Part shown: piece after piece, positions 1 to 52,774 of the stretch
Layout: every line of letters begins with the position of its first letter
How positions within the stretch are numbered: position 1 is the first letter of the stretch
IMG/VR virus record: IMGVR_UViG_3300025679_000009
Coordinates: 1 to 52,774 of that record
From: a virus
Taxonomy: Duplodnaviria > Caudoviricetes
Length of the DNA stretch: 52,774 bases
Direction: 5' to 3' (one strand)
Translations under genes and position numbers: made by a program
The notes under the pieces: model-generated
Database searches by the model: none
The model's input: the letters and a program-made list of their open reading frames with translations, nothing else
What the model was told of the DNA's origin: nothing

Positions 1-9
1 GGGTTGTCC

Positions 10-38
10 TTGACTTGGGACAATCCCGCCTTTAACTC
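10..38 (+). promoter_or_regulatory. putative sigma70 promoter of tRNA-Asp
   Basis: TTGACT at 10-15 and AT-rich TTAACT about 16-17 bp downstream, just before the tRNA. Confidence 0.5.
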
Positions 39-52
39 CTCCCCACGCCCGC

Positions 53-129
53 GGGGGCGTAGCTCAGTTGGTTAGAGCGCTGCCCTGTCACGGCAGAGGC
101 CGCGGGTTCGAGTCCCGTCGCTCCCGCCA
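53..129 (+). tRNA. tRNA-Asp(GTC), prophage integration target
   Basis: Acceptor stem GGGGGCG/CGCTCCC, D arm, anticodon arm CTGCC-CT-GTC-AC-GGCAG, GGTTCGAGTCC T loop, encoded CCA. Confidence 0.97.
78..129 (+). repeat. attL core (52 bp)
   Basis: Identical to 52269-52320. Confidence 0.95.
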
Positions 130-153
130 ATTTCTTCTTATTTTTCAGTACCA

Positions 154-498
154 TTAGATAACCCCCTCGGCTTGATTCGACTCATCGTCCCCCGAGCGAT
201 TCGACTCTTGGTTAGAAAGCTGCGCGGGCCCGTCGGTAAAACCGACCGCTCCGAAGTAATCCGGCGTCACGTGGTCGCCGAAGACCCAGCGGTCGCCTAT
301 GCGATTGCGCACGGTCACGATGTGGGTGTCCCATCCGATCCGCGCGTCGAAGCCGTAAGGCGACACCCTCACGTCCTCGTTTGAAACCGGCAGGGCAAGT
401 TCCTGGGCTAGGTGCGCGACCAGCGCCTCTCGGGACGGTAATTCGATCGCCTCGCGCATAGCGTCTGCGAGCGATCCTCTTTGTGGCCGGTACTTCAC
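154..498 (-). CDS. hypothetical phage protein
   Basis: GTG start overlaps integrase stop; protein-like composition. Confidence 0.6.
   Translation of the reverse strand: MKYRPQRGSLADAMREAIELPSREALVAHLAQELALPVSNEDVRVSPYGFDARIGWDTHIVTVRNRIGDRWVFGDHVTPDYFGAVGFTDGPAQLSNQESNRSGDDESNQAEGVI
174..207. promoter_or_regulatory. putative integrase arm-type sites at attL (GATTCGACTC x2)
   Basis: 10-mer at 174-183 and 198-207; its reverse complement occurs twice inside attR. Confidence 0.65.
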
Positions 499-1778
499 TG
501 GCTGCCTCCCTCCCGCAGCTTGTCACGGCCACGCACGCGCGCGGCGTCGGCGAGGCGGATGAGCGTCGCGTCCTGGCGCATCGCCGGCATGTAGGTGTCG
601 TGCAGCTTCGCGTCCGACTCGATGTTGTTGGCCAGCTTGCGCCCAAGGGCGGCGGTCGTGACGCCGCCGAGCTCGGCCTCTTTGGCGCCGGAGCGGCGGA
701 AGTCGGCGAGCTTGCGGGTGTCGCCGGGAAACTCGGCCGCCACCACGTCGCGGAAGTCGCGCCCGAGCTTGTCCTTGCTGTAGGCCTGCGGCAGCCAGCG
801 CCGGCCGCCCTTCGGTCCAGGCGCGGCGCCTGCGGTGCGGAACATCGGGATCGTGTCGATGACCTGCGCCGGCAACAGGCTTGTGCGGTAAAGCTCGATC
901 AGGCTCTGCGCGCGCTTGGAGAGCGTGCCGATCGCCGCCTTGCCGGTCTTGGCGCGCTGCAGCTCAAAGAACGGCCCCTGGGCGTCGCCGCGCATCTGTG
1001 CGCGCGTCAGGGTGCGGACGTCGACCGGCGACAGGCTTGTGTCCCAGGCGGTCGCCATGATGCAGGCGAGGCCCTTCAGGTCCATGCGCCAGGCGCGCTT
1101 GACCAGGCGCACGGCCTCGCCTTCGCGCCAGACCGCGGTGCGCGGCGTCGGTGTCTTGCGCCGGATGCCGAGCGACGGGTCCGCCCTCGAGTCACAATAT
1201 TTGCCGCCGGCGGGCCGGTTGATCGTGCCGGCGACCTTCCACAGCGCCCGCCAGATCTTCATGACCATGTAGGCCTCGCTGACGCCGATCGTCTCGAGGA
1301 GGCCTTTGATCTCGCCGCCGTCGCCGCAATACCAGAGGTCGATGTCCTCGAGGCCGATGGTCGGCGGGTCGACGTCGCCGAACACCGGCTCGATCTGGCG
1401 CCAGCCGCGCGCCCAGTTGTCGCGCGTGCCTTTGGCTTTTCCCTTAAAGGCGCCGGTCTGCCGGTAGCGCTCGTAGGCCTCGCCCAGGCTGTTCGGCGGA
1501 AACACGCGGACGAGCTGATTGAGCTTCGGCACGCTCTCGCCGGCACCGTGCGTGGCCTTCGCGGCGTCCCATTTGGCGTTCCAGCTCTGCGCGATCGACC
1601 AGGCGCGCGGGCCGTCCTGGCCGCAGTCGACCAGCGCAAAGCCGAGCTTCGCCATCAGCGTCGGCTCGATCTTCTTTGTCGTTGGATCGCGCCGCGCCAG
1701 ACACGGCGCCCAATAGCCCCACTTCGGGCGGCCTTCATGCTGGCGAGTGACGTAGTAGCGGATTTTCACGTTACCCAC
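495..1778 (-). CDS. int: phage integrase, divergent tyrosine recombinase
   Basis: Adjacent to attL; RAKTG lysine motif, DFRRSG box, C-terminal Tyr (HDTY); 427 aa. Confidence 0.8.
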   Translation of the reverse strand: MGNVKIRYYVTRQHEGRPKWGYWAPCLARRDPTTKKIEPTLMAKLGFALVDCGQDGPRAWSIAQSWNAKWDAAKATHGAGESVPKLNQLVRVFPPNSLGEAYERYRQTGAFKGKAKGTRDNWARGWRQIEPVFGDVDPPTIGLEDIDLWYCGDGGEIKGLLETIGVSEAYMVMKIWRALWKVAGTINRPAGGKYCDSRADPSLGIRRKTPTPRTAVWREGEAVRLVKRAWRMDLKGLACIMATAWDTSLSPVDVRTLTRAQMRGDAQGPFFELQRAKTGKAAIGTLSKRAQSLIELYRTSLLPAQVIDTIPMFRTAGAAPGPKGGRRWLPQAYSKDKLGRDFRDVVAAEFPGDTRKLADFRRSGAKEAELGGVTTAALGRKLANNIESDAKLHDTYMPAMRQDATLIRLADAARVRGRDKLREGGSQ

Positions 1779-2055
1779 CGCCGACTCCCCGTAGCCGCGC
1801 TCTAACGACGGTACGAGCGTCGCGCGCGGTCTGCGGGGTGGTCAAGAAGAGGTGTGGATAGCGGGCCTGGCGCCAGGCATCGATCGCGTCGAGGTCAAAA
1901 TTGCCGGTGGTAGGATCGGCCGACGGAAACGGCGGTTGCCGCTTCTGCAGATCGGGCAGCGCGTCCTCGAATTGCGTCAGGGACAGGCCAAGCCTGCGCG
2001 CCGCGACCGACGGCGGCACGTCGCCTCCTGGGGGCAATTTGAAGCGCATCGTCAT
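1771..2055 (-). CDS. excisionase-like DNA-binding protein
   Basis: Immediately upstream of int; AARRLGLS HTH and FDLDAIDAW wing motif; start taken at MTMRF. Confidence 0.65.
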   Translation of the reverse strand: MTMRFKLPPGGDVPPSVAARRLGLSLTQFEDALPDLQKRQPPFPSADPTTGNFDLDAIDAWRQARYPHLFLTTPQTARDARTVVRARLRGVGGG

Positions 2056-2237
2056 CGCTTCTGCTTCTTCGCTGCGTAGGTGGGGACGGCCGGCGAGTCG
2101 CGGTCCGCGTGAACAGGATGGCCCGGCGCGCCGGCCCCGCAGGTGGGGCACCATGCTGTCCCTGGCGGCGGATCGTCAGCGCTGTGCACCATGAAATGGC
2201 GCCCGCAGCTGCACGTGTGGATCAGCGACGTCGTCAT
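2052..2237 (-). CDS. small Cys-rich (Zn-ribbon-like) protein
   Basis: CSCG and CPTCG motifs; overlapping start/stop coupling. Confidence 0.55.
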   Translation of the reverse strand: MTTSLIHTCSCGRHFMVHSADDPPPGTAWCPTCGAGAPGHPVHADRDSPAVPTYAAKKQKR

Positions 2238-2467
2238 GCCGCCTCACGGAAAGGCTCGCCGCAGTGAACGCAGTGAGCCTCGCTCGGGCTGGTGAACAGA
2301 AACGAGTGCGCGCATTCCAGTGTCGGCGCCGGCGCGTCCTCGTAGCTGAAGTCGCCGTCGGCGCAAGCCGTGCACAGCGGCGGATCGAGCGAAGCCCAGC
2401 TGCACGGGCCTTCGGCCGTGACGCAGGCGTTGGTCTCGGTGCAGCCGCAGCCGACACAGATCAGCAT
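2234..2467 (-). CDS. small Cys-rich phage protein
   Basis: CVGCGCTETNAC...CSW...LCTAC motif. Confidence 0.6.
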   Translation of the reverse strand: MLICVGCGCTETNACVTAEGPCSWASLDPPLCTACADGDFSYEDAPAPTLECAHSFLFTSPSEAHCVHCGEPFREAA

Positions 2468-2721
2468 GGCCCTGCCTCCTCGGCTGGCTCCGTGCGCAAG
2501 GCAACGCTTCCGGCCTCGGTGATCCGCGATCTGCGGATGAGGTCTCCATTGCCGGAGGCGCAACGATGCAGCGACTCGAATTGCAAAAACCCGCGCGCCT
2601 CAAGCCCTTTCATCGTCGTGTAGTCTGCACCCCAAAGGCCGCCGTACCGCCGCTTTGCGATCGCGCAGCGACTATCGTTGCAGCATGCAGATGCGAGCAT
2701 TCGGTCTTCTTCCGGGCTCAC
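2461..2721 (-). CDS. hypothetical protein (wHTH-like)
   Basis: TMKGLEARGF...ITEAG; operon coupling. Confidence 0.5.
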   Translation of the reverse strand: MSPEEDRMLASACCNDSRCAIAKRRYGGLWGADYTTMKGLEARGFLQFESLHRCASGNGDLIRRSRITEAGSVALRTEPAEEAGPC

Positions 2722-3113
2722 GGGCGAGTCTCCGCAGGTTGACGGCCGCGCATGCGCTGCGCGGCGATGATCTGGCGACGCAGATCGATGGAGAGCGCGC
2801 GCAGGTCGACGATGGTCAGCGCCTCATTGAGACGCCACGCGTCGGCGGCGGCAGACGCCACGTCGCCGGCGGCCAGGTGCGTGCGCAGGAAGCCCAGCGC
2901 CGCGGCCGCGTCGTCGATCGATGTGGCGAGCAGCCGCACAAGCTCGGGCGTGAGGTCGAGCGGCTGCCGCGCGGCGGCCTCCGGTTCCCGCCCGGCGATC
3001 GCGGGGCCTATTCGTTCGGGAGGAGGAACGGCCTCGTCGCGATCGCCGGGCGGAAGGGAAAGGGCTGCATTAGCGTGTGACATGACGGTTCTCCTGTTGC
3101 TGGAGGCGCTCAC
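2718..3113 (-). CDS. hypothetical protein
   Basis: Coupled ORF in leftward operon; start uncertain. Confidence 0.5.
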   Translation of the reverse strand: MSASSNRRTVMSHANAALSLPPGDRDEAVPPPERIGPAIAGREPEAAARQPLDLTPELVRLLATSIDDAAAALGFLRTHLAAGDVASAAADAWRLNEALTIVDLRALSIDLRRQIIAAQRMRGRQPAETRP

Positions 3114-3263
3114 TCACGCGGTGGTCGGGAGCGCAGCCCGCGGCATCGCGCACGCGATCGAGCGCGGCCAGGGCGAACGTGTTTCCGGCATTGAGCGCGC
3201 GCTCGATCTCGGAGCGCAGCACCAACTCGATATAGGTCCGGGGGAGTGCCTGCACGGCCATGG

Positions 3264-3482
3264 TCAGCCTCGCCGGTAGTGCGGATAGAGCCGCTTGATA
3301 TCCTCGCGGCAGAACCCGTGCGCGGCGAGGACGAGCAGGATGTAGGCGTCCGGCATGTCGCGATGCAGATAGCGGCGGCAGACGCGTTCGAGGCGGCGCG
3401 CTTCGGCTGCCTCTCGGCGATACAGATCCCGCTCGCTGGTCCGCTGCGCGACGTCCGTTTGATCAATCAGAAGTCCTGACAT
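3264..3482 (-). CDS. hypothetical protein
   Basis: ORF from MSGLLID in leftward operon. Confidence 0.45.
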   Translation of the reverse strand: MSGLLIDQTDVAQRTSERDLYRREAAEARRLERVCRRYLHRDMPDAYILLVLAAHGFCREDIKRLYPHYRRG

Positions 3483-3593
3483 TGGCGGGCTCGCATTGAA
3501 AAAATGCCGGAGAGGCGGATACACCACGCGCCTCCCCGGCAAGGTCGGGAGGAAATCGAACGCCACACGCCACGAACGCAACAACCCGACGCG

Positions 3594-4013
3594 TCACTCC
3601 GCCGCCTGGCTCAGGGCGCGGCTGCGGCCGGCCAGGCCGCGCGCGACGTCGATCAGCGCGCGGCGATCGGCGTTAAGCTCGATCGCGGTGAAATGCTCCG
3701 CGAGCTCCCTGGCACCGTGCACGGTGAAAAAGGCGGCGAGGGCGTCGACGCCGCTGATCTTTGTTGTCTCGCCCGTGGCGCGCCCGGGCTGGCCCTCGAA
3801 GAAGAACGAGACGGGCACCTCCAGGACATCCGCAATCTGCTGCAGGCGACTCGAGCCGACTCGGTTGGTGCCCTTCTCGTATTTCTGCACCTGCTGGAAG
3901 GTGAGCTTGATTGCGATGCCGAGCTTCTCCTGGCTCATGCTCAGCATCATCCGGCGCATGCGGATGCGCGCGCCGACGTGCTTGTCGATCGGGTTGGGTA
4001 ATTTCTTCGCCAT
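3594..4013 (-). CDS. XRE-family HTH transcriptional regulator
   Basis: PNPIDKHVGARIRMRR...SQEKLG...TFQQVQKYEKGTNRV, classic alphaproteobacterial XRE signature. Confidence 0.92.
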   Translation of the reverse strand: MAKKLPNPIDKHVGARIRMRRMMLSMSQEKLGIAIKLTFQQVQKYEKGTNRVGSSRLQQIADVLEVPVSFFFEGQPGRATGETTKISGVDALAAFFTVHGARELAEHFTAIELNADRRALIDVARGLAGRSRALSQAAE

Positions 4014-4025
4014 GACGCCTACTCC

Positions 4026-4553
4026 CTACGGTTTGGCGGATGCCAGCGACGTGCGCACGATGCGGCGCGCGTGCGCGGTGAGACGACCGAGATCGATGTG
4101 GCCGCAGTCGTTGAACGAGCAGCCGTTGCGCAGCCCGTATTCCCTGGTGAGATCGCCGACGCGGTACATGACCGGGTGGGTGGTGATGTGCCGCGCCCCC
4201 TTCGCCCAATGCTGTGCGAAGTCGCAAGCGTCGCCACTGTGATGCAGGGAATTGGGGCGGTGCGACTTGGCCCACGAATAGCAGTGCACCCGGCCCTTAA
4301 AGCCGCGCGCGACGACGTCGGCGATGAACGGCACGATCTTCGGGGCGAAGCGAGCTGAGACGGTGATCGGGCCGGCGGCGCTGTCGACGGTGACGAGCTC
4401 GGCGGCATCCGCCGGCGAGGCGAGGAGGAAAGCCGCGATTGCCAGGATGGCGCCGATCGTCGCCGCGGTGGCGATCACCACGGGCACGGTGATGTCGGCA
4501 ACTTCTTTCAAAAGATACTCGGCACGCTCACTGTCGAAGCGGCGCGGGGTCAT
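4026..4553 (-). CDS. exported/membrane-anchored peptidase M15-like (LAS fold) protein
   Basis: Hydrophobic N-terminal segment; SLHHSGDACD (SxHxxGxAxD) and GHID zinc ligands. Confidence 0.6.
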   Translation of the reverse strand: MTPRRFDSERAEYLLKEVADITVPVVIATAATIGAILAIAAFLLASPADAAELVTVDSAAGPITVSARFAPKIVPFIADVVARGFKGRVHCYSWAKSHRPNSLHHSGDACDFAQHWAKGARHITTHPVMYRVGDLTREYGLRNGCSFNDCGHIDLGRLTAHARRIVRTSLASAKP

Positions 4554-4993
4554 GATTGCTCCTGCAGGAATGGATAGCGTCGCGCCATGAACGCGGCGTG
4601 CTTCTGTGCGTGCGTCAGGCGCGGCTTCACCGCGCCCGAGACGGATTTACTGATGCGCGAGCGGCGGCCGCCGGGGAGGGAATGTGGCCCAAGGCCCGGG
4701 CCGGTGACGCCGAGATTGCGCAGCCGGATGCGCTTCACCTTGGCGACCATCGGCGTGACGCTCTTGGCGCCATCGAGGCGGTTACAGACCAGGTGCCCGA
4801 CGCCGGTGGATTTGCCGCCGAGCGCTTTCGGGGTGCCGATGTGGCTCTCGTCCCAAGCCTGTCCCGGCATCACGGGCAGGTCGCAATGCACACAGATAGG
4901 GTGGGAGCCGCGCTCCGCCTTGTGCGCCGCGAGGCATTCGCGGCTGTAGAGTTCGTCGCGCCTTTTGCTGCCGAAACGCGGTTTGTACGCCAT
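4550..4993 (-). CDS. HNH endonuclease-like protein
   Basis: CVHC...WDESH...ALGG...HLVCN pattern. Confidence 0.7.
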   Translation of the reverse strand: MAYKPRFGSKRRDELYSRECLAAHKAERGSHPICVHCDLPVMPGQAWDESHIGTPKALGGKSTGVGHLVCNRLDGAKSVTPMVAKVKRIRLRNLGVTGPGLGPHSLPGGRRSRISKSVSGAVKPRLTHAQKHAAFMARRYPFLQEQS

Positions 4994-5026
4994 GGCCGAA
5001 CCCTCGGGCGATTTGATTCGGTCATC

Positions 5027-5077
5027 AGCTTACAGTTGAACTGTAAGACGGTCAAACAAAATACAGTCTAACTGTAT
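5027..5077 (-). promoter_or_regulatory. PL-like promoter with two operators (TACAG-N5-CTGTA)
   Basis: -35 TTGACC (5055-5050), 17 bp, -10 TAAGCT (5032-5027); palindromes CTTACAGTTGAACTGTAAG 5029-5047 and ATACAGTCTAACTGTAT 5061-5077. Confidence 0.75.
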
Positions 5078-5259
5078 AACGCCGTCCAGCGCTGGATAAG
5101 TGGATTGCAGGGCGCCTTCGTCGACTAGGAAGCGGGTCAGCAGCGCTGACGCGGTTTGTTCGGACTATCCACCGCTGAAAAGTTGCGCCTTGCCGAAAGT
5201 CTGGTTGCGGGCAGACGATGATTCCCGCCCGCTAAAGGCAAGAAACGGGGAGGGCTGCA

Positions 5260-5472
5260 ATGACGGTGCTCGATCTCGGAGAGAGGCGTGGGTCGGGGCG
5301 AACCTCGAAGGAGGAGGCGCCGCACGACCCGGACGATCAATGGCTAAGGCGGCAGGCCGCCGTCATCGTGTCACAGCTGCCGGATGATCATCGATCGGCG
5401 CTGATCGTGCTGGCCTGGGCCGCGGAAATAATCCGGTTTGTAAAGGCGGCCCCGCCCATCACGCCCGCCTAG
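5260..5472 (+). CDS. small hypothetical protein in the immunity region
   Basis: GGGAGG RBS, 70 aa, convergent with repressor. Confidence 0.55.
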   Translation: MTVLDLGERRGSGRTSKEEAPHDPDDQWLRRQAAVIVSQLPDDHRSALIVLAWAAEIIRFVKAAPPITPA

Positions 5473-5779
5473 ATTGGCGGCTCTTCTCGAGGCGATCGAT
5501 CTCAATGGCGAGCGCGTGCGGCAGGCCGGCGCGCTCGCCGAAATAGATATAATCCAGGCTCGCACCGGTTCGCCGCGCGACGGCCATCGCGCCGTCGATG
5601 CCGATCCGGTTGTCGCCGGTCTCGGCGTTATTCCAGGCCGAGATCCCGATGTCGCATAGCCGGGCGAATTCGGACTGGCTCATCTCGCGATCACGTTTCT
5701 GTAATGCGCTATAGGCTCGACGGACGAGCGCCAGGCGCTCGCCGATGGCCTTAGCGGAATCGACCCGTGGGGCTGCCAT
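5459..5779 (-). CDS. CI-like repressor (XRE HTH, no S24 peptidase domain)
   Basis: MSQSEFARLCDIGISAWNNAETG HTH, ASLDYIYFG; divergent from cro-like gene. Confidence 0.82.
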   Translation of the reverse strand: MAAPRVDSAKAIGERLALVRRAYSALQKRDREMSQSEFARLCDIGISAWNNAETGDNRIGIDGAMAVARRTGASLDYIYFGERAGLPHALAIEIDRLEKSRQSRRA

Positions 5780-5835
5780 GATGGCCGGGAGGGTTTCAAA
5801 CTCCGGACGAAGCGGCCATCGCGCAGAAAGCAAAC

Positions 5836-5864
5836 TTGACACCTTACAGCCTCGCTGTAAATCT
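5836..5864 (+). promoter_or_regulatory. PR-like promoter with third operator
   Basis: TTGACA at 5836-5841; palindrome TTACAGCCTCGCTGTAA at 5844-5860 with the same TACAG-N5-CTGTA consensus. Confidence 0.75.
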
Positions 5865-5872
5865 TTCGCGCC

Positions 5873-6103
5873 ATGAAGATTCGGCGCCTCCAAACCGTCC
5901 CCGACGTCATCGATGCGCTCGGTCCCGATCGGGTCCGTGCGCTGACTGGCAAGCGCAGCAACAACCTCACAAACTGGAAGGCCTCCGGCTTCTTCCCGCC
6001 TGAGACCTTCCTCGTGCTGACCGACGCTCTCAGGAGCCTCGGCTGTGCGGCGCCGCCTTCGCTGTGGCGAATGATCCGGCCGGCGAAGGTGCGCGCGGCC
6101 TGA
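5873..6103 (+). CDS. Cro-like protein
   Basis: VIDALG...VRALTG...LTNWK...FPP Cro/CII-like HTH; divergent from cI. Confidence 0.78.
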   Translation: MKIRRLQTVPDVIDALGPDRVRALTGKRSNNLTNWKASGFFPPETFLVLTDALRSLGCAAPPSLWRMIRPAKVRAA

Positions 6104-6247
6104 TTTGTCGGGGCTGTCAAGCGGAGAGTCGAGTCGTTTTGCGGCGCTGAACGGGGTTCTGACCCCCCTGTGAATTGGTGTGGACGCCTGTGGATTGTTC
6201 GTTGCGTGCGTCGCGTTTTGATCCCGCTCACCTCCGCGAGGCCGCGC

Positions 6248-6466
6248 ATGCTCGAGTCTACTATTGTGCACGTCGCCGCCGACGATCGCCACGAAATGGT
6301 CGCCGTGCTGTTGCCGAAGAGCTTAGTGGCGCGGCTGCGAGCCCGGTGCGATGCCGATGGCGAGCAGGTCCACGAAGTGGTGGCTGACGCGATTGATCTA
6401 CACCTCGACGCGCTCGCCGCCGGCGAAGACCTGCCGGCCGGAGCCATCGCGCGGGTGCTGTCATGA
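6248..6466 (+). CDS. ribbon-helix-helix-like hypothetical protein
   Basis: VAVLLPKSLVARLRARC...VVADAIDLHL; start uncertain. Confidence 0.5.
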   Translation: MLESTIVHVAADDRHEMVAVLLPKSLVARLRARCDADGEQVHEVVADAIDLHLDALAAGEDLPAGAIARVLS

Positions 6467-6618
6467 GGCCGCGCACGATCGAGAAATTCCCGCCGCCGCG
6501 GCCCTCCTTCGCCGGCAACGCGGTGCTGGTGCTGATCGCTTTCGCCATCATCGTCGCTGTTGCCGCGGTGCTGACACCGATCCTGCGCGACGCCTGCGCG
6601 TTCGGGTGCCCGCTGTGA
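6463..6618 (+). CDS. small membrane protein
   Basis: ATGA overlap; 51 aa with a single hydrophobic helix. Confidence 0.5.
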   Translation: MRPRTIEKFPPPRPSFAGNAVLVLIAFAIIVAVAAVLTPILRDACAFGCPL

Positions 6619-6641
6619 GCGGGGATGATCACATCCGCCGA

Positions 6642-6914
6642 ATGGCCGCGCGGGCGGCCGACCCGCATCAGTTTGCCAAGGATCAGCTCAAGGCGCTGGT
6701 CGAGCGCATCGAACGGCTCAATGAGGAGCGCAAGGAGCTGTCGAACGATGTGCGCGACGTTTACGCGGAAGCCAAGGCCACCGGCTACAGCACGCGCGCA
6801 CTCAAACATGTCATTCGCATCCGGGAGTACGACCGGGAGCACGGTGCCGACGCGCGGCGTTCGGAAGAGGCGATCATCGAAACCTATCTCGCTGCGCTGG
6901 GGATGGCGCCATGA
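6642..6914 (+). CDS. gapR: GapR-like (DUF2312) nucleoid-associated protein
   Basis: AKDQLKALVERIERLNEERKELSNDVRDVYAEAKATGY...ETYLAALGM. Confidence 0.88.
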   Translation: MAARAADPHQFAKDQLKALVERIERLNEERKELSNDVRDVYAEAKATGYSTRALKHVIRIREYDREHGADARRSEEAIIETYLAALGMAP

Positions 6915-7237
6915 GTGGCACGCACATTGCTACGCGCGGGCGCGGGCGGGACGGCTTACTCGAAACCTACATGCTGGCGCTGGGGATGCTGTCGTGAAGG
7001 CAGCCGGGCGCCAACCGTTTGCGTCGGTGCGGGCCGCGATCTGCGGCCGCCTGCAGCGGGGCCGAGGGTCGCCGCCGCAGGTCTCATCCGCTAAACGCAC
7101 CGACGTTGATCGGCCTCGCCCGGAGACGCTTTGCCTCGTCGGTGCGGGCGAGGCCGGTCGCGTACTTCTGATCCTGGTCGCGACGCGCGCCGGTCAGACG
7201 GCACAGCCTCCGTAAGGCCGCCCCAGGATGAGCTTCA

Positions 7238-7251
7238 GTTTCACGTGAAAC
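7238..7251. promoter_or_regulatory. parS-like palindrome
   Basis: Perfect GTTTCACGTGAAAC, matching the core of the bacterial chromosomal parS consensus; intergenic. Confidence 0.7.
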
Positions 7252-7266
7252 GTCGGGGGTAGAGCG

Positions 7267-7935
7267 TTGACGACGCTTGATCAATCGCGCGCGTGGCCGT
7301 TCGGCGCGCTTAAACCTTTCAGCTATGACCTTGCGATGATCGACCCGCCTTGGCCTACCGAAATGCGGTCGCCGAAAGGTGAGGCCAAAAGCTTTGCGAG
7401 ACACTACGGAGCAATGAGCTTCGAACAGATTCGCGAGCTGCCGGTCGGGCAGCTGCTCAAGCGCGACGCCGTCGTCTTCCTGTGGTGCACCTGGCCGCTG
7501 CTGCTCGATGGCGGCGACGCAAAACGCCACTTCCGCGACCATAACGCCGGGCGCTCGCGCGTCGGCGAGTGTCTGCAGCGCTGGGGCCTGCGCTACGTCA
7601 CCGGTGGCTCCTGGCACAAGCAGACGGTGACCGGCAAGACGGCCTTCGGCACCGGCTACGCGGTGCGGTCGGCCTGCGAGCCGTTCCTCATCGGCAAGCT
7701 CGGGAGGCCGAATCATAGCCGCTCAGAGCGCAATCTGATCGTCGGTCTGGCGCGCGAGCACTCGCGCAAGCCGGACGAGGCCTTCGCCTGGTGCGAGCGT
7801 TACATGGGGCCACACGCCCGCCTCGTAGAGATTTTCTCGCGCGAGAACCGTCCGTACTGGGACAGCTGGGGCTTCGAGGCCGGAAAATTCGATCCGGTGG
7901 TCTCAGAGAATGCGGCGCCGGCGGTGGCGGCATGA
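7267..7935 (+). CDS. MT-A70-family adenine methyltransferase
   Basis: IDPPW catalytic motif, FLWCT, GTGY, REHSRKPDE, EIFSRE...WG. Confidence 0.92.
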   Translation: MTTLDQSRAWPFGALKPFSYDLAMIDPPWPTEMRSPKGEAKSFARHYGAMSFEQIRELPVGQLLKRDAVVFLWCTWPLLLDGGDAKRHFRDHNAGRSRVGECLQRWGLRYVTGGSWHKQTVTGKTAFGTGYAVRSACEPFLIGKLGRPNHSRSERNLIVGLAREHSRKPDEAFAWCERYMGPHARLVEIFSRENRPYWDSWGFEAGKFDPVVSENAAPAVAA

Positions 7936-8360
7936 GACGCGGGATCTGCAGCCGCGGCTTGGCCTGCGATTGCACCGGCGATCGCACAATGCTGCGCACC
8001 TTCTGTCCGGATTTCCAGCTCGAGGAGGAGCCTCCGCGCGAGGTCGAGCTGGAAGCGATCGCGCACTGGCAGCGATTGCCGGAGCCGCAGCGCATTGCGT
8101 GTCTCGCCGCGCTGCGGCTGTCGGTGCCGATGGAGGTTCGCGCGAAATGGCGCGACCAGGCGGCTCGCGGCATGCGAGTGGGCTCAGAGGATCCGCGCTT
8201 CCATTTCGGGCCGGGCATGGCCGTGCGCAACACGTTGCGCCGCGTGCTGCCCGACAACGTCCTGCCGGCGGTCCCCTATCCCGACGGGGGTGAGCACAGC
8301 AACTGGGACGATTACTATTACGGCGCTCTGGATGCGCTCGCGCGTGGCGAGGCACCATGA
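7932..8360 (+). CDS. hypothetical protein
   Basis: ATGA-coupled; FHFGPGMAVRN...WDDYY motif. Confidence 0.55.
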   Translation: MRRGICSRGLACDCTGDRTMLRTFCPDFQLEEEPPREVELEAIAHWQRLPEPQRIACLAALRLSVPMEVRAKWRDQAARGMRVGSEDPRFHFGPGMAVRNTLRRVLPDNVLPAVPYPDGGEHSNWDDYYYGALDALARGEAP

Positions 8361-9295
8361 AGCCCTGGCCGCAGAAGGCGCTGAGCGCGGCCGACGAGGA
8401 GCTGCGCAAGGCGCCTCCGCGGCCGCTCAGGCCGAGCCTGAGGCGCTTTAGCTGGTCGCGGCTGCACGCGGACGTGCTGTCGAGCGACCTTTGGGGGCTC
8501 GTGGCGGAAACGGCGAAAACCAGCCGCGACCGTGTCGAGGCGTTCGTCGCGCGCCTCGATGTCTACGCGAGCGGCAACCAGCCGCGCGGCTCGGTGGAAG
8601 GCTTCCCGCTGCGGGCGCTCGCGGTGACTTGGCGCTGCGACGCCGAAGAACTCGCGCGGATCTATGCGGCGCTCGAGGATCCCGAGATCGGCTGGCTCGA
8701 TCAGGATCACGTCGTCACATTCTGGGAGCGCAACCCCGACCAGGAGGACCCAACCGCGGCCGAGCGCATGCGCCGCCACCGGGCGCGCAAGAAGAACGCG
8801 CAGCTTCAGGCGCAGCGTCGGGCCGAGAAGGAGAGTTTTCCACAGGTCGAGAGCGTTACGCGTAACACCGTAACGGTTACGACCAGATCAGATCACACAT
8901 ACATAGGCGGAAAGGCCGGGGCGACAGCGCCGCCGGGACCATCGGAAGCGCCGCAGGCTGTCCAAAGAGACAGCGGGGATAGCGGGATTTACCTCACCGC
9001 CGCCGAGTCGGCCGAGGTGTGGCTGTCCACAGACGGCTTGAAGCTGGTGATCGAACGCGGCGAGTGTCTTTCCGCGGTGGCGCAGATGCGCATCGGGCGC
9101 TGGCGTACGGCCCTTGGCGGCGATCCTATTGTGCTGCGCGAGATATTCGCGGGCCTCAGCTTGACGGGCTTCCGCAGCGGCCGGTTCCTGACGCTCGTCG
9201 ACGACGAAATCGCGCGCAGGAAGCACCTCGCGCAAGGACCGCCGCTGCCGCTCGGGCCGGCGATCGCCACCGGCAGGAGGACAGGCAATGGCTGA
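8357..9295 (+). CDS. putative replication initiator protein
   Basis: wHTH-like N-terminus, WERNP..EDPTAAERMRRHR, VTRNTVTVT linker coinciding with iteron-like DNA. Confidence 0.6.
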   Translation: MKPWPQKALSAADEELRKAPPRPLRPSLRRFSWSRLHADVLSSDLWGLVAETAKTSRDRVEAFVARLDVYASGNQPRGSVEGFPLRALAVTWRCDAEELARIYAALEDPEIGWLDQDHVVTFWERNPDQEDPTAAERMRRHRARKKNAQLQAQRRAEKESFPQVESVTRNTVTVTTRSDHTYIGGKAGATAPPGPSEAPQAVQRDSGDSGIYLTAAESAEVWLSTDGLKLVIERGECLSAVAQMRIGRWRTALGGDPIVLREIFAGLSLTGFRSGRFLTLVDDEIARRKHLAQGPPLPLGPAIATGRRTGNG

Positions 9296-9614
9296 AAGCG
9301 ACACTCAGGGCGAGCGGCCCGCGCGCGAGGCGTCCGAGGCGGTCGTGCGGCAGTTCGCTCCGCCACGCGGCGCCGTGCAAGGCCAGCTCGACCGCCTCCT
9401 GGCGGCGCAGGCGCGCATCGCCGCCGCGACGGCGCGGCTGTCCAGGGCCCGGGAAAGCATCTGCGGGGCGCGGCCGGGCGCGGCCAAGGAGGTGATGCGG
9501 GGGCCCACCACGGCAACCGATCTCCTTGGCGCCCTGGCCGCGCTGGCGGAGGGCTACGAGCGTCTGGCCGGCGATCTCGATGTGGACGCCCAGGACATTG
9601 CGGCGCTGTTCTAG
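9288..9614 (+). CDS. hypothetical protein
   Basis: RBS AGGAGG; helical protein. Confidence 0.55.
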   Translation: MAESDTQGERPAREASEAVVRQFAPPRGAVQGQLDRLLAAQARIAAATARLSRARESICGARPGAAKEVMRGPTTATDLLGALAALAEGYERLAGDLDVDAQDIAALF

Positions 9615-9700
9615 CCGCACTTCCGCCGCCTACCGTAACCATCTGGCGGCGCACGCGGAAGATGTGTAGGTTTGCCCCGTCGCCACAGGGGGACGGAGTC

Positions 9701-10069
9701 ATGGGGCAGCGTGCTCTCGTTCGGGGAGCAGCCATCCACCTCGGCCGTGAAGAGCCGCTGCCGGTCGAGCAGCTCCTGCATTACGAGCGCGGCCCGGTCA
9801 CCTATCGCCATTTTATCCGGGAGGGGCAGTCCTGGTTCGCGGTCTACGAGGCCGCGCACGACGGCATCGGCTGGCTGGTGTTTCGCGCGACGTGCCGGCA
9901 GCTGTTCCTGCTCGAAGGTGACCACGTGCAGTGCCGATTCCGCTTCCTTGAGGACCGCGGCGAGACGGTGGTCGTCGAGCAGATGCGCGGCGGCATGGCT
10001 CGGCCGGTCGAGATCGACCGTGACCAGATCGTCTTCATCGAAGAGGCCGTCGCCTCGACCGCCGCCTGA
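9701..10069 (+). CDS. hypothetical protein
   Basis: GGAG RBS before ATG 9701. Confidence 0.5.
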   Translation: MGQRALVRGAAIHLGREEPLPVEQLLHYERGPVTYRHFIREGQSWFAVYEAAHDGIGWLVFRATCRQLFLLEGDHVQCRFRFLEDRGETVVVEQMRGGMARPVEIDRDQIVFIEEAVASTAA

Positions 10070-10548
10070 GATTTTGACGTTAAGCCACTGGCAACCCTCA
10101 CCATGTCACTGCTCACCGGAGGGGTCAGTGCATGCGTTCCCTCCCCGAACCTTACCGTCTGAGCTTCCTGCTGCCCGCCGGCGCCATGGCCGGGGATTGC
10201 CCGGTCATCGCGCCACCTGCAGCCGACGGCTGCGGGATATCGCTGCATAGGGCAGGCCTGGTGGTGATCTTCGGACTTAGCCGCGAGGCCGTGTTTGCCT
10301 GTGCCGGCGTGGCGCTGCGCGCGCTGTGCCGCGACATCCTGCCGGTGTCGATCGGCGCCGTGCTGATGACGCCAGGTCGCGGCTTCTGCGGCAGCGATTC
10401 CTGGTCGGTGATCGTCGGCGCCGAGGTCGCGTTTTCGCCGACGTCCCTGCCGCCCTGGATCTCGAACGCGCCCGCGCGCGCACCGCCGCCGCGGCTCATC
10501 TCGATCGACGGCGAGCGGGTGAGCTGAAGCGACAAGCGGGACAACGTC

Positions 10549-11235
10549 ATGGGACTGCAACGGGTGCGGCAGCGAATCGACACCGAGAAGTTGCTGCAGT
10601 GGGCGTTGCGCTACGAGATCCCGAAGCGAACGATCGGCGATGTGCCGGGCTATGTGTGCCCGCTCGGGCGCCTCGTCGACATGGGCACCAACATCGACGA
10701 GACCGCCGGCGAGCCGGGCTTTCCGGCGGCGCTGGGCGAGCCGCATCCGGACGCGCTGATCGTAGAACACGCAATCCTCTCGCTCGACGACGCGGCGATC
10801 GACTGGCCGGCGACTCGCGCCACCATGGTTGGAACGCTCGGCGGTCTCTTGACCGATCACGAAATTACGCTGGCGCGGCTGACGATCGGCTGTCCTGGCC
10901 TAGTCGCGATGCACGCGCGCATGGGGACGCGGCCGCGCTGGTCGCGCGATCCGGAGCCGGAGCCGCTGATCGGCCGCAACGGCAAGCCGGTCGTTCAATT
11001 CGAGGATGATGCGGGCCACGTCGTGGAAGGCCGCCGCGGCGGTCACTACGGTGCGGCGGCACGTTGCCCGCTGCGCTGGTTTCCGGATCCGCGCGAGGCC
11101 GCGTTCGAACGCATCGAGTACTCGATCTGGTGGCAGGCGCTCGACACGCTGGCAGATCATCTGCGTCCGCTGCTGATGAGTTACGAGGCGACGCCGCCGG
11201 CGGCGCATCCGAGCCCTTGGCTTTTACAGAATTGA
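10549..11235 (+). CDS. putative late-gene regulator (Q/antiterminator-like)
   Basis: IEKLLQWA...PHPDA...EY..WW.AL family motifs; lies between replication and packaging genes. Confidence 0.5.
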   Translation: MGLQRVRQRIDTEKLLQWALRYEIPKRTIGDVPGYVCPLGRLVDMGTNIDETAGEPGFPAALGEPHPDALIVEHAILSLDDAAIDWPATRATMVGTLGGLLTDHEITLARLTIGCPGLVAMHARMGTRPRWSRDPEPEPLIGRNGKPVVQFEDDAGHVVEGRRGGHYGAAARCPLRWFPDPREAAFERIEYSIWWQALDTLADHLRPLLMSYEATPPAAHPSPWLLQN

Positions 11236-11306
11236 TTAACCACGTCTCGTGCCGGCGCTCGACATGCGCCTGGAGCTTGACAAGGATCGGACCGTGCAGA
11301 TTTCAC

Positions 11307-11337
11307 CCCGGAGCCGGCGACGGCTGCCGGGTTTTTT
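11307..11337 (+). terminator. intrinsic terminator (tR'-like) downstream of TTGACA at 11277
   Basis: CCCGGAGCCG-GCGA-CGGCTGCCGGG followed by T run. Confidence 0.7.
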
Positions 11338-11356
11338 GTTGCCCGGAGGGCGTCAT

Positions 11357-11590
11357 GTGACCGCGCAACTGGCGATCGAGCTCGAGGCCTTTGCCGAACG
11401 GATCAGGCGCATTCGCGCCGTAGGTCGCAACGGCGATCTCGAACCCTTTCACCTCGACCGCTCGCAGGCGCGGCAGGATGCCGTTCAGCTGGCGGAGTGG
11501 GCGCGCACCGGCAAACGGCCGGCTTCCTACGAGCTCGCTTCCGACCGCGGCCGCGCTGACGAGTCACGCACGAGGTACAGCCAGCGATGA
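11357..11590 (+). CDS. hypothetical protein
   Basis: GGAGG RBS, GTG start. Confidence 0.45.
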   Translation: MTAQLAIELEAFAERIRRIRAVGRNGDLEPFHLDRSQARQDAVQLAEWARTGKRPASYELASDRGRADESRTRYSQR

Positions 11591-11796
11591 GCACGCGCGA
11601 AAACCTCTTTGCCTTCACAGAGCCCAGCGGCTCATATCCCGGCTTCGTCTCGGTCAACCTGCTGGCGGATGGGCGCGTCGAGCTTGTCGTGCGGACGCCG
11701 GCGACGCCAGAGCGTGGCGGCGAGACGGCGCAGATGGAGCTGCGGCCTGACCAGGCGCGCGAGCTAGCTCATTCTATCCTTTCTGGTGTCCGATAA
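11587..11796 (+). CDS. hypothetical protein
   Basis: ATGA-coupled 69-aa ORF. Confidence 0.55.
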   Translation: MSTRENLFAFTEPSGSYPGFVSVNLLADGRVELVVRTPATPERGGETAQMELRPDQARELAHSILSGVR

Positions 11797-11811
11797 GCGT
11801 CAGTCTCGGAC
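11788..11811. promoter_or_regulatory. lox-like recombination site
   Basis: GTCCGATAA-GCGTCA-GTCTCGGAC (9-6-9, 7/9 inverted match) upstream of the Cre-like recombinase. Confidence 0.5.
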
Positions 11812-11893
11812 GTCAGGAATCGCCTGTTTAATTAATCGCCGGAGACGTCACGTGTCGAAGTTTCCGCCCTCCCTGTAGGGAGCAAAAGTCGAC

Positions 11894-12817
11894 ATGGGCG
11901 AGCTCGTCGATCCGCTCGCCTCGGTTAGGTCCTATCTGGCAGCCGAAAAGTCTTCCAACACGCGGCGGGCCTATGCCGCTGATTTTGCTCACTTCGCCGA
12001 CTGGTGTGGAAGAGTTTTGGAGCAGGCGCTCCCGTCTAGTCCACTGATCGTGGCGCGCTACCTGGCGCACCTGGCGGACAGCGGGCTCAAGCCTTCCACG
12101 ATCGAGCGGCGCTGCGCCGCGATCCGCTACGCACACAAAGCTGCTGGACACGAACCGCCGACCGGCGCCGAAGGCGTCAAGGCAGTGCTCCGCGGGATCC
12201 GTCGATCGAAAGGCGTCAAGCCGGTGCGCAAGGCGCCGGCGGACGCCGCGGCGATCGGCGCCATGCTCGAGCGGCTGCCGGCGACGCTCGCCGGCATCCG
12301 CGATCGCGCGCTGCTGCTGATCGGATTGTCGGCCGCGCTCAGGCGCTCTGAGCTGGTTGACTTAAAAGTCAAGGACGTCGAGCGCCGGGGCGCCGGTGTC
12401 ATCCTGCACATCCGCCGATCGAAGACGGACCAGGAGGGCCGGGGTCATCAGATCCCGGTGCCGAACGGCCGCACACTCAAGCCGGTGGCTGCGCTCGATG
12501 CCTGGCTGGCTGCATCGCAAATTTGCGATGGGCCCATTTTTCGCGAGATCGATCGCCACGGCCGCGTCGGCCAGGCGGCGCTGTCAGGGCGGTCGGTGGC
12601 GCGCATCGTCAAGCGCGCCGCGCGCGCAGCGGGACTGGATGAGCGAACCTTTTCCGGACACTCGCTGCGCGCTGGTTTTGTGACGCAGGCCCTGGCCGAT
12701 GGAGTCGACCCATTAAAGGCGATGAAGATCACGCGTCACGCGGATCCGCGCAGCCTGGCGATCTACGACCGCCGCGAGGCCGAGCTCGAGGACCACGCGG
12801 GAAAGGGCTTCCTGTGA
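11894..12817 (+). CDS. Cre-like tyrosine recombinase
   Basis: NTRRAY SAM-like domain, RDRALLL...ALRRSEL, RSKTDQ, SGHSLRAG, ITRH...IY; full R-K-H-R-H-Y set. Confidence 0.93.
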   Translation: MGELVDPLASVRSYLAAEKSSNTRRAYAADFAHFADWCGRVLEQALPSSPLIVARYLAHLADSGLKPSTIERRCAAIRYAHKAAGHEPPTGAEGVKAVLRGIRRSKGVKPVRKAPADAAAIGAMLERLPATLAGIRDRALLLIGLSAALRRSELVDLKVKDVERRGAGVILHIRRSKTDQEGRGHQIPVPNGRTLKPVAALDAWLAASQICDGPIFREIDRHGRVGQAALSGRSVARIVKRAARAAGLDERTFSGHSLRAGFVTQALADGVDPLKAMKITRHADPRSLAIYDRREAELEDHAGKGFL

Positions 12818-13008
12818 CGACGGCGCCGGCGCCAAAGGAATCGCCTCCGCCGCGGACGTCGGTCGTTCACTGCTGGGTCACGGCGCCGATTGCTGAGCTG
12901 CTCAGCAAAGAGGCTGCGCGCCGCGGCATGCATCCCGATCGCCTGGCCGCCGAGCTTCTGACCATCATTGTCGGCGACGGACTTATCTCGGCGATTGTCG
13001 AGCGCTGA
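12814..13008 (+). CDS. small RHH-like protein
   Basis: GTGA overlap; LSKEAARRGM...LAAELL. Confidence 0.5.
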   Translation: MTTAPAPKESPPPRTSVVHCWVTAPIAELLSKEAARRGMHPDRLAAELLTIIVGDGLISAIVER

Positions 13009-13013
13009 ACGCG

Positions 13014-13691
13014 ATGCTCAAAAACGCCAAGCATGAAGCTGTTTTGCAAGCCTATATTGCAAATCGTGAGCGCGTCGGGTGGAAAGCGTACAGCGCGATC
13101 TACACGAATTCGTCGCAACGCGCGTCGGAAGTCGGATGGAGCCGGCTGTTAACGCATGCTGAGTTCTCAGCACGGCTCGCCGAGCTCGAGAAGGCGGTCG
13201 TCGACAAGGTGATCGAGAAGACCGGCATCACAGTCGAGCGTGTGCTCGCCGAGCTGGCGCTGATCGGTTTCTCGAACATGCAGGATTTCGCCGAAGCTCT
13301 CATGGAGGGCGACGTCCGCGAGCTCGAGCGCGATCGCGCCGCGGCGGTGCAAGAGATCACCGTCGACACGTACATGGACGGCGCCGGCGACGATGCGCGC
13401 GAGGTCAAGCGCGTGCGGCTCAAGCTGCTCGATAAGCGTGCTGCGCTCGTCGACATCGGGCGTCATTTGAAGATGTTCGTCGATCGGCACGAGCTCACCG
13501 GCAAAGACGGCAAGCCAATTGAGACCGTCGACGCGAGCGAGGAAAAGCCGAGCGAGCTCGAGGTGGCGCGTCGCATCGCCTTCCTGCTCGAGCGCGCTGC
13601 GCGGCTGAAAGAGAAGCCCGCTGCCACCGCCAAGGCCGGCGCCAAGGCCAAGGCGAGCGCGAAGGCGAAGCCGAAGGCACAAACGAGGTAG
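13014..13691 (+). CDS. terS: terminase small subunit
   Basis: ITVERVLAELALIGFSN...KLLDKRAAL..IGRHL.MF..ELTGKDG.PI. Confidence 0.85.
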   Translation: MLKNAKHEAVLQAYIANRERVGWKAYSAIYTNSSQRASEVGWSRLLTHAEFSARLAELEKAVVDKVIEKTGITVERVLAELALIGFSNMQDFAEALMEGDVRELERDRAAAVQEITVDTYMDGAGDDAREVKRVRLKLLDKRAALVDIGRHLKMFVDRHELTGKDGKPIETVDASEEKPSELEVARRIAFLLERAARLKEKPAATAKAGAKAKASAKAKPKAQTR

Positions 13692-13694
13692 ATC

Positions 13695-14045
13695 ATGGCC
13701 AATGCGCTGAATTCGCTCGCGGTGGTGTGCCTGGACTCGCCTGGCTGCAATCCGCGTTCGGCGCCGAGCTACGTGTCGTCGCGCCTGCTGGCCGCGGCGA
13801 CCGCCGAGTCGATCGCGATCCCGGCCGGTTCGGCCTATGTGCGGCTCGCCGGCACGGCGGACTTCTTCTACGTGTTCGGCGCGGGCCCGGCGACCGTGCC
13901 CGGCGACGTCGACGACGGCACCGCCTGCGAACTGGCGAAGCAGCAGGGCGATGCGGAGTGGATCATCATCCCGCCCGCCGCGACCACGATGAGCGTCATC
14001 AGCTCGGGCACGCCGATCGTGACGGCGAGCTTCTACAAGACCTGA
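13695..14045 (+). CDS. hypothetical beta-rich protein (possible virion accessory)
   Basis: RBS GAGG, good ORF. Confidence 0.6.
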   Translation: MANALNSLAVVCLDSPGCNPRSAPSYVSSRLLAAATAESIAIPAGSAYVRLAGTADFFYVFGAGPATVPGDVDDGTACELAKQQGDAEWIIIPPAATTMSVISSGTPIVTASFYKT

Positions 14046-14107
14046 CCTAACGTCCGCGCCGCGCGGATCGCCGCGGCTCCCCCACATCTGATCTCGAGGA
14101 GACTGCG

Positions 14108-14464
14108 ATGGCTCTGCAAAATATTGCGGACAAGGTCCTGCTTTGGCTTCATGGCCGCCGGCTCGGCATCACCGGCGACGGCCAGACCGGCGGTCAGTCG
14201 GCGCTCGTGCTCGATGGCGTGCCAATCGCCTGCTCGCGCGCGGACATCGTTCTGACCACGCTCGGCCATAACGGCGCCGGCGCCGTTGCGGTCGCCGGCG
14301 TCCAGATCGGCGACAACGTGCTCAACGTCACGAACCTGACGACTCCCGGCGACGTCACGGCGAGCTTCGAGTCGACGGTTACCGTCGCCGGCCAGGTGCA
14401 GCAGAGCGCGGCGACGAACCTTTCGGCTGCGCAGCTGATGTTCCAGGTCCAGCCGCAGAGCTGA
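14108..14464 (+). CDS. hypothetical protein (possible head decoration/fibre)
   Basis: RBS GAGGAG; beta-strand-rich. Confidence 0.6.
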   Translation: MALQNIADKVLLWLHGRRLGITGDGQTGGQSALVLDGVPIACSRADIVLTTLGHNGAGAVAVAGVQIGDNVLNVTNLTTPGDVTASFESTVTVAGQVQQSAATNLSAAQLMFQVQPQS

Positions 14465-14623
14465 TCGCGCGCATCGATTAGCGCACACGGGCGTCCGCTC
14501 GAGATCAGCCGGAGAATGGCCCTCGCGCCTGAAGGTCGGGATGCAGGTAACGCGCGCTCCAGGCGTGCTCATCGCCTGTCGGCCCCGGCGGCGGCATCAA
14601 TCGTTTCAACCTGAGGAGAGAAC

Positions 14624-14986
14624 ATGAGCCTGGTAGCTAAAGTCGAGCAGCTCGTCGCCGAGACCGGCGACGGTCTGCTGAACGCGGTGAAGCATCTCGC
14701 CGAGCACCTCGAGCACATCGGCGCCGGCGGTGTCGACGTCTCGAAGCTCGAGGCCGAGATCAAGGCAACGTTCGAGGCGAAGACCGAACGACTGTTTGCG
14801 TCGCTGGAGGAGAAGGTCAACACCGGGATGGCGGCGTTGGCCAGCGGTGTCCAGGATATGCTGGCTCGGATCGCTGCGCTCGAGCACGCCGCGGCCGCGG
14901 CTCCGCCGGCGGCACAGCAGCAGCCCGCGGCGCAGCCGGCCGAGCAGTCGACCGGAGCGGCGCAATCGGGCGGCAATCCGACCTGA
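14624..14986 (+). CDS. coiled-coil hypothetical protein
   Basis: RBS GAGGAG; heptad pattern and A/P/Q tail. Confidence 0.6.
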   Translation: MSLVAKVEQLVAETGDGLLNAVKHLAEHLEHIGAGGVDVSKLEAEIKATFEAKTERLFASLEEKVNTGMAALASGVQDMLARIAALEHAAAAAPPAAQQQPAAQPAEQSTGAAQSGGNPT

Positions 14987-14991
14987 TCTGA

Positions 14992-16551
14992 ATGAGCGCG
15001 CTCGAGGAGTTGCTCGCGCGCGTCAAGGCACTCCCTGCGAAAGAACGCGAGGCGATCGAACGCGAAGCAATCGCGGCGACCGCCTCGCATCGCTGGGTGC
15101 CAAACGTCGGGCCGCAGACCGCGGCCTATTTCTGCGAGGCGGACGAGCTGCTCTACGGCGGCGAGGCCGGCGGCGGGAAGAGCGACCTGCTGCTAGGCCT
15201 GGCGCTCAACGAGCATCAGCGCGCCCGCGTTCTGCGCCGCATCGACGCCGACGCCGGCGATCTCGGCAATCGGCTGGTGGAGATCCTCGGCAGTAACGCC
15301 GGCTACCGATCGACGCCGCCGACGTGGCGGCAGGGACAGAAATTCGTCGAGCTGCGCGGTTGCCAGCTCGAGCGCGACAAGCAGCGCTTCAAGGGCAAGG
15401 CGCGCGACTTCATCGGCTACGACGAGCTCGCCGACTTCCTCGAGAGCCAGTTCGTCTTCATCAACACCTGGAACAGGTCGACAGACCCGAGCCAGCGCTG
15501 CCGCGTTGTGGGTGCCACCAACGGCCCGACGACGGCGGAAGGGCAATGGATCCTCCGGCGCTGGGGCCCTTGGCTCGATCCCAAGCATCCGCGGCCTGCC
15601 GAGGACGGCGAGCTGCGCTGGTTTCTGCAAATCGGTGGCCAGGACAGCGAGGTCGACGGGCCCGGCCCGCACGACGTCGGCGGCCGAATGGTGCGGGCGA
15701 CGTCGCGCACGTTCATCCGCTCGCGTCTGTCGGACAATCCCGACCTGGCGCGCACCGATTACGCGACCAAGCTTGACGGCCTGCCGGAGGAGTTGCGGCG
15801 CGTCTACCGCGACGGCGACTTCACGGTCGGCCTGAAGGACAGTGATTATCAGGTCATTCCCACGGCCTGGGTCGAAGCGGCGATGCAGCGGTGGTCTGAC
15901 AAGCCGCCGGCGCGTTTGGCGATGAGCGCGGTCGCGGTCGACGTTGCCCCCGGCGGCGGTGACAACCGCGTCATCGGCTATCGCTATGGCGGCTGGGTCG
16001 GAACGCTCGACTCGGAAAAGCAGGTCGACCGCACGGGCCGCATCACGGCCGCGAAGGTCGTCGAGGTGCGGCGTGATCGCTGTCCGGTCATCGTCGATGT
16101 CGGCGGCGGCTGGGGCGGCGACACGGTCATCGCGCTGAAGGACAACGGCATAGAGAACGTCGTCGCGTTCAACGGCGTGGTGACGTCGACGTCGAAGACG
16201 CGCGACGGCAAGCTCGGCTTCTACAATAAGCGCGCCGAGTCCTACTGGCGCCTGCGCGAGGAGCTCGATCCGTCGCAGGAGGGCGGCTCGGCGATCGCGC
16301 TGCCGCCCGATCAGGAGCTCAAGAGCGATCTGACCGCCGCGCATTGGAAGCTGACGACGCGCGGCATTCTGCTCAACGACAAGAAAGAGATCGTCGAGCT
16401 GCTCGGTCGATCGCCCGACAAAGGCGACACGGTGGCGATGCTGGTCTCTGAAGGCAACCGCGCAATGGCGCGGGCGGCGCGTGCGCAGCAGCAGGGCGGC
16501 CGGCCGCAGACGGCGAATGTCGGTTACTCGCATTTGAAGAACCGGCGATGA
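14992..16551 (+). CDS. terL: terminase large subunit
   Basis: PNVGPQ, YGGEAGGGKS Walker A, IGYDE Walker B, ATN motif, VDVAPGGGD nuclease, RSPDKGD. Confidence 0.95.
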   Translation: MSALEELLARVKALPAKEREAIEREAIAATASHRWVPNVGPQTAAYFCEADELLYGGEAGGGKSDLLLGLALNEHQRARVLRRIDADAGDLGNRLVEILGSNAGYRSTPPTWRQGQKFVELRGCQLERDKQRFKGKARDFIGYDELADFLESQFVFINTWNRSTDPSQRCRVVGATNGPTTAEGQWILRRWGPWLDPKHPRPAEDGELRWFLQIGGQDSEVDGPGPHDVGGRMVRATSRTFIRSRLSDNPDLARTDYATKLDGLPEELRRVYRDGDFTVGLKDSDYQVIPTAWVEAAMQRWSDKPPARLAMSAVAVDVAPGGGDNRVIGYRYGGWVGTLDSEKQVDRTGRITAAKVVEVRRDRCPVIVDVGGGWGGDTVIALKDNGIENVVAFNGVVTSTSKTRDGKLGFYNKRAESYWRLREELDPSQEGGSAIALPPDQELKSDLTAAHWKLTTRGILLNDKKEIVELLGRSPDKGDTVAMLVSEGNRAMARAARAQQQGGRPQTANVGYSHLKNRR

Positions 16552-16814
16552 GCCGCTTCCTCAACGGCGGCGAGACTGTGGTGCCTTACTCCGACCGCAA
16601 GCTCGAGACTGACGGCGAGCGCGTTCCCTGGACCCTCGAGGAGCTGGTCGAGGCGCAGTGCATGGATTGCGCCGGCGCGAGCGCGGAGACGATCGCCGAG
16701 CGGCTCGGCCGCGGCGTCGCTGACGTCGATCGCAAGCTCCACGCCGATCGTGCGCCGCCCGCGCGGCGTGAAACGACCGCCGGCCTTGGCTTTCCTAACC
16801 TGAAGAGGCGCTGA
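16548..16814 (+). CDS. small HTH protein (GcrA N-terminus/Myb-like)
   Basis: WTLEE...GASAETIAERLGR. Confidence 0.5.
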   Translation: MSRFLNGGETVVPYSDRKLETDGERVPWTLEELVEAQCMDCAGASAETIAERLGRGVADVDRKLHADRAPPARRETTAGLGFPNLKRR

Positions 16815-17272
16815 TGAGCGACGCTCCGAAAACCGGTGTCGAGGATCCGCTGCTTGCCGCGCTGGTGGCGAAGCTGCCGGCGCCGGGCAGTCCCTGGCCG
16901 CGCGGCCAGCGGGTCAACTGGATGCGCATGGTGGCGATGGCGCTCAACGAGGCCTACGGGCTCGAGGAGCCGATCGTCATCACCGACATCGACGCGCCGC
17001 GCGCGCCGCTGAACATCCGTTTGCTTCCGGATCGGCCACAGGACACCGGCTCTGCCGCCGCGGTGCAGGGCCGGCCGCGCTACGTCATTGATGCCCAGGG
17101 TTTTGCGCTCTGCGACGGCGCCGCGATCGACCCCGAGGACATGCCCGCCGGCGAAACTCTCTACGACGAGCGCGCGGCCGCGGAGCAGGGCGATCTCACC
17201 ACCGTCTACTGGAAGACCGGCGGCGTTCGCAAAGCCGAGGCCATCCCGCATTTGAAATTGAGGGCCGCCTGA
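16814..17272 (+). CDS. hypothetical protein
   Basis: DPLLAALVAKLP.PG.PWP...W motif; TGATG coupling. Confidence 0.6.
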   Translation: MSDAPKTGVEDPLLAALVAKLPAPGSPWPRGQRVNWMRMVAMALNEAYGLEEPIVITDIDAPRAPLNIRLLPDRPQDTGSAAAVQGRPRYVIDAQGFALCDGAAIDPEDMPAGETLYDERAAAEQGDLTTVYWKTGGVRKAEAIPHLKLRAA

Positions 17273-17523
17273 TGACGCAGATGTTCACGAAGGCGCAGCC
17301 TAACCGGGATCCAATTCCGGTTACGCCGCCGCCGCCGATGCCGGATCCGTTTAGTCCGGCCAGCGTGGAGGCGGCGCGCCAGACGGCGATCGCCGCCGCG
17401 GGCCGTTCCGGGCGCAGCGGCAGCATACTGACCACCGCCGCGAGCCGCAGCACGATCGCCGGCAGCGGTGCCTTCGGCGGCACGTCAGGCGCGTATTCCA
17501 ACCAGGTGCTCGGCGGCAAATGA
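17272..17523 (+). CDS. small pre-portal virion protein
   Basis: PPPPMPD...GRSGSILT...LGG typical of the small gene before podoviral portals. Confidence 0.65.
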   Translation: MTQMFTKAQPNRDPIPVTPPPPMPDPFSPASVEAARQTAIAAAGRSGRSGSILTTAASRSTIAGSGAFGGTSGAYSNQVLGGK

Positions 17524-19226
17524 AGTCCCGCTGCCGCGAGCTGGTCGAGATCGGCGACCGCGAATTCTCGAAGCGTTTCCCGCTGCTCACGTTGTGGCAG
17601 ACCTTCGCCGAAAACTTCTATCCGATCCGCGCCGACTTCACCCGCGTGCGCTACGTCTCGGAGGAGTTCGCCAGCTACCTGATGACGGGGCGGCCGGTGC
17701 TGGCGCATCGCGAACTCTCGAGCTCACTGAGCGCCATCCTGCGGCCGCCGGGCATGCCCTGGGCGAAGGCGCAGACTGAGGTCGATGCGGTCAACAAGGA
17801 TCGCAGCGCGGCCGCATGGCTCGCCGGCTGCGACGACGTCATGCGCGGAGTCTTCAACGACCGCCGCTCGCAGTTCAAGCGCGCGACCAAGGAAGGCGAC
17901 GCCGATTACGTTCTGACCGGGCAATGCGTGATCGAGCCGCGGATCAACGCGCTGCGCGACGGCATGCTGTTCCGCTGCTGGCACCTGCGCGATTGCGTGT
18001 GGACCGAGAGCGCCGAGCTGGTCATCGACAGCTTCCACCGCAAGTGGGCGCCGGAAGCGCGCCAGCTTCAGCGCTTCGGCGCGTCGCAAAACTGGACGAT
18101 GCCGGGCCAGCTCGACGACAAGGTGAAGAGGGATCCCGGCGGCAACGTCAACTGCCGCGCCATCGTTCTGCCGGCCGACGAGTACGACTCCTTCGGCAAG
18201 GACGAGGAAGGCTATACGCGCAAGCGCAACGCCAACTTTCCCTTCGTCAGCATCGTCATCGACGAAGAGCACGACACCATCCTCGAGGAGGTGCCGCAGC
18301 GCAAGCTCGGCTACGTCGTGCCGCGCTGGGTGACGATCGGCGGGTTCTCGCAATATGCCTATTCGCCGGCGGCGATCGTGGCGCTGCCCGACGGGCGCAT
18401 GCTCCAGCAGATGACGCTGATGCTGCTGGAGATAGGTTCGAAGATCGTCGATCCGCCAATGAAGGCCGTCGGCGACGCGATCCAGGGCGGCGTCAATCTC
18501 TACGCCGGCGCCATCAACTGGGTCGATCCGGACTATGACGAGCGCACCGGCTCGGTGCTCGAGCCGATGCAATTTCACCCCGAAGGGCTGAACTGGGGGA
18601 CGGAATACGAGGAGAAGATCGAGAAGGTCATCAACGAGGCCTTCTACCTCAACGTGCTCAACCTGCCGGAATACGACGAGAAGGAGATGACGGCGTTCGA
18701 ATACGGCGAGCGGATGAAGCAATTCATCAGACGCGCCACGCCGCTCTTCGATCCTATCCGCGAGGAGTACAACGGTGCGCTGTGCGACGACGTGTTCAAC
18801 ACGCTCTTGCACATGGGGGCGTTCGGATCGCCGCTCGACATGCCGCCGGCGCTGCGCGGCCGCGAGGTGAACTTCAAATTCCGCGATCCGCTGGTGGCGG
18901 CCGAGGAAGAGGGCACCACCAACAGCTTCAAGAACCTGGCGCAGCTGCTCGGCGCTGCGATGCAGATCGATCCGACGCTCGCCGCCGACGTCGATACCGA
19001 CACCGCCTTCCGCGATGCCGTGCCCGGCACCGGCGCGCGTCCGACATGGCTCCGTGACAAGGACCAGGCGAATCAAATCAAGACGCAACAGCGCCAGCAG
19101 CAGCAGCAGGACGCCGCGGCCGCGCGTCTCGGCGCCGTCGCCGACAACGGCAGCAAGATGGCCAACGCGGTTGAGAACGTCGGTAACGCCGCGACCGCGT
19201 TGCAGAAATCCGGCCTGACCTCGTGA
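17520..19226 (+). CDS. portal / head-tail connector (T7 gp8/Bbp21-like)
   Basis: 568 aa; VPRW...YAYSP..ALPD...L, VDPP, EMTA.E motifs. Confidence 0.9.
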   Translation: MKSRCRELVEIGDREFSKRFPLLTLWQTFAENFYPIRADFTRVRYVSEEFASYLMTGRPVLAHRELSSSLSAILRPPGMPWAKAQTEVDAVNKDRSAAAWLAGCDDVMRGVFNDRRSQFKRATKEGDADYVLTGQCVIEPRINALRDGMLFRCWHLRDCVWTESAELVIDSFHRKWAPEARQLQRFGASQNWTMPGQLDDKVKRDPGGNVNCRAIVLPADEYDSFGKDEEGYTRKRNANFPFVSIVIDEEHDTILEEVPQRKLGYVVPRWVTIGGFSQYAYSPAAIVALPDGRMLQQMTLMLLEIGSKIVDPPMKAVGDAIQGGVNLYAGAINWVDPDYDERTGSVLEPMQFHPEGLNWGTEYEEKIEKVINEAFYLNVLNLPEYDEKEMTAFEYGERMKQFIRRATPLFDPIREEYNGALCDDVFNTLLHMGAFGSPLDMPPALRGREVNFKFRDPLVAAEEEGTTNSFKNLAQLLGAAMQIDPTLAADVDTDTAFRDAVPGTGARPTWLRDKDQANQIKTQQRQQQQQDAAAARLGAVADNGSKMANAVENVGNAATALQKSGLTS

Positions 19227-19591
19227 GGCCCGGTATTCGCGGTCCGCGCAGGCCCGCCACGCCGCCGCCGCGCAAGGCGAAGTCGCCCGAGTCGAAACTG
19301 CGGATGCCGTGGCAGATGCCGGATGGACCGCTGGCGATCGAGGATGCGGACATTTTCGCGCTGCAGGCGCTGCAGCAGGGCAAGGCAAACGCCGGGCAAC
19401 AGCAGCGCGTGCTGGCGTTGCTGCTCGACAAGCTCTGCGAGGAAAGCCGGATGAGTTTCTACCCGGGCGGTGATGACGGCCGCCGGGCATCGGATTTTGC
19501 CGAAGGCAAGCGCTGGCTGGCGCTGCAGATCAAGCGGCTGCTGCGCATGCGGCCGGACCATCGCGACCAATCTCCGCCGAGCGGCGAATAG
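19223..19591 (+). CDS. Bbp19-like protein
   Basis: FAEGKRWLALQI motif; follows portal. Confidence 0.7.
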   Translation: MRPGIRGPRRPATPPPRKAKSPESKLRMPWQMPDGPLAIEDADIFALQALQQGKANAGQQQRVLALLLDKLCEESRMSFYPGGDDGRRASDFAEGKRWLALQIKRLLRMRPDHRDQSPPSGE

Positions 19592-19625
19592 CCGGCGGCG
19601 AGCTGACCAACCTGGGAGAACATCG

Positions 19626-20702
19626 ATGAGCTGGCGTCTTGGCACGACACCCTTCGCCGAAATGATTATGCGCGCGCCCGATGACGGCGCCGGCGCCGCC
19701 CCGGCACCTGCGGCCGCAGTTGCTGCACCGGCCGCTGCTCCCGCGGCTGCAGCCGCTGCTCCCGCTGCGGGTGCACCGGCGGCGGCCGCGGCTGCCGCCG
19801 AGCCCGCCAAGGCTGGCGCGGGCACGATCGCGGCGGGTGCAGATGCGCCGGCGATCACGGCGGCGGCGAAGTGGCCGGACAACTGGCGCGAGGAGCTCGC
19901 CGGCGGCGACCAGGCCAAGCTGAACATCCTCAAGCGTTACGACTCGCCGTCGGCCTTCGCCGCGTCGGGCTTCGAGCTGCGCGGCAAGATGGACCGCGGT
20001 GAGCTCAAGGCTCCCGCCGCGCCGCTGCCGGCGAATGCGACGGACGAGCAGAAAGCGGCCTGGCGCGAAGCACAGGGGTTGCCGAAAGACGCGGCCGGCT
20101 ATCTCGCCGCGGTGAAGCTGAGCGACGGCCTCGTGATGGGCGAGAGCGACAAGCCGCTGGTCGAGGGCTTTATCAAGGACGTCGCTATCGAGACCGGGCT
20201 TTCCTCGGATGCCGCCAATCGCGCCGTCGACTGGTTCTTCAAGCAGCAGGAGACCGTGAAGCAACAGCAGCTGCAGCAGGACGGCCAATTCAAGCAGACC
20301 GCGCTCGTGGAGCTCGGCCAGGAGTGGGGAAAGGATTTCACCGCGAACAATAACGCGGTGACCGGCCTCATCAATACCTTGCCGGAGGCAATCCGCGATC
20401 GCCTGCTGACGGCGCGCACGCCGGAAGGTCGGACGCTCGGCGATGATCCAAACTTCAACCGCGCGATGCTGATGCTCGCGAAGCAGATCAATCCGGCGGC
20501 CGCGGTGCTGCCGGCGGCCGCGGGCGGCGGTCTCACCGGCGTCGAGACGCGCGTCGCGGAGATCGAGACGAAATACATGCGCGCGCCGCAGGGCACGCCC
20601 GAGTGGAACCAATATTGGAAGAGCGAGGCGATGCAGAACGAGTATCGCGAGCTGCTCGGTGCGCGGGAGACGATGGCGAACCGCGCCAAGTCCGCGGCCT
20701 AA
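19626..20702 (+). CDS. capsid scaffolding protein
   Basis: A/P-rich N-terminus, WPDNWRE, L.QEWG.DF..N; between portal and capsid. Confidence 0.75.
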   Translation: MSWRLGTTPFAEMIMRAPDDGAGAAPAPAAAVAAPAAAPAAAAAAPAAGAPAAAAAAAEPAKAGAGTIAAGADAPAITAAAKWPDNWREELAGGDQAKLNILKRYDSPSAFAASGFELRGKMDRGELKAPAAPLPANATDEQKAAWREAQGLPKDAAGYLAAVKLSDGLVMGESDKPLVEGFIKDVAIETGLSSDAANRAVDWFFKQQETVKQQQLQQDGQFKQTALVELGQEWGKDFTANNNAVTGLINTLPEAIRDRLLTARTPEGRTLGDDPNFNRAMLMLAKQINPAAAVLPAAAGGGLTGVETRVAEIETKYMRAPQGTPEWNQYWKSEAMQNEYRELLGARETMANRAKSAA

Positions 20703-20705
20703 CGC

Positions 20706-21185
20706 ATGCGCGTCATCAAGGCGTTTCCGCCGATCTACGCCGAGATCCTCGCGGCGTTTCCGGACGCCGCGCACCGCAAGCCGATCTTTGCCTGGGGTGA
20801 CGTCATCTACAATCCGCACGGCATCGAGGTGACGTGTGAGCTGCAGGTGCACGAGAAGGTGCACGGCAATCGGCAGCTCGGGACGGCTGTGAACGGCACG
20901 GCGCGCGGCGATGATGCCATCCGCGTCTGGTGGTACCGCTACATCACCCGGCCTGATTTTCGGCTGATGGAGGAGCTGCTCGCGCACGCGGCCGAGTATC
21001 GCGCCTGGTGCGAGAGCGCGAAGATCACGCGCAACCAGCGCCGGCTGGTGCTGCGCTCGCTGGCGCAGCGCTGCGCCTCGCCGCTTTACGGCTCGCTGAT
21101 CTCGGTCGCCGACGCGAAGATCGCGATCGCCGAGCCCGGCAAGCCCTTTAGGACGCGCATCGTCGGATTGACGAGCGCGGCCTAA
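20706..21185 (+). CDS. zincin-like (HExxH) hypothetical protein
   Basis: VHEKVHG with downstream EELLAH..EY. Confidence 0.6.
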   Translation: MRVIKAFPPIYAEILAAFPDAAHRKPIFAWGDVIYNPHGIEVTCELQVHEKVHGNRQLGTAVNGTARGDDAIRVWWYRYITRPDFRLMEELLAHAAEYRAWCESAKITRNQRRLVLRSLAQRCASPLYGSLISVADAKIAIAEPGKPFRTRIVGLTSAA

Positions 21186-21365
21186 CCCAATTCGCGTTCA
21201 CCGGACACCCCGCCCCACGCGGCTCCGGCTGAGCGAATACACCCGCCAATGTGAAGCCCCGAACGAATGCCGATGGCCCGCGCGTCACAGCGCGGCACCC
21301 CGGAGGCCTGCGCGCGGACACCCCGAACTGAGGCTCGACCATGATGCTCATCGGAGTATTGGACC

Positions 21366-22199
21366 ATGGCCGACTCGGCCTTCCAAATCCAATACCGCCA
21401 GGAGTTCATCGCACAGTTCGAGCAGGGCATGAGCTTGCTCCGCACGACGGCGACGACTGAGGCGGTAATCAAAGGCAATCAGGCGCAATTCCTGGTCGCC
21501 GGCTCGGGCGGCGCGACCGCCGTCACCCGCGGCCTCAACGGCAACATCCCGCCGCGCGTCGATTCGCTCGCCACGGTCCCCACGACCTTGGTCGAGTGGC
21601 ACGACAAGCCCCAGCGCACCGAGTTCAACATCTTCGCGTCGCAAGGCGACGGCCGCCGCATCATGCAGATGTCGACGGTCAAGGTGATGAACCGGAAGAT
21701 CGACCAGGACCTGATCAGTGCCCTGTCGACCGGCAGCAACAATCTGGGCTCCGCCCAGACCTTCACGCTGGCTCTCGCGATGCGCGCGATGGCCAAGCTC
21801 GATCTGAACGACGTCGACACGACCGAAGAGGACAATCTCTTCTTCGCCGTGACTCCCGCTGCGTGGGCCTATCTCATGCAGGTCAAGGAGTTCAACGACG
21901 CCGATCTCGTCGAGGTCAAGCCGCTCTCCGGGCCGGCGCGCCGCTTCCGCCGCTGGGCCGGCTTCAACTGGGTGAAGCATCCACATCTTCCCGGCGTGGG
22001 CACGAGCAGCGAGAGCTGCTTCGCCTATCACCGCTCGGCCCTCGGCCACGCGGTCAACTCCGGCGAGATGGATGTCCGCGCGGGCTACAACGAAGAGAAC
22101 GCCTACTACTGGGCGCGCTCCTCGATCTTCATGGGCTCCTCGGTGCTCCAGAACGCCGGCATCGTCGTGGTCACCCACGACGGCTCGAAGTACACGTAA
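21366..22199 (+). CDS. major capsid protein
   Basis: QYRQEFIAQFEQG.SLLR, MNRKIDQDLI, W.GFNW..H; position after scaffold. Confidence 0.88.
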   Translation: MADSAFQIQYRQEFIAQFEQGMSLLRTTATTEAVIKGNQAQFLVAGSGGATAVTRGLNGNIPPRVDSLATVPTTLVEWHDKPQRTEFNIFASQGDGRRIMQMSTVKVMNRKIDQDLISALSTGSNNLGSAQTFTLALAMRAMAKLDLNDVDTTEEDNLFFAVTPAAWAYLMQVKEFNDADLVEVKPLSGPARRFRRWAGFNWVKHPHLPGVGTSSESCFAYHRSALGHAVNSGEMDVRAGYNEENAYYWARSSIFMGSSVLQNAGIVVVTHDGSKYT

Positions 22200-22272
22200 C
22201 CAGCAGCTAGGCCTCGCGCTGCGCTTCATCGCGCCGCGCGCGGCTTAGTGCGCTCAACAGAGGGTCACAACA

Positions 22273-22533
22273 GTGGCTTACACTCCCGACACCCTGAGCC
22301 TGGTCGTGGCCGGCATCGAAGGCCGCGCGCCGAACGCGTGGACCTATTCGTCCGCCGACGGCGACGCGACCATCGTAGGCGCCAGCTACTTCTCGGACGG
22401 CGCCAGCAAGGGAATGAAGGTCGGCGATCTCGTCGACGCCATCAATCCCACCGGCCCAAAATACAAGAAGTACCAGGTGGCGAGCCTGTCCGGCGCAGCC
22501 GCAACCGTCGCCGCGCCGACCACGATCACCTGA
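22273..22533 (+). CDS. putative capsid cement/decoration protein
   Basis: Follows capsid; YFSDG...GMKVGD motif. Confidence 0.6.
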   Translation: MAYTPDTLSLVVAGIEGRAPNAWTYSSADGDATIVGASYFSDGASKGMKVGDLVDAINPTGPKYKKYQVASLSGAAATVAAPTTIT

Positions 22534-22556
22534 TCGCGCGCCGGACTGGCACAGAG

Positions 22557-22584
22557 AGCCCGGCGTTTCGGCGCCGGGCTTTTT
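22557..22584 (+). terminator. intrinsic terminator
   Basis: AGCCCGGCGT-TTCG-GCGCCGGGCT-TTTT. Confidence 0.85.
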
Positions 22585-22606
22585 AATTCCTTCAAGGGGA
22601 TCCCGC

Positions 22607-22837
22607 ATGGCCCTGTTCAAGCCGCGCAGCGCGGTCCAGCGCACGATCGCCGAGCACCTGCGGGATCACATGCGCGGGATCAACGAGCTTTTCCCTGCCG
22701 GCGCAAAGTTGACGCTGATCATCCGGACCGAGGCGCTCGAGCAGCCGCTGATCCTGTCGAATGACGATCAAGCCGAGGCTGTCAAAGCGATGCACGAGAT
22801 GATGCCCGGCAAAGGCGGCATTCTGCTGCACTCCTGA
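22607..22837 (+). CDS. hypothetical protein
   Basis: RBS AAGGGG; 76 aa. Confidence 0.55.
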   Translation: MALFKPRSAVQRTIAEHLRDHMRGINELFPAGAKLTLIIRTEALEQPLILSNDDQAEAVKAMHEMMPGKGGILLHS

Positions 22838-22862
22838 AACTGCAACCGAGAGGTGCTCTGCG

Positions 22863-23369
22863 ATGGCTAAAGCTGCAACCCTGGAGAAGGTAGACACTGC
22901 CGCGTCGGCCGTGTCGGATCTTCCGCGCGCCCTGTCCGAGAGTCGCCTGAAGCTCGTCGGTGCGAGCGCTGCCGATATCCAAAACCATTTTGCGGCGGTA
23001 ACGCCGCAGGGCACGCCGTTCGAGCATGTGCTCGAGCCGGAGTTCTGGGCGCACTGTGCCTACAAGCTGCGGGCCGGCGACGAGATCACGGTCCACACCG
23101 ACGACATGACCTATCTCGGCCGTCTGTACGTCCGCGCCGTGTCGGCGCCGGCGCGCGATCGGCCGAACAACCGGGCGACGGTGGGCAAGCTCGAATTCCA
23201 CGAATTCGGCGCCGCGCCCAAGGATCTGCGCGGCAAGAACCACGAGGTTCGCTTCATGGGGCCGCACCTGAAGTGGTGCGTCGGGTCGCTCACCGACGCG
23301 CGCATCCTCAAGGACGGCTGTGGCACGTCCGAAGAGGCGGCGCAGTGGATGCGCACCCAGGTCGGCTGA
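22863..23369 (+). CDS. hypothetical protein
   Basis: RBS GAGG; P.FWAH...LR.GD.I motif. Confidence 0.65.
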   Translation: MAKAATLEKVDTAASAVSDLPRALSESRLKLVGASAADIQNHFAAVTPQGTPFEHVLEPEFWAHCAYKLRAGDEITVHTDDMTYLGRLYVRAVSAPARDRPNNRATVGKLEFHEFGAAPKDLRGKNHEVRFMGPHLKWCVGSLTDARILKDGCGTSEEAAQWMRTQVG

Positions 23370-23392
23370 GACAGCCTGTAACCGATTGAGCC

Positions 23393-23416
23393 AGGGCCGC
23401 CGGTGGGCGGCCCTTT
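23393..23416 (+). terminator. possible intrinsic terminator
   Basis: AGGGCCGCC-GGTG-GGCGGCCCT-TT. Confidence 0.5.
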
Positions 23417-23437
23417 GCATGTCTGACGGGAGGATCG

Positions 23438-24073
23438 ATGGCCAACAAGCTCGGCGTCTACAACAAGGCGCTGGTCCACATCGAGGAGCGCACGCTTGCC
23501 TCCTTGGCAGAGCAGCGCGAGCCGCGGCGGGTCTTCGACGCACTGTGGGACGACGTCGTCGCTTACTGTCTGAGCCAGGGGCTGTTTCGTTTCGCCAAGC
23601 GCGTCGTTCTGATCGAGGCGTCCGACAGCATCGTTCCCTCGTTCGGCTACACCTGCGCTTTCACAATTCCGGACGATTGGGTCCGCACCGTTGTGATCTC
23701 GGCCGCGCCGCAGCTCGACCCGCCGCTGCTGCAATACTCGGAAGAGACCGGCTACTGGTTTGCCAACGCGACGCCGCTCTACGTCTCGTACATTTCGAAT
23801 GACGCAAAGGTCGGGCTCGACCTGTCGAACTGGCCGGCGACCTTCACCGAATATGTCGCCTATCGGCTGGCTGCACAGAGCGCGCGGCGCCTGACCGGCA
23901 AGAAGGATCTGGCCGACGATCTCGACGCCAAGGAGATCAAGGCCAAGCGCAACACCAAGGGCATCGACGCCATGAACGATCCGCCGGGGTTGCCGCCGGT
24001 GCCGTACCTGGTGCGCTCGCGCCGCGGCGTCTTCGGCCCCGGCGGTCTGCGGTTCGGATCCGGCGAGGGCTGA
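23438..24073 (+). CDS. tail tubular protein A / adaptor (gp11-like)
   Basis: YNKAL..I.E, FRFAKR, F.IPDDWVR, WPATF...A.RLA. Confidence 0.82.
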   Translation: MANKLGVYNKALVHIEERTLASLAEQREPRRVFDALWDDVVAYCLSQGLFRFAKRVVLIEASDSIVPSFGYTCAFTIPDDWVRTVVISAAPQLDPPLLQYSEETGYWFANATPLYVSYISNDAKVGLDLSNWPATFTEYVAYRLAAQSARRLTGKKDLADDLDAKEIKAKRNTKGIDAMNDPPGLPPVPYLVRSRRGVFGPGGLRFGSGEG

Positions 24074-24076
24074 TCG

Positions 24077-27000
24077 GTGCCCACCGGCAATTTTCCACTC
24101 TTCGCCATGAACCAGGGCGAGGTGTCGAAGATCGCGCTTGTCCGCGTCGACCAGGCCAAGATGCGGCTGGCGGCGGCGTGTCAGGTAAACTGGCTTCCCT
24201 TCGTGCTCGGCCCGATGATGCTGCGGCCCGGCCTGGAGTTCGTCGGCGAAGTCCTTAGCGATCTTCCGGCCAAGCTCGTCCGGTTTGTTTTCGCCAAGAA
24301 CGACACGGCGCTGATCGAGCTGACGAACGGCGTCATGCGCGCCTGGATCAATGACGTGCTGGTCGAGCGCGTCGCGGTCGCGACGGCGATCAGCGATCCC
24401 AGTTTTGCCGGCGGCGGCTCCTGGAGCACCGCGGACACGACGGCCGGCTGCACCGTGTCGATCGGCGCCGGCGTTGCGACCTTGACCTGCGGCGCGCGTG
24501 GTGGCCTCGCGCGGTTCAAGCAGACCATTGCCGTCGCCAGCGGCGACCATGGCAAAGAGCATGGGATCCGCGTTGTCGTCACGAACGGTCCGGTCACTTT
24601 GCGCGCCGGTTCGTCGGACGGCCTGGCGGACTACATCGCGGCGACCAAAATCGACACCGGCACACACTCCCTGGTCTGCACGCCCGCCGGCTCCGTCTTT
24701 TTGCAGATCGAGTCGACCGACGTCCGCGCAAAGACACTGACGTCGGTGTCGATCGAGGACGCCGGCGTCCTCGAGCTGCCGACGCCGTGGGGCACGGGCG
24801 ACCTGCCGAACGTCCGGTACGATCAGTCCGGTGACATCGTGTTCACCGCCGCCTACGGCCTGCAGCAATACAAGATCGAGCGCAGAGGATCGCGCCCGGG
24901 TGCCCGCGGCTGGTCGGTCGTGCTGTACCGGTCCGACGACGGTCCGTTTCAGCAATCGGCTTCCGTCAAGGCGACCTTCGCGCCTTCGGTCTACGACGGC
25001 AACGGCACACTGTCGTCCGATCAGCCGTATTTCACGCCGCAGCATGTTGGCTGTCTCTTCCGGCTGTTCACGGATGGTCAGAACCGGCAGGTAACGCTCG
25101 GCGCGCGCGACGCCTTCTCCGACGCGGTGCGCGTCGTGGGCGTCGGCACGGCCTCGCGGAACTACAATTGGACCGTCTCTGGCACTTACGTCGGCATTCT
25201 CACCTTCCAGCGATCGTTCGACGGGGCCGATTTGGGCTTCGTCGACATCCAGACCCAGGCGAGCGGCTTCACCGGCACGGTATCGTCGAGCACCGGGGGC
25301 ACCGGTGGTACGCCCAATCTCGACAATGCCATCTGTTGGGAACGCATCGGTTTCAAGCCGGGGACGCCGGTGGCCGGCGCGGCCACGATCGGTGCCGGCG
25401 GAAGCAGCTACATCGTCGGCAACACCCTGACGCTCGTCGGCGGCAGCGGCACCCCGGCGACCTATCGTGTCGCCAGCGTCGATGGTGGCGGTGGCGTCAC
25501 AGCGGTCACGCTGCTGACGCCCGGTCTCTATACGGCGCTGCCGAGCAATCCAGCGGCGACGACGGGCGGAGCCGGCACCGGTTGCACGCTCAACGTCACG
25601 GCGGCCAGCACCGATTATACGAGCGGCAGCGCCTCGGTCGTGTCGACCTATGCCGGCGGCGGCGGCTTCGGCATCTGCCGCGTGACCGGCTATAACGATC
25701 CGAAGTCCGTCAACATCGACGTGCTACAGCCCTTTGCGTCGCTGCAGGGCACACAGGACTGGGTCGAAGCGGATTGGTCCTCGATCGCCGGCTGGCCGAC
25801 CACCGTCAGCTTTCACGAGGGCAGGCTCGGCTGGGCGGGTCGCGACGAGATCTGGCTGTCGCATTCCGACAGCTATACGGGCTTCGCCGATATCGATAGC
25901 GACGGGAACGCCATCGGCGACGCCGGCGCGATCAACGAGGCGATGGGATCGGGTGCCGCCGGCACGATCTCGTGGCTGTTGTCGCTGACGCGTCTGCAGA
26001 TCGGGCGTGAGCAGTCGATCGGCTCGGCGCGCAGCTCCAACTTCGACCAGCCGCTGACGCCGACGGACGTCGTGATCCGCGATTCCTCGGACCAGGGGGC
26101 GGCGCGGCTGGCGGCGTTCAAGAGTGGCAAGCGCGGCATCTTCGTCGGGCAGAACAATCGCGTCTACGAGCTCGCCTTCACCGCGCAGGAGATGGATTAC
26201 GACGAGCGCGATCTGACGCGGCTCAACCTCGATATCGTCAAGCCCGGCTTCGTGGATGGGGACAAGGCCACGCATCCGGACAAGCAGATCGTGCTGCCGC
26301 GCACGGACGGTCAGGCGGCGGTGCTGCTCTATGACGTCAAGGACGAGGTCGAAGCCTGGTGGCGCATCCAGACGCTCGGCATCATCGAGAATTACTGCGT
26401 GCTGCCGGGCGACGGCATCGAGGACGCGCAGTATTTCGTCGTCAGGCGCGCCATCAACGGCGTGACGCGCCGCTTCATCGAGAAGATGGCGACGCGCGAC
26501 GCATGCGTCGGCGGCGCGATCAACCAGCAGCTCGACTGCCATCTCGTGTATCGGGGAGCGGCGGTGAACACGGTGCAGCTGGCCTGGCTGCCGAATACGC
26601 TGGTTTCGGTGTGGGCGGACGGCGCCGCGATCGGAACGCAGACGACCGACGGATCCGGCAATTGCGCGATGCCGGACGGCAAGACGCATTCGAACATCGT
26701 GGTTGGCCTCGCGGGAGCCGTCGTTCGCGGTTTTCTCGGGCCGTCGCTTCCCGACAACACCGCTCCGGACCAGGTCTTCACGCAAAACTCGGCGACATTG
26801 ACGGTCGGCGCTCAGTTCGACGGCTATCCGGCGGAGGTTTTTGCCGACATCGGCGGCACCGGCCGGCCAAAGCATGTCGGCACGCTGATGGTGAGCGGCG
26901 GCCAGATCACGCTGCCAAACCTGCAGGTGGCGTCCAGCATCGTTGCCTGCCTCGGCTACGTCGCGCCGTTCATGTCGGCGAAGCTTGCTTATGCGGCGGC

Positions 27001-27292
27001 GCTGGGCACGGCACTGACGCAGAAGAAGCGGATCCCGCATTGCGGGTTGATCATGTTCGATACCGACGCTCAAGGCGTCAGGTTCGGCCAGCGCTTCGAT
27101 GTGATGGACGCCATGCCGCAGAAGGAAGCCGAGCAGCTGACGCCGGCCGGGACGATCTGGTCGGAATACGACGAGGCGGCGATCTCGGTCCCGGGTGAAT
27201 GGGACACCGACGCGCGGCTTTGCCTGCTCGCGCAGGCACCGCGGCCGTGCACGATCGGCGGTGTCGTCGTCGGCGTGGACACGAGCGGGTGA
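24077..27292 (+). CDS. tail tubular protein B / nozzle (gp12-like)
   Basis: N.GEVS...R.D...N......G....RPG N-terminus; Y.QSGD; GWP.TV.FHEGRL; 1071 aa. Confidence 0.85.
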   Translation: MPTGNFPLFAMNQGEVSKIALVRVDQAKMRLAAACQVNWLPFVLGPMMLRPGLEFVGEVLSDLPAKLVRFVFAKNDTALIELTNGVMRAWINDVLVERVAVATAISDPSFAGGGSWSTADTTAGCTVSIGAGVATLTCGARGGLARFKQTIAVASGDHGKEHGIRVVVTNGPVTLRAGSSDGLADYIAATKIDTGTHSLVCTPAGSVFLQIESTDVRAKTLTSVSIEDAGVLELPTPWGTGDLPNVRYDQSGDIVFTAAYGLQQYKIERRGSRPGARGWSVVLYRSDDGPFQQSASVKATFAPSVYDGNGTLSSDQPYFTPQHVGCLFRLFTDGQNRQVTLGARDAFSDAVRVVGVGTASRNYNWTVSGTYVGILTFQRSFDGADLGFVDIQTQASGFTGTVSSSTGGTGGTPNLDNAICWERIGFKPGTPVAGAATIGAGGSSYIVGNTLTLVGGSGTPATYRVASVDGGGGVTAVTLLTPGLYTALPSNPAATTGGAGTGCTLNVTAASTDYTSGSASVVSTYAGGGGFGICRVTGYNDPKSVNIDVLQPFASLQGTQDWVEADWSSIAGWPTTVSFHEGRLGWAGRDEIWLSHSDSYTGFADIDSDGNAIGDAGAINEAMGSGAAGTISWLLSLTRLQIGREQSIGSARSSNFDQPLTPTDVVIRDSSDQGAARLAAFKSGKRGIFVGQNNRVYELAFTAQEMDYDERDLTRLNLDIVKPGFVDGDKATHPDKQIVLPRTDGQAAVLLYDVKDEVEAWWRIQTLGIIENYCVLPGDGIEDAQYFVVRRAINGVTRRFIEKMATRDACVGGAINQQLDCHLVYRGAAVNTVQLAWLPNTLVSVWADGAAIGTQTTDGSGNCAMPDGKTHSNIVVGLAGAVVRGFLGPSLPDNTAPDQVFTQNSATLTVGAQFDGYPAEVFADIGGTGRPKHVGTLMVSGGQITLPNLQVASSIVACLGYVAPFMSAKLAYAAALGTALTQKKRIPHCGLIMFDTDAQGVRFGQRFDVMDAMPQKEAEQLTPAGTIWSEYDEAAISVPGEWDTDARLCLLAQAPRPCTIGGVVVGVDTSG

Positions 27293-27648
27293 GGGTGCGG
27301 CTGCGGCCGAGCGAGCCGGCTGACTTCATCGCGCTGCTCGGGCAGCTGCCAGCCCACCGGACCCGCGGCATCACGGCGCTCGCCGGCGACGAAGTGCTTG
27401 GCATCGGCGGCCTCATCATGGCGCCGGACGGAAGCGTGTGGGCGTCGTGCTTCATCAGCGACGCCGGTCGCGCGTTCCCGCGCGCCGTTCATCGCGCCGG
27501 GCTGGCACTGATCGATCTCGCGCGCGAGATGCGCCTGCCTCGGGTGTTTGCGAGCGCGGAGGATCGGCCGGGCGCCGATCGCTGGCTGCTCGCGCTCGGG
27601 TTTTGTCGCCTTCCTGAAGAGTCGCTGTTCGTGTGGGAGCCGTCCTGA
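27289..27648 (+). CDS. GNAT-like protein (T7 gp13 position)
   Basis: VRLRP...D, LGIGG, RWLLALGF motifs. Confidence 0.6.
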   Translation: MRVRLRPSEPADFIALLGQLPAHRTRGITALAGDEVLGIGGLIMAPDGSVWASCFISDAGRAFPRAVHRAGLALIDLAREMRLPRVFASAEDRPGADRWLLALGFCRLPEESLFVWEPS

Positions 27649-28254
27649 ATGTGGAATGACCGGTTCTCCGCCACACACTGGTGGGAGCGCGCCTGCTTCG
27701 ATCCGGGAACGCTGATGGCCGGCACTATGGCCATGACGGCGGCCGGCACGGCCATGTCTGCATCCTCGACGATCGCCGGGGGCAACGCCGCGGCGGAAGC
27801 CGGCAAGATGCAGCAGAACGCGCTGAACTTTCAGGCGGCGCAGCTGCGCGAGAACGAAGGCGGCGAGATCGGCGCCGCGCAGCGCGAGATGCTCGATACC
27901 CAGCTCAAGACGAAGCAGCTGGAATCGACGGTCGAGGCCCGTTCGGCCGCGGGCGGCGTCAATGCGGCGGTCGGCTCGCCGCTCGCGGCCGAGAAGCAGA
28001 TCGCTTCGCGCGGCACTTATCAATCGCTGATGGATCTGTTTAACGGCCAGAATCGCGCCACCGGCGACGAGAACGAGGCCAAGGGCGCGACCTATTCCGG
28101 CGTGATCGCGGACGAAGCCGGGACGATGCAGCAGCGCGCCTCGAACCTCAACGCCATGGCGACGATCGCCGGCGGCGGCGCCAGCATGATGCGCAGCTAC
28201 GGCGCCTTCGCCTATCCCAACCAGTTCGGACGTCCGGGTGTCGGCTATGGCTAA
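27649..28254 (+). CDS. internal virion/ejection protein (gp14-like)
   Basis: CFDPGT, A/G/S-rich, AAGGV...GSP motif. Confidence 0.75.
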   Translation: MWNDRFSATHWWERACFDPGTLMAGTMAMTAAGTAMSASSTIAGGNAAAEAGKMQQNALNFQAAQLRENEGGEIGAAQREMLDTQLKTKQLESTVEARSAAGGVNAAVGSPLAAEKQIASRGTYQSLMDLFNGQNRATGDENEAKGATYSGVIADEAGTMQQRASNLNAMATIAGGGASMMRSYGAFAYPNQFGRPGVGYG

Positions 28255-30850
28255 GCTTCCGGACTGGTCCGATCTCGGCGCGACACCGAGCGTCACTGGC
28301 GCGCGGCCGATCGGCAGCGTCGACGTCAGCCCCTTTGCGCGCGGGGCTGAGGCCGAAGCCCAGGCGGGCGTCAACCTCGGCAAGGCCGTCGCCGATGTCG
28401 GCGCCGCCGGCAGCGACGTCATCCTCGACCAGGCGCGCTATCAATATGCGACCGCGAACGCCGATTTCCTATCGAAGAGCATTGATCTGAAGTCCTCGCT
28501 TGCGAACGACACCGATTATTCGACGCTCGAGCAGCGCTACACCGACGGCATCAATCAGATCCGCGACCAAGCGGCCTCGAACATCGCCCTGCCGGGCATG
28601 CGAACGCGCTTCGTTGACCTGGCGCAGCCGGAGATAGAACGCGGTGTCGCCGGCGTCCGCCAGCAGGCCTACAAGCTCGAAGGAGATGCCAATGTCGCCG
28701 ACGTGCAGCAGCAGGGCTCGACGTTCATCAACCAGGGTACGGCGGCGCCCGGCGACTCGCAGCTGCAAGACAAGCTCATCGGTGCCTACGGCGCCCGCGT
28801 CGACGGCCTGGCCGGGCGCGGCTGGATCTCGCAGGAAGCCGCGCTCAAGATGAAACAGGACTGGGCGCATCAGTACGCTCTCGCCGACGGCGTGGCGCGT
28901 GCGGATACGGATCCGCAGGGCGTCATCAACGATCTCCGCGCGGCGCCGGGTTCGGCCGACCAGATCGACAACCGCATTGTCCAGATTGAAAGCAATGGCA
29001 ATCCGCTGGCGCGGTCGAAGACGTCGAGCGCCTACGGCCTCGGCCAGTTCGAGCCGGGCACCTGGCTGCCGCTGATCCGACAGGCGCATCCCGAGCTCGC
29101 CGACAAATCGGATGCCGACTTGCTGGCGCTTCGCGCCGATCGCGGCCTCAACATGGAAATGCTGGGGCTCAATCGTCAACAGAACACCGATTATCTGCAG
29201 AAGAATGGCGTCGATGCTTCGCCCGGCAACATCTACCTCGCGCACTTCCTTGGACCGGCTGGCGCGGCCGCGGTGGCGAAGGCCTCGCCGACGGCGCCGG
29301 TGGGCGATGTGCTCGCGTCCGCCGTCGGCAAGGATAAGGCCGCGAAGATGATCGCGGCAAATGGGACGATCCTGAACGGGCAGACCGCCGGTGGCGTCGC
29401 GCAATGGGCGAGCGACAAGATGGGCGGCGTCGGGCCCGGCGGCGGCCACATCTACGACATTCTGCGTCCGGACCAGCGAGCGATGCTGCTCGATCATGCG
29501 CAGACGTCCCTGCAGCGTCAGACCGTCAGTGACTTTTCAGACTTTCAGGGCCGCGTGAAAGATAGCGAGGCGGAAGCCGCGCGCACCGGCAACGTCACCA
29601 ATCCGATCGGCCCGGAAGAATTCATTGCGCGGGCAGGGCCGGCGGCCGGTCCGCAGGCCTATCAGCAGTACCAGGCGAACATCCAGCTTGGCCGGGACGT
29701 CTCGCGGGTGGCCAAGCTCGATCCGCAGGAGCAAGCCCAGCTCATCCAGAGCTACGAGCCGAAGGCGGGCGATCCCGGTTACGCCGACGGGGTGCAGCGG
29801 CAAAACATCCTGACGAAGGCGATCGCGCAGTCGGAAGCCGAGAAGCAGAAGGATCCCGCGCAGTTTGCGATCAACCGTCTGGCGGCGAGCGGTCCGGCCT
29901 ACGACGCGCTGCAGAAAGCGCAGCCGGCCGACAGGACGGCCGCGGCGCGCAACTATGCCTCGACGACACTCATGGAGCAGGACCGCGTCGGCCTGCCGCC
30001 GGAGCAACAGCACATTCTGCCGAAGGCCTACGCCGACGGCGTCAACAAGGCGATCGACAAGGCATCCTCTGCGACGGATCCGGAGTCGCGCGTCGGGCTT
30101 ATCAACGTGGTGCGTCAAGAGGCGTCGACCTGGGGTGAGTACTGGCCGCAGGTGATGCGCGAGCTCGCGCCCGGCGTGCAGCCGGTGGTGCGCGCGATCG
30201 CCGCCGGCGCCGACGATACGGCAATGACGCGGATCCTTCGGCTCGATCCGAAGGACAACATGAAGAGCCTGCTGAGCGATCAGCCCGACACAAAGGTTTC
30301 TGCCGCTGCCGCTGCGGTCGACACGGCGGTGGCGCCGCTGCGCGCAACGCTATTGCCGAGCCAGCGCGACGGCAAGAACAGCGACTTCGAGGCCTATTCC
30401 GGTCTCGCGGGCAAACTGGCCGCGCTCTATGTGCGGGACGGCGAAGATCCGACGTCGGCGGCGACAAAGGCCTTCAACGCGCTCATCGGCAACCGCTACG
30501 ATTTCCGCGATACCTATCGCATCCCGAAGAGCGCAGGCGTGCTGCCAGACGACGTCCAGGCCGGCGCGCAGATCGCGCGCGGCCAGCTCGATCAGCTTGG
30601 CGCGCAGCCGGCGGTGAACGACATTGGCGTTTCCGATGTTAGGGCTGACTCATTCTCTAAATTCGGGCGCGACGGCAAATGGGTGACGTCGCCGAATAAC
30701 GACGGCCTCAATCTTGCCTACGGTGACAAGTTCGTGCGGCGCACCGACGGCAAGCCGCTGATGCTGAGCTGGTCGCAGCTCGGCGATATGGCGAAGGCAA
30801 ACAAGGCAAACCGGACTGATGTGGACGAGTCGGCGATGTTCACACCGTGA
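28247..30850 (+). CDS. ejection protein with lysozyme-like transglycosylase domain
   Basis: IESNGNPLA...SSAYGLGQF..GTW, YLAHFLG. Confidence 0.8.
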   Translation: MAKLPDWSDLGATPSVTGARPIGSVDVSPFARGAEAEAQAGVNLGKAVADVGAAGSDVILDQARYQYATANADFLSKSIDLKSSLANDTDYSTLEQRYTDGINQIRDQAASNIALPGMRTRFVDLAQPEIERGVAGVRQQAYKLEGDANVADVQQQGSTFINQGTAAPGDSQLQDKLIGAYGARVDGLAGRGWISQEAALKMKQDWAHQYALADGVARADTDPQGVINDLRAAPGSADQIDNRIVQIESNGNPLARSKTSSAYGLGQFEPGTWLPLIRQAHPELADKSDADLLALRADRGLNMEMLGLNRQQNTDYLQKNGVDASPGNIYLAHFLGPAGAAAVAKASPTAPVGDVLASAVGKDKAAKMIAANGTILNGQTAGGVAQWASDKMGGVGPGGGHIYDILRPDQRAMLLDHAQTSLQRQTVSDFSDFQGRVKDSEAEAARTGNVTNPIGPEEFIARAGPAAGPQAYQQYQANIQLGRDVSRVAKLDPQEQAQLIQSYEPKAGDPGYADGVQRQNILTKAIAQSEAEKQKDPAQFAINRLAASGPAYDALQKAQPADRTAAARNYASTTLMEQDRVGLPPEQQHILPKAYADGVNKAIDKASSATDPESRVGLINVVRQEASTWGEYWPQVMRELAPGVQPVVRAIAAGADDTAMTRILRLDPKDNMKSLLSDQPDTKVSAAAAAVDTAVAPLRATLLPSQRDGKNSDFEAYSGLAGKLAALYVRDGEDPTSAATKAFNALIGNRYDFRDTYRIPKSAGVLPDDVQAGAQIARGQLDQLGAQPAVNDIGVSDVRADSFSKFGRDGKWVTSPNNDGLNLAYGDKFVRRTDGKPLMLSWSQLGDMAKANKANRTDVDESAMFTP

Positions 30851-33645
30851 CATTCACCGACACGTTTGCCTCTCCCGATGAGACGGTGCCGATCCGCTCG
30901 TCGGATTTGCAGTCGTCGCTCGGCGAGAGCCTCGGTGCGCAGGCGGCGGAAGCGCTCGATCCGCAATCCGATATTTCCGCGGTCCAGCTTTGGCGCAGCG
31001 CGAAGTTGGCGATCGCCGCCGGCGACATGCTGCCGGGCCTCAACGCTCCCGACACTCCGCTGCCGGAGGACATCGCCAACTTCGATCAGGCGAAGGCGGA
31101 GATCCCGGATGTCCCGATCGCGGACGCCAAGGCGCAGGTCAAGCAGGCCGGCCTCGAGGGTTCGCTGCCGCTTCCGGACCAGCCGTCGATCAAGCAGCCG
31201 GTGCTGGATCTGATGATCCAGGAGGCGCAGGAGCACCGCGATCGCGATCTCGCCATCGCCCGCGGGCCGCAGGGGTTCTTTCCCGGCGCGCTCGGCTTCG
31301 CGACGTCGATCGTCGCCGGGATGATTGACCCGGTCAACATGGCCGCGTTCTCGATTCCCGTGCTCGGCGAGGCGCGCTGGGGCAAGCTGCTGGCCAACGC
31401 CGGCGACAGCCTCTTTGCCCGCGCTGGTGTGCGTGCGGCGCAGGGCGCTGCGCAGGGTGCGGTCGGCACGGCGGCGCTGCAGCCGCTCGATTACCTGATG
31501 CACACAGCCGACGGCCGCGATTACACGATGGCAGACGCGCTGCGCTCGGTGGTGATGGGCGCCGGCATGGGCGCGGCTTTTCACGCCGGCTTCGGCGCGG
31601 TCGGCGACGTGCGCGCCCGCATGGCCGGCGCGCCGCTGCCCGGGTCGCCGGAAGCCACTCTGACGCGAGCGCTACAACCGCAAACTGAAACCGCATTAGA
31701 AGGTCAGGGAGAGGCCCACGGCGACGGTGAAGTGCCTGGCATCGGTGCGAGCGCTGCCAGCGAGCCGGCGCCCGGTTCGGCGGAGGGTGCTGCACCGGCC
31801 GAGAGCGATCTTGGCTCGTTGCCGGCGGGTCATCCGGCGTACGTCCTGGCCGATCTGCCGGAGGCGGCTCGAGAAGACGTCGTCCGCGCCTCGATCGCCG
31901 ACCTGACGGCGGGGCGGCCGGGCCGCGCCGGCGAGATGCTCCAGGAGGCAGCCAAGGTCGATCCGCGGATCCGGGAGACGATCGATGCCTGGCACGGCTC
32001 GCCGCACGACTTTGACGCTTTCGATATCGGGCGCATCGGCGATGGGGAAGGCGCGCAGTCGTTCGGCCATGGCCTGTACTTTGCCGAGAACGAGGGGGTG
32101 GCGCGACGATATCGGGTCACCACCTCGGATGCGTCCTTCATTCGGAAGGTCCAGGAGATCTACGACGAGTCGTCGTCGCCGGGTGAGGCGGCGGACGCCA
32201 TCCATGAAAGCAGCGCCTTCAACCCCGGCGAGAAGCGGCTGCTTGCGACACTGAAGGATGACGACTGGCTCGGCTTCGACTATCCGCACCAAGCCGTCTC
32301 GGCTGCTCTGCGAAGCCCGCGCAATTTTGACCTTTCGCCTGAAACGCAGCGCGCGCTGGCCGATCTCGGCCGCGTGTATCGCGTGAAAATCAAGGCGGCC
32401 CACGAGCAGATGCTCGATTGGGACAAGCCGCTCGCCGATCAAAGTGCCGAAGTGCAGCATGCCGTCGGCCAGCTGCTTCCCGAAGGGAAGACAAAATGGG
32501 GATTTGCGCCGCGCACGGGCGAAGATTTTGCGCGTGCCATGCCACATCATCTTGGCGAGCCCGGGCCGACCAACAAGATGGCCAATCGTGCCAATGCGTC
32601 GCGCGCGATGCGAGAGGCAGGCATCCTCGGCATCAGATATCTCGATCAGGGCTCGCGCGGCCGCGGCGAAGGGAGCCACAACTTCGTCCTCTTCTCCGAC
32701 AAGGACGTCGAGATCACGCACAAGAACGGCGTGCCGGTCTCGCGCGCCGAGGCGAAAGAAATCAAGGCAGAGAAGCGCGCTGCAAAGCCGCAGTCGCTGC
32801 TGGAATTCCTGCGGGCCAAGGGCGGCGTCAGTAAGGACGATCCGCTCGCCGCCGATCTGTTGCAGTCCTTTGGTGGGGAGAACCCGAACATCCGCGGCAA
32901 GGGCAAGCTCGTTCGGCCGGACGGTCTCGGTCTCGACCGCCTGCGCGAGGCTGCCGTCGAGGCGGGCTACCTGCACGATCATGGCGACGAGACCGGCGGC
33001 GCTTCTCAGAGCACCATCCAGGATCTGCTCGACTCGGTCGACCGAGAGGCGAGGGGCGAGAAGCAGTTTCCGCGCGGCGACGAGCTCGCCGGCGCTGACG
33101 CGAACGCCGCGCACCTGGCGGAGCGTAGCGAGGCAGAGCGCGAGATCTACTTCCATCGGGCGCGCGAGGACATCACGCGCATGATGGACGAGCAGGGAGT
33201 CACGGCCATCCGGCCGCAGATCACGAACTTTGCCCTGCGCCTGCTCGAGCGCGGCAAGGCACGCGACGCAGAGGACGCCTTTCATCAGTCGCTCGACAAC
33301 TTCGACCTGGTCGGCAATCGCCCCCAGGTTGGCGATGCGGACATGGCCGACTGGCAGCAATTCGGGGACGTGCGGCCGGGCTACGAGGATCCGCATCTCG
33401 TCGCCGAGTCGAAGGATGCTGCGGCGACGGCGGAGCCCGCCTCCATCGATCCGGTCAAGGCGCCCACAGCCGCGGAACAAGCCGCGCGTGAGGCCGAGCA
33501 GCTACTCGCCGACATGAAGCCGCAGCTTTCCGACGAGGAATGGCACTCGCTCGAGAGCACGCTCAAGGACATCGGAGACGATAAGGAGATGCAGGAGAAG
33601 ATAGTGCGGGAAGGCGCGGCGTGTCTCGCCGCGGCTGCAGCCTAA
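30847..33645 (+). CDS. large ejection protein with ART-PolyVal-like domain
   Basis: DPVN hydrophobic region; WHGSPHDF..F...GEGAQSFGHGLYFAE...GIRYLDQGSR...NFVLF. Confidence 0.75.
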   Translation: MTFTDTFASPDETVPIRSSDLQSSLGESLGAQAAEALDPQSDISAVQLWRSAKLAIAAGDMLPGLNAPDTPLPEDIANFDQAKAEIPDVPIADAKAQVKQAGLEGSLPLPDQPSIKQPVLDLMIQEAQEHRDRDLAIARGPQGFFPGALGFATSIVAGMIDPVNMAAFSIPVLGEARWGKLLANAGDSLFARAGVRAAQGAAQGAVGTAALQPLDYLMHTADGRDYTMADALRSVVMGAGMGAAFHAGFGAVGDVRARMAGAPLPGSPEATLTRALQPQTETALEGQGEAHGDGEVPGIGASAASEPAPGSAEGAAPAESDLGSLPAGHPAYVLADLPEAAREDVVRASIADLTAGRPGRAGEMLQEAAKVDPRIRETIDAWHGSPHDFDAFDIGRIGDGEGAQSFGHGLYFAENEGVARRYRVTTSDASFIRKVQEIYDESSSPGEAADAIHESSAFNPGEKRLLATLKDDDWLGFDYPHQAVSAALRSPRNFDLSPETQRALADLGRVYRVKIKAAHEQMLDWDKPLADQSAEVQHAVGQLLPEGKTKWGFAPRTGEDFARAMPHHLGEPGPTNKMANRANASRAMREAGILGIRYLDQGSRGRGEGSHNFVLFSDKDVEITHKNGVPVSRAEAKEIKAEKRAAKPQSLLEFLRAKGGVSKDDPLAADLLQSFGGENPNIRGKGKLVRPDGLGLDRLREAAVEAGYLHDHGDETGGASQSTIQDLLDSVDREARGEKQFPRGDELAGADANAAHLAERSEAEREIYFHRAREDITRMMDEQGVTAIRPQITNFALRLLERGKARDAEDAFHQSLDNFDLVGNRPQVGDADMADWQQFGDVRPGYEDPHLVAESKDAAATAEPASIDPVKAPTAAEQAAREAEQLLADMKPQLSDEEWHSLESTLKDIGDDKEMQEKIVREGAACLAAAAA

Positions 33646-36402
33646 ATGCCGTCACGTCAGGATTGCATCGACGACATCGCCAAGCGCACCGGGCGATCGC
33701 GCAAGGGCGTCGAGGACATTCTCGACGACATCCTCGATCGCGCCGACGGCTACGAGCACGATGGGTTTTCGGCAGACGAGAGCTACCAGAAGGCCCGCGA
33801 CGAGAAGATCAAGGAAGTCTTCGAACGCGCCGCGCTCGAGACCCGTGGTGCCATCATGGATGCGCGCAAGCGCATCGCGCGCCAGCGCTACTATGCGGCG
33901 ACCGCGAAGGCGATCGAAAACTTGCCGATCAACACGTTGTTCCGCGATCCGGAGAAGGTGCGCGCGACGCTGAAGCGGCAAGTCGCGCGCCTTTCGCTCG
34001 AGGCGAAGCTCGTCGGCATCAACCTGCCGCTCTTCAAAGGCCGCAGCTCTGTCGATGCACAATACGTGGCGCTGCGGCGCCTGTGGGTCGGCGGCCTGGC
34101 GCGCGACCTTGAGGCGAACGGGCTGCTCAAGGTGTTTGCCTCGCGCACGATCGAGGACAAGTGGACCGAGGAGCTGTTCGAGCTCAACCGCGGCGGCCAG
34201 GGCAATCCGGGGCTGACGAAAGACGCGCAGGCGCTCTCGATCGCTAAGACGATCCAAAAGTGGCAGCGCATGTCGATGGCGGCACTCAACCGGGAAGGGG
34301 CCTGGGTTAGGTCCTATTCGGGCTACATTACGCGGTCCTCGCACGATGCGGACGCGATCCGCGCCGCCGGCCCGGAGAAGTGGGTCGCCGACACGATGCC
34401 GCGGCTCGACCTGCGGCGCACCTTCGGGACCGCCGACAAGCAGCACGCGCAGGACATGCTGCGGCAAATGTGGACGCCGCTGAAGAACGGCGACCATTTC
34501 GATTACGGCAAGCCGATCGACGAGCCGCTGCACCCGAACGTCGGGCGCATGGCCTCGGCCACGCGCGAGCTGCACTTCAAGAGCGGCAAGGACTGGCGCG
34601 CCTATAACGAGCAGTACGGCGTTGGCAATCCGACGCACACAGTGGTGCAGGCGCTGTCGATCGGCGCGCGCCGCACGGCGCTGATGAAGGAATTCGGCAC
34701 GCGGCCCAAGGAAGCCTTCGATGAAGACGTGAATTTCATCAAGGCCTCGCTGCAGCAGGAAACCCAGGCGCAGACCTCGCGGCTCTCGGCGCTCGAGCAG
34801 ACGCTGGCCTCGCCGAACGCCGATCCGAAGGCGATCGCCAAGATCGAAGCTGACATGGCGAGCCTGCGCGAGCAGATCGCCAAGGCCTCCGGCAAGTCGG
34901 AGGATTTCCAGAAATGGGAGCCGGCGCTGCGCAACCGGTTTGCGCAGATCGACGGCTCCTCGCAGCGGCCGGTTAACCGCACGCTCGCCAACATCGCCTC
35001 GAACTGGATGGCGATCCAGCGCATGGCCAAGCTCGGCCGCGTGGCGTTCACGCACTTTGCCTCGCTGCCGACGAAGGCGGCGGAGGCGCGCTACTGGGGC
35101 ATCCCGGCGGGCGAGCGCTTCGGCTCGCTGTTTCGCGGCCTGACGCAAGGGGCGGAGGGCTCGGCCAAGCGTGAGGCACTCGACGCCACTTTGGTAGGCT
35201 TTGAGCACCGCCTCGGCCACATGATGGCGATGTACGACGTCGCGGATGCGCCGGCCGGCGCGCTGGCCAAGATGGAGTCGATCTTCTTCAAGCTGACCGG
35301 CGTGTCGTCGGTCGTCGATAACCAGCGCGGCGATGCGGAGGCGATGTTTGCCTCGCACCTCGGTGCCAAGCGCGGCACGGCCTTCGCCGACATCGGCCCG
35401 AAGGAGCAGCGCGTGCTGCGCGGCTTCGGTCTGGGCGAGGCCGAATGGAAGGCGTTGCACGGCGTCGACTGGTCGACGTTCGGCGACCGCACCTATCTGA
35501 CACCCTCGGACGCGCTCAAGCTCTCCGACGACCAGGTGCGCGCCTACATGAAGGACGCGCAGGGCGGCGCGCTCGGCCGGCAGGCGCCGAACGCCGACGA
35601 TATCGACAAGGCGCGGCAGGATCTCGCGCTGCAGCTCGCGACCGCCTACACCGACCGGGCCGGCTTTGCGATCCCGATGCCGTCGGCGCGCATTCGCGCG
35701 ATGATGTTCGGCAAGAATTTCGAGCCGGGCACGGGACTAAACACCGCGCTTAAGCTGATCTATCAATTCAAGCTGTGGCCGGCGGACATGATCGTGCGGG
35801 CCTGGGGCCGCGAGATCTACGGCACGATCGGCGATGGCCGCATGGACAAGGTGGCCGGCCTGGTCGAGTTCGCCGTCGGCTCGATCGTCTTCGGGGTTGC
35901 CTCGGAGGCGGTGCGCGAGGCGATCCAGGGCAAAAACCCGCTCGCCGAGCTCGAGCACTCGCCCTTCGGCACCATCGTCAAAGGCGGCCAGCGGTCAGGG
36001 TTTGGTTCGCTCGTTGGTGACTTCCTGCTCGGCGAGTTCGATCGCCACGGGTTTTCGGCTGTTGGGTCTCTTGCCGGGCCGACCTTCAGCCAGATCGACA
36101 TCCTGATGGATCTGCTGCACGCCGGCGGCCGCACCAAGGATGGCACCTTCGGCGCGACGGCGATGCGCGAGCGCGCCGCGGACGCAATTCGCCTGGTGCA
36201 CGACAACACGCCGTACATGAGCCTGTGGTCGCTGGGCTTAGGCCTCGACACGCTGATCTGGCACCGCCTGCAGGAATGGATCAATCCTGGCTACCTGGCG
36301 CGCACCGAGCAGCGCCAGAAGCAGCAAGAGGGTGCCCACTTCATCGTGTCGCCGGCGAAAACGGACCAGTGGATCACCGGTCGGTCGGCAAGCCCGTTCT
36401 AG
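33646..36402 (+). CDS. large ejection protein (gp16-like)
   Basis: 918 aa helical; R.LHFK, QFK.WP, C-terminal QEWINPGYL. Confidence 0.72.
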   Translation: MPSRQDCIDDIAKRTGRSRKGVEDILDDILDRADGYEHDGFSADESYQKARDEKIKEVFERAALETRGAIMDARKRIARQRYYAATAKAIENLPINTLFRDPEKVRATLKRQVARLSLEAKLVGINLPLFKGRSSVDAQYVALRRLWVGGLARDLEANGLLKVFASRTIEDKWTEELFELNRGGQGNPGLTKDAQALSIAKTIQKWQRMSMAALNREGAWVRSYSGYITRSSHDADAIRAAGPEKWVADTMPRLDLRRTFGTADKQHAQDMLRQMWTPLKNGDHFDYGKPIDEPLHPNVGRMASATRELHFKSGKDWRAYNEQYGVGNPTHTVVQALSIGARRTALMKEFGTRPKEAFDEDVNFIKASLQQETQAQTSRLSALEQTLASPNADPKAIAKIEADMASLREQIAKASGKSEDFQKWEPALRNRFAQIDGSSQRPVNRTLANIASNWMAIQRMAKLGRVAFTHFASLPTKAAEARYWGIPAGERFGSLFRGLTQGAEGSAKREALDATLVGFEHRLGHMMAMYDVADAPAGALAKMESIFFKLTGVSSVVDNQRGDAEAMFASHLGAKRGTAFADIGPKEQRVLRGFGLGEAEWKALHGVDWSTFGDRTYLTPSDALKLSDDQVRAYMKDAQGGALGRQAPNADDIDKARQDLALQLATAYTDRAGFAIPMPSARIRAMMFGKNFEPGTGLNTALKLIYQFKLWPADMIVRAWGREIYGTIGDGRMDKVAGLVEFAVGSIVFGVASEAVREAIQGKNPLAELEHSPFGTIVKGGQRSGFGSLVGDFLLGEFDRHGFSAVGSLAGPTFSQIDILMDLLHAGGRTKDGTFGATAMRERAADAIRLVHDNTPYMSLWSLGLGLDTLIWHRLQEWINPGYLARTEQRQKQQEGAHFIVSPAKTDQWITGRSASPF

Positions 36403-36414
36403 CGGACAGCCGGC

Positions 36415-36675
36415 ATGACCGTCACCGATCGTCGTGGCACCGTCATTTCGGCGAGCGACCCGGAGAACATGCCCTTCGCCAACGCCATCTATACCAAGAT
36501 GGCGATCGACTACCTGATCTACTACGAGACGCTGGAATGGCTGTCGCCCGGCTATCTCGAGCGCATGACGCGCACGATGAAAGACAAGCAGGGCATCGAG
36601 TTCGCGCTCAAGCCGCAAATCGTGCACCGGCAGGGCCTGCCGGCCGCGCTCGGCCGGGCGCTGGGCGGGCGCTGA
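36415..36675 (+). CDS. small paralogue of the ejection protein C-terminus
   Basis: DYLIYYETLEWLSPGYLER aligns with DTLIWHRLQEWINPGYLAR; weak RBS, may be a relic. Confidence 0.55.
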   Translation: MTVTDRRGTVISASDPENMPFANAIYTKMAIDYLIYYETLEWLSPGYLERMTRTMKDKQGIEFALKPQIVHRQGLPAALGRALGGR

Positions 36676-36712
36676 GCACCGCGAACTAGCAAACGGTTTC
36701 AAAAGCTGCAGC

Positions 36713-36743
36713 GCGGCCGTCCTCGGGGCGGCCGCTTTCGTTT
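36713..36743 (+). terminator. intrinsic terminator
   Basis: GCGGCCGTCC/GGGCGGCCGC hairpin followed by TTTCGTTT. Confidence 0.7.
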
Positions 36744-36754
36744 GGAGCGACCAC

Positions 36755-38182
36755 ATGACCAGCACGCTTGTCGATCGTCTCGCCGGCGTTTCCGAGGGGC
36801 TTGCCGTCAAGGCACCTTGCGCCTGCGCCACCACGGCGAACATCACGCTCGCCGGCGAGCAGACGATCGACGGGGTGGCCGTCGCCGAGACCAGCCCGCC
36901 GACGCGCGTGCTGGTCAAGGATCAGGACAGCGCGCTGCAGAATGGCATCTACAAGGTCTCGACCGGCAACTGGTCACGCGCGGAGGACTTCGACGGCACG
37001 CGTGACGTGGTGAGGGGCACGCGCGTGCCGGTGAATTCCGGGGGCACCGTCAACGGCGAGACCGAGTGGGAGGTGACGTCGGCCGATAATCCGATCACCT
37101 TCGGCGTCAGCAATATCACCTTCGCGCAGCCCTCTTGGTCGCTGGCGGTCTCGGCGGCGGCGAGCGCGGCGACCGCGATTGCTTATGCCGCCAAGTCCGA
37201 CGGTTACGCAGCCGGCACCGACAATTCGGCGAAGGCCTGGGCGATCGGGGGCACCGGCAGCGGCCAGCCTGCCGCCGGCGATGCCAAGAGCTGGGCCCAG
37301 CTCGCCGGTGCCTATGTCACCGGCGCAAGCCTGTCGGCCTACGAATGGGCCGTTGGCACGTTCAAACGCGGCGTCGCTGGCTTCGGTTCGGCCAAGGATT
37401 GGGCGATCTACACCGGGGGCACGGTCGACGACACCGAGTACAGCGCCAAGAAATATGCCACCGACGCAGCCGCCTCCGAGACGAACGCGGCGGCTTCTTA
37501 CGCAGCCTCGCTCGTTCAAGGCGTCGTCACCGACACCGGTACCGCGCGCACGCTTTCGGCCGCCGACGCCGGCAAACTCATCGTCTTCACCAGCAACTCG
37601 GCGGTCACCGTCACCGCGCCGAACGACCTGAGCGTCGGCTTCCAATGCCTGCTGGAGCAGGGCGGGCTCGGCCAGGTGACCGTCGCGGCGGCATCGGGCG
37701 CGAGCCTGCACGGCGACATTCCCGGCGCCGAATCGACCGCCATCCGCTACGGCGTCATCGGCCTTACGGTCGAAACCAATGGCAGCGGCACGGCGGCGGA
37801 TTACCTGGTGCTCGGCCGCGCGCCGACCGCCGAAGAGCTGGCGGCGGCGATTGCCGCCATCGCCTCGCTCACCATCGATGATGTCACCGGCTCCGCCTAC
37901 ACGCTGCTGTTGGCCGATCTCGGCCGGATGAAGATGTTCACCAACGCATCCGGCTGCACGGTGATCTGCCCCGCGGACCTCCCGGCCGGCTTCAACTGCG
38001 TGATCGCGCAAGACGTGGGCGCCGGCCAAGTAACGCTGTCGGCGGCCAGCGGGGCGGCGCTTAAGAATCGCTACAGCGAAACCAAGACGCAAGGCGAGAT
38101 CGCCGCCATCGCGGTCTTTGTGCGCAGCAATTCCGACGGGGCCTCCGCCGTGTACTGGCTGCGCGGGGAGACCGGCACATGA
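36755..38182 (+). CDS. tail fibre / spike adaptor
   Basis: VKAPC..ATTANITL.G.QTIDG...RVLVKDQ...NGIY anchor; SAKxWA repeats; two tandem C-terminal beta domains. Confidence 0.8.
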   Translation: MTSTLVDRLAGVSEGLAVKAPCACATTANITLAGEQTIDGVAVAETSPPTRVLVKDQDSALQNGIYKVSTGNWSRAEDFDGTRDVVRGTRVPVNSGGTVNGETEWEVTSADNPITFGVSNITFAQPSWSLAVSAAASAATAIAYAAKSDGYAAGTDNSAKAWAIGGTGSGQPAAGDAKSWAQLAGAYVTGASLSAYEWAVGTFKRGVAGFGSAKDWAIYTGGTVDDTEYSAKKYATDAAASETNAAASYAASLVQGVVTDTGTARTLSAADAGKLIVFTSNSAVTVTAPNDLSVGFQCLLEQGGLGQVTVAAASGASLHGDIPGAESTAIRYGVIGLTVETNGSGTAADYLVLGRAPTAEELAAAIAAIASLTIDDVTGSAYTLLLADLGRMKMFTNASGCTVICPADLPAGFNCVIAQDVGAGQVTLSAASGAALKNRYSETKTQGEIAAIAVFVRSNSDGASAVYWLRGETGT

Positions 38183-40920
38183 GGGCCTTCCGCGCGGGGC
38201 GGACGCTGCTGGCGACCGCCAGCCTCGCCGCCCTCCTGGTCGCGGCGCCGGCCGCGGTCGCGGCCGACAAGCCGCGCTTTGTCTGCGAGGCGGTGGCTGC
38301 GGCCACCAAGGCACCGTCGTTTGGCGCGGTCATCCTGCCGCTCGCTTTCCGCAACGCGGTGTTCGCGCGCACCAACGAGCGCGCCGGCCTGGCGATGATC
38401 CGCGGCGAAAGCGAAGCCCTCGGCATCGACTTCAGCTTCCCGACCGACGCCCGCCGCGTCGCGGTGAGGACCGGCGGCGTCACCACCGAATATGGCCTCG
38501 ACGCCTTCTTTACCAATGACTCCACCTCGCCGAAGACGGTGACCGACGCCACCGGCTTGCCGGTGTGGGCACCGCACAATCTAGTCACCAATTCGGAAAG
38601 CGGTGCGACGCAGAACGTCGCCGCCCTTGTCGTCGGGCAGGATTACATCGTCGACGTCACCGGGAGCGGCTCGGTCGCACTCACGCTTGCCGGCACCGGC
38701 ACGGCGACGGCCGGGAGCCCGGTGCATTTCACCGCCACCGGAACGACGCTGACACTGACCGTCACCGGCACCATCGCCACCATGCAGTGCAACCGCGGCG
38801 CGGTCGTGCTGCCCTATCTCAAGACCACGGGAGCCAAACGCTACGGCGTGGCAATCGAGGTCGATGCCGTCACCGGCGAGCGCTATCTGGTCGTTGAGAC
38901 CAGCGCGAGCAGCTACACCAACCTGCTGCTGAACACGAACACGCTGGCGACGCAGGACGTCACCGTCACCGCGCAATCTTATACGCTGTCGTTCTGGGGC
39001 ACCGGCACGGTCACACTCTCCGGCACCTCGACCGCCGGGCCCCTGGTCGGCACCGCCGCCGACCGGCGGGTGACGCTGACCTTCACGCCGACGGCGGGCA
39101 CGCTGACGCTGACCGTGAGTGGCAGCGTCACCTTCGCACAGTTGGAGGTCGGGCCAGAGGCGACGAGCTATTTCCCGAGCTACGCCAGCGCGGCGACGCG
39201 GGTCGCCGACACCATATATGTCACCGTCCCGTTCGCGATCACAACCACCACCACGCTGTGCATGGACTACCGTGGGACGAAAAACGATACTTCCGGCTAT
39301 GTTAACTTCGGCCTCAGCAACGGCGGCACCTCGACCGAGGGCCTTTACTTCCGCGCCGATTCGGCGGCACAGGCGCGGCACTCCAGCACCAGCGCCGGTA
39401 TCGTGACCGATCTGGCTATCGTGCCGCCCTCGGCGGCGCGCACCAAGATCGCGATCAGCGCCGGCGGCGGCAATTTGATTGCGGCCCGCGATGGGTCGGC
39501 GGCCGCGACGACGCTCACCGCCCAACCGGCGGTCACCAAGCTCTATCTCGGCTATCTGCCGGGCATTCAAAGCACCACGCGGCCGCTGCGGCTTTACGGC
39601 TGCTTGGTGCTGTCGCGCGCAATGACGCGGGCGCAGGCCATCGCATGGACGTCGCAGATTTATCCCTATGACGACGCGCTGGTGAGCGACGGCGCGACCT
39701 ACCCGAGTTACGGGCAGACCGCCTCTCCCTCATCGATCTACGTCGCCAGCACGGACACCACCTGGGTCGCCTACGAGGCCTACACCGGCGGCCAGCGCGT
39801 CACGCGCGTCTTCACCATCAATCACACGACCGGCGTCTGGACCGATCCGGTCACGGTCGGCGTCTCCGGCCTCAGCGGCGACGATCACGGCGCGCCGACG
39901 TTGATGCGCCACAGCGACGGCAAAGTGCATGTCTTTTTCGGTGGCCATATAAGCGCACTTAAGCATTCAATGACGACGACCGCCGACGATCCGAGTGCGT
40001 GGACCACTCTTGCCAGCATATGCTCCACCGGCTCCTATCCGCGCCCGGTCATGGTTGGTTCGATCATGTACGTTCTCATTAGAGGCAACGGAAGTGCGGC
40101 CGCGACTCAATATTTGAGCTATTGCACCATCGCCACTGACGGGACGGCTTCGGCCTTTACGGTGCTTTCCGACTTCGGAACAGGAACGCGCTGGTATGCT
40201 GGCGCGGCGCTGCCGGAGGAATCGACCGGCAATATCTATATCGTCGGCACGCAAGGGCAGGCGGCGACGGTGCCTTTGACCGGCACTTATGTTCTGGTCT
40301 GGAACCCCGGCGCCGGCACCATTAAAAATATCGACGGCTCGACAACGGTTGCGTCCGGCTCATGGCCGGTGGGCCTTGCGTCGCTCGACGCCAATTTCAA
40401 CATCCATCCGACGATTGCCGGCAACGAAGGCGGTGTGCCGAATGCCTGTCTGGACGCCACCGGCAATCTGCACGTCATCTTTGCCGACGGGGCAAATGGT
40501 GGGACGCCAGGCGCGATCGGGAGCTATTCTGTTTATCATACGGCGTGGGACGGATCGGCTTGGTCGGCCGATTTCCAGCTCGGCACGGCCTGGCGGTCCT
40601 ACAACGATGTCTGCCTGACGCCGAATGCCGGCGGCGGGGTCAATGCCTTCTGGACCCAGCGCGGCGAGGCTACCTTCCGCAATTGGGGCGGTGACCTGTG
40701 GAGCGCGAGCCGCGACAGCGGCGGCACCTGGGCGGCTTCCGCGGTGCTGCGCGAAGAAGCGTTTTTCGCCCTCAACGCGCCGTCAATGGTGGTCAACGGG
40801 CACGCCAATCTGCGCATGATCTGCACCGAGGTACTGCAGCAATCCGCCGACATCAGCGCCGGCATCGGCACGCTAAGGATGTTCGGCTACGGCGACGCCG
40901 GGTTCCTCAGCGCGGCGTGA
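38179..40920 (+). CDS. receptor-binding protein with lectin-like and BNR-type propeller domains
   Basis: T/G/S-rich; TNLLLNT, AQLE.G..ATSY.P..ATRVAD; C-terminal DDHGAP.L...DGKVHVF.G.H and S.DSGGTW. Confidence 0.72.
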   Translation: MRAFRAGRTLLATASLAALLVAAPAAVAADKPRFVCEAVAAATKAPSFGAVILPLAFRNAVFARTNERAGLAMIRGESEALGIDFSFPTDARRVAVRTGGVTTEYGLDAFFTNDSTSPKTVTDATGLPVWAPHNLVTNSESGATQNVAALVVGQDYIVDVTGSGSVALTLAGTGTATAGSPVHFTATGTTLTLTVTGTIATMQCNRGAVVLPYLKTTGAKRYGVAIEVDAVTGERYLVVETSASSYTNLLLNTNTLATQDVTVTAQSYTLSFWGTGTVTLSGTSTAGPLVGTAADRRVTLTFTPTAGTLTLTVSGSVTFAQLEVGPEATSYFPSYASAATRVADTIYVTVPFAITTTTTLCMDYRGTKNDTSGYVNFGLSNGGTSTEGLYFRADSAAQARHSSTSAGIVTDLAIVPPSAARTKIAISAGGGNLIAARDGSAAATTLTAQPAVTKLYLGYLPGIQSTTRPLRLYGCLVLSRAMTRAQAIAWTSQIYPYDDALVSDGATYPSYGQTASPSSIYVASTDTTWVAYEAYTGGQRVTRVFTINHTTGVWTDPVTVGVSGLSGDDHGAPTLMRHSDGKVHVFFGGHISALKHSMTTTADDPSAWTTLASICSTGSYPRPVMVGSIMYVLIRGNGSAAATQYLSYCTIATDGTASAFTVLSDFGTGTRWYAGAALPEESTGNIYIVGTQGQAATVPLTGTYVLVWNPGAGTIKNIDGSTTVASGSWPVGLASLDANFNIHPTIAGNEGGVPNACLDATGNLHVIFADGANGGTPGAIGSYSVYHTAWDGSAWSADFQLGTAWRSYNDVCLTPNAGGGVNAFWTQRGEATFRNWGGDLWSASRDSGGTWAASAVLREEAFFALNAPSMVVNGHANLRMICTEVLQQSADISAGIGTLRMFGYGDAGFLSAA

Positions 40921-41984
40921 TGGCGAAAACCATGTCGCCGAATCGTGCGCGACAGCCATGACCGCAGTGGTCGATCGTAGGCTTCTGTCAAGACCCAGGA
41001 GAGCGCAAGGACGGTGACAATCGTCAGTGGCGTCGAAAGCAGCGACGGGTGTGCAGTCACCGGACGCCAATTGAGCCAACGTAAAAAACGCGGATCGAGC
41101 ACCGTCATGGCTGCGAGCGCCATCACTGGAAAATGTAATGCGTACACTGCGTAGGACAGATCGCCGAGTTTGGTAAAGCTTGCGCGCGCCCAGGGTTGCG
41201 GTTCGCAGTTTGCGCCAATCCAGATCAGTGCGGGAAAGAGTACCAGCGTAGCGACAAGATCGAAGACAACGCGCGGCAGCGGCGTAGCGAATAGCACGAG
41301 CAAAATCAGCAGCACCACCAGCGGGGGGGTGCGAACTGCCGCCTTTGCGCGCCACAGGCGGTAGGTGGCCGCACCGGCAAAGAATGACCAGCCGGCGCGG
41401 CCGAAACCACCAATGATGGAAGAGTCCCAATAGCTGCCGCCATTGGCATGTCTGAACAGGATCACGGTGGTTAGTAGTAGTGCTGCTGCGATGGCAAGAA
41501 CGAGCGCCAGTGCACGATTGCTGAGAAGCGGCAGCAAGGCAAACCAGCAGATATTTGCCAGCAATTCGAAGAACAGTGACCAGGAAGGTGCGTTGAAGGG
41601 GTAAAGGTCGAGGTGGAGCACGGTCGCGGCGCCGAAGGGGCTCGGCAAAAATACGACATTCAGAGCCATCGATGCGAGTGATCTGCCATCCACACCGCTG
41701 ACTACGGCAAGTGCGGTGCCGAGAACCATGCCGGCCAGATAGAGCGGGTAAAGCCGGATCAGGCGCGCCGTAATGAATTGCGCAAATGATAGCGTTCCGT
41801 CGCCATAGGCGTGCGCCAGCACAAAGCCGCTGAGAACGAAGAACAGATCGACGGCAAGGTAGCCGCCCGGCAACAGCGTCGCCGGCACGCCACCCATATG
41901 GATCATGAGCACGGTACCGGCTGCTACGCCGCGCATGGCGTCGAGCGTGAGAAAACGGCCCGTTAGAGGCATTGCTGTTGGCAT
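40887..41984 (-). CDS. acyltransferase-3 (OafA-like) O-acyltransferase moron
   Basis: LDAMRGVAA, GYLAVDLFFVLSGFVL, RLIRLYPLY, WSLFFE, LGDLSYAVYALH; AT-richer than flanks. Confidence 0.93.
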   Translation of the reverse strand: MPTAMPLTGRFLTLDAMRGVAAGTVLMIHMGGVPATLLPGGYLAVDLFFVLSGFVLAHAYGDGTLSFAQFITARLIRLYPLYLAGMVLGTALAVVSGVDGRSLASMALNVVFLPSPFGAATVLHLDLYPFNAPSWSLFFELLANICWFALLPLLSNRALALVLAIAAALLLTTVILFRHANGGSYWDSSIIGGFGRAGWSFFAGAATYRLWRAKAAVRTPPLVVLLILLVLFATPLPRVVFDLVATLVLFPALIWIGANCEPQPWARASFTKLGDLSYAVYALHFPVMALAAMTVLDPRFLRWLNWRPVTAHPSLLSTPLTIVTVLALSWVLTEAYDRPLRSWLSRTIRRHGFRHHAALRNPASP

Positions 41985-42036
41985 TCCCCATCCTACCGCC
42001 CTCGGGATCGGGCGGCAACGGCGATAAAAATAAGGA

Positions 42037-42210
42037 ATCCAGCAGCTCGCGACCTACGCCTTTCCCGACGCCGGCTGGGGTTTCTATACGCTGAGCGTTG
42101 CCGCCTGCATCGCCTGGGCGGCGCTCTCGTTCGAGCTGGCCGAGCGGCCGCTGATCCGGATTGGGCGGGGCATCGGCCAGCTTGGACGAGCCGCCCGGCA
42201 GCAAATCTAG
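42037..42210 (+). pseudogene. C-terminal remnant of a second acyltransferase-3 gene
   Basis: Translates IQQLATYAFP...AWAALSFELAERPLIRIGR*; no start, in-frame TAA at 42031. Confidence 0.7.
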
Positions 42211-42237
42211 GCTCCGCTTTTCACCCGAGGAGACGTC

Positions 42238-42567
42238 ATGGACTTTCGCTCTTTGTGGGCGCGCATCGCCACGCATTTCGCGCCGTTCTTCGACCGGCGC
42301 GCCTGGACGATCATCGCCATCTGCGCGGCCGTCGTGTGGGCGATCGACCCCGTCATGCTCAAGACGGTGGTCACCTGGGTGGTGCAGGCCGGCGTGTTCT
42401 GCGGGCTGGCGGTGATCGCCAGCCGCTATCTGTTTCCGCAGATCGACCTCGCCGAGCACGTCGCGGCCGCGCGCGCCGGCAATGTCGGCTCCGGCTTGGT
42501 GGTGCTCACGGTCGGGCTGGTGATGGCGTCGCTGTTCGTGATGATGGGCGTGTTCGGCCGCGCATGA
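42238..42567 (+). CDS. holin
   Basis: 109 aa, 2-3 TM segments, precedes endolysin. Confidence 0.7.
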   Translation: MDFRSLWARIATHFAPFFDRRAWTIIAICAAVVWAIDPVMLKTVVTWVVQAGVFCGLAVIASRYLFPQIDLAEHVAAARAGNVGSGLVVLTVGLVMASLFVMMGVFGRA

Positions 42568-43475
42568 GGGGGATTGCGCTCATCCTGCTGCTGGCGCTTG
42601 GTGCCTGCCAGCCGAAGCCGGCGGTGCCGTCCGTCAAGGAAATCGGGCGTTTTGCAAACCCAGAGTGGCGTTCCGTCAACCGAACAGCGCATTTTGTCAA
42701 CCCGCGGCGCGCGGCGGCTGCGAGGATCCCGCTGCCGCGGGCGCGGCCGCGGATTGCGGCTGCGCCGGTCATGTCAGTTTCTGCGCCCGCCAAGGTGGTC
42801 GAAAAAATCGACACGCGGAAGCTCGCTAGACGGGTGCCCTTCGTTCCCGCCGGCGCCGCCAGATACGCGCCGCTGCTGGTGGCCCAGCAGCGCAGCGCCT
42901 GGCCGGCGGCGCCCGAGCCCTGGACGCTGGCCGGCCTGGTCGAGCAGGAGTCGTGCGTCTCGCTGCGCTCGAGGCGCTGCTGGAACCCGCGCGCCGAGCT
43001 GAAGACCTATCGCGAATACGGCTTCGGCTTCGGCCAGATCACGGTAGACTACAACAAAGACGGCTCCGAGCGCTTCAACAAGTTCAAGGAGCTCAAAAAC
43101 CAATACGCATCGTTGCGCGGCTGGCGCTGGGGCGCGCGCTACGATCCCGGCTACCAGCTCACGGCGGTCGTCGAGATGACGCACGGGCTGTGGCGGCGAG
43201 TGCCGGCGGCGCACGACACCGACGCGCATTGGGCCTTTGCGCTGTCGAGCTACAACGGCGGCCTCGGCAGCCTGCTGCGGGACCGCCGCCTGTGCGCCAA
43301 CTCAGCGGCTTGCGACGCGACGCGCTGGTTCGGCAATATCGAGACGCACTCGCTCAAATTGCGCGCGCCGCGCCCGGCCTATGGCGGGCAGAGCTGGTTT
43401 TCGATCAACCGCGGCTACGTGCGCAACGTGCTGACGGTGCGGCGCGCAAAATACGCACAGTTCTGGGGGGAATGA
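42564..43475 (+). CDS. endolysin, lytic transglycosylase (SLT-like)
   Basis: VEQES catalytic Glu, GFGQIT, SYNGGLG, NRGYV; N-terminal LALGAC lipobox. Confidence 0.82.
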   Translation: MRGIALILLLALGACQPKPAVPSVKEIGRFANPEWRSVNRTAHFVNPRRAAAARIPLPRARPRIAAAPVMSVSAPAKVVEKIDTRKLARRVPFVPAGAARYAPLLVAQQRSAWPAAPEPWTLAGLVEQESCVSLRSRRCWNPRAELKTYREYGFGFGQITVDYNKDGSERFNKFKELKNQYASLRGWRWGARYDPGYQLTAVVEMTHGLWRRVPAAHDTDAHWAFALSSYNGGLGSLLRDRRLCANSAACDATRWFGNIETHSLKLRAPRPAYGGQSWFSINRGYVRNVLTVRRAKYAQFWGE

Positions 43476-43987
43476 TGCTCGGTTTCCTCTGGCACGCGGT
43501 GACGGCCTGGGCCGGCATCGCGCTCGATTACGACTGGGCGGTGCTGATGATCGCCGCGGGCTTCTACCTCGCCGAATTCTTCGACCTGGCGGCAGCCAAT
43601 CCGTTGGCGTGGCTGCTGCGGCCGCTGCGCTATTTCGGCTACGCGCTGATCATGGCCGGCGCGGCCTACGGCTACGGCACCTGGCGCGAGGCACACGCGG
43701 TGAGCGACTGCATCTCGGCCGAACGGCTTTCCGCTGTGCAGAGCGAGCGCAACTCGCTGCAGCAGCAGGTCGATGGCTGGAAGAAGACGGCGGCTCTCAA
43801 CCAGGCGGCCGCGGAGCGGGCGAGCAAGGACAAGGAGAGGGCGGATGGGCTGCTGGCAAAATGGAAAGCGCAGGTCGGCAGGCTGTCGCAGGCGCGGCGC
43901 GCTGCTCGCGCTGCTACTGCCGACGATGACCGCCGGCTGTGCGAGCTTCTGCAAAATCGCGCCCCCGGCTGCCAGCTACGCCGCTAA
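43472..43987 (+). CDS. i-spanin (Rz-like)
   Basis: N-terminal TM segments followed by coiled coil. Confidence 0.65.
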   Translation: MMLGFLWHAVTAWAGIALDYDWAVLMIAAGFYLAEFFDLAAANPLAWLLRPLRYFGYALIMAGAAYGYGTWREAHAVSDCISAERLSAVQSERNSLQQQVDGWKKTAALNQAAAERASKDKERADGLLAKWKAQVGRLSQARRAARAATADDDRRLCELLQNRAPGCQLRR

Positions 43988-44153
43988 CTGCAGGCAGCCG
44001 GAGCTCGCGTATCCGGCCGTGGTGAGACAGCAGGACCTCGGCGAGCGCTCGGGCGAGTGGGCGGCGGCGGCCAAGGTCGGCCACGATCGCATCGAGGCCG
44101 AAAACGGGTGCGTCGACGCGGTGGCGACGATGAGCGGGCAAGGGGAGAAGTGA
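43845..44153 (+). CDS. o-spanin (Rz1-like lipoprotein)
   Basis: Overlaps Rz in another frame; LLALLLPTMTAGC lipobox; AGGAGAGG RBS. Confidence 0.65.
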   Translation: MGCWQNGKRRSAGCRRRGALLALLLPTMTAGCASFCKIAPPAASYAANCRQPELAYPAVVRQQDLGERSGEWAAAAKVGHDRIEAENGCVDAVATMSGQGEK

Positions 44154-44154
44154 C

Positions 44155-44445
44155 GTGTCGGAGATGAAGATCGGCCACGACAGCAAGGTCGGATCGTTAC
44201 TGCAGTCCTACTGGCCGGTGATGGTGGGCGGCGTCATGGTGGCCGTGGCCTGGGGTGCGAACACCGCGCAGATCGGCACCATAGCCGACGGCAACAAGGC
44301 CATCATCGCCAAGCTCGACAAGCTCTCCGATCAGCAGTCGATGTTTCAGGCGACGGTGGCCGCGGCGAAGGCGACCGAGGACTCGCTTGGCGGCTCGGTC
44401 GACGATCTGCGCAATCGCGTGGGTGCGCTCGAGGCGCGCCGCTAG
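44155..44445 (+). CDS. TM plus coiled-coil protein
   Basis: One TM helix then heptads; last gene of late operon. Confidence 0.6.
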   Translation: MSEMKIGHDSKVGSLLQSYWPVMVGGVMVAVAWGANTAQIGTIADGNKAIIAKLDKLSDQQSMFQATVAAAKATEDSLGGSVDDLRNRVGALEARR

Positions 44446-44520
44446 ACATCAGCTTCGGCGGCCTCGGCCGCCGTCCGTGGTCCGGCCCTATCGGACATCT
44501 TGATGCCTCCCTGACTTGAC

Positions 44521-44558
44521 GCCGCCGCTGGTCCCTCGGGGCCGGCGGCGGCCTTTTT
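44521..44558 (+). terminator. intrinsic terminator at convergence of late and right-arm operons
   Basis: GCCGCCGCTGGTCCC/GGGGCCGGCGGCGGC stem plus TTTTT. Confidence 0.75.
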
Positions 44559-44764
44559 CGCTTCGGGGAACGCGAGCTCGAGCTGCGGCGCGGCTTCCAC
44601 CGGCGCGAGGTGCGCGCACGGGATCTCGACAATGCCTTTGCAGCCGGCGACGCGCACGTGCACTACGGTCTGCAGCGGGTGCAGCTGCTCGAGCGGGCAG
44701 ACGGTGCAGGCCTGCTTGCCGCGGTGGGCGCCGCGCAGGATCCGGACGGGCGTCCGGAAGTTCG

Positions 44765-45157
44765 TCAGCTCGAGGCGCCGGCCGCCAGTCGGTCGCGGAG
44801 CGCAAAACCCATCAGCGGCCAGATCTGGCGGACGGCATCCTCGTACGCCAGCTTACGGCCGAGCTCGGCGTTGAAATTTTCTGGGGCGGCCGGAGCGCTC
44901 TTGCCGATGATGGTGAAGCCGTTCTTCATCACGAGGAGGCAGATCGAGAAGCACTTGAGGGATTCTACCACCTTGCGTGTTGGCGGCGAGCCATCTCGGC
45001 CATCGCCGGTGCTCCAGGCTCCCAGCGCGGTGAAGACGTGCTTGGGAGATAGGTCAAAGCGGGCCGCGATCGCCTCCTCGATGTCACTGAGCTTGACGCG
45101 CGGTGCGATGGCAACGGTCGCCGCTGCCGCATCGGATGCCTGGAGGCTCGACGTCAT
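44765..45157 (-). CDS. N4 Gp49/Sf6 gp66-family protein (Acb4-like)
   Basis: ICLLVMKNGFTIIGKSA...ENFNAELGRKLAYEDA..QIWPLMGF.L. Confidence 0.85.
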   Translation of the reverse strand: MTSSLQASDAAAATVAIAPRVKLSDIEEAIAARFDLSPKHVFTALGAWSTGDGRDGSPPTRKVVESLKCFSICLLVMKNGFTIIGKSAPAAPENFNAELGRKLAYEDAVRQIWPLMGFALRDRLAAGASS

Positions 45158-45168
45158 GGTGGCGTTCC

Positions 45169-45579
45169 TCAGTAGGTGACCCAGTGGCGAGGCCGCTTCG
45201 GCTCGCGGCCGCACGACGCGTCATGGTAGGCGGCGCCGAAGGTGTCCTGACAGCGGTTTGAGGCTATCGGACCGACGATGTGCGGCTGCTCGCGGTGCTT
45301 GCGCTTCGGCACGAGCTGCTGCTCGCCGCCCGGCTCGCCGACGGCGATGAGTTCCTCGCGCGTGTGATCGTCCTCCATCACGCGGTCGAGGTAGCCCCGC
45401 ATGCGGCTGTTCTCGCTCTCGGCCGCGGCGAGGCGCTCTTTGACCTCGTCCAGGTTGGCGCGCAACGCTCCGGCGCGATCGTCGGCACGCTTGCACTCCC
45501 TGCGGGAGGCTTCGAGATCGGACCGGAGTGCCGCGACCTCGGCTTCGAGCTGCTCGCGCGATTTGTGGGGCGGTTTCAA
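45169..45579 (-). CDS. coiled-coil hypothetical protein
   Basis: TTGA-coupled start; heptad region. Confidence 0.55.
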   Translation of the reverse strand: MKPPHKSREQLEAEVAALRSDLEASRRECKRADDRAGALRANLDEVKERLAAAESENSRMRGYLDRVMEDDHTREELIAVGEPGGEQQLVPKRKHREQPHIVGPIASNRCQDTFGAAYHDASCGREPKRPRHWVTY

Positions 45580-45881
45580 GCGCCGGCCCCGAGCTTCTGC
45601 TCGAGCTGCTCGGTCTTCGCCGCCTGGCCCTTCTGGTAGGGCATCCACTCGGCGCAGCGCTTGCCTGGCTCGCGCGCCTGATCGGCCGCGAGCATCGTGA
45701 CGTTGCCCTCGGCGAAGACATGCCCGTCGCTGTCGGAGACCGTGAGATTGACGAGCGTCGGATCGAAGACATGGGCGATGGTTGCGGCGAGCGGCTTGCC
45801 CGTGTCGTGGTGCGCGCCGGCGAAGTGCTGGTCCGGCCAAAACAGGACGACTCGGCCGACGGTGGGCTCGATCGATGCCAT
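45576..45881 (-). CDS. conserved phage hypothetical protein
   Basis: PTVGRVVLF...AATIAHV...VNLTV...WMPYQ. Confidence 0.7.
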   Translation of the reverse strand: MASIEPTVGRVVLFWPDQHFAGAHHDTGKPLAATIAHVFDPTLVNLTVSDSDGHVFAEGNVTMLAADQAREPGKRCAEWMPYQKGQAAKTEQLEQKLGAGA

Positions 45882-46261
45882 CAGAGCACCTTCACCGTCA
45901 CGCGGCCGCCGGAGGCCTTGCCCCACTGCGGCTCGATCTTGATCAGTCCCGAGCTGACGAGCTTCTTTCGCTCCGCCGGCTTCAGCACTTGCCAGGCTTC
46001 GGTGACAACCTGGGGTACGTCGCCCTTAAATTCGGCCGCGTGCGGGGGTGCGACGGCGATAAAGCCGCGCGCGCCGAAGTCCTCCTTGAAGCTCTCGCCG
46101 CTGTCCATCGCGGACAGCTTCAGGTCGGCATCGAGCTTCGCGATCTCGGCGTAGTCCTTACCGAGCCGGATCTCGATATCGAGCCGCTTCTCCGCCGTGG
46201 CGCGCCGCGCCTTCAGGATCTTCGGGTCGGGTTTGGCCTTACGGCTGGTGGCGGTGGCCAT
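45881..46261 (-). CDS. hypothetical protein
   Basis: GGGAG RBS; coupled ORF. Confidence 0.6.
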   Translation of the reverse strand: MATATSRKAKPDPKILKARRATAEKRLDIEIRLGKDYAEIAKLDADLKLSAMDSGESFKEDFGARGFIAVAPPHAAEFKGDVPQVVTEAWQVLKPAERKKLVSSGLIKIEPQWGKASGGRVTVKVL

Positions 46262-46322
46262 GCGGTGCTCCCGGTTCGGCGCCGGGAGAATTGCAGTACA
46301 GGGTTAAAAGTTCCTGACAGTC

Positions 46323-46592
46323 CTATGATGTCGCTGGTTTTTCGGCTCCACCGCGGGTCATCAGGTCCGGCAGATCGGGGAAATGTAGGCCGCACGGCGC
46401 CCGCATGTTGCCGTAGCGGGTGCAGCCGGCCTCGGCGGCCAGGTGCTTGCGCAGGTCGGGAAGGGCGATCTCCGGCCCGTACGCGGCCACCAGGCGCGCC
46501 TTGCTGACCTTGGCGCGGCGGCCGCAGGCATCGCACGCGACGTCGAGCTGCTCGGCCGGATACTCTGCGAGGGTGTAGGAGCCGTTGGGCAT
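46323..46592 (-). CDS. small Zn-binding hypothetical protein
   Basis: CDACGR...L...YG...C...C. Confidence 0.6.
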   Translation of the reverse strand: MPNGSYTLAEYPAEQLDVACDACGRRAKVSKARLVAAYGPEIALPDLRKHLAAEAGCTRYGNMRAPCGLHFPDLPDLMTRGGAEKPATS

Positions 46593-46598
46593 CGAGCC

Positions 46599-46802
46599 CT
46601 AATAGCTCATCCGCTGCTTGATGGTCAGCTCGTTCTCCTGCAGCCATTGCAGGGACTTCTTCGCCGCCTCGAGGCGCGCGACCTGGTAGTCCGCGATCGA
46701 CTGCCGCAGTTTTCCGCTCGAGACCAGGCGCTGGTAGACGCTCTGCCGCTGCTCGAGCTCGCGGTCGATCTCCTCAATTTGTTGGGCGAGCGAGATCTTC
46801 AT
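46599..46802 (-). CDS. hypothetical protein
   Basis: MKISLAQQIEEIDREL.R...Y; ATGA-coupled. Confidence 0.65.
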   Translation of the reverse strand: MKISLAQQIEEIDRELEQRQSVYQRLVSSGKLRQSIADYQVARLEAAKKSLQWLQENELTIKQRMSY

Positions 46803-47404
46803 TCTGGCAATCTGGGTTTGCCGGCGATCGGGACCATCTTGCCCGGGTAGGTGCCCGCCTCGAGGCATAGCACTCCGCCTGCGACATTGGCTGGAGCGCT
46901 TGCCTCGCCATCGTCCACGACGGCGACAACGATCGCTGTCTTCTGCGGCCAGTGCCAGAAGCCCTGGAAGCCGCGCGCGGGCACCGGCGCGTCGAAGGGC
47001 TGCAGATCGGTGAGGGGCCACGCCCAGTTGAAGTCGCCGCGATCGCTGTCGTGCGGCAGACCGGCGAAGATCGTGCCGGCATTACGTGGCTTGCCGAGCA
47101 CCGCGGTGCCGAGGCCGGCGGCGAGCGGCAGGCCTCGATACTTGTGCGCCGCGCGCACGCGCTCGAGCAGCTGCCGGGCGACGTCGACGACGAGGCCGGT
47201 CATGTCGTCGTCGGCGCCGAGCCGGCGCAGCAGGTCCTCGACCTCGGCCGGCTTGATTGGCCGCGCGCCGGCGTGGATCACGACACGCTCGCCGATCGCC
47301 GGCGCGTTGGCGTACTGCAGGAAGCTCTTCGGCCTGAACTCGAAGGGCTTGGCGCCGACCATGATCAGCGACGCCCACGGCTGCCAGATGGTGATCGCCT
47401 TCAT
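46799..47404 (-). CDS. ASCH-domain protein
   Basis: MKAITIWQPWASLI..GAK.FE.R...IHAG...PVPARG.QGFW.W. Confidence 0.88.
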   Translation of the reverse strand: MKAITIWQPWASLIMVGAKPFEFRPKSFLQYANAPAIGERVVIHAGARPIKPAEVEDLLRRLGADDDMTGLVVDVARQLLERVRAAHKYRGLPLAAGLGTAVLGKPRNAGTIFAGLPHDSDRGDFNWAWPLTDLQPFDAPVPARGFQGFWHWPQKTAIVVAVVDDGEASAPANVAGGVLCLEAGTYPGKMVPIAGKPRLPE

Positions 47405-49203
47405 GCTGCCAGCCTCTCGCTCTCCACGATCCAGTCCTGCAGCTGCACGAGGCCCTTCGAGGGATAGTCGACCAGGTCCATGCCCTTCAGTTCGGAGAGG
47501 CGGTCTTTGATGTTGCTGCCGTCCGGAGCCCAATTTAGGTGTTGCGCGAGGACGGCGCGCTCAACGGGACCGCGCGGGAAGGCGAGCAGCGCGTCGAACA
47601 GTGTGGTCTGCGGTCCCGTGAGCACCGCGCGGATCCCGTCAATGACGGAGCCGCTCATGTCGGGATCCGGCGCGATCGCCGCGCCCTCGTCGGTGAAGCT
47701 CACAAAGCCCTCGCGCGGATAAAACACGAGGCCTTTGCCCTTCAGCTCGGACAAGCGGTCCTTCAGGTTGCTGCCGGTCGGCTTCCAGCGGCAGATGGCC
47801 GCGACCTGCCGGCGGTTGGGTTGGTCGTTGCCCATGTTCTTCCACCAAGCCAGCGCGCGCAGGAGCGCGATCTGCGGGTTCGTCAGGACGCCGGTGATCT
47901 CGTCGGCGACGGCGATCGGGGTAGCCGGCTTGGCATAGGACGGTGTTTGGGGCACGACGCTTGGCATGGAGCGGGGCACAACAGCGGCCGGCGCCGGCTG
48001 ATACTCGATCGCGTCCTGCAGCTTCGGACGGGCCCGGGCGGATTGCTCCGCTGCGGTGAAAAACGCATCGAGCGGCCGCAGCTTCTCGCGCAGGTCCTTG
48101 AAGAACTGCAGCTGCGCGTCCTTGATCTGCTTCTCGGCCGCGGCCGAGAGCTTCTTGCGCGCCTGCTCGAAGCCGCGCTTCTCCGCTGCCTCGAGTGCGG
48201 GCTTGTCGGCGACCGGCTTGGCGGGGGCCTTGGCTGCCGCCGATTGCACCTGGCGCTCGAGCTTCGCCCGCTCTGCCTTTAGCCCGGCGATCTCGGCCCG
48301 CAATTTCTTCGGATCGTTTGCCTTCGCTTCCTCTTCGATCGCCGCGAGCTGGCCTTTGAGCGCACCGACGTCGACGGGTTTGAGCGCCGCCGTGCGCTTC
48401 TGCTTCTCGCCGCGCTTCGGTGTGCGCGAGGAATCGAACGTTTCCTTTTGCGGAAACTTCGCGGTGCCGAGCACGCCGCGGCCGGGCAGCCACACGACGC
48501 CCTGGCCGACTTCCATCGCCGGCAGGGCGTCCTTGATCTCGCGGCCCTGCGCCTTGTCCGCCTGGCCCTCGATCCAGCTGTCGAGCGCGTCGCGATCCTG
48601 CGATGACGTGAGTTTGAACGCGATCAGGCCGTCGACCTGGCTGAGCACGTTTTTGTTGAGCACGGCCGGGCGCTGCGAGATCAGCCACGGGATGAAGCCT
48701 TTGACGCGGCCGCGGCGGACGATGTTCTCCATGTGGCCGAGCAGCGTTTCGTCGCCGCCGGCGGGCTTCTGCGGCGCGAACAGATCGGCCTCGTCGACGA
48801 TCAGATGGAACGGCTCGCCGGTGGCCTTGCGATAGAGCGTGTCGAGGAAGGCCGTCATGAAGCGGCGCTCGGCGGATTTGGAGCCGAGCTCGCGCAGGTC
48901 GATGATGCAGCTCTCCGCCATCGTCGCCGCCGTCTCGCCGATCAGTGCGCCGGCGTGCTCGGTCAACGGCAAGTCGCCGCGCGGGCCGCCGAAGATGACG
49001 ACGTTGAACGGCGAGGCGTGCTTGCCGTCGGCGGTGAGGCGCAGGCCCCACCACACCCCAAGCGGATCGACGATGACGACGCGCGCCTTCTTGCTCAGGA
49101 GGCGCTCGACCGCGACGCCGGCGTTGTAGGTCTTGCCGCTTCCTGAGGTGCCTAGGAAGCCGAGACGATCGTCCAGCGCTGCACTCGGGATGGGGTGGCT
49201 CAC
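47401..49203 (-). CDS. HerA/DUF87-like ATPase with C-terminal tandem winged helices
   Basis: GTSGSGKT Walker A, IVDP.G, LIVDEAD Walker B, RRGR, SQRPA; GTG start coupled to upstream stop. Confidence 0.85.
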   Translation of the reverse strand: MSHPIPSAALDDRLGFLGTSGSGKTYNAGVAVERLLSKKARVVIVDPLGVWWGLRLTADGKHASPFNVVIFGGPRGDLPLTEHAGALIGETAATMAESCIIDLRELGSKSAERRFMTAFLDTLYRKATGEPFHLIVDEADLFAPQKPAGGDETLLGHMENIVRRGRVKGFIPWLISQRPAVLNKNVLSQVDGLIAFKLTSSQDRDALDSWIEGQADKAQGREIKDALPAMEVGQGVVWLPGRGVLGTAKFPQKETFDSSRTPKRGEKQKRTAALKPVDVGALKGQLAAIEEEAKANDPKKLRAEIAGLKAERAKLERQVQSAAAKAPAKPVADKPALEAAEKRGFEQARKKLSAAAEKQIKDAQLQFFKDLREKLRPLDAFFTAAEQSARARPKLQDAIEYQPAPAAVVPRSMPSVVPQTPSYAKPATPIAVADEITGVLTNPQIALLRALAWWKNMGNDQPNRRQVAAICRWKPTGSNLKDRLSELKGKGLVFYPREGFVSFTDEGAAIAPDPDMSGSVIDGIRAVLTGPQTTLFDALLAFPRGPVERAVLAQHLNWAPDGSNIKDRLSELKGMDLVDYPSKGLVQLQDWIVESERLAA

Positions 49204-50873
49204 GTGCGCACCGCCTCGCGATAATGTTTGGGACTGATGCCGTAGCTCGCTGCGATCACCTCCGCCGGCGTGTCGCCGCGCATGGCCCCGAGGTGGAATT
49301 TCCGCCTGGTGCCGTCCGGCTCGAGCGATCCGTTGAGCACTTCGACGACTCGTAGGCGATCGCCGGCGACGTCGAGATCGAGCAGTCGCCGCGGCTGGCC
49401 GTGTAGCTCGTCGGCGGCGATCACCTTCGCGTGCCGCTCGGCGAGATATCGTTCGAAGCCGAAGACCTCGAGCATCATGCGGCGAAGTTCGGCATTGCGC
49501 TCCCCCTCGATCGCGGAGGGCGTCAGCCTTGCGCGCTCGCGGATGATCCATTCGTGCGAGCGCGGGATCTGCATTCCGTGCCAGAAATACAGGTCCCAGC
49601 CGTCGCTATAGGCGATCGCGGGGCCGCTCTCGGCGTGCAGACGTCCCGCGGCGTTGCGCTTCAGCAGTCGCGGTCGGTCAGACACCATCGCGTAGTCGGT
49701 GTTGAGCATGTACGGGCCGCCCTGGCTGTGGGCGACCTCGTAGGCCGCGAGTTCGTCGGCAAGGTCGATCTCGAGGCCGCAGACGTCGCGGAAGAACGTC
49801 GTCCAGGATGCCCACCAACACCACAGATTGCCGCCCGAGTCGCCGGCATAGGCCGCGCACCGCAGGAGGAAGAGCGCGTCCTGATCGACCGCGCTGCGAA
49901 CCGCGCTGCGAACCGCGCTGCCAACCGCGCTGTCGACCGCGCTGCGAACCGCGCTGCGAACCGCGCTGCGAACCGCGCTGCGAACCGCGCTGCCAACCGC
50001 GCTGCCAACCGCGCTGCCAACCGCGCTGCGAACCGCGCTGCGAACCGCGCTGCCAACCGCGCTGCGAACCGCGCTGCCAACCGCGCTGTCGACCGCGCTG
50101 CCAACCGCGCTGCCAACCGCGCTGCGAACCGCGCTGCCAACCGCGCTGTCGACCGCGCTGCCAACCGCGCTGCCAACCGCGCTGTCGACCGCGCTGCGAA
50201 CCGCGCTGTCGACCGCGCTGCCAACCGCGCTGTCGACCGCGCTGCCAACCGCGCTGTCGACCGCGCTGCGAACCGCGCTGTCGACCGCGCTGCGAACCGC
50301 GCTGCGAACCGCGCTGTCGACCGCGCTGCGAACCGCGCTGCCAACCGCGCTGTCGACCGCGCTGCGAACCGCGCTGTCGACCGCGCTGTCGACCGCGCTG
50401 TCGACCGCGCTGCCAACCGCGCTGTCGACCGCGCTGTCGACCGCGCTGCCAACCGCGCTGTCGACCGCGCTGCCAACCGCGCTGCGAACCGCGCTGTCGA
50501 CCGCGCTGCGAACCGCGCTGTCGACCGCGCTGCCAACCGCGCTGTCGACCGCGCTGTCGACCGCGCTGTCGACCGCGCTGCGAACCGCGCTGCCAACCGC
50601 GCTGCGAGCAGGGAAGCCGTGCCGCAGCGCGTGGATGGCGCCACCGGCGACGCCGAATGCGATGCGTAGCGTGAACGGCGACGGCACGAAGATCACTGCC
50701 TTTGGTGGCCGCAGATTGGCCCGCTGATACATGATGCGGATCGCAGCATCGACCTCCTTCCGTTCTTTTGCCGACATCGGATCGGTCGAGAGACCGATCC
50801 TGATCCATTTGTCGCGCCACTCGGGCATGCGCGCGGCGTGTGCCGGCGTGAGGCTGTCAATCCGTTTCACCAT
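49200..50873 (-). CDS. DUF6745-like protein with 60 SAV[D/G/R] repeats
   Basis: C-terminal SDRP...GRLH...GPAI.YSDGW..Y.WHG...I..E.NAELRR; N-terminal W...GLST. Confidence 0.8.
   Translation of the reverse strand: MVKRIDSLTPAHAARMPEWRDKWIRIGLSTDPMSAKERKEVDAAIRIMYQRANLRPPKAVIFVPSPFTLRIAFGVAGGAIHALRHGFPARSAVGSAVRSAVDSAVDSAVDSAVGSAVDSAVRSAVDSAVRSAVGSAVDSAVGSAVDSAVDSAVGSAVDSAVDSAVDSAVRSAVDSAVGSAVRSAVDSAVRSAVRSAVDSAVRSAVDSAVGSAVDSAVGSAVDSAVRSAVDSAVGSAVGSAVDSAVGSAVRSAVGSAVGSAVDSAVGSAVRSAVGSAVRSAVRSAVGSAVGSAVGSAVRSAVRSAVRSAVRSAVDSAVGSAVRSAVRSAVDQDALFLLRCAAYAGDSGGNLWCWWASWTTFFRDVCGLEIDLADELAAYEVAHSQGGPYMLNTDYAMVSDRPRLLKRNAAGRLHAESGPAIAYSDGWDLYFWHGMQIPRSHEWIIRERARLTPSAIEGERNAELRRMMLEVFGFERYLAERHAKVIAADELHGQPRRLLDLDVAGDRLRVVEVLNGSLEPDGTRRKFHLGAMRGDTPAEVIAASYGISPKHYREAVRT
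49884..50603 (-). repeat. coding tandem array, 60 x 12 bp, three alleles
   Basis: AGCGCGGTCGAC (D, 22; last copy ends GAT), AGCGCGGTTGGC (G, 19), AGCGCGGTTCGC (R, 19). Confidence 0.97.
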
Positions 50874-50904
50874 GGCTCCTGTCCCTCTGTTCTTGTGGTG
50901 GTGA

Positions 50905-51405
50905 TCAGTCGGCGACGACGCGTTCTTCGGCGCCGGCGCTCTCGATCTGTCGGCCGATGAGATAATTGCCCGGCGGTACGCGGATGCTGTTGTGCTCCTG
51001 GTGCGCGATCGTCATTGGACCGTCCTCGACGACGAGGCAGCCAACGACAAGATCGGCGCGCGTCAGAAGCCCGCGGCTCTGCATCTGAGCCGCGACGTTT
51101 GGATCGCGATAGAGCCGCGCGTGACCGATGCTGGCCTTGGCGCCGCCAAGCTTCTTGCGCAGCGACGTATCGCGAACCTGCAGCACCGGATCGGCCTGCA
51201 CATCGGTCTTGCGGAAGCGCCGCTCGCGCGGCAGCGCGATGTGGTGGTGATGGCCAGTCAGCTCGCCTTCCTGCAGGATGAGTTTGTTGTCGACCGGTTG
51301 GATCTCGTCGGTGGTAGACACCTTGATGCCGGCAGGGATAGGGACGATCGAGACGTCACCTTGGAACGCCTGGCCCTTGGTGGGATCGAAATCATGAACG
51401 CGCAT
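50905..51405 (-). CDS. His-rich partner protein of the DUF6745-like gene
   Basis: QGDV...LILQEGELTGHHH...HQEH..I.VPPG.Y...RQ.E. Confidence 0.75.
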   Translation of the reverse strand: MRVHDFDPTKGQAFQGDVSIVPIPAGIKVSTTDEIQPVDNKLILQEGELTGHHHHIALPRERRFRKTDVQADPVLQVRDTSLRKKLGGAKASIGHARLYRDPNVAAQMQSRGLLTRADLVVGCLVVEDGPMTIAHQEHNSIRVPPGNYLIGRQIESAGAEERVVAD

Positions 51406-51420
51406 TGTCGGTCTCCTCGT

Positions 51421-51750
51421 TCAATTCTCGGGGGGGGGGGTATACTCGCCTTCACGCAACCTACGGTTAATTCGATCTTCGGTGGCTTGGCGCTCCGCGC
51501 GCCGCAACATCAGCGACTCGGCCCGCAGCGCACCCTCCCGCGTAAGCGAGTAGAAGGGGCCTTCGGGTCGGCCGCGCTGGATGTTTTGCCGGTGCCAGAT
51601 GTTCAGCAGGCCGAGGCGGCAGAGGCCGCCTGCGAGTTCGCGCACGCCGGAGAGCAAAGTGACCGGCATTGATGCACCGCCGCAACGGAGCAGGTGAACG
51701 ACAATGTCGATTTCTTGCCGCGTGAGCGGCCGGTCGGTCGTGCGCGTCAC
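51421..51750 (-). CDS. wHTH-like hypothetical protein
   Basis: LCRLGLL...FYSLTREG; GGAG RBS, GTG start. Confidence 0.55.
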   Translation of the reverse strand: MTRTTDRPLTRQEIDIVVHLLRCGGASMPVTLLSGVRELAGGLCRLGLLNIWHRQNIQRGRPEGPFYSLTREGALRAESLMLRRAERQATEDRINRRLREGEYTPPPEN

Positions 51751-51763
51751 GCGGCACTCCCGA

Positions 51764-51878
51764 TGTCAGAATCACACCTCGCTTTTACCCGGGACTTGCC
51801 CCGGTTGCGCCGGGGTTTGTCAGAATCGCAGGTAGCAATATCAATGGGTTGATGCAGGTTCGAATCCTGCTGCCCGGA
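51764..51878 (+). other. relic att arm: two direct repeats, IHF consensus and a tRNA T-arm fragment
   Basis: TGTCAGAATC at 51764 and 51818; TATCAATGGGTTG at 51839-51851; GCAGG-TTCGAAT-CCTGC at 51854-51870. Confidence 0.55.
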
Positions 51879-52172
51879 CGCCTTCATCCGGTGCCTCCTT
51901 GCACTGCTCGCGCGATTGCTGAGAGCGTCGCGCGTCGATCGAGACGCCCCGGATGATCCGCTCGAACCGCGGCGTAGATCGTCACGGTGAGCGCACCGAC
52001 GGCGACCTCGAAAGCGGCGCCCCCGCGTACGCGCACTCCCAGGCGTTTCACTGCCGCCAGGAACGCGTCATGCGTCAGGTCGCGTTTGGCGCGCAGCCGA
52101 TGCTCGGGCGCTGGCAGGGCGAACAGCGTCAGCTGACGCGGCGATCGACGACGGCCTTGCGCTCGAGATCGT

Positions 52173-52234
52173 TTCGACTCCAGAGTCGAATCCCGGGCCT
52201 TAGTGCCGTTCTGGTCCGTGCGAGGAGTCGAATC
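52173..52234. promoter_or_regulatory. putative integrase arm-type sites at attR (GAGTCGAATC x2 plus inverted partial copy)
   Basis: 10-mer at 52183-52192 and 52225-52234; TTCGACTC at 52173-52180. Confidence 0.65.
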
Positions 52235-52268
52235 GTTGCTAGAAAAACCTTGCGAAGACCCCCGATGA

Positions 52269-52320
52269 CGCTGCCCTGTCACGGCAGAGGCCGCGGGTTC
52301 GAGTCCCGTCGCTCCCGCCA
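52269..52320 (+). repeat. attR core (52-bp duplicate of tRNA-Asp 3' part)
   Basis: CGCTGCCCTGTCACGG...CGCTCCCGCCA identical to 78-129. Confidence 0.95.
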
Positions 52321-52382
52321 TTCTTTCAATGACTTAGTCCCGTATTCGGGTGCCGTATTCGCACCCTCCGAGGGGCGTCACA

Positions 52383-52774
52383 ATGACAATTCCGGATGCG
52401 GTTTCGGGCGTTGAAGCCCTGTTCTTCGACGTGTTCGGAACCCTGCTCGATTGGCGGACGTCGATCGCCCGTGAGGCGGAAAAAGTCCTCAGCCCCCTTG
52501 GCCACAAGCTCGACTGGATCGCCTTTGCCGATGCCTGGCGGGGCGAATACCAGCCCGGCATGGAGGAGGTGCGCTCCGGCCGCATCCCGTTCTCCAAGCT
52601 CGACGTGCTGCACAGGCGCAATCTCGAACGCTGCCTGCCACGCTTCGGCGTCAGTGACCTCGGCGAAGCGACGATGCAGAACCTCAACAATGCCTGGCAC
52701 CGGCTCGACGCTTGGCCGGACGTGCCGGCGGCGCTGGCGCGGCTCAAGCGCAAATACATCATCGCGCCGTGCTC
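52383..52774 (+). CDS. haloacid dehalogenase type II (host gene, runs off window)
   Basis: MTIPDAVSGVEALFFDVFGTLLDWR HAD motif I; AWHRLDAWPD. Confidence 0.88.
   Translation, partial: MTIPDAVSGVEALFFDVFGTLLDWRTSIAREAEKVLSPLGHKLDWIAFADAWRGEYQPGMEEVRSGRIPFSKLDVLHRRNLERCLPRFGVSDLGEATMQNLNNAWHRLDAWPDVPAALARLKRKYIIAPC

Follow-up and report, generated by a model that had tools for sequence, protein, structure and literature searches.

A widespread His-motif/DUF6745 gene pair and a winged-helix HerA-like ATPase in the att-proximal arm of a tRNA-Asp prophage

Described relatives and the prophage setting

Among the closest described systems are HerA (archaeal HerA with NurA, and the Sir2-HerA and DUF4297-HerA complexes), with which the ATPase of our locus has the RecA-like core and Walker A/B motifs in common. 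The FtsK/SpoIIIE translocases, with their C-terminal winged-helix gamma domain, and TraB of Streptomyces plasmids have a ring-ATPase core followed by a sequence-reading winged helix. The ASCH proteins, such as the human ASC-1 ASCH domain, Thermus TTHA0113 and EOLA1, resemble one of our families in the N-terminal motif xxTIWQPWASLIxxGxKxxExR, and E. coli YqfB is an ASCH domain protein as well. Known DUF6745 proteins (PF20530; phrog_31813) include the Hansschlegelia zhihuaiae 'DUF6745 domain-containing protein', gene 38 of Mycobacterium prophage prophiGD102-1 and hypothetical proteins of the Microcystis phage Ma-LMM01 group; they are annotated merely as hypothetical or DUF, and a literature search on the term 'DUF6745' found no paper. 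One published account describes mycobacteriophage Tweety gp54 (also Che8 gp57 and PMC gp51) as a dispensable phage protein with a central 12-nt/tetrapeptide repeat, whose number among close relatives is 48, 26 or 15 and whose variation is limited to two residue positions, its function being given there as unknown (PMC2884959).

The window, that is, the whole stretch of 52,774 nucleotides analysed here (virus record IMGVR_UViG_3300025679_000009), holds a temperate podovirus-like 52-kb prophage integrated in tRNA-Asp, and the cluster under study lies in its att-proximal arm. The attR (52269..52320, plus strand) matches the 3' part of tRNA-Asp (78-129) exactly over 52 nt, and the placement of the cluster at the right end follows from this repeat together with the structural, lysis and regulator genes; the prophage end marked by attR is ~0.5 kb upstream of the cluster. 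On the minus strand the cluster spans 51750 to 44765, longer than in the original prediction, which had described a translationally coupled operon of a His-rich protein, a DUF6745 protein, a HerA-like ATPase and an ASCH protein as a defence or counter-defence module.

The first gene of the cluster (109 aa; 51421..51750, minus strand) is without a family match, and its relatives are found immediately upstream of the His-motif gene in 5/25 related loci. The five genes that follow are all on the minus strand at the places given originally, with the His-motif gene 31 bp upstream of the DUF6745 gene (spacer 50874..50904, minus strand, which has GGGACAGGAG before the start codon of DUF6745) and with three 4-nt overlaps, namely GTGA at DUF6745/ATPase, ATGA at ATPase/ASCH-like and ATGA at the ASCH-like/67-aa junction. 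Such overlaps are everyday phage operon packing and no proof of a functional unit. The last of the five (46599..46802, minus strand, ATG 46802) encodes a 67-aa coiled-coil-like protein (phrog_19667, E 3e-5) and appears to be coding, with GC3 of 0.90 and GC2 of 0.31; a relative of it was found in none of the fetched loci. The remainder of the cluster (44765..46592, minus strand) comprises an 89-aa gene, a 126-aa gene, a 101-aa gene (phrog_2293), a coiled-coil ORF and a gene of the N4 gp49/Sf6 gp66 family (PF13876), among which the 126-aa, 101-aa and gp49 genes form a conserved backbone 3' of the His-motif/DUF6745 pair in the relatives L065, L070 and L072.

The His-motif and DUF6745 genes as a pair

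The His-motif protein (166 aa; 50905..51405, minus strand, with GAGGAG preceding its ATG) carries TGHHHH at residues 50-55 and HQEH at residues 135-138. Residues G51, H52, H54, H135, E137 and H138 are invariant in a 30-sequence alignment, which argues that the His residues are not accidental, and the invariant blocks are QGD (15-17), QEGExxGHxH (45-54), HxEH (135-138), GRQxE (151-155) and a C-terminal ERxVxD. The original prediction had proposed a possible metal site here: the motifs are real, and to judge from the invariant His and Glu residues the gene product is probably a small beta protein that binds metal. A search with the His-motif profile gave 1340 representative clusters at E≤0.001; PADLOC returned no match for this protein.

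The DUF6745 protein (557 aa; 49200..50873, minus strand) is composed of a conserved N-terminal part, a tetrapeptide tract and a C-terminal PF20530 domain, which is matched at residues 378-554 with 121.4 bits (cut-off 27; 123.7 bits when the C-terminal part is used alone). The tract (residues 91-330; 49884..50603, minus strand) repeats SAV-x perfectly 60 times, with x being D in 22 units, G in 19 and R in 19; at the DNA level just three kinds of 12-nt unit make it up. The closest relative has 10 such units; the tract of the window is among the longer ones in the DUF6745 proteins compared, and in relatives the same site is filled by other units (DQLx, SVWx, GLxD, DAAT/SAAT). The count of 60 may be off through mis-assembly, the repeat being perfect over 720 bp and the record metagenome-derived. 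The sole PADLOC match of the protein, REase_II, falls within the tract and reflects its composition. Tweety gp54 and the DUF6745 protein are alike in the repeat principle only and differ in their flanking domains; homology was rejected, as the DUF6745 and His-motif profiles match neither gp54 nor the upstream gp53 (hmmsearch, E≤10).

At least 531 genome stretches encoding DUF6745 were confirmed. The known DUF6745 proteins agree with the window copy in the C-terminal domain (121 bits), in the small His-motif partner upstream and in the site of the tetrapeptide tract. The window copy adjoins attR, whereas other phage copies are inside the replication module, where the pair comes after a DNA polymerase or DNA methyltransferase gene, amid primase, helicase and exonuclease genes; the actinomycete copies mostly lack a tract and have STM4011-4015 genes as neighbours.

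The His-motif and DUF6745 genes are an obligate two-gene module, and to this extent the linkage proposed originally is conserved. A DUF6745 gene adjoins the His-motif gene in all 25 His-anchored loci by HMM, including 10/10 of those with at least 2 kb on each side, and 74/80 DUF6745-anchored genome loci (the best 80 of at least 531) have a His-like ORF immediately upstream in the same orientation, among them loci of Actinomadura, Streptomyces, Dactylosporangium and Nocardia (Actinomycetota). In 5 of the 6 DUF6745 loci without a His-like ORF, the match lies within ~430 nt of the contig start.

Co-folding, one of the checks suggested at the outset, favours binding of the two proteins. The pair of the closest relative L065, 90% identical to that of the window, gave an ipSAE of 0.76 (runs 0.75, 0.77 and 0.76) against 0.00 for the best of 3 controls, and the runs have at least 84% of contacts in common, with a partner pLDDT of at least 71. 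The mark used is reached by 58/80 solved complexes and 2/110 mismatched pairs, rates that apply only approximately here because our own alignments were used. The predicted L065 interface joins residues 307-357 of the DUF6745 protein to residues 1-21, 112-119, 137-141 and 151-158 of the His-motif protein, taking in invariant columns of the latter. On these models the two proteins probably bind each other, with the conserved C-terminal tail of DUF6745 as the predicted docking site.

In the predicted model of the 10-unit relative (pLDDT 88.7), the tract forms two helices (90-109 and 111-128) arranged as a two-helix hairpin. No solved fold was found to be related to either structure model, and the mechanistic steps that follow are therefore ones that we infer. 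The His-motif protein would dock on the conserved C-terminal tail and the last beta-sheet of DUF6745, and the tetrapeptide tract probably folds as an antiparallel helical hairpin, whose length would shift through loss or gain of 12-nt units and whose exposed fourth position would be the variable one (D/G/R). If the hairpin model is true, 60 units would extend to ~18 nm. Our guess, whose confidence comes in lesser part from inference, is that the heterodimer may be a dispensable early factor at the interface of phage-host conflict or DNA metabolism, its hairpin offering a variable surface of tunable length.

In Actinomycetota the pair lies beside genes for STM4011/STM4012 radical-SAM, STM4014 ATP-grasp and STM4015 LRR proteins in 48/80 loci (the best 80 of at least 531). 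A bold and rather improbable reading takes the pair as the core of a widespread, undescribed conflict device, in which a metal-dependent subunit would be clamped to a scaffold and the length and surface of the hairpin would be changed by 12-nt slippage; the pair could then be part of the STM4011-4015-linked cellular system, or its regulator, and phages would have captured it to mimic or block that system. Being very widespread, and found in phages and in actinomycete chromosomes alike, the pair is the part of the cluster that deserves experiment; it now has a predicted interface open to test and, in the STM4011-4015 neighbourhood, a new genomic lead.

The winged-helix ATPase and the ASCH-like gene

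The ATPase (600 aa; 47401..49203, minus strand) starts at GTG 49203, a start that the N-terminal alignment of 14 homologues supports, and has Walker A at residues 17-24 and Walker B (DEAD) at residues 137-140. Its core is followed by a conserved TFDSSRTPKRGE motif, a variable coiled-coil and Pro-rich linker, and two winged-helix-like domains, an architecture kept in 15/15 aligned homologues. The two C-terminal repeats (47686-47898 and 47425-47646, spanning 47425..47898, minus strand) yield a repeat-unit profile that matches almost exclusively winged-helix regulators of the ArsR/MarR/AsnC/ScpB type (E 0.002-1). It was originally called HerA-like, and its place in the HerA/FtsK superfamily is supported by a DUF87 match above the cut-off (28.2 against 23.2 bits) and by PDB matches that are all HerA-type (best E 7e-8), those to 9x1l, 9c1m, 8xau, 8wiv and 4d2i covering residues ~125-237.

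However, HerA proper was rejected as a candidate. The ATPase lacks the ~180-residue N-terminal HAS-barrel, its residues 14-61 aligning with residues 181-229 of 9x1l_A, so that Walker A is at 17 here and at ~181 in 9x1l. It also falls short of the curated HerA models (NCBIfam helicase_HerA, 40.7 against 970 bits; Pfam HerA_C, 17.2 against 22) and of the NCBIfam anti-phage HerA models (31.7 against 800 bits for HerA_antiphage, and 23.7 against 850), and the PADLOC HerA models match only part of the core (best E 7e-17, residues 125-237). Unlike HerA, the ATPase has no conserved nuclease or Sir2 partner nearby and has two C-terminal winged-helix-like domains instead; HerA-based defence of the Sir2-HerA, DUF4297-HerA or MADS kind was likewise rejected, as no neighbour family is common to the 63 genome loci. 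The predicted layout is similar to that of FtsK/SpoIIIE and TraB, and the gene is often near tyrosine recombinases. The ATPase differs from FtsK/SpoIIIE, however, in being without membrane segments, in having a second winged helix, and in its long coiled-coil linker; Pfam gave no match to the FtsK_SpoIIIE motor domain, and the only hit of this kind was phrog_1358 (E 0.0034).

Neighbours in the ATPase-anchored loci are highly variable. They include RecT/RecE/Erf, methyltransferase, ParB-like, DnaB-like, HNH and integrase genes in the 14 phage loci examined, and integrase, ParA, RepA_C, RP-C and PIN genes in Acetobacteraceae MAGs, single ones of which hold several copies of the ATPase. Alphaproteobacterial phages and plasmid-like elements carry the ATPase as a stand-alone gene with no conserved partner. 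Most likely it would form a ring, bind specific DNA via its winged helices and translocate or remodel DNA. In phages the gene lies in the recombination/replication arm. Winged-helix HerA-like ATPases make a second unstudied family.

The ASCH-like gene (201 aa; 46799..47404, minus strand, ATG 47404) has a core of residues 1-155 with an N-terminal MKAITIWQPWASLI motif and a C-terminal extension of 45 residues (46799-46936, minus strand) that is missing from most relatives, most of the 33 aligned homologues stopping near residue 158. The extension has a GC3 of 0.70 against 0.93 in the core, and it is owing to this extension that the overlap with the 67-aa gene exists. The name 'ASCH' given originally has a weak profile match behind it: Pfam reported no family at E≤0.01 or at E≤1, and PF04266 is absent from the precomputed Pfam column of the 120 homologues listed, but 10 of the 12 best PDB matches of the family profile are ASCH-type chains. 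The best of these, the ASC-1 ASCH domain, TTHA0113 and EOLA1, are weak (E 0.017-0.2) and cover the first ~60 residues only, and invariant DSDR and NWAWP motifs set the family apart from ASCH proteins. With 644 homologues of ~158 aa and 434 viral loci, this putatively PUA-like gene represents a very common phage family, and it is dispensable in the lineage of the window: in L065 a ~960-bp deletion removes it together with the 67-aa gene, and the ASCH start codon there reads in frame into the 3' half of the 89-aa gene. PADLOC gave no match for the ASCH-like protein, and neither PADLOC systems, solved folds nor the literature accounts for any part of the cluster.

Linkage across loci and the reading of the cluster

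Loci were gathered by short conserved peptide patterns, with best-scoring subsets for the larger families (80 of 434 and 80 of at least 531), and many of them are clipped by contig ends, at least 2 kb on each side being present only in 26/63, 51/72, 56/80 and 10/24. The ATPase-anchored loci contain the His-motif gene in 0/63 genome and 1/72 viral cases, DUF6745 in 0/63 and 2/72, and the ASCH-like gene in 3/63 and 5/72. From the other side, the ATPase is missing in 23/25 His-anchored loci and is matched by profile, at a loose E≤0.01, in only 2/80 DUF6745-anchored genome loci (the best 80 of at least 531); among ASCH-anchored loci (the best 80 of 434) it lies within 6 kb in 9/80, and the pair is found in 1/80. 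We therefore think it likely that this part of the att-proximal, leftward-transcribed accessory arm is a mosaic of three independently assorting units and not one system. The genes are, as originally described, uncharacterised prophage accessory genes, and a defence or counter-defence role of single units is neither shown nor excluded.

The original reading, in which the His-rich, DUF6745, ATPase and ASCH-like proteins, with the 67-aa protein, form one defence or counter-defence system whose stoichiometry is set by translational coupling, is very improbable on these counts. It has on its side the single strand, the 31-bp spacer and the three overlaps, the PADLOC HerA match of the ATPase core, and the presence of the pair with the ATPase in three phage records (the window, L065 and L068). 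One viral contig, L068/L091, even holds all four genes in ~5 kb, and together with L065, which retains the His-motif, DUF6745 and ATPase genes, it puts recurrent co-location above zero. Yet gene order in that contig is permuted (ATPase, ASCH-like, first gene, His-motif, DUF6745), the ASCH-like and 67-aa genes are gone from L065, and both the ATPase and the ASCH-like gene occur independently of the others. No PADLOC defence model fits beyond the partial HerA-core matches, and the anti-phage HerA scores are far below their cut-offs. The anchored neighbourhood counts thus broke an apparent operon into parts, and the lesson for annotation is that dense packing with 4-nt overlaps in a prophage accessory arm is no sign of a system.

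A narrower alternative concerns the ATPase only, is compatible with the mosaic reading and is somewhat unlikely: the ATPase would be a housekeeping protein of phage DNA transactions and not a conflict gene, serving either as an initiator or translocase that binds an origin or site, or as a motor for recombination in the early arm. The larger neighbours in the 14 phage loci and the two winged-helix domains fit it, and no replicative helicase, primase or polymerase is found among the part of the window ORFs covered (35 by PHROGs, 19 by Pfam). On the other hand, the ATPase is absent from the more distant phages L070 and L072, which have the same backbone, and it is also present on elements with their own RepA/RepC and ParA and in several copies in single Acetobacteraceae MAGs. 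We regard as less probable that the ATPase and the ASCH-like gene form a two-gene unit of their own apart from the pair, a DNA motor with a PUA-like protein that would read or process modified nucleic acid. The two genes overlap by ATGA in the window, in a junction that survives the L065 deletion, and they are on the same strand in 18 loci, several of which are one contig counted twice (L068/L091, L090/L202, L111/L178). However, in these 18 loci the ASCH-like gene is downstream in 9 and upstream in 9, with gaps of 25-3819 bp, the ATPase of L065 is intact without it, and the counts above show the two apart in most loci of either set.

The distant phage MW202482, with a 35% identical ATPase homologue, has a 'yqfb-like' (ASCH-type) gene two genes downstream of it, which is matched neither by the ASCH-like profile nor by BLASTP and which lends the two-gene unit some further support; given this case, a broader link between the ATPase and PUA-like genes could be under-counted here.

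Gene packing and assortment in the minus-strand cluster

The gene models, which were set by inspection of start codons and upstream sequence, comprise a 166-aa His-rich protein (50905-51405, minus strand; here the His-motif protein), separated by a 31-bp spacer from a 557-aa DUF6745 protein (49200-50873, minus), then a 600-aa HerA/FtsK-superfamily ATPase (47401-49203, minus) with a GTG start and a GTGA overlap, a 201-aa ASCH-like protein (46799-47404, minus; ATGA overlap) and a 67-aa gene (46599-46802, minus; ATGA overlap). They confirm the packing described in the original prediction, and the N-termini of homologues agree with the chosen ATPase and ASCH-like starts. The overlap between the ASCH-like and 67-aa genes does exist, but it arises because of a 45-residue extension of the ASCH-like protein, which is absent from most of 33 aligned relatives and has a weaker codon bias, and the "ASCH" label itself finds no Pfam match at E ≤ 1. 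The ASCH-like protein matches phrog_3193 (unknown function) and has 644 homologues of ~158 aa, for none of which a Pfam ASCH domain is on record; when its family profile is compared with PDB, ASCH-type chains (ASC-1, TTHA0113, EOLA1) make up 10 of the 12 best matches (E = 0.017-0.2), over the first ~60 residues only.

The original prediction had also taken the His-rich, DUF6745, ATPase and ASCH genes as one prophage defence or counter-defence module. This is not supported by an anchored census, in which loci were fetched per anchor gene and their six-frame ORFs searched with four family profiles (E ≤ 1e-5). Speaking against a single module, both genes of the His-motif/DUF6745 pair are absent from all 63 genome loci anchored on the ATPase, three of which hold an ASCH-like gene; the 72 ATPase-anchored viral loci include one with a His-motif gene, two with DUF6745 and five with an ASCH-like gene. 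Anchoring on the ASCH-like gene (best 80 of 434 viral loci) returned His-motif and DUF6745 genes once each and the ATPase nine times, and anchoring on the His-motif gene (n = 25) returned DUF6745 25 times, the ATPase twice and the ASCH-like gene once. Among loci whose flanks reach 2 kb or more on each side, the counts are 0 His-motif, 0 DUF6745 and 2 ASCH-like for the ATPase in genomes (26 of 63 loci); 0, 1 and 5 for the ATPase in viruses (51 of 72); 0 His-motif, 0 DUF6745 and 8 ATPase for the ASCH-like gene in viruses (56 of 80, from the best 80 of 434); and 10 DUF6745, 0 ATPase and 0 ASCH-like for the His-motif gene (10 of 24). The ATPase and ASCH-like genes thus assort each on its own, and only part of the proposed neighbourhood is conserved: the linkage of His-motif and DUF6745 genes is kept, whereas that of the ATPase and ASCH-like genes with the pair is not. 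ATPase and ASCH-like genes co-occur in 18 fetched loci (several being the same contig twice), always on the same strand, with the ASCH-like gene downstream in nine and upstream in nine, at gaps of 25-3819 bp.

Not all loci point the same way. One contig, fetched twice (L068/L091), carries the complete set of four, arranged as ATPase, ASCH-like, a relative of the 109-aa first gene of the cluster, His-motif and DUF6745, and the closest relative (L065) keeps the His-motif, DUF6745 and ATPase genes together; both argue against a mosaic reading, as does phage MW202482, in which a "yqfb-like" gene missed by the ASCH-like profile lies near the ATPase homologue. L065 lacks the ASCH-like and 67-aa genes after a ~960-bp deletion (L065:3455-3730 compared with window 46240-47440), which places the ASCH start codon directly in frame with the 3′ half of the downstream 89-aa gene, leaving a small chimeric ORF with the ATGA junction kept; the two genes are therefore dispensable. 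We consider it likely that the region is a mosaic accessory arm, composed of one genuine, widespread, uncharacterised two-protein unit and two independent accessory genes.

The His-motif/DUF6745 pair

Of the 80 genome loci anchored on DUF6745 (best 80 of 531), 74 have a same-strand His-like ORF (E ≤ 0.01) immediately upstream of the DUF6745 gene, and in five of the six loci without one the DUF6745 match is within ~430 nt of the contig start. Together with the 25 of 25 His-anchored loci, this co-occurrence establishes the two genes as an obligate pair across phyla. Predicted binding of the two proteins is supported by co-folding of the L065 pair with custom alignments, which gave an ipSAE of 0.76 (0.75, 0.77, and 0.76 in three runs), whereas the best of three controls scored 0.00, with at least 84% of contacts in common between runs and partner pLDDT of at least 71; 58 of 80 solved complexes and 2 of 110 mismatched pairs attain the mark used, which applies only roughly here. 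The predicted interface places the C-terminal tail and last sheet of the DUF6745 protein (307-357) against His-motif residues 1-21, 112-119, 137-141, and 151-158, and overlaps invariant columns of both proteins.

The His-motif protein has no match in Pfam, NCBIfam or PADLOC and matches phrog_27831 (unknown function). It has 329 close homologues of ~166 aa, and the number of representative clusters reached by its profile falls from 1340 at E ≤ 0.001 to 124 at 1e-10 and 40 at 1e-30; the clusters include a short form of ~105-125 aa without the variable middle. Invariant columns of the alignment are QGD, QEGExxGHxH, HxEH, GRQxE and, at the extreme C-terminus, ERxVxD; the invariant His and Glu residues suggest a putative metal site. 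The AlphaFold model is mostly β (pLDDT 80, pTM 0.72) and gave no Foldseek match in PDB at E ≤ 0.001 and none at Z ≥ 5 in the wide VIA search (best Z = 3.4). Its sole fold match came from BFVD (E = 4.5e-4) and is a phage protein that is itself uncharacterised, and the Atlas name for one structural neighbour is PF31129. At L081:7341-8366, the open frame of the His-motif gene also encodes, immediately 5′ of that gene, an HNH endonuclease (phrog_99); this arrangement could represent insertion of a homing endonuclease at the pair.

In other phages the pair is preceded by a DNA polymerase (L075, L076) or a methyltransferase (L089), with exonuclease, SSB, primase/helicase and methyltransferase genes around it. 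In the window it adjoins attR, and in Actinomycetota it is chromosomal. At least two of STM4011 rSAM, STM4012 rSAM, STM4014 ATP-grasp and STM4015 LRR lie within 5 kb in 48 of the 80 DUF6745-anchored genome loci (best 80 of 531), the family names being taken from one representative per BLAST cluster. The arrangement of these genes by the pair varies and several actinomycete orders are represented; examples, from loci L250-L320, are L256:6457-7350, L317:8369-9766, L278:8717-9781 and L311:1957-2946. A literature search on the STM4011-4015 locus tags returned incidental mentions only.

The tetrapeptide tract of the DUF6745 protein

The DUF6745 protein, which matches PF20530 with 121 bits, carries at its centre 60 perfect SAV-x units (residues 91-330), with x being Asp in 22, Gly in 19, and Arg in 19. 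The tract (49884-50603) is built from three 12-nt unit types with nucleotides 1-8 invariant, the D type being AGCGCGGTCGAC and the G and R types AGCGCGGTT(G/C)GC. At the third position of the Val codon, the silent base is completely linked to the next residue (22 C for 22 Asp), a pattern consistent with units having been copied whole and not altered by point mutation. The count of 60 comes from a metagenome-derived record and may reflect mis-assembly. The L065 protein has 10 units between flanks ~90% identical to those of the window copy, and at this position other relatives contain units of the DQLx, SVWx, GLxD, SSGx or DAAT/SAAT type, or in some cases no tract. In the model of the 10-unit protein (pLDDT 88.7), the tract forms helices 90-109 and 111-128 (block pLDDT 63-71); should this hairpin be correct, a tract of 60 units would form two helices of ~120 residues each, roughly 18 nm long.

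Searches with the whole DUF6745 model gave no Foldseek match in PDB at E ≤ 0.001, a best Z of 5.7 in the wide VIA search, chiefly on the helical hairpin, and 3.6 when VIA was restricted to Foldseek's list; the profile found nothing under E = 0.8 among PDB sequences. We rejected a PADLOC REase_II match, as it covers residues 169-230 within the repeat tract, and NCBIfam MSCRAMM matches as repeat artefacts. Our literature search found no publication naming DUF6745, and in the annotated phage collection, where it occurs in a Mycobacterium abscessus prophage, an uncultured Caudoviricetes record and the Microcystis Ma-LMM01 group, the domain is labelled "hypothetical protein" only. The nearest published analogue of the tract, in the repeat only, is mycobacteriophage Tweety gp54, which is reported (PMC2884959) to have a tetrapeptide repeat of 48, 26, and 15 units across three phages and to be dispensable, its function not being known. 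Membership of gp54 in the DUF6745 family was rejected, since the profiles of the DUF6745 and His-motif proteins show no homology to it.

The ATPase and the prophage setting

The ATPase passes the DUF87 cut-off, does not reach that of HerA_C and scores far under those of the NCBIfam HerA models; its PDB sequence matches are all HerA-type (residues ~125-237). With Walker A already at residue 17, the protein lacks the N-terminal barrel of HerA. All 15 aligned members share one layout, consisting of the core, a conserved TFDSSRTPKRGE motif, a variable linker (coiled-coil and Pro-rich) and two ~70-aa repeats, whose profile finds hardly anything in PDB other than winged-helix regulators (best E = 0.002, all matches weak); Pfam matches to single members are HTH/MarR types. 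We did not adopt the phrog_2666 label "terminase large subunit", given TerS/TerL of the ordinary phage type at 12897-16551 (plus). Larger neighbours in 14 phage loci are RecT/RecE/Erf-like, DnaB-like, ParB-like, methyltransferase, HNH and integrase genes, and in Acetobacteraceae MAGs the gene is multi-copy beside tyrosine integrase, ParA-type, RepA_C, RP-C, PIN and SLT genes; no neighbour family is common to the 63 genome loci. The best-supported description is a partner-less, predicted DNA-binding ring ATPase of mobile elements, with replication/recombination, element maintenance and exclusion as candidate roles.

In Acetobacteraceae and related MAG contigs (L016, L017, L020, L021, L027, L045, L062), the open frame of the ATPase homologue continues 5′ into a resolvase-like N-terminus (MLIGY..RV..). 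In several MAGs the ATPase is present in at least four copies by integrase, ParA and RepA genes, which suggests that these belong to a family of small elements of integrative or plasmid type. Tandem HerA-like ATPase genes with a 4-nt overlap occur at L175:4115-6004 and 6001-7773, the upstream one with a D5-like regulator domain (phrog_323) in place of the winged-helix pair.

The 52.8-kb record, an IMG/VR virus contig only, has an exact 52-nt repeat (78-129 and 52269-52320) covering the 3′ part of the tRNA-Asp at 53-129, and this marks the record as a prophage that includes both att sites. The plus strand encodes a GapR-like protein, an MT-A70 methyltransferase, a tyrosine recombinase, TerS, TerL, portal, major head protein, tail tubular proteins, internal virion proteins, fibre and endolysin. 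The GapR-like DNA-binding protein (PF10073) and then the methyltransferase are in the early rightward arm (6327-7935, plus), and the sole recognisable tyrosine recombinase is mid-prophage (11879-12817, plus), immediately before TerS. Adjoining attL is a 448-aa ORF (495-1841, minus) with no match in Pfam, PHROGs, NCBIfam or PDB sequences. A promoter scan gave 0 sites, terminator-like sites occur at chance frequency and an Rfam scan gave no match at its family's gathering score. Between attR and the cluster, ARAGORN called a 91-nt "tRNA-Phe" (51789-51879, plus), where Rfam found no tRNA and only an attR fragment (52252-52312); the call is probably false. The minus-strand cluster holding the genes runs from 51750, adjoining attR, to 44765. 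Its last gene (44765-45214, minus) belongs to the N4 gp49/Sf6 gp66 family (PF13876), and Pseudomonas phages P7869 and vB_PaeS-D14C carry DNA-level relatives of it that are labelled "anti-CRISPR protein", by annotation only.

Follow-up and report, generated by a model that had tools for sequence, protein, structure and literature searches.

The window, a stretch of 52,774 nt of DNA, holds a prophage integrated at tRNA-Asp and flanked by a 52-nt perfect direct repeat (Table 1). About 1.4 kb inside the attR-side prophage end lies a DUF6745 gene that carries a long array of tetrapeptide units. The HerA/FtsK-like ATPase gene that overlaps it is present at this locus only in the window and in one syntenic relative (L002), where the C tract next to the partner gene is C16 versus C11 in the window.

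Table 1 Features of the locus and of the prophage ends in the window
Feature	Position	Strand	Basis or remark
attL, copy of the 52-nt repeat (3' end of tRNA-Asp)	78..129	+	perfect direct repeat
HerA/FtsK-like ATPase gene	47401..49203	-	GTG start overlaps DUF6745 stop (GTGA)
DUF6745 gene, 557 aa, Shine-Dalgarno-like GGAG 5' of ATG	49200..50873	-	ORF and Pfam match
C-terminal part, residues 331-557; PF20530 match ~49212-49745	49200..49883	-	Pfam, model
Array, 60 x 12 nt, SAV[D/G/R]	49884..50603	-	translation and repeat finding
Conserved N-terminal part, residues 1-90	50604..50873	-	alignment; pLDDT 78-98 per 10-residue block in model
Partner gene, 166 aa, invariant GHHH and HxEH motifs	50905..51405	-	no named family; weak phrog_27831 match
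C11 tract (G11 on + strand), 24 nt 5' of the partner's ATG	51430..51440	-	
attR, copy of the 52-nt repeat	52269..52320	+	perfect direct repeat

The array comprises 60 consecutive units that make up residues 91-330 of the protein and end in D, G or R in 22, 19 and 19 cases, respectively. Of the SAVD units, 21 read AGCGCGGTCGAC and one, the last unit of the array, reads AGCGCGGTCGAT, while all 19 SAVG units are AGCGCGGTTGGC and all 19 SAVR units are AGCGCGGTTCGC; none of the 60 is imperfect. Tandem Repeats Finder places the array at 49888-50607, and a two-unit pattern search returned 59 matches with 0 mismatches, all within the array, against a chance expectation of 1.6. A first-pass annotation of this DNA had described 60 consecutive 12-bp units with three alleles in an aperiodic order; the count and alleles are exact, the order string matches ours, and the order looks random, with a longest repeated block of 6 units (shuffle mean 6.15) and all 27 of 27 unit triplets present. 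The same annotation had pointed to a gradient from D to R along the array. The counts for the two halves (D15/R8/G7, then G12/R11/D7) agree with it, but the trend is weak to marginal (Spearman rho 0.30, p 0.019; Kruskal-Wallis p 0.057; D versus R positions, p 0.035) and does not extend to the family: 27 other arrays of at least 15 units give a positive rho in 7 cases and a negative one in 20, and the only gradient among them at p<0.05 has the opposite sign. Charge pairing of D opposite R in a hairpin was significant at none of 20 fold centres tested, and salt bridges between adjacent units were rejected too, RD and DR neighbours accounting for 15 of 59 against about 14 expected by our own arithmetic. 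Adjacent identical units are fewer than in shuffles in about 19 of 29 arrays, a difference that is not significant.

Assignment of the carrier protein to DUF6745 (Pfam PF20530, phrog_31813), likewise proposed at first pass, stands on a match to residues 378-554 (E 4.1e-35) whose 121.4 bits lie well over the cut-off of 27; a six-frame search scored 123.5 bits. The protein has the ~90-aa N-terminal part shared by the family together with the nearly invariant core residues: in an alignment of 72 sequences (A1), H413, W431, R464 and G521 are invariant and 42 positions are conserved at ≥90%, among them L8, Y49, S65 and P66. The family is very large, with 7115 representative clusters at E≤0.001 and 3441 strong representatives, and a literature search by name found no paper naming 'DUF6745' or 'PF20530'. 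Matches inside the array to DUF826, to phrog_22557, 568, 311, 36210, 167 and 3416 and to PADLOC REase_II were dismissed as compositional, as were matches to MSCRAMM SD-repeat models far under their cut-offs. The search for defence and anti-defence families matched none, nothing usable came from searching the named clusters of the Atlas, and a lead to LRRs from one cyanobacterial Atlas cluster was dropped after LRRs were found in 0 of 10 long family members scanned.

The array is an extreme form of a module common across DUF6745 phage proteins. Family members share the N- and C-terminal parts and the insertion site between them, and most carry period-4 inserts there; near-perfect period-4 arrays at this site are present in 75 of 218 members examined, 46 of 88 homologues have same-site arrays, and other arrays are built on the cores QQV, SNV, AAT and QL. 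Among the 218 members, arrays have between 3 and 76 units (median about 10), compared with 60 in the window, and only one (P0010, 76 units) is longer; the window copy also differs in its three alleles and its lack of imperfect units. Comparison of unit number across relatives, as suggested at first pass, shows that arrays differ strongly in number and composition, from 10 to 60 units. The 10-unit case is L002, which shares with the window its G and R alleles and the GAT unit that ends the array; its C-domain is 90% identical to the window's, and its flanking DNA is identical at 75% (N) and 86% (C). Further relatives have at least 13 (L033), 36 (L004) and at least 23 units (L003). A metagenome scan found no relative closer than L002, L014 being the same contig. 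Five of nine matches in a DNA pattern scan were set aside: L035 falls in a 19-aa frame, and L032, L034, L036 and L037 fall in a Gly/Val-rich protein of 160 aa that is unrelated.

Silent sites in the array are frozen and variation is confined to one codon, in keeping with the early remark that synonymous drift is almost nil. Across 9 arrays, first and second codon positions are polymorphic at 19 of 72 and third positions at 3 of 36. Valine is encoded by GTT in 38 of the 60 units, a codon used for 9% of valines in the other called genes of the window. The silent GTC/GTT difference follows D versus G/R without exception, so the alleles appear to have spread as whole copied units. Asp arose twice, via GTTGAC in L033 and via GTCGAC in the window. 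The first-pass claim that the array is rapidly reshuffled by slippage or unequal recombination is supported as regards the fast change in number and composition between relatives. A signature of the process was not seen: neither the window array nor 24 of 28 others tested contains the block or adjacent-unit duplications expected of recent slippage. Since that signature is absent, we can only infer that slippage or unequal recombination does the copying.

AlphaFold2 predicts that the N- and C-terminal parts form one compact core, with the array inserted between two core helices. The model of a 357-aa relative with 10 units (pLDDT 90.2, pTM 0.81) renders the array as a helix (90-101), a loop and a second helix (110-126) between confident parts. 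In the model of the window protein, pLDDT is mostly >90 in the core and 43-74 in the array, suggesting a helical arm at low confidence only. Structural alignments run through the array, covering residues 5-201 of the model as a single helical bundle, and both array ends would therefore lie in the same subdomain, as far as predictions go. The hydrophobicity spectrum of the window array peaks at 4.0 residues, not 3.6. Of 63 family inserts of at least 24 aa, 53 have their peak at 3.9-4.1 residues and only 4 at 3.4-3.75; the 53 include 14 of the 21 degenerate inserts, so it is the protein itself in which the period is constrained. This peak does not match a canonical coiled coil (hydrophobic period 3.5-3.67), and a strict period of 4.0 is hard to reconcile with amphipathic helices or coiled coils of the ordinary kind. 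By our own calculations, two structural ideas of the first-pass annotation fail geometrically: a single stripe of variable residues along a long helix, where every fourth residue would shift by 40 degrees per unit (3.6 residues per turn), and a right-handed coiled coil, which would need a supercoil pitch of ~50 A to keep a 4.0 period in register. Searches for a known fold found none: Foldseek with the window model against the PDB gave nothing at E≤0.001, and the best Z in a wide VIA search with the 357-aa model was 4.1. The best E for the family profile among PDB sequences was 0.18; a BFVD search returned other DUF6745 proteins only.

The partner gene lies directly upstream of the DUF6745 gene in 8 of 8 viral or genome loci with upstream DNA, as well as in 5 further metagenome loci. 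The partner protein had no match at E≤1 among PDB sequences. Structure prediction of the pair, another check suggested at first pass, yielded a complex with a score of 0.76, the best of 3 controls scoring 0.00. Of solved complexes, 58 of 80 attain that score, as do 2 of 110 mismatched pairs, counts that apply only roughly because the model was built on alignments of our own. Model runs had at least 79% of contacts in common, with partner pLDDT of at least 73. The partner is predicted to bind the conserved C-terminal tail of the DUF6745 protein, with contacts at residues 342-357 of the 357-aa protein, and this interface excludes the array.

The closest studied analogue is gp54 of mycobacteriophage Tweety (with Che8 gp57 and PMC gp51; phrog_3416). 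In PMC2884959, gp54 is described as having a central array of 12-bp units that encode the tetrapeptide AA-x-x with invariant third positions, in 48, 26 and 15 copies in three related phages. A review (PMC9262239) reports that Tweety mutants escaping the Phrann gp29/gp30 defence differ in gp54 repeat number, and that gp54 is thought to be tuned by juxtaposition of its N- and C-terminal domains. The window array and gp54 have in common a 12-bp unit, variation at first and second positions with third positions nearly invariant, copy numbers that differ between close relatives (here 60 versus 10 in L002), and a place among the early genes of a temperate phage (PMC2884959); unit order in gp54 is random-like too, as computed here. 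The two differ in that gp54 has a 44-aa C-terminal tail versus the 227-aa DUF6745 part, two variable positions per unit versus one, and an upstream gene unrelated to the partner; they also belong to different PHROGs. No homology of the flanking parts was detected: gp54 has no Pfam match, BLASTP gave E 79, hhalign gave a probability of 0.2% with the repeat alone aligned, and the phrog_3416 match (E 0.00033) covers only array residues 255-334, of which no stretch passes alone. Because gp54 is unrelated in sequence, its function can be carried over by analogy only.

With this analogy in mind, we suggest a model whereby a fast-changing arm on a compact core tunes the action of the DUF6745 protein and its partner on a host or rival-phage protein, a reading whose chances we judge to be about even. 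Units would be gained, lost and copied as whole cassettes, possibly by replication slippage or unequal recombination between perfect repeats, and selection would hold three codons fixed and let one codon vary among a few residues; the length and surface residues of the arm would therefore change quickly with the protein left intact. The array would project from the compact core as an arm and serve as a tuning knob, as proposed by analogy with gp54, and the DUF6745 protein and the partner would probably act together on a host or rival-phage protein, for example one of a defence system.

Several other explanations have to be weighed against this model. Under neutral expansion, the array would be a functionless, tolerated linker, sized by slippage since 12-nt units keep the frame, and retained only because a surface loop tolerates it. 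Short insertion loops of 8-12 aa at the same site in some homologues (P0058, P0023, P0038) and the low AlphaFold2 confidence in the array would suit such a history, as would the statements in PMC2884959 that unstructured proteins often carry repeats of this kind and that the gene is missing from phage Llij. We nevertheless consider it unlikely, given that period-4 arrays built on different cores have been kept at this site by independent lineages, that the 4.0 period survives in degenerate inserts, that variation is limited to one or two codons with silent sites nearly invariant, that Asp arose twice via different alleles, and that repeat number has a phenotype in Tweety, as stated in PMC9262239. 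The adjustable ruler envisaged at first pass, a spacer setting the distance between N- and C-terminal domains, would accord with the family range in array length and, going by PMC9262239, with the domain juxtaposition thought to tune gp54. It is disfavoured, and in our view improbable, on the strength of the high confidence that both AlphaFold2 models give to residues on either side of the array, the pTM of the 10-unit relative and the alignments that bridge the array; because the N- and C-terminal parts share one predicted compact core, the array is better read as a protruding insertion. The other option given at first pass, a re-codable recognition surface, is still a candidate. A diversity-generating retroelement, or some comparable dedicated machine for targeted mutagenesis, could account for variation concentrated at few nucleotides, but we regard it as exceedingly improbable: the record, estimated to be 80% complete, has no RVT_1 match at E≤0.01 and no template-like unit copy outside the array with 3 mismatches allowed, the variable sites are not adenine-specific, and each of the discrete alleles goes with one state of a silent site without exception.

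The array could also be real while its length or order was mis-built from short reads or merged from several strains, since unit count and order rest on one short-read metagenome assembly and the record is a metagenome-derived virus contig. Only 369 of 810 31-mers are distinct in the array with 60 nt on each side, Logan contigs (k=31) split into 37-50-nt pieces inside the array and leave parts of it uncovered, and the k-mer depth of 6 listed pieces is 0.56-1.0 (mean 0.75) of the 60-unit prediction. Because these contigs break inside the array, count and order have no independent confirmation, and contigs at k=31 are too short to reveal length variants of the kind that a simple-sequence contingency locus would have within one population; runs with a small share gave short array words only, and run X1 may be the source sample and hence adds no independent support. 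Against a faulty assembly, both flanks in the likely source run extend 31 nt into the array with no mismatch, and array pieces reach 1.6 to 4.4 times flank depth, which is what a long array should give. Exact internal repeats are at most 82 nt long and no 91-mer occurs twice, and reads or k-mers above ~90 nt can therefore resolve the array. Arrays of 19-76 units also occur in independent assemblies, including an NCBI-named protein from Hansschlegelia zhihuaiae (P0010), and we hold an error of this kind to be improbable.

Going further than the tuning model, we speculate that the array is a programmable recognition arm common to thousands of phage DUF6745 proteins, each unit showing one letter, drawn mostly from R, G, D, W, E, S and Y. 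Copying of cassettes would rewrite length and order so that the arm matches or evades particular host-defence or rival-phage proteins; entire arrays, alike even in their rare silent codons, would be exchanged between cores only 60% identical, and the fold would have a true four-residue period matching no described helix or solenoid class. Taken jointly, these proposals are more doubtful than the tuning model itself. Tweety gp54 is so far the single studied phage protein tuned by repeat number, and the window presents this design, as pure as it comes and almost at its longest, in an unrelated, very large and uncharacterised family with a conserved and probably binding partner. If the analogy holds, phages would widely carry a fast mutational dial for conflicts with hosts and other phages, and the arrays, by their length and letters, could document such conflict. 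Separate problems are the strict hydrophobic period of four residues, for protein structure, and the freezing of silent sites, for repeat evolution.

Finally, we note two further comparisons. The consensus of pentapeptide repeats is A-[D/N]-L-x-x, and some family arrays resemble it minus one residue (ANLG/SNLR in P0035, SNVx in P0033). Pentapeptide repeats were rejected, the period being 4 and not 5 and no pentapeptide Pfam model matching at E≤0.1, and AlphaFold2 gives the array as a helix rather than a pentapeptide-type beta-helix, at low confidence. In variable region 2 of bbp36, a non-essential gene of unknown role in Bordetella phage BMP-1, an in-frame tandem element varies from 9 to 20 copies between isolates; according to PMC2884959, this element is 24 bp long and consists of a 19-bp repeat and one of three 5-bp spacers, compared with the 12-nt unit found here.

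Altogether, our results identify the array in the window as an extreme case of a rapidly changing repeat arm that occurs across a family of so far unstudied phage proteins, which have a conserved partner. The DUF6745 ORF carries 60 SAVx units without interruption, written in four nucleotide forms (see table). Tandem Repeats Finder and a pattern search agree on this array, and its order string and half-array counts are those of the first-pass annotation, which had described 60 SAV-X units from the sequence alone; a two-unit pattern gave 59 exact matches against 1.6 expected by chance, all within the array and none elsewhere in the window. That the protein is DUF6745-like also holds, with a PF20530 match of the C-terminal part at 121.4 bits (cut-off 27). 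The observation made in that annotation thus stands, and its interpretation stands in part.

Features of the window and repeat arrays of related loci (L numbers)
Feature	Position	Strand	Description
DUF6745 ORF	49200..50873	-	557 aa
SAVx array	49884-50603	-	residues 91-330
Unit form AGCGCGGTCGAC			SAVD, 21 copies
Unit form AGCGCGGTCGAT			SAVD, 1 copy, final unit of array
Unit form AGCGCGGTTGGC			SAVG, 19 copies
Unit form AGCGCGGTTCGC			SAVR, 19 copies
HerA/FtsK-like ATPase	47401-49203	-	downstream of DUF6745; start overlaps DUF6745 stop (GTGA)
166-aa partner gene	50905..51405	-	directly upstream of DUF6745 gene
C11 tract (G11 on +)	51430-51440	-	
ARAGORN "tRNA-Phe"	51789-51879		91 nt
ORF	495-1778	-	427 aa
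52-nt perfect direct repeat, copy 1	78-129		3' end of tRNA-Asp
52-nt perfect direct repeat, copy 2	52269-52320		
Host DNA	from 52321		
L004 array			36 units, SAV[H/G/R/D], 4 exact alleles
L003 array			at least 23 units, SAV[G/R/D/A], 5 exact alleles
L006 array			19 units, SQV[W/G/E/R], 5 exact alleles
L007 array			16 units, QL[R/W/G][D/G], 6 exact alleles
L008 array			23 units, QL[R/W/G][D/G], 5 exact alleles
L010 array			25 units, QL[R/W/G][D/G], 4 exact alleles

The silent difference in the Val codon is fully linked to the allele (GTC in 22/22 D units, GTT in 38/38 G or R units), and GTT is an uncommon Val codon in the other called genes of the window, at 9%. This perfect linkage argues that alleles spread through the array by whole-unit copying and not by recurrent point mutation. 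We note that 10 of the 12 positions of the Asp unit AGCGCGGTCGAC are self-complementary, because it contains GCGC and the palindrome GTCGAC (Arg unit, 8; Gly unit, 6); in single-stranded form, stretches of consecutive D units could fold into hairpins.

Support for a family-wide arm comes from 88 homologues (307-634 aa) found with the C-terminal part, 46 of which contain near-perfect period-4 arrays beginning at residues 80-110 with SAV, GAV, QQV, SNV, AAT, AQV, DQL or other cores. In an exhaustive search, the family comprised 7115 representative clusters when the threshold was E<=0.001, and 3441 when it was tightened to E<=1e-10. Among the 218 members examined (the 88 homologues and, from a listing of 150, the 130 that were new), 75 carry arrays, with a median of about 10 units, mostly R, G, D, W, E, S or Y at the variable position, and only P0010 (76 units; named Hansschlegelia zhihuaiae in its source) with a longer array than the window. 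An alignment of the window, its syntenic relative L002 and 70 homologues (the remaining 18 of the 88 were thinned by eye before any result) contains 63 inserts of at least 24 aa; in 53 of these, hydrophobicity has its spectral peak at 3.9-4.1 residues, and in only four at 3.4-3.75 residues. Since the 3.9-4.1 peak is kept in 14 of the 21 inserts with decayed repeats, the four-residue period is a constraint on the protein as well as a trace of the DNA repeat. Some long members (583-861 aa; P0139, P0149, P0150, P0128 and P0201) contain two or three tandem DUF6745 stretches. A literature search found no publication on DUF6745 or its arrays.

That unit number changes fast among relatives, in line with the rapid reshuffling proposed in the first-pass annotation, is borne out by L002, another virus contig with the same gene order, whose array has 10 units (G R R G G G G G G D) against 60 at 90% identity of the C-domain (partner protein, 91%; ATPase, 86%). 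L002 shares identical G and R alleles and an identical terminal GAT unit with the window; the DNA identity of the array flanks is 75% and 86%, with silent differences in 75 of 318 codons. Over nine arrays, including that of mycobacteriophage Tweety gp54, polymorphism affects 19 of 72 first or second codon positions and 3 of 36 third positions. At L033 (14712-14867), where the core is 60% identical to that of the window, the G and R alleles are the same, including the rare GTT, a comparison that is partly biased because the locus was found with a DNA pattern fixing only AGCGCGGT and the final C; its Asp allele is different (GTTGAC), and Asp was therefore reached twice. Identical multi-unit array words of 37-54 nt (window 49903-50269) occur without the window flanks in two unrelated metagenomes, from rhizosphere and mine drainage (runs X2 and X6). 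That array nucleotides are shared across deep divergence suggests either that genes exchange arrays or that the DNA sequence as such is under constraint. In the DUF6745 frame of L009 (1339-2397), SSGA/SSGT units switch to DQLG/QLRG units midway through the array and the upstream part is unlike the family N-terminus; there seems to be a frameshift or sequencing error inside this array. Separately, four virus contigs (L032, L034, L036 and L037) have in common a 160-aa Gly/Val-rich protein starting SAVG-SAVS-SAVG on the AGCGCGGT core, which is not DUF6745.

Unit order in the window is aperiodic, as first described, and indistinguishable from shuffled order: repeated blocks reach at most six units (mean of the longest in shuffles, 6.15), all 27 possible unit triplets occur, and no lag stands out when 15 tests are allowed for. 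Across 29 family arrays of at least 15 units, block duplication was found in only four (P0010, P0031, P0033 and P0050). The acidic-to-basic gradient also suggested exists as a weak trend (rho 0.30, p 0.019; rho 0.35, p 0.007 in a second script whose segmenter kept 59 units), but Kruskal-Wallis gives p 0.057 and the trend is not shared by the relatives' arrays, with 7 positive and 20 negative among 27 others and the one significant case opposite in sign. A test for D-R pairing across a fold of the array gave no significant result at any of 20 fold centres.

In AlphaFold2 models, the window protein has a mean pLDDT of 77.6, with most of the N- and C-parts above 90 and the array as broken helices (pLDDT 43-74), while the 10-unit relative reaches pLDDT 90.2 and pTM 0.81, its array forming helix 90-101, a loop below 50 and helix 110-126 between confident helices. 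The array is thus modeled as helical at low confidence. Weak structural alignments cover residues 5-201 as one helical bundle, and from these and the models we infer that both array ends lie within one subdomain, so that the array would protrude from a compact core instead of spacing two domains apart, which disfavors the adjustable ruler considered in the first-pass annotation. Its suggestion of one stripe along a long helix or right-handed coiled coil fits badly, as by our calculation a strict 4.0 period on a 3.6-residue helix precesses by 40 degrees per unit and a coiled coil would require a supercoil pitch of ~50 A. DUF6745 models aside, structure and profile searches gave no solved or viral structure resembling the core.

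Retroelement-driven mutagenesis of the array is excluded on this record, which holds neither a reverse transcriptase nor a template copy of the unit outside the array. The conserved four-residue period, the frozen silent sites and the fact that Asp arose more than once argue against a neutral linker. An assembly error in unit count or order is possible: k=31 contigs of the likely source run end inside the array, and six listed array pieces have 0.56-1.0 (mean 0.75) of the depth predicted by the 60-unit assembly; against this, both flanks are represented in the run, with sequence extending into the array without a mismatch, and all array 91-mers are unique, so that longer reads or k-mers could resolve it.

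The repeat arm has a known likeness in Tweety gp54, whose gene encodes an N-terminal part of ~140 aa, an AA-x-x array and 44 aa. A 2007 paper (PMC2884959) gives 48 AA-x-x units, a 12-bp unit with invariant third positions and copy numbers of 48, 26 and 15 among three phages, and suggests that variation has been selected for; according to a 2022 review (PMC9262239), mutants escaping the Phrann gp29/gp30 defence differ in gp54 repeat number. No relation between gp54 and DUF6745 was found outside the repeat, and the gene upstream of gp54 is unrelated to the 166-aa partner. The DUF6745 member P0120 even has the SAA core of gp54. Thus at least two unrelated phage families have the same design, and by analogy the window array probably works most like gp54 without belonging to its family.

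Directly upstream of the DUF6745 gene, 8 of 11 viral and genome loci carry a homologue of the 166-aa gene, and the remaining three end within 400 nt of the match; 5 of 14 new metagenome loci (L015-L028; L014, the contig of L002, is not counted) carry one too, most others ending near the match. The protein has invariant GHHH and HxEH motifs and belongs to no named family among those searched. The model of the DUF6745/166-aa complex scored 0.76, and the best of three controls 0.00. Among solved complexes, 58 of 80 attain the mark of this model, and among mismatched pairs 2 of 110; these figures apply only approximately, since our own alignments went into the modeling. At least 79% of contacts agree between runs, partner pLDDT is at least 73, and the predicted contacts fall on the conserved DUF6745 C-terminal tail, off the array. 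The modeling supports a putative binding of the partner to the DUF6745 protein. The ATPase, which has a long C-terminal extension, was found in the window and L002 only and is therefore outside this conserved pair.

Genes for terminase, head-tail adaptor, tail and endolysin are present on this virus contig, and the 52-nt repeat marks the attachment sites of an integrated prophage. The DUF6745 gene belongs to a leftward-transcribed block and is located ~1.4 kb inward from the right prophage end, downstream of a 109-aa and the 166-aa gene. The 427-aa ORF, adjoining attL at the expected place of an integrase, matched nothing in Pfam, PHROGs or NCBIfam at the thresholds applied. The ARAGORN tRNA-Phe is doubtful, as Rfam (E<=0.01) matches only a tRNA fragment at 52252-52312. 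Finally, the C11 tract, the sole homopolymer of at least 8 nt in the 52.8-kb window, lies 24 nt upstream of the 166-aa gene ATG within the 3' end of the 109-aa ORF, where it encodes PPP; it is C16 in L002 (23-38) and missing from other loci, making it a candidate second hypermutable tract of the operon.
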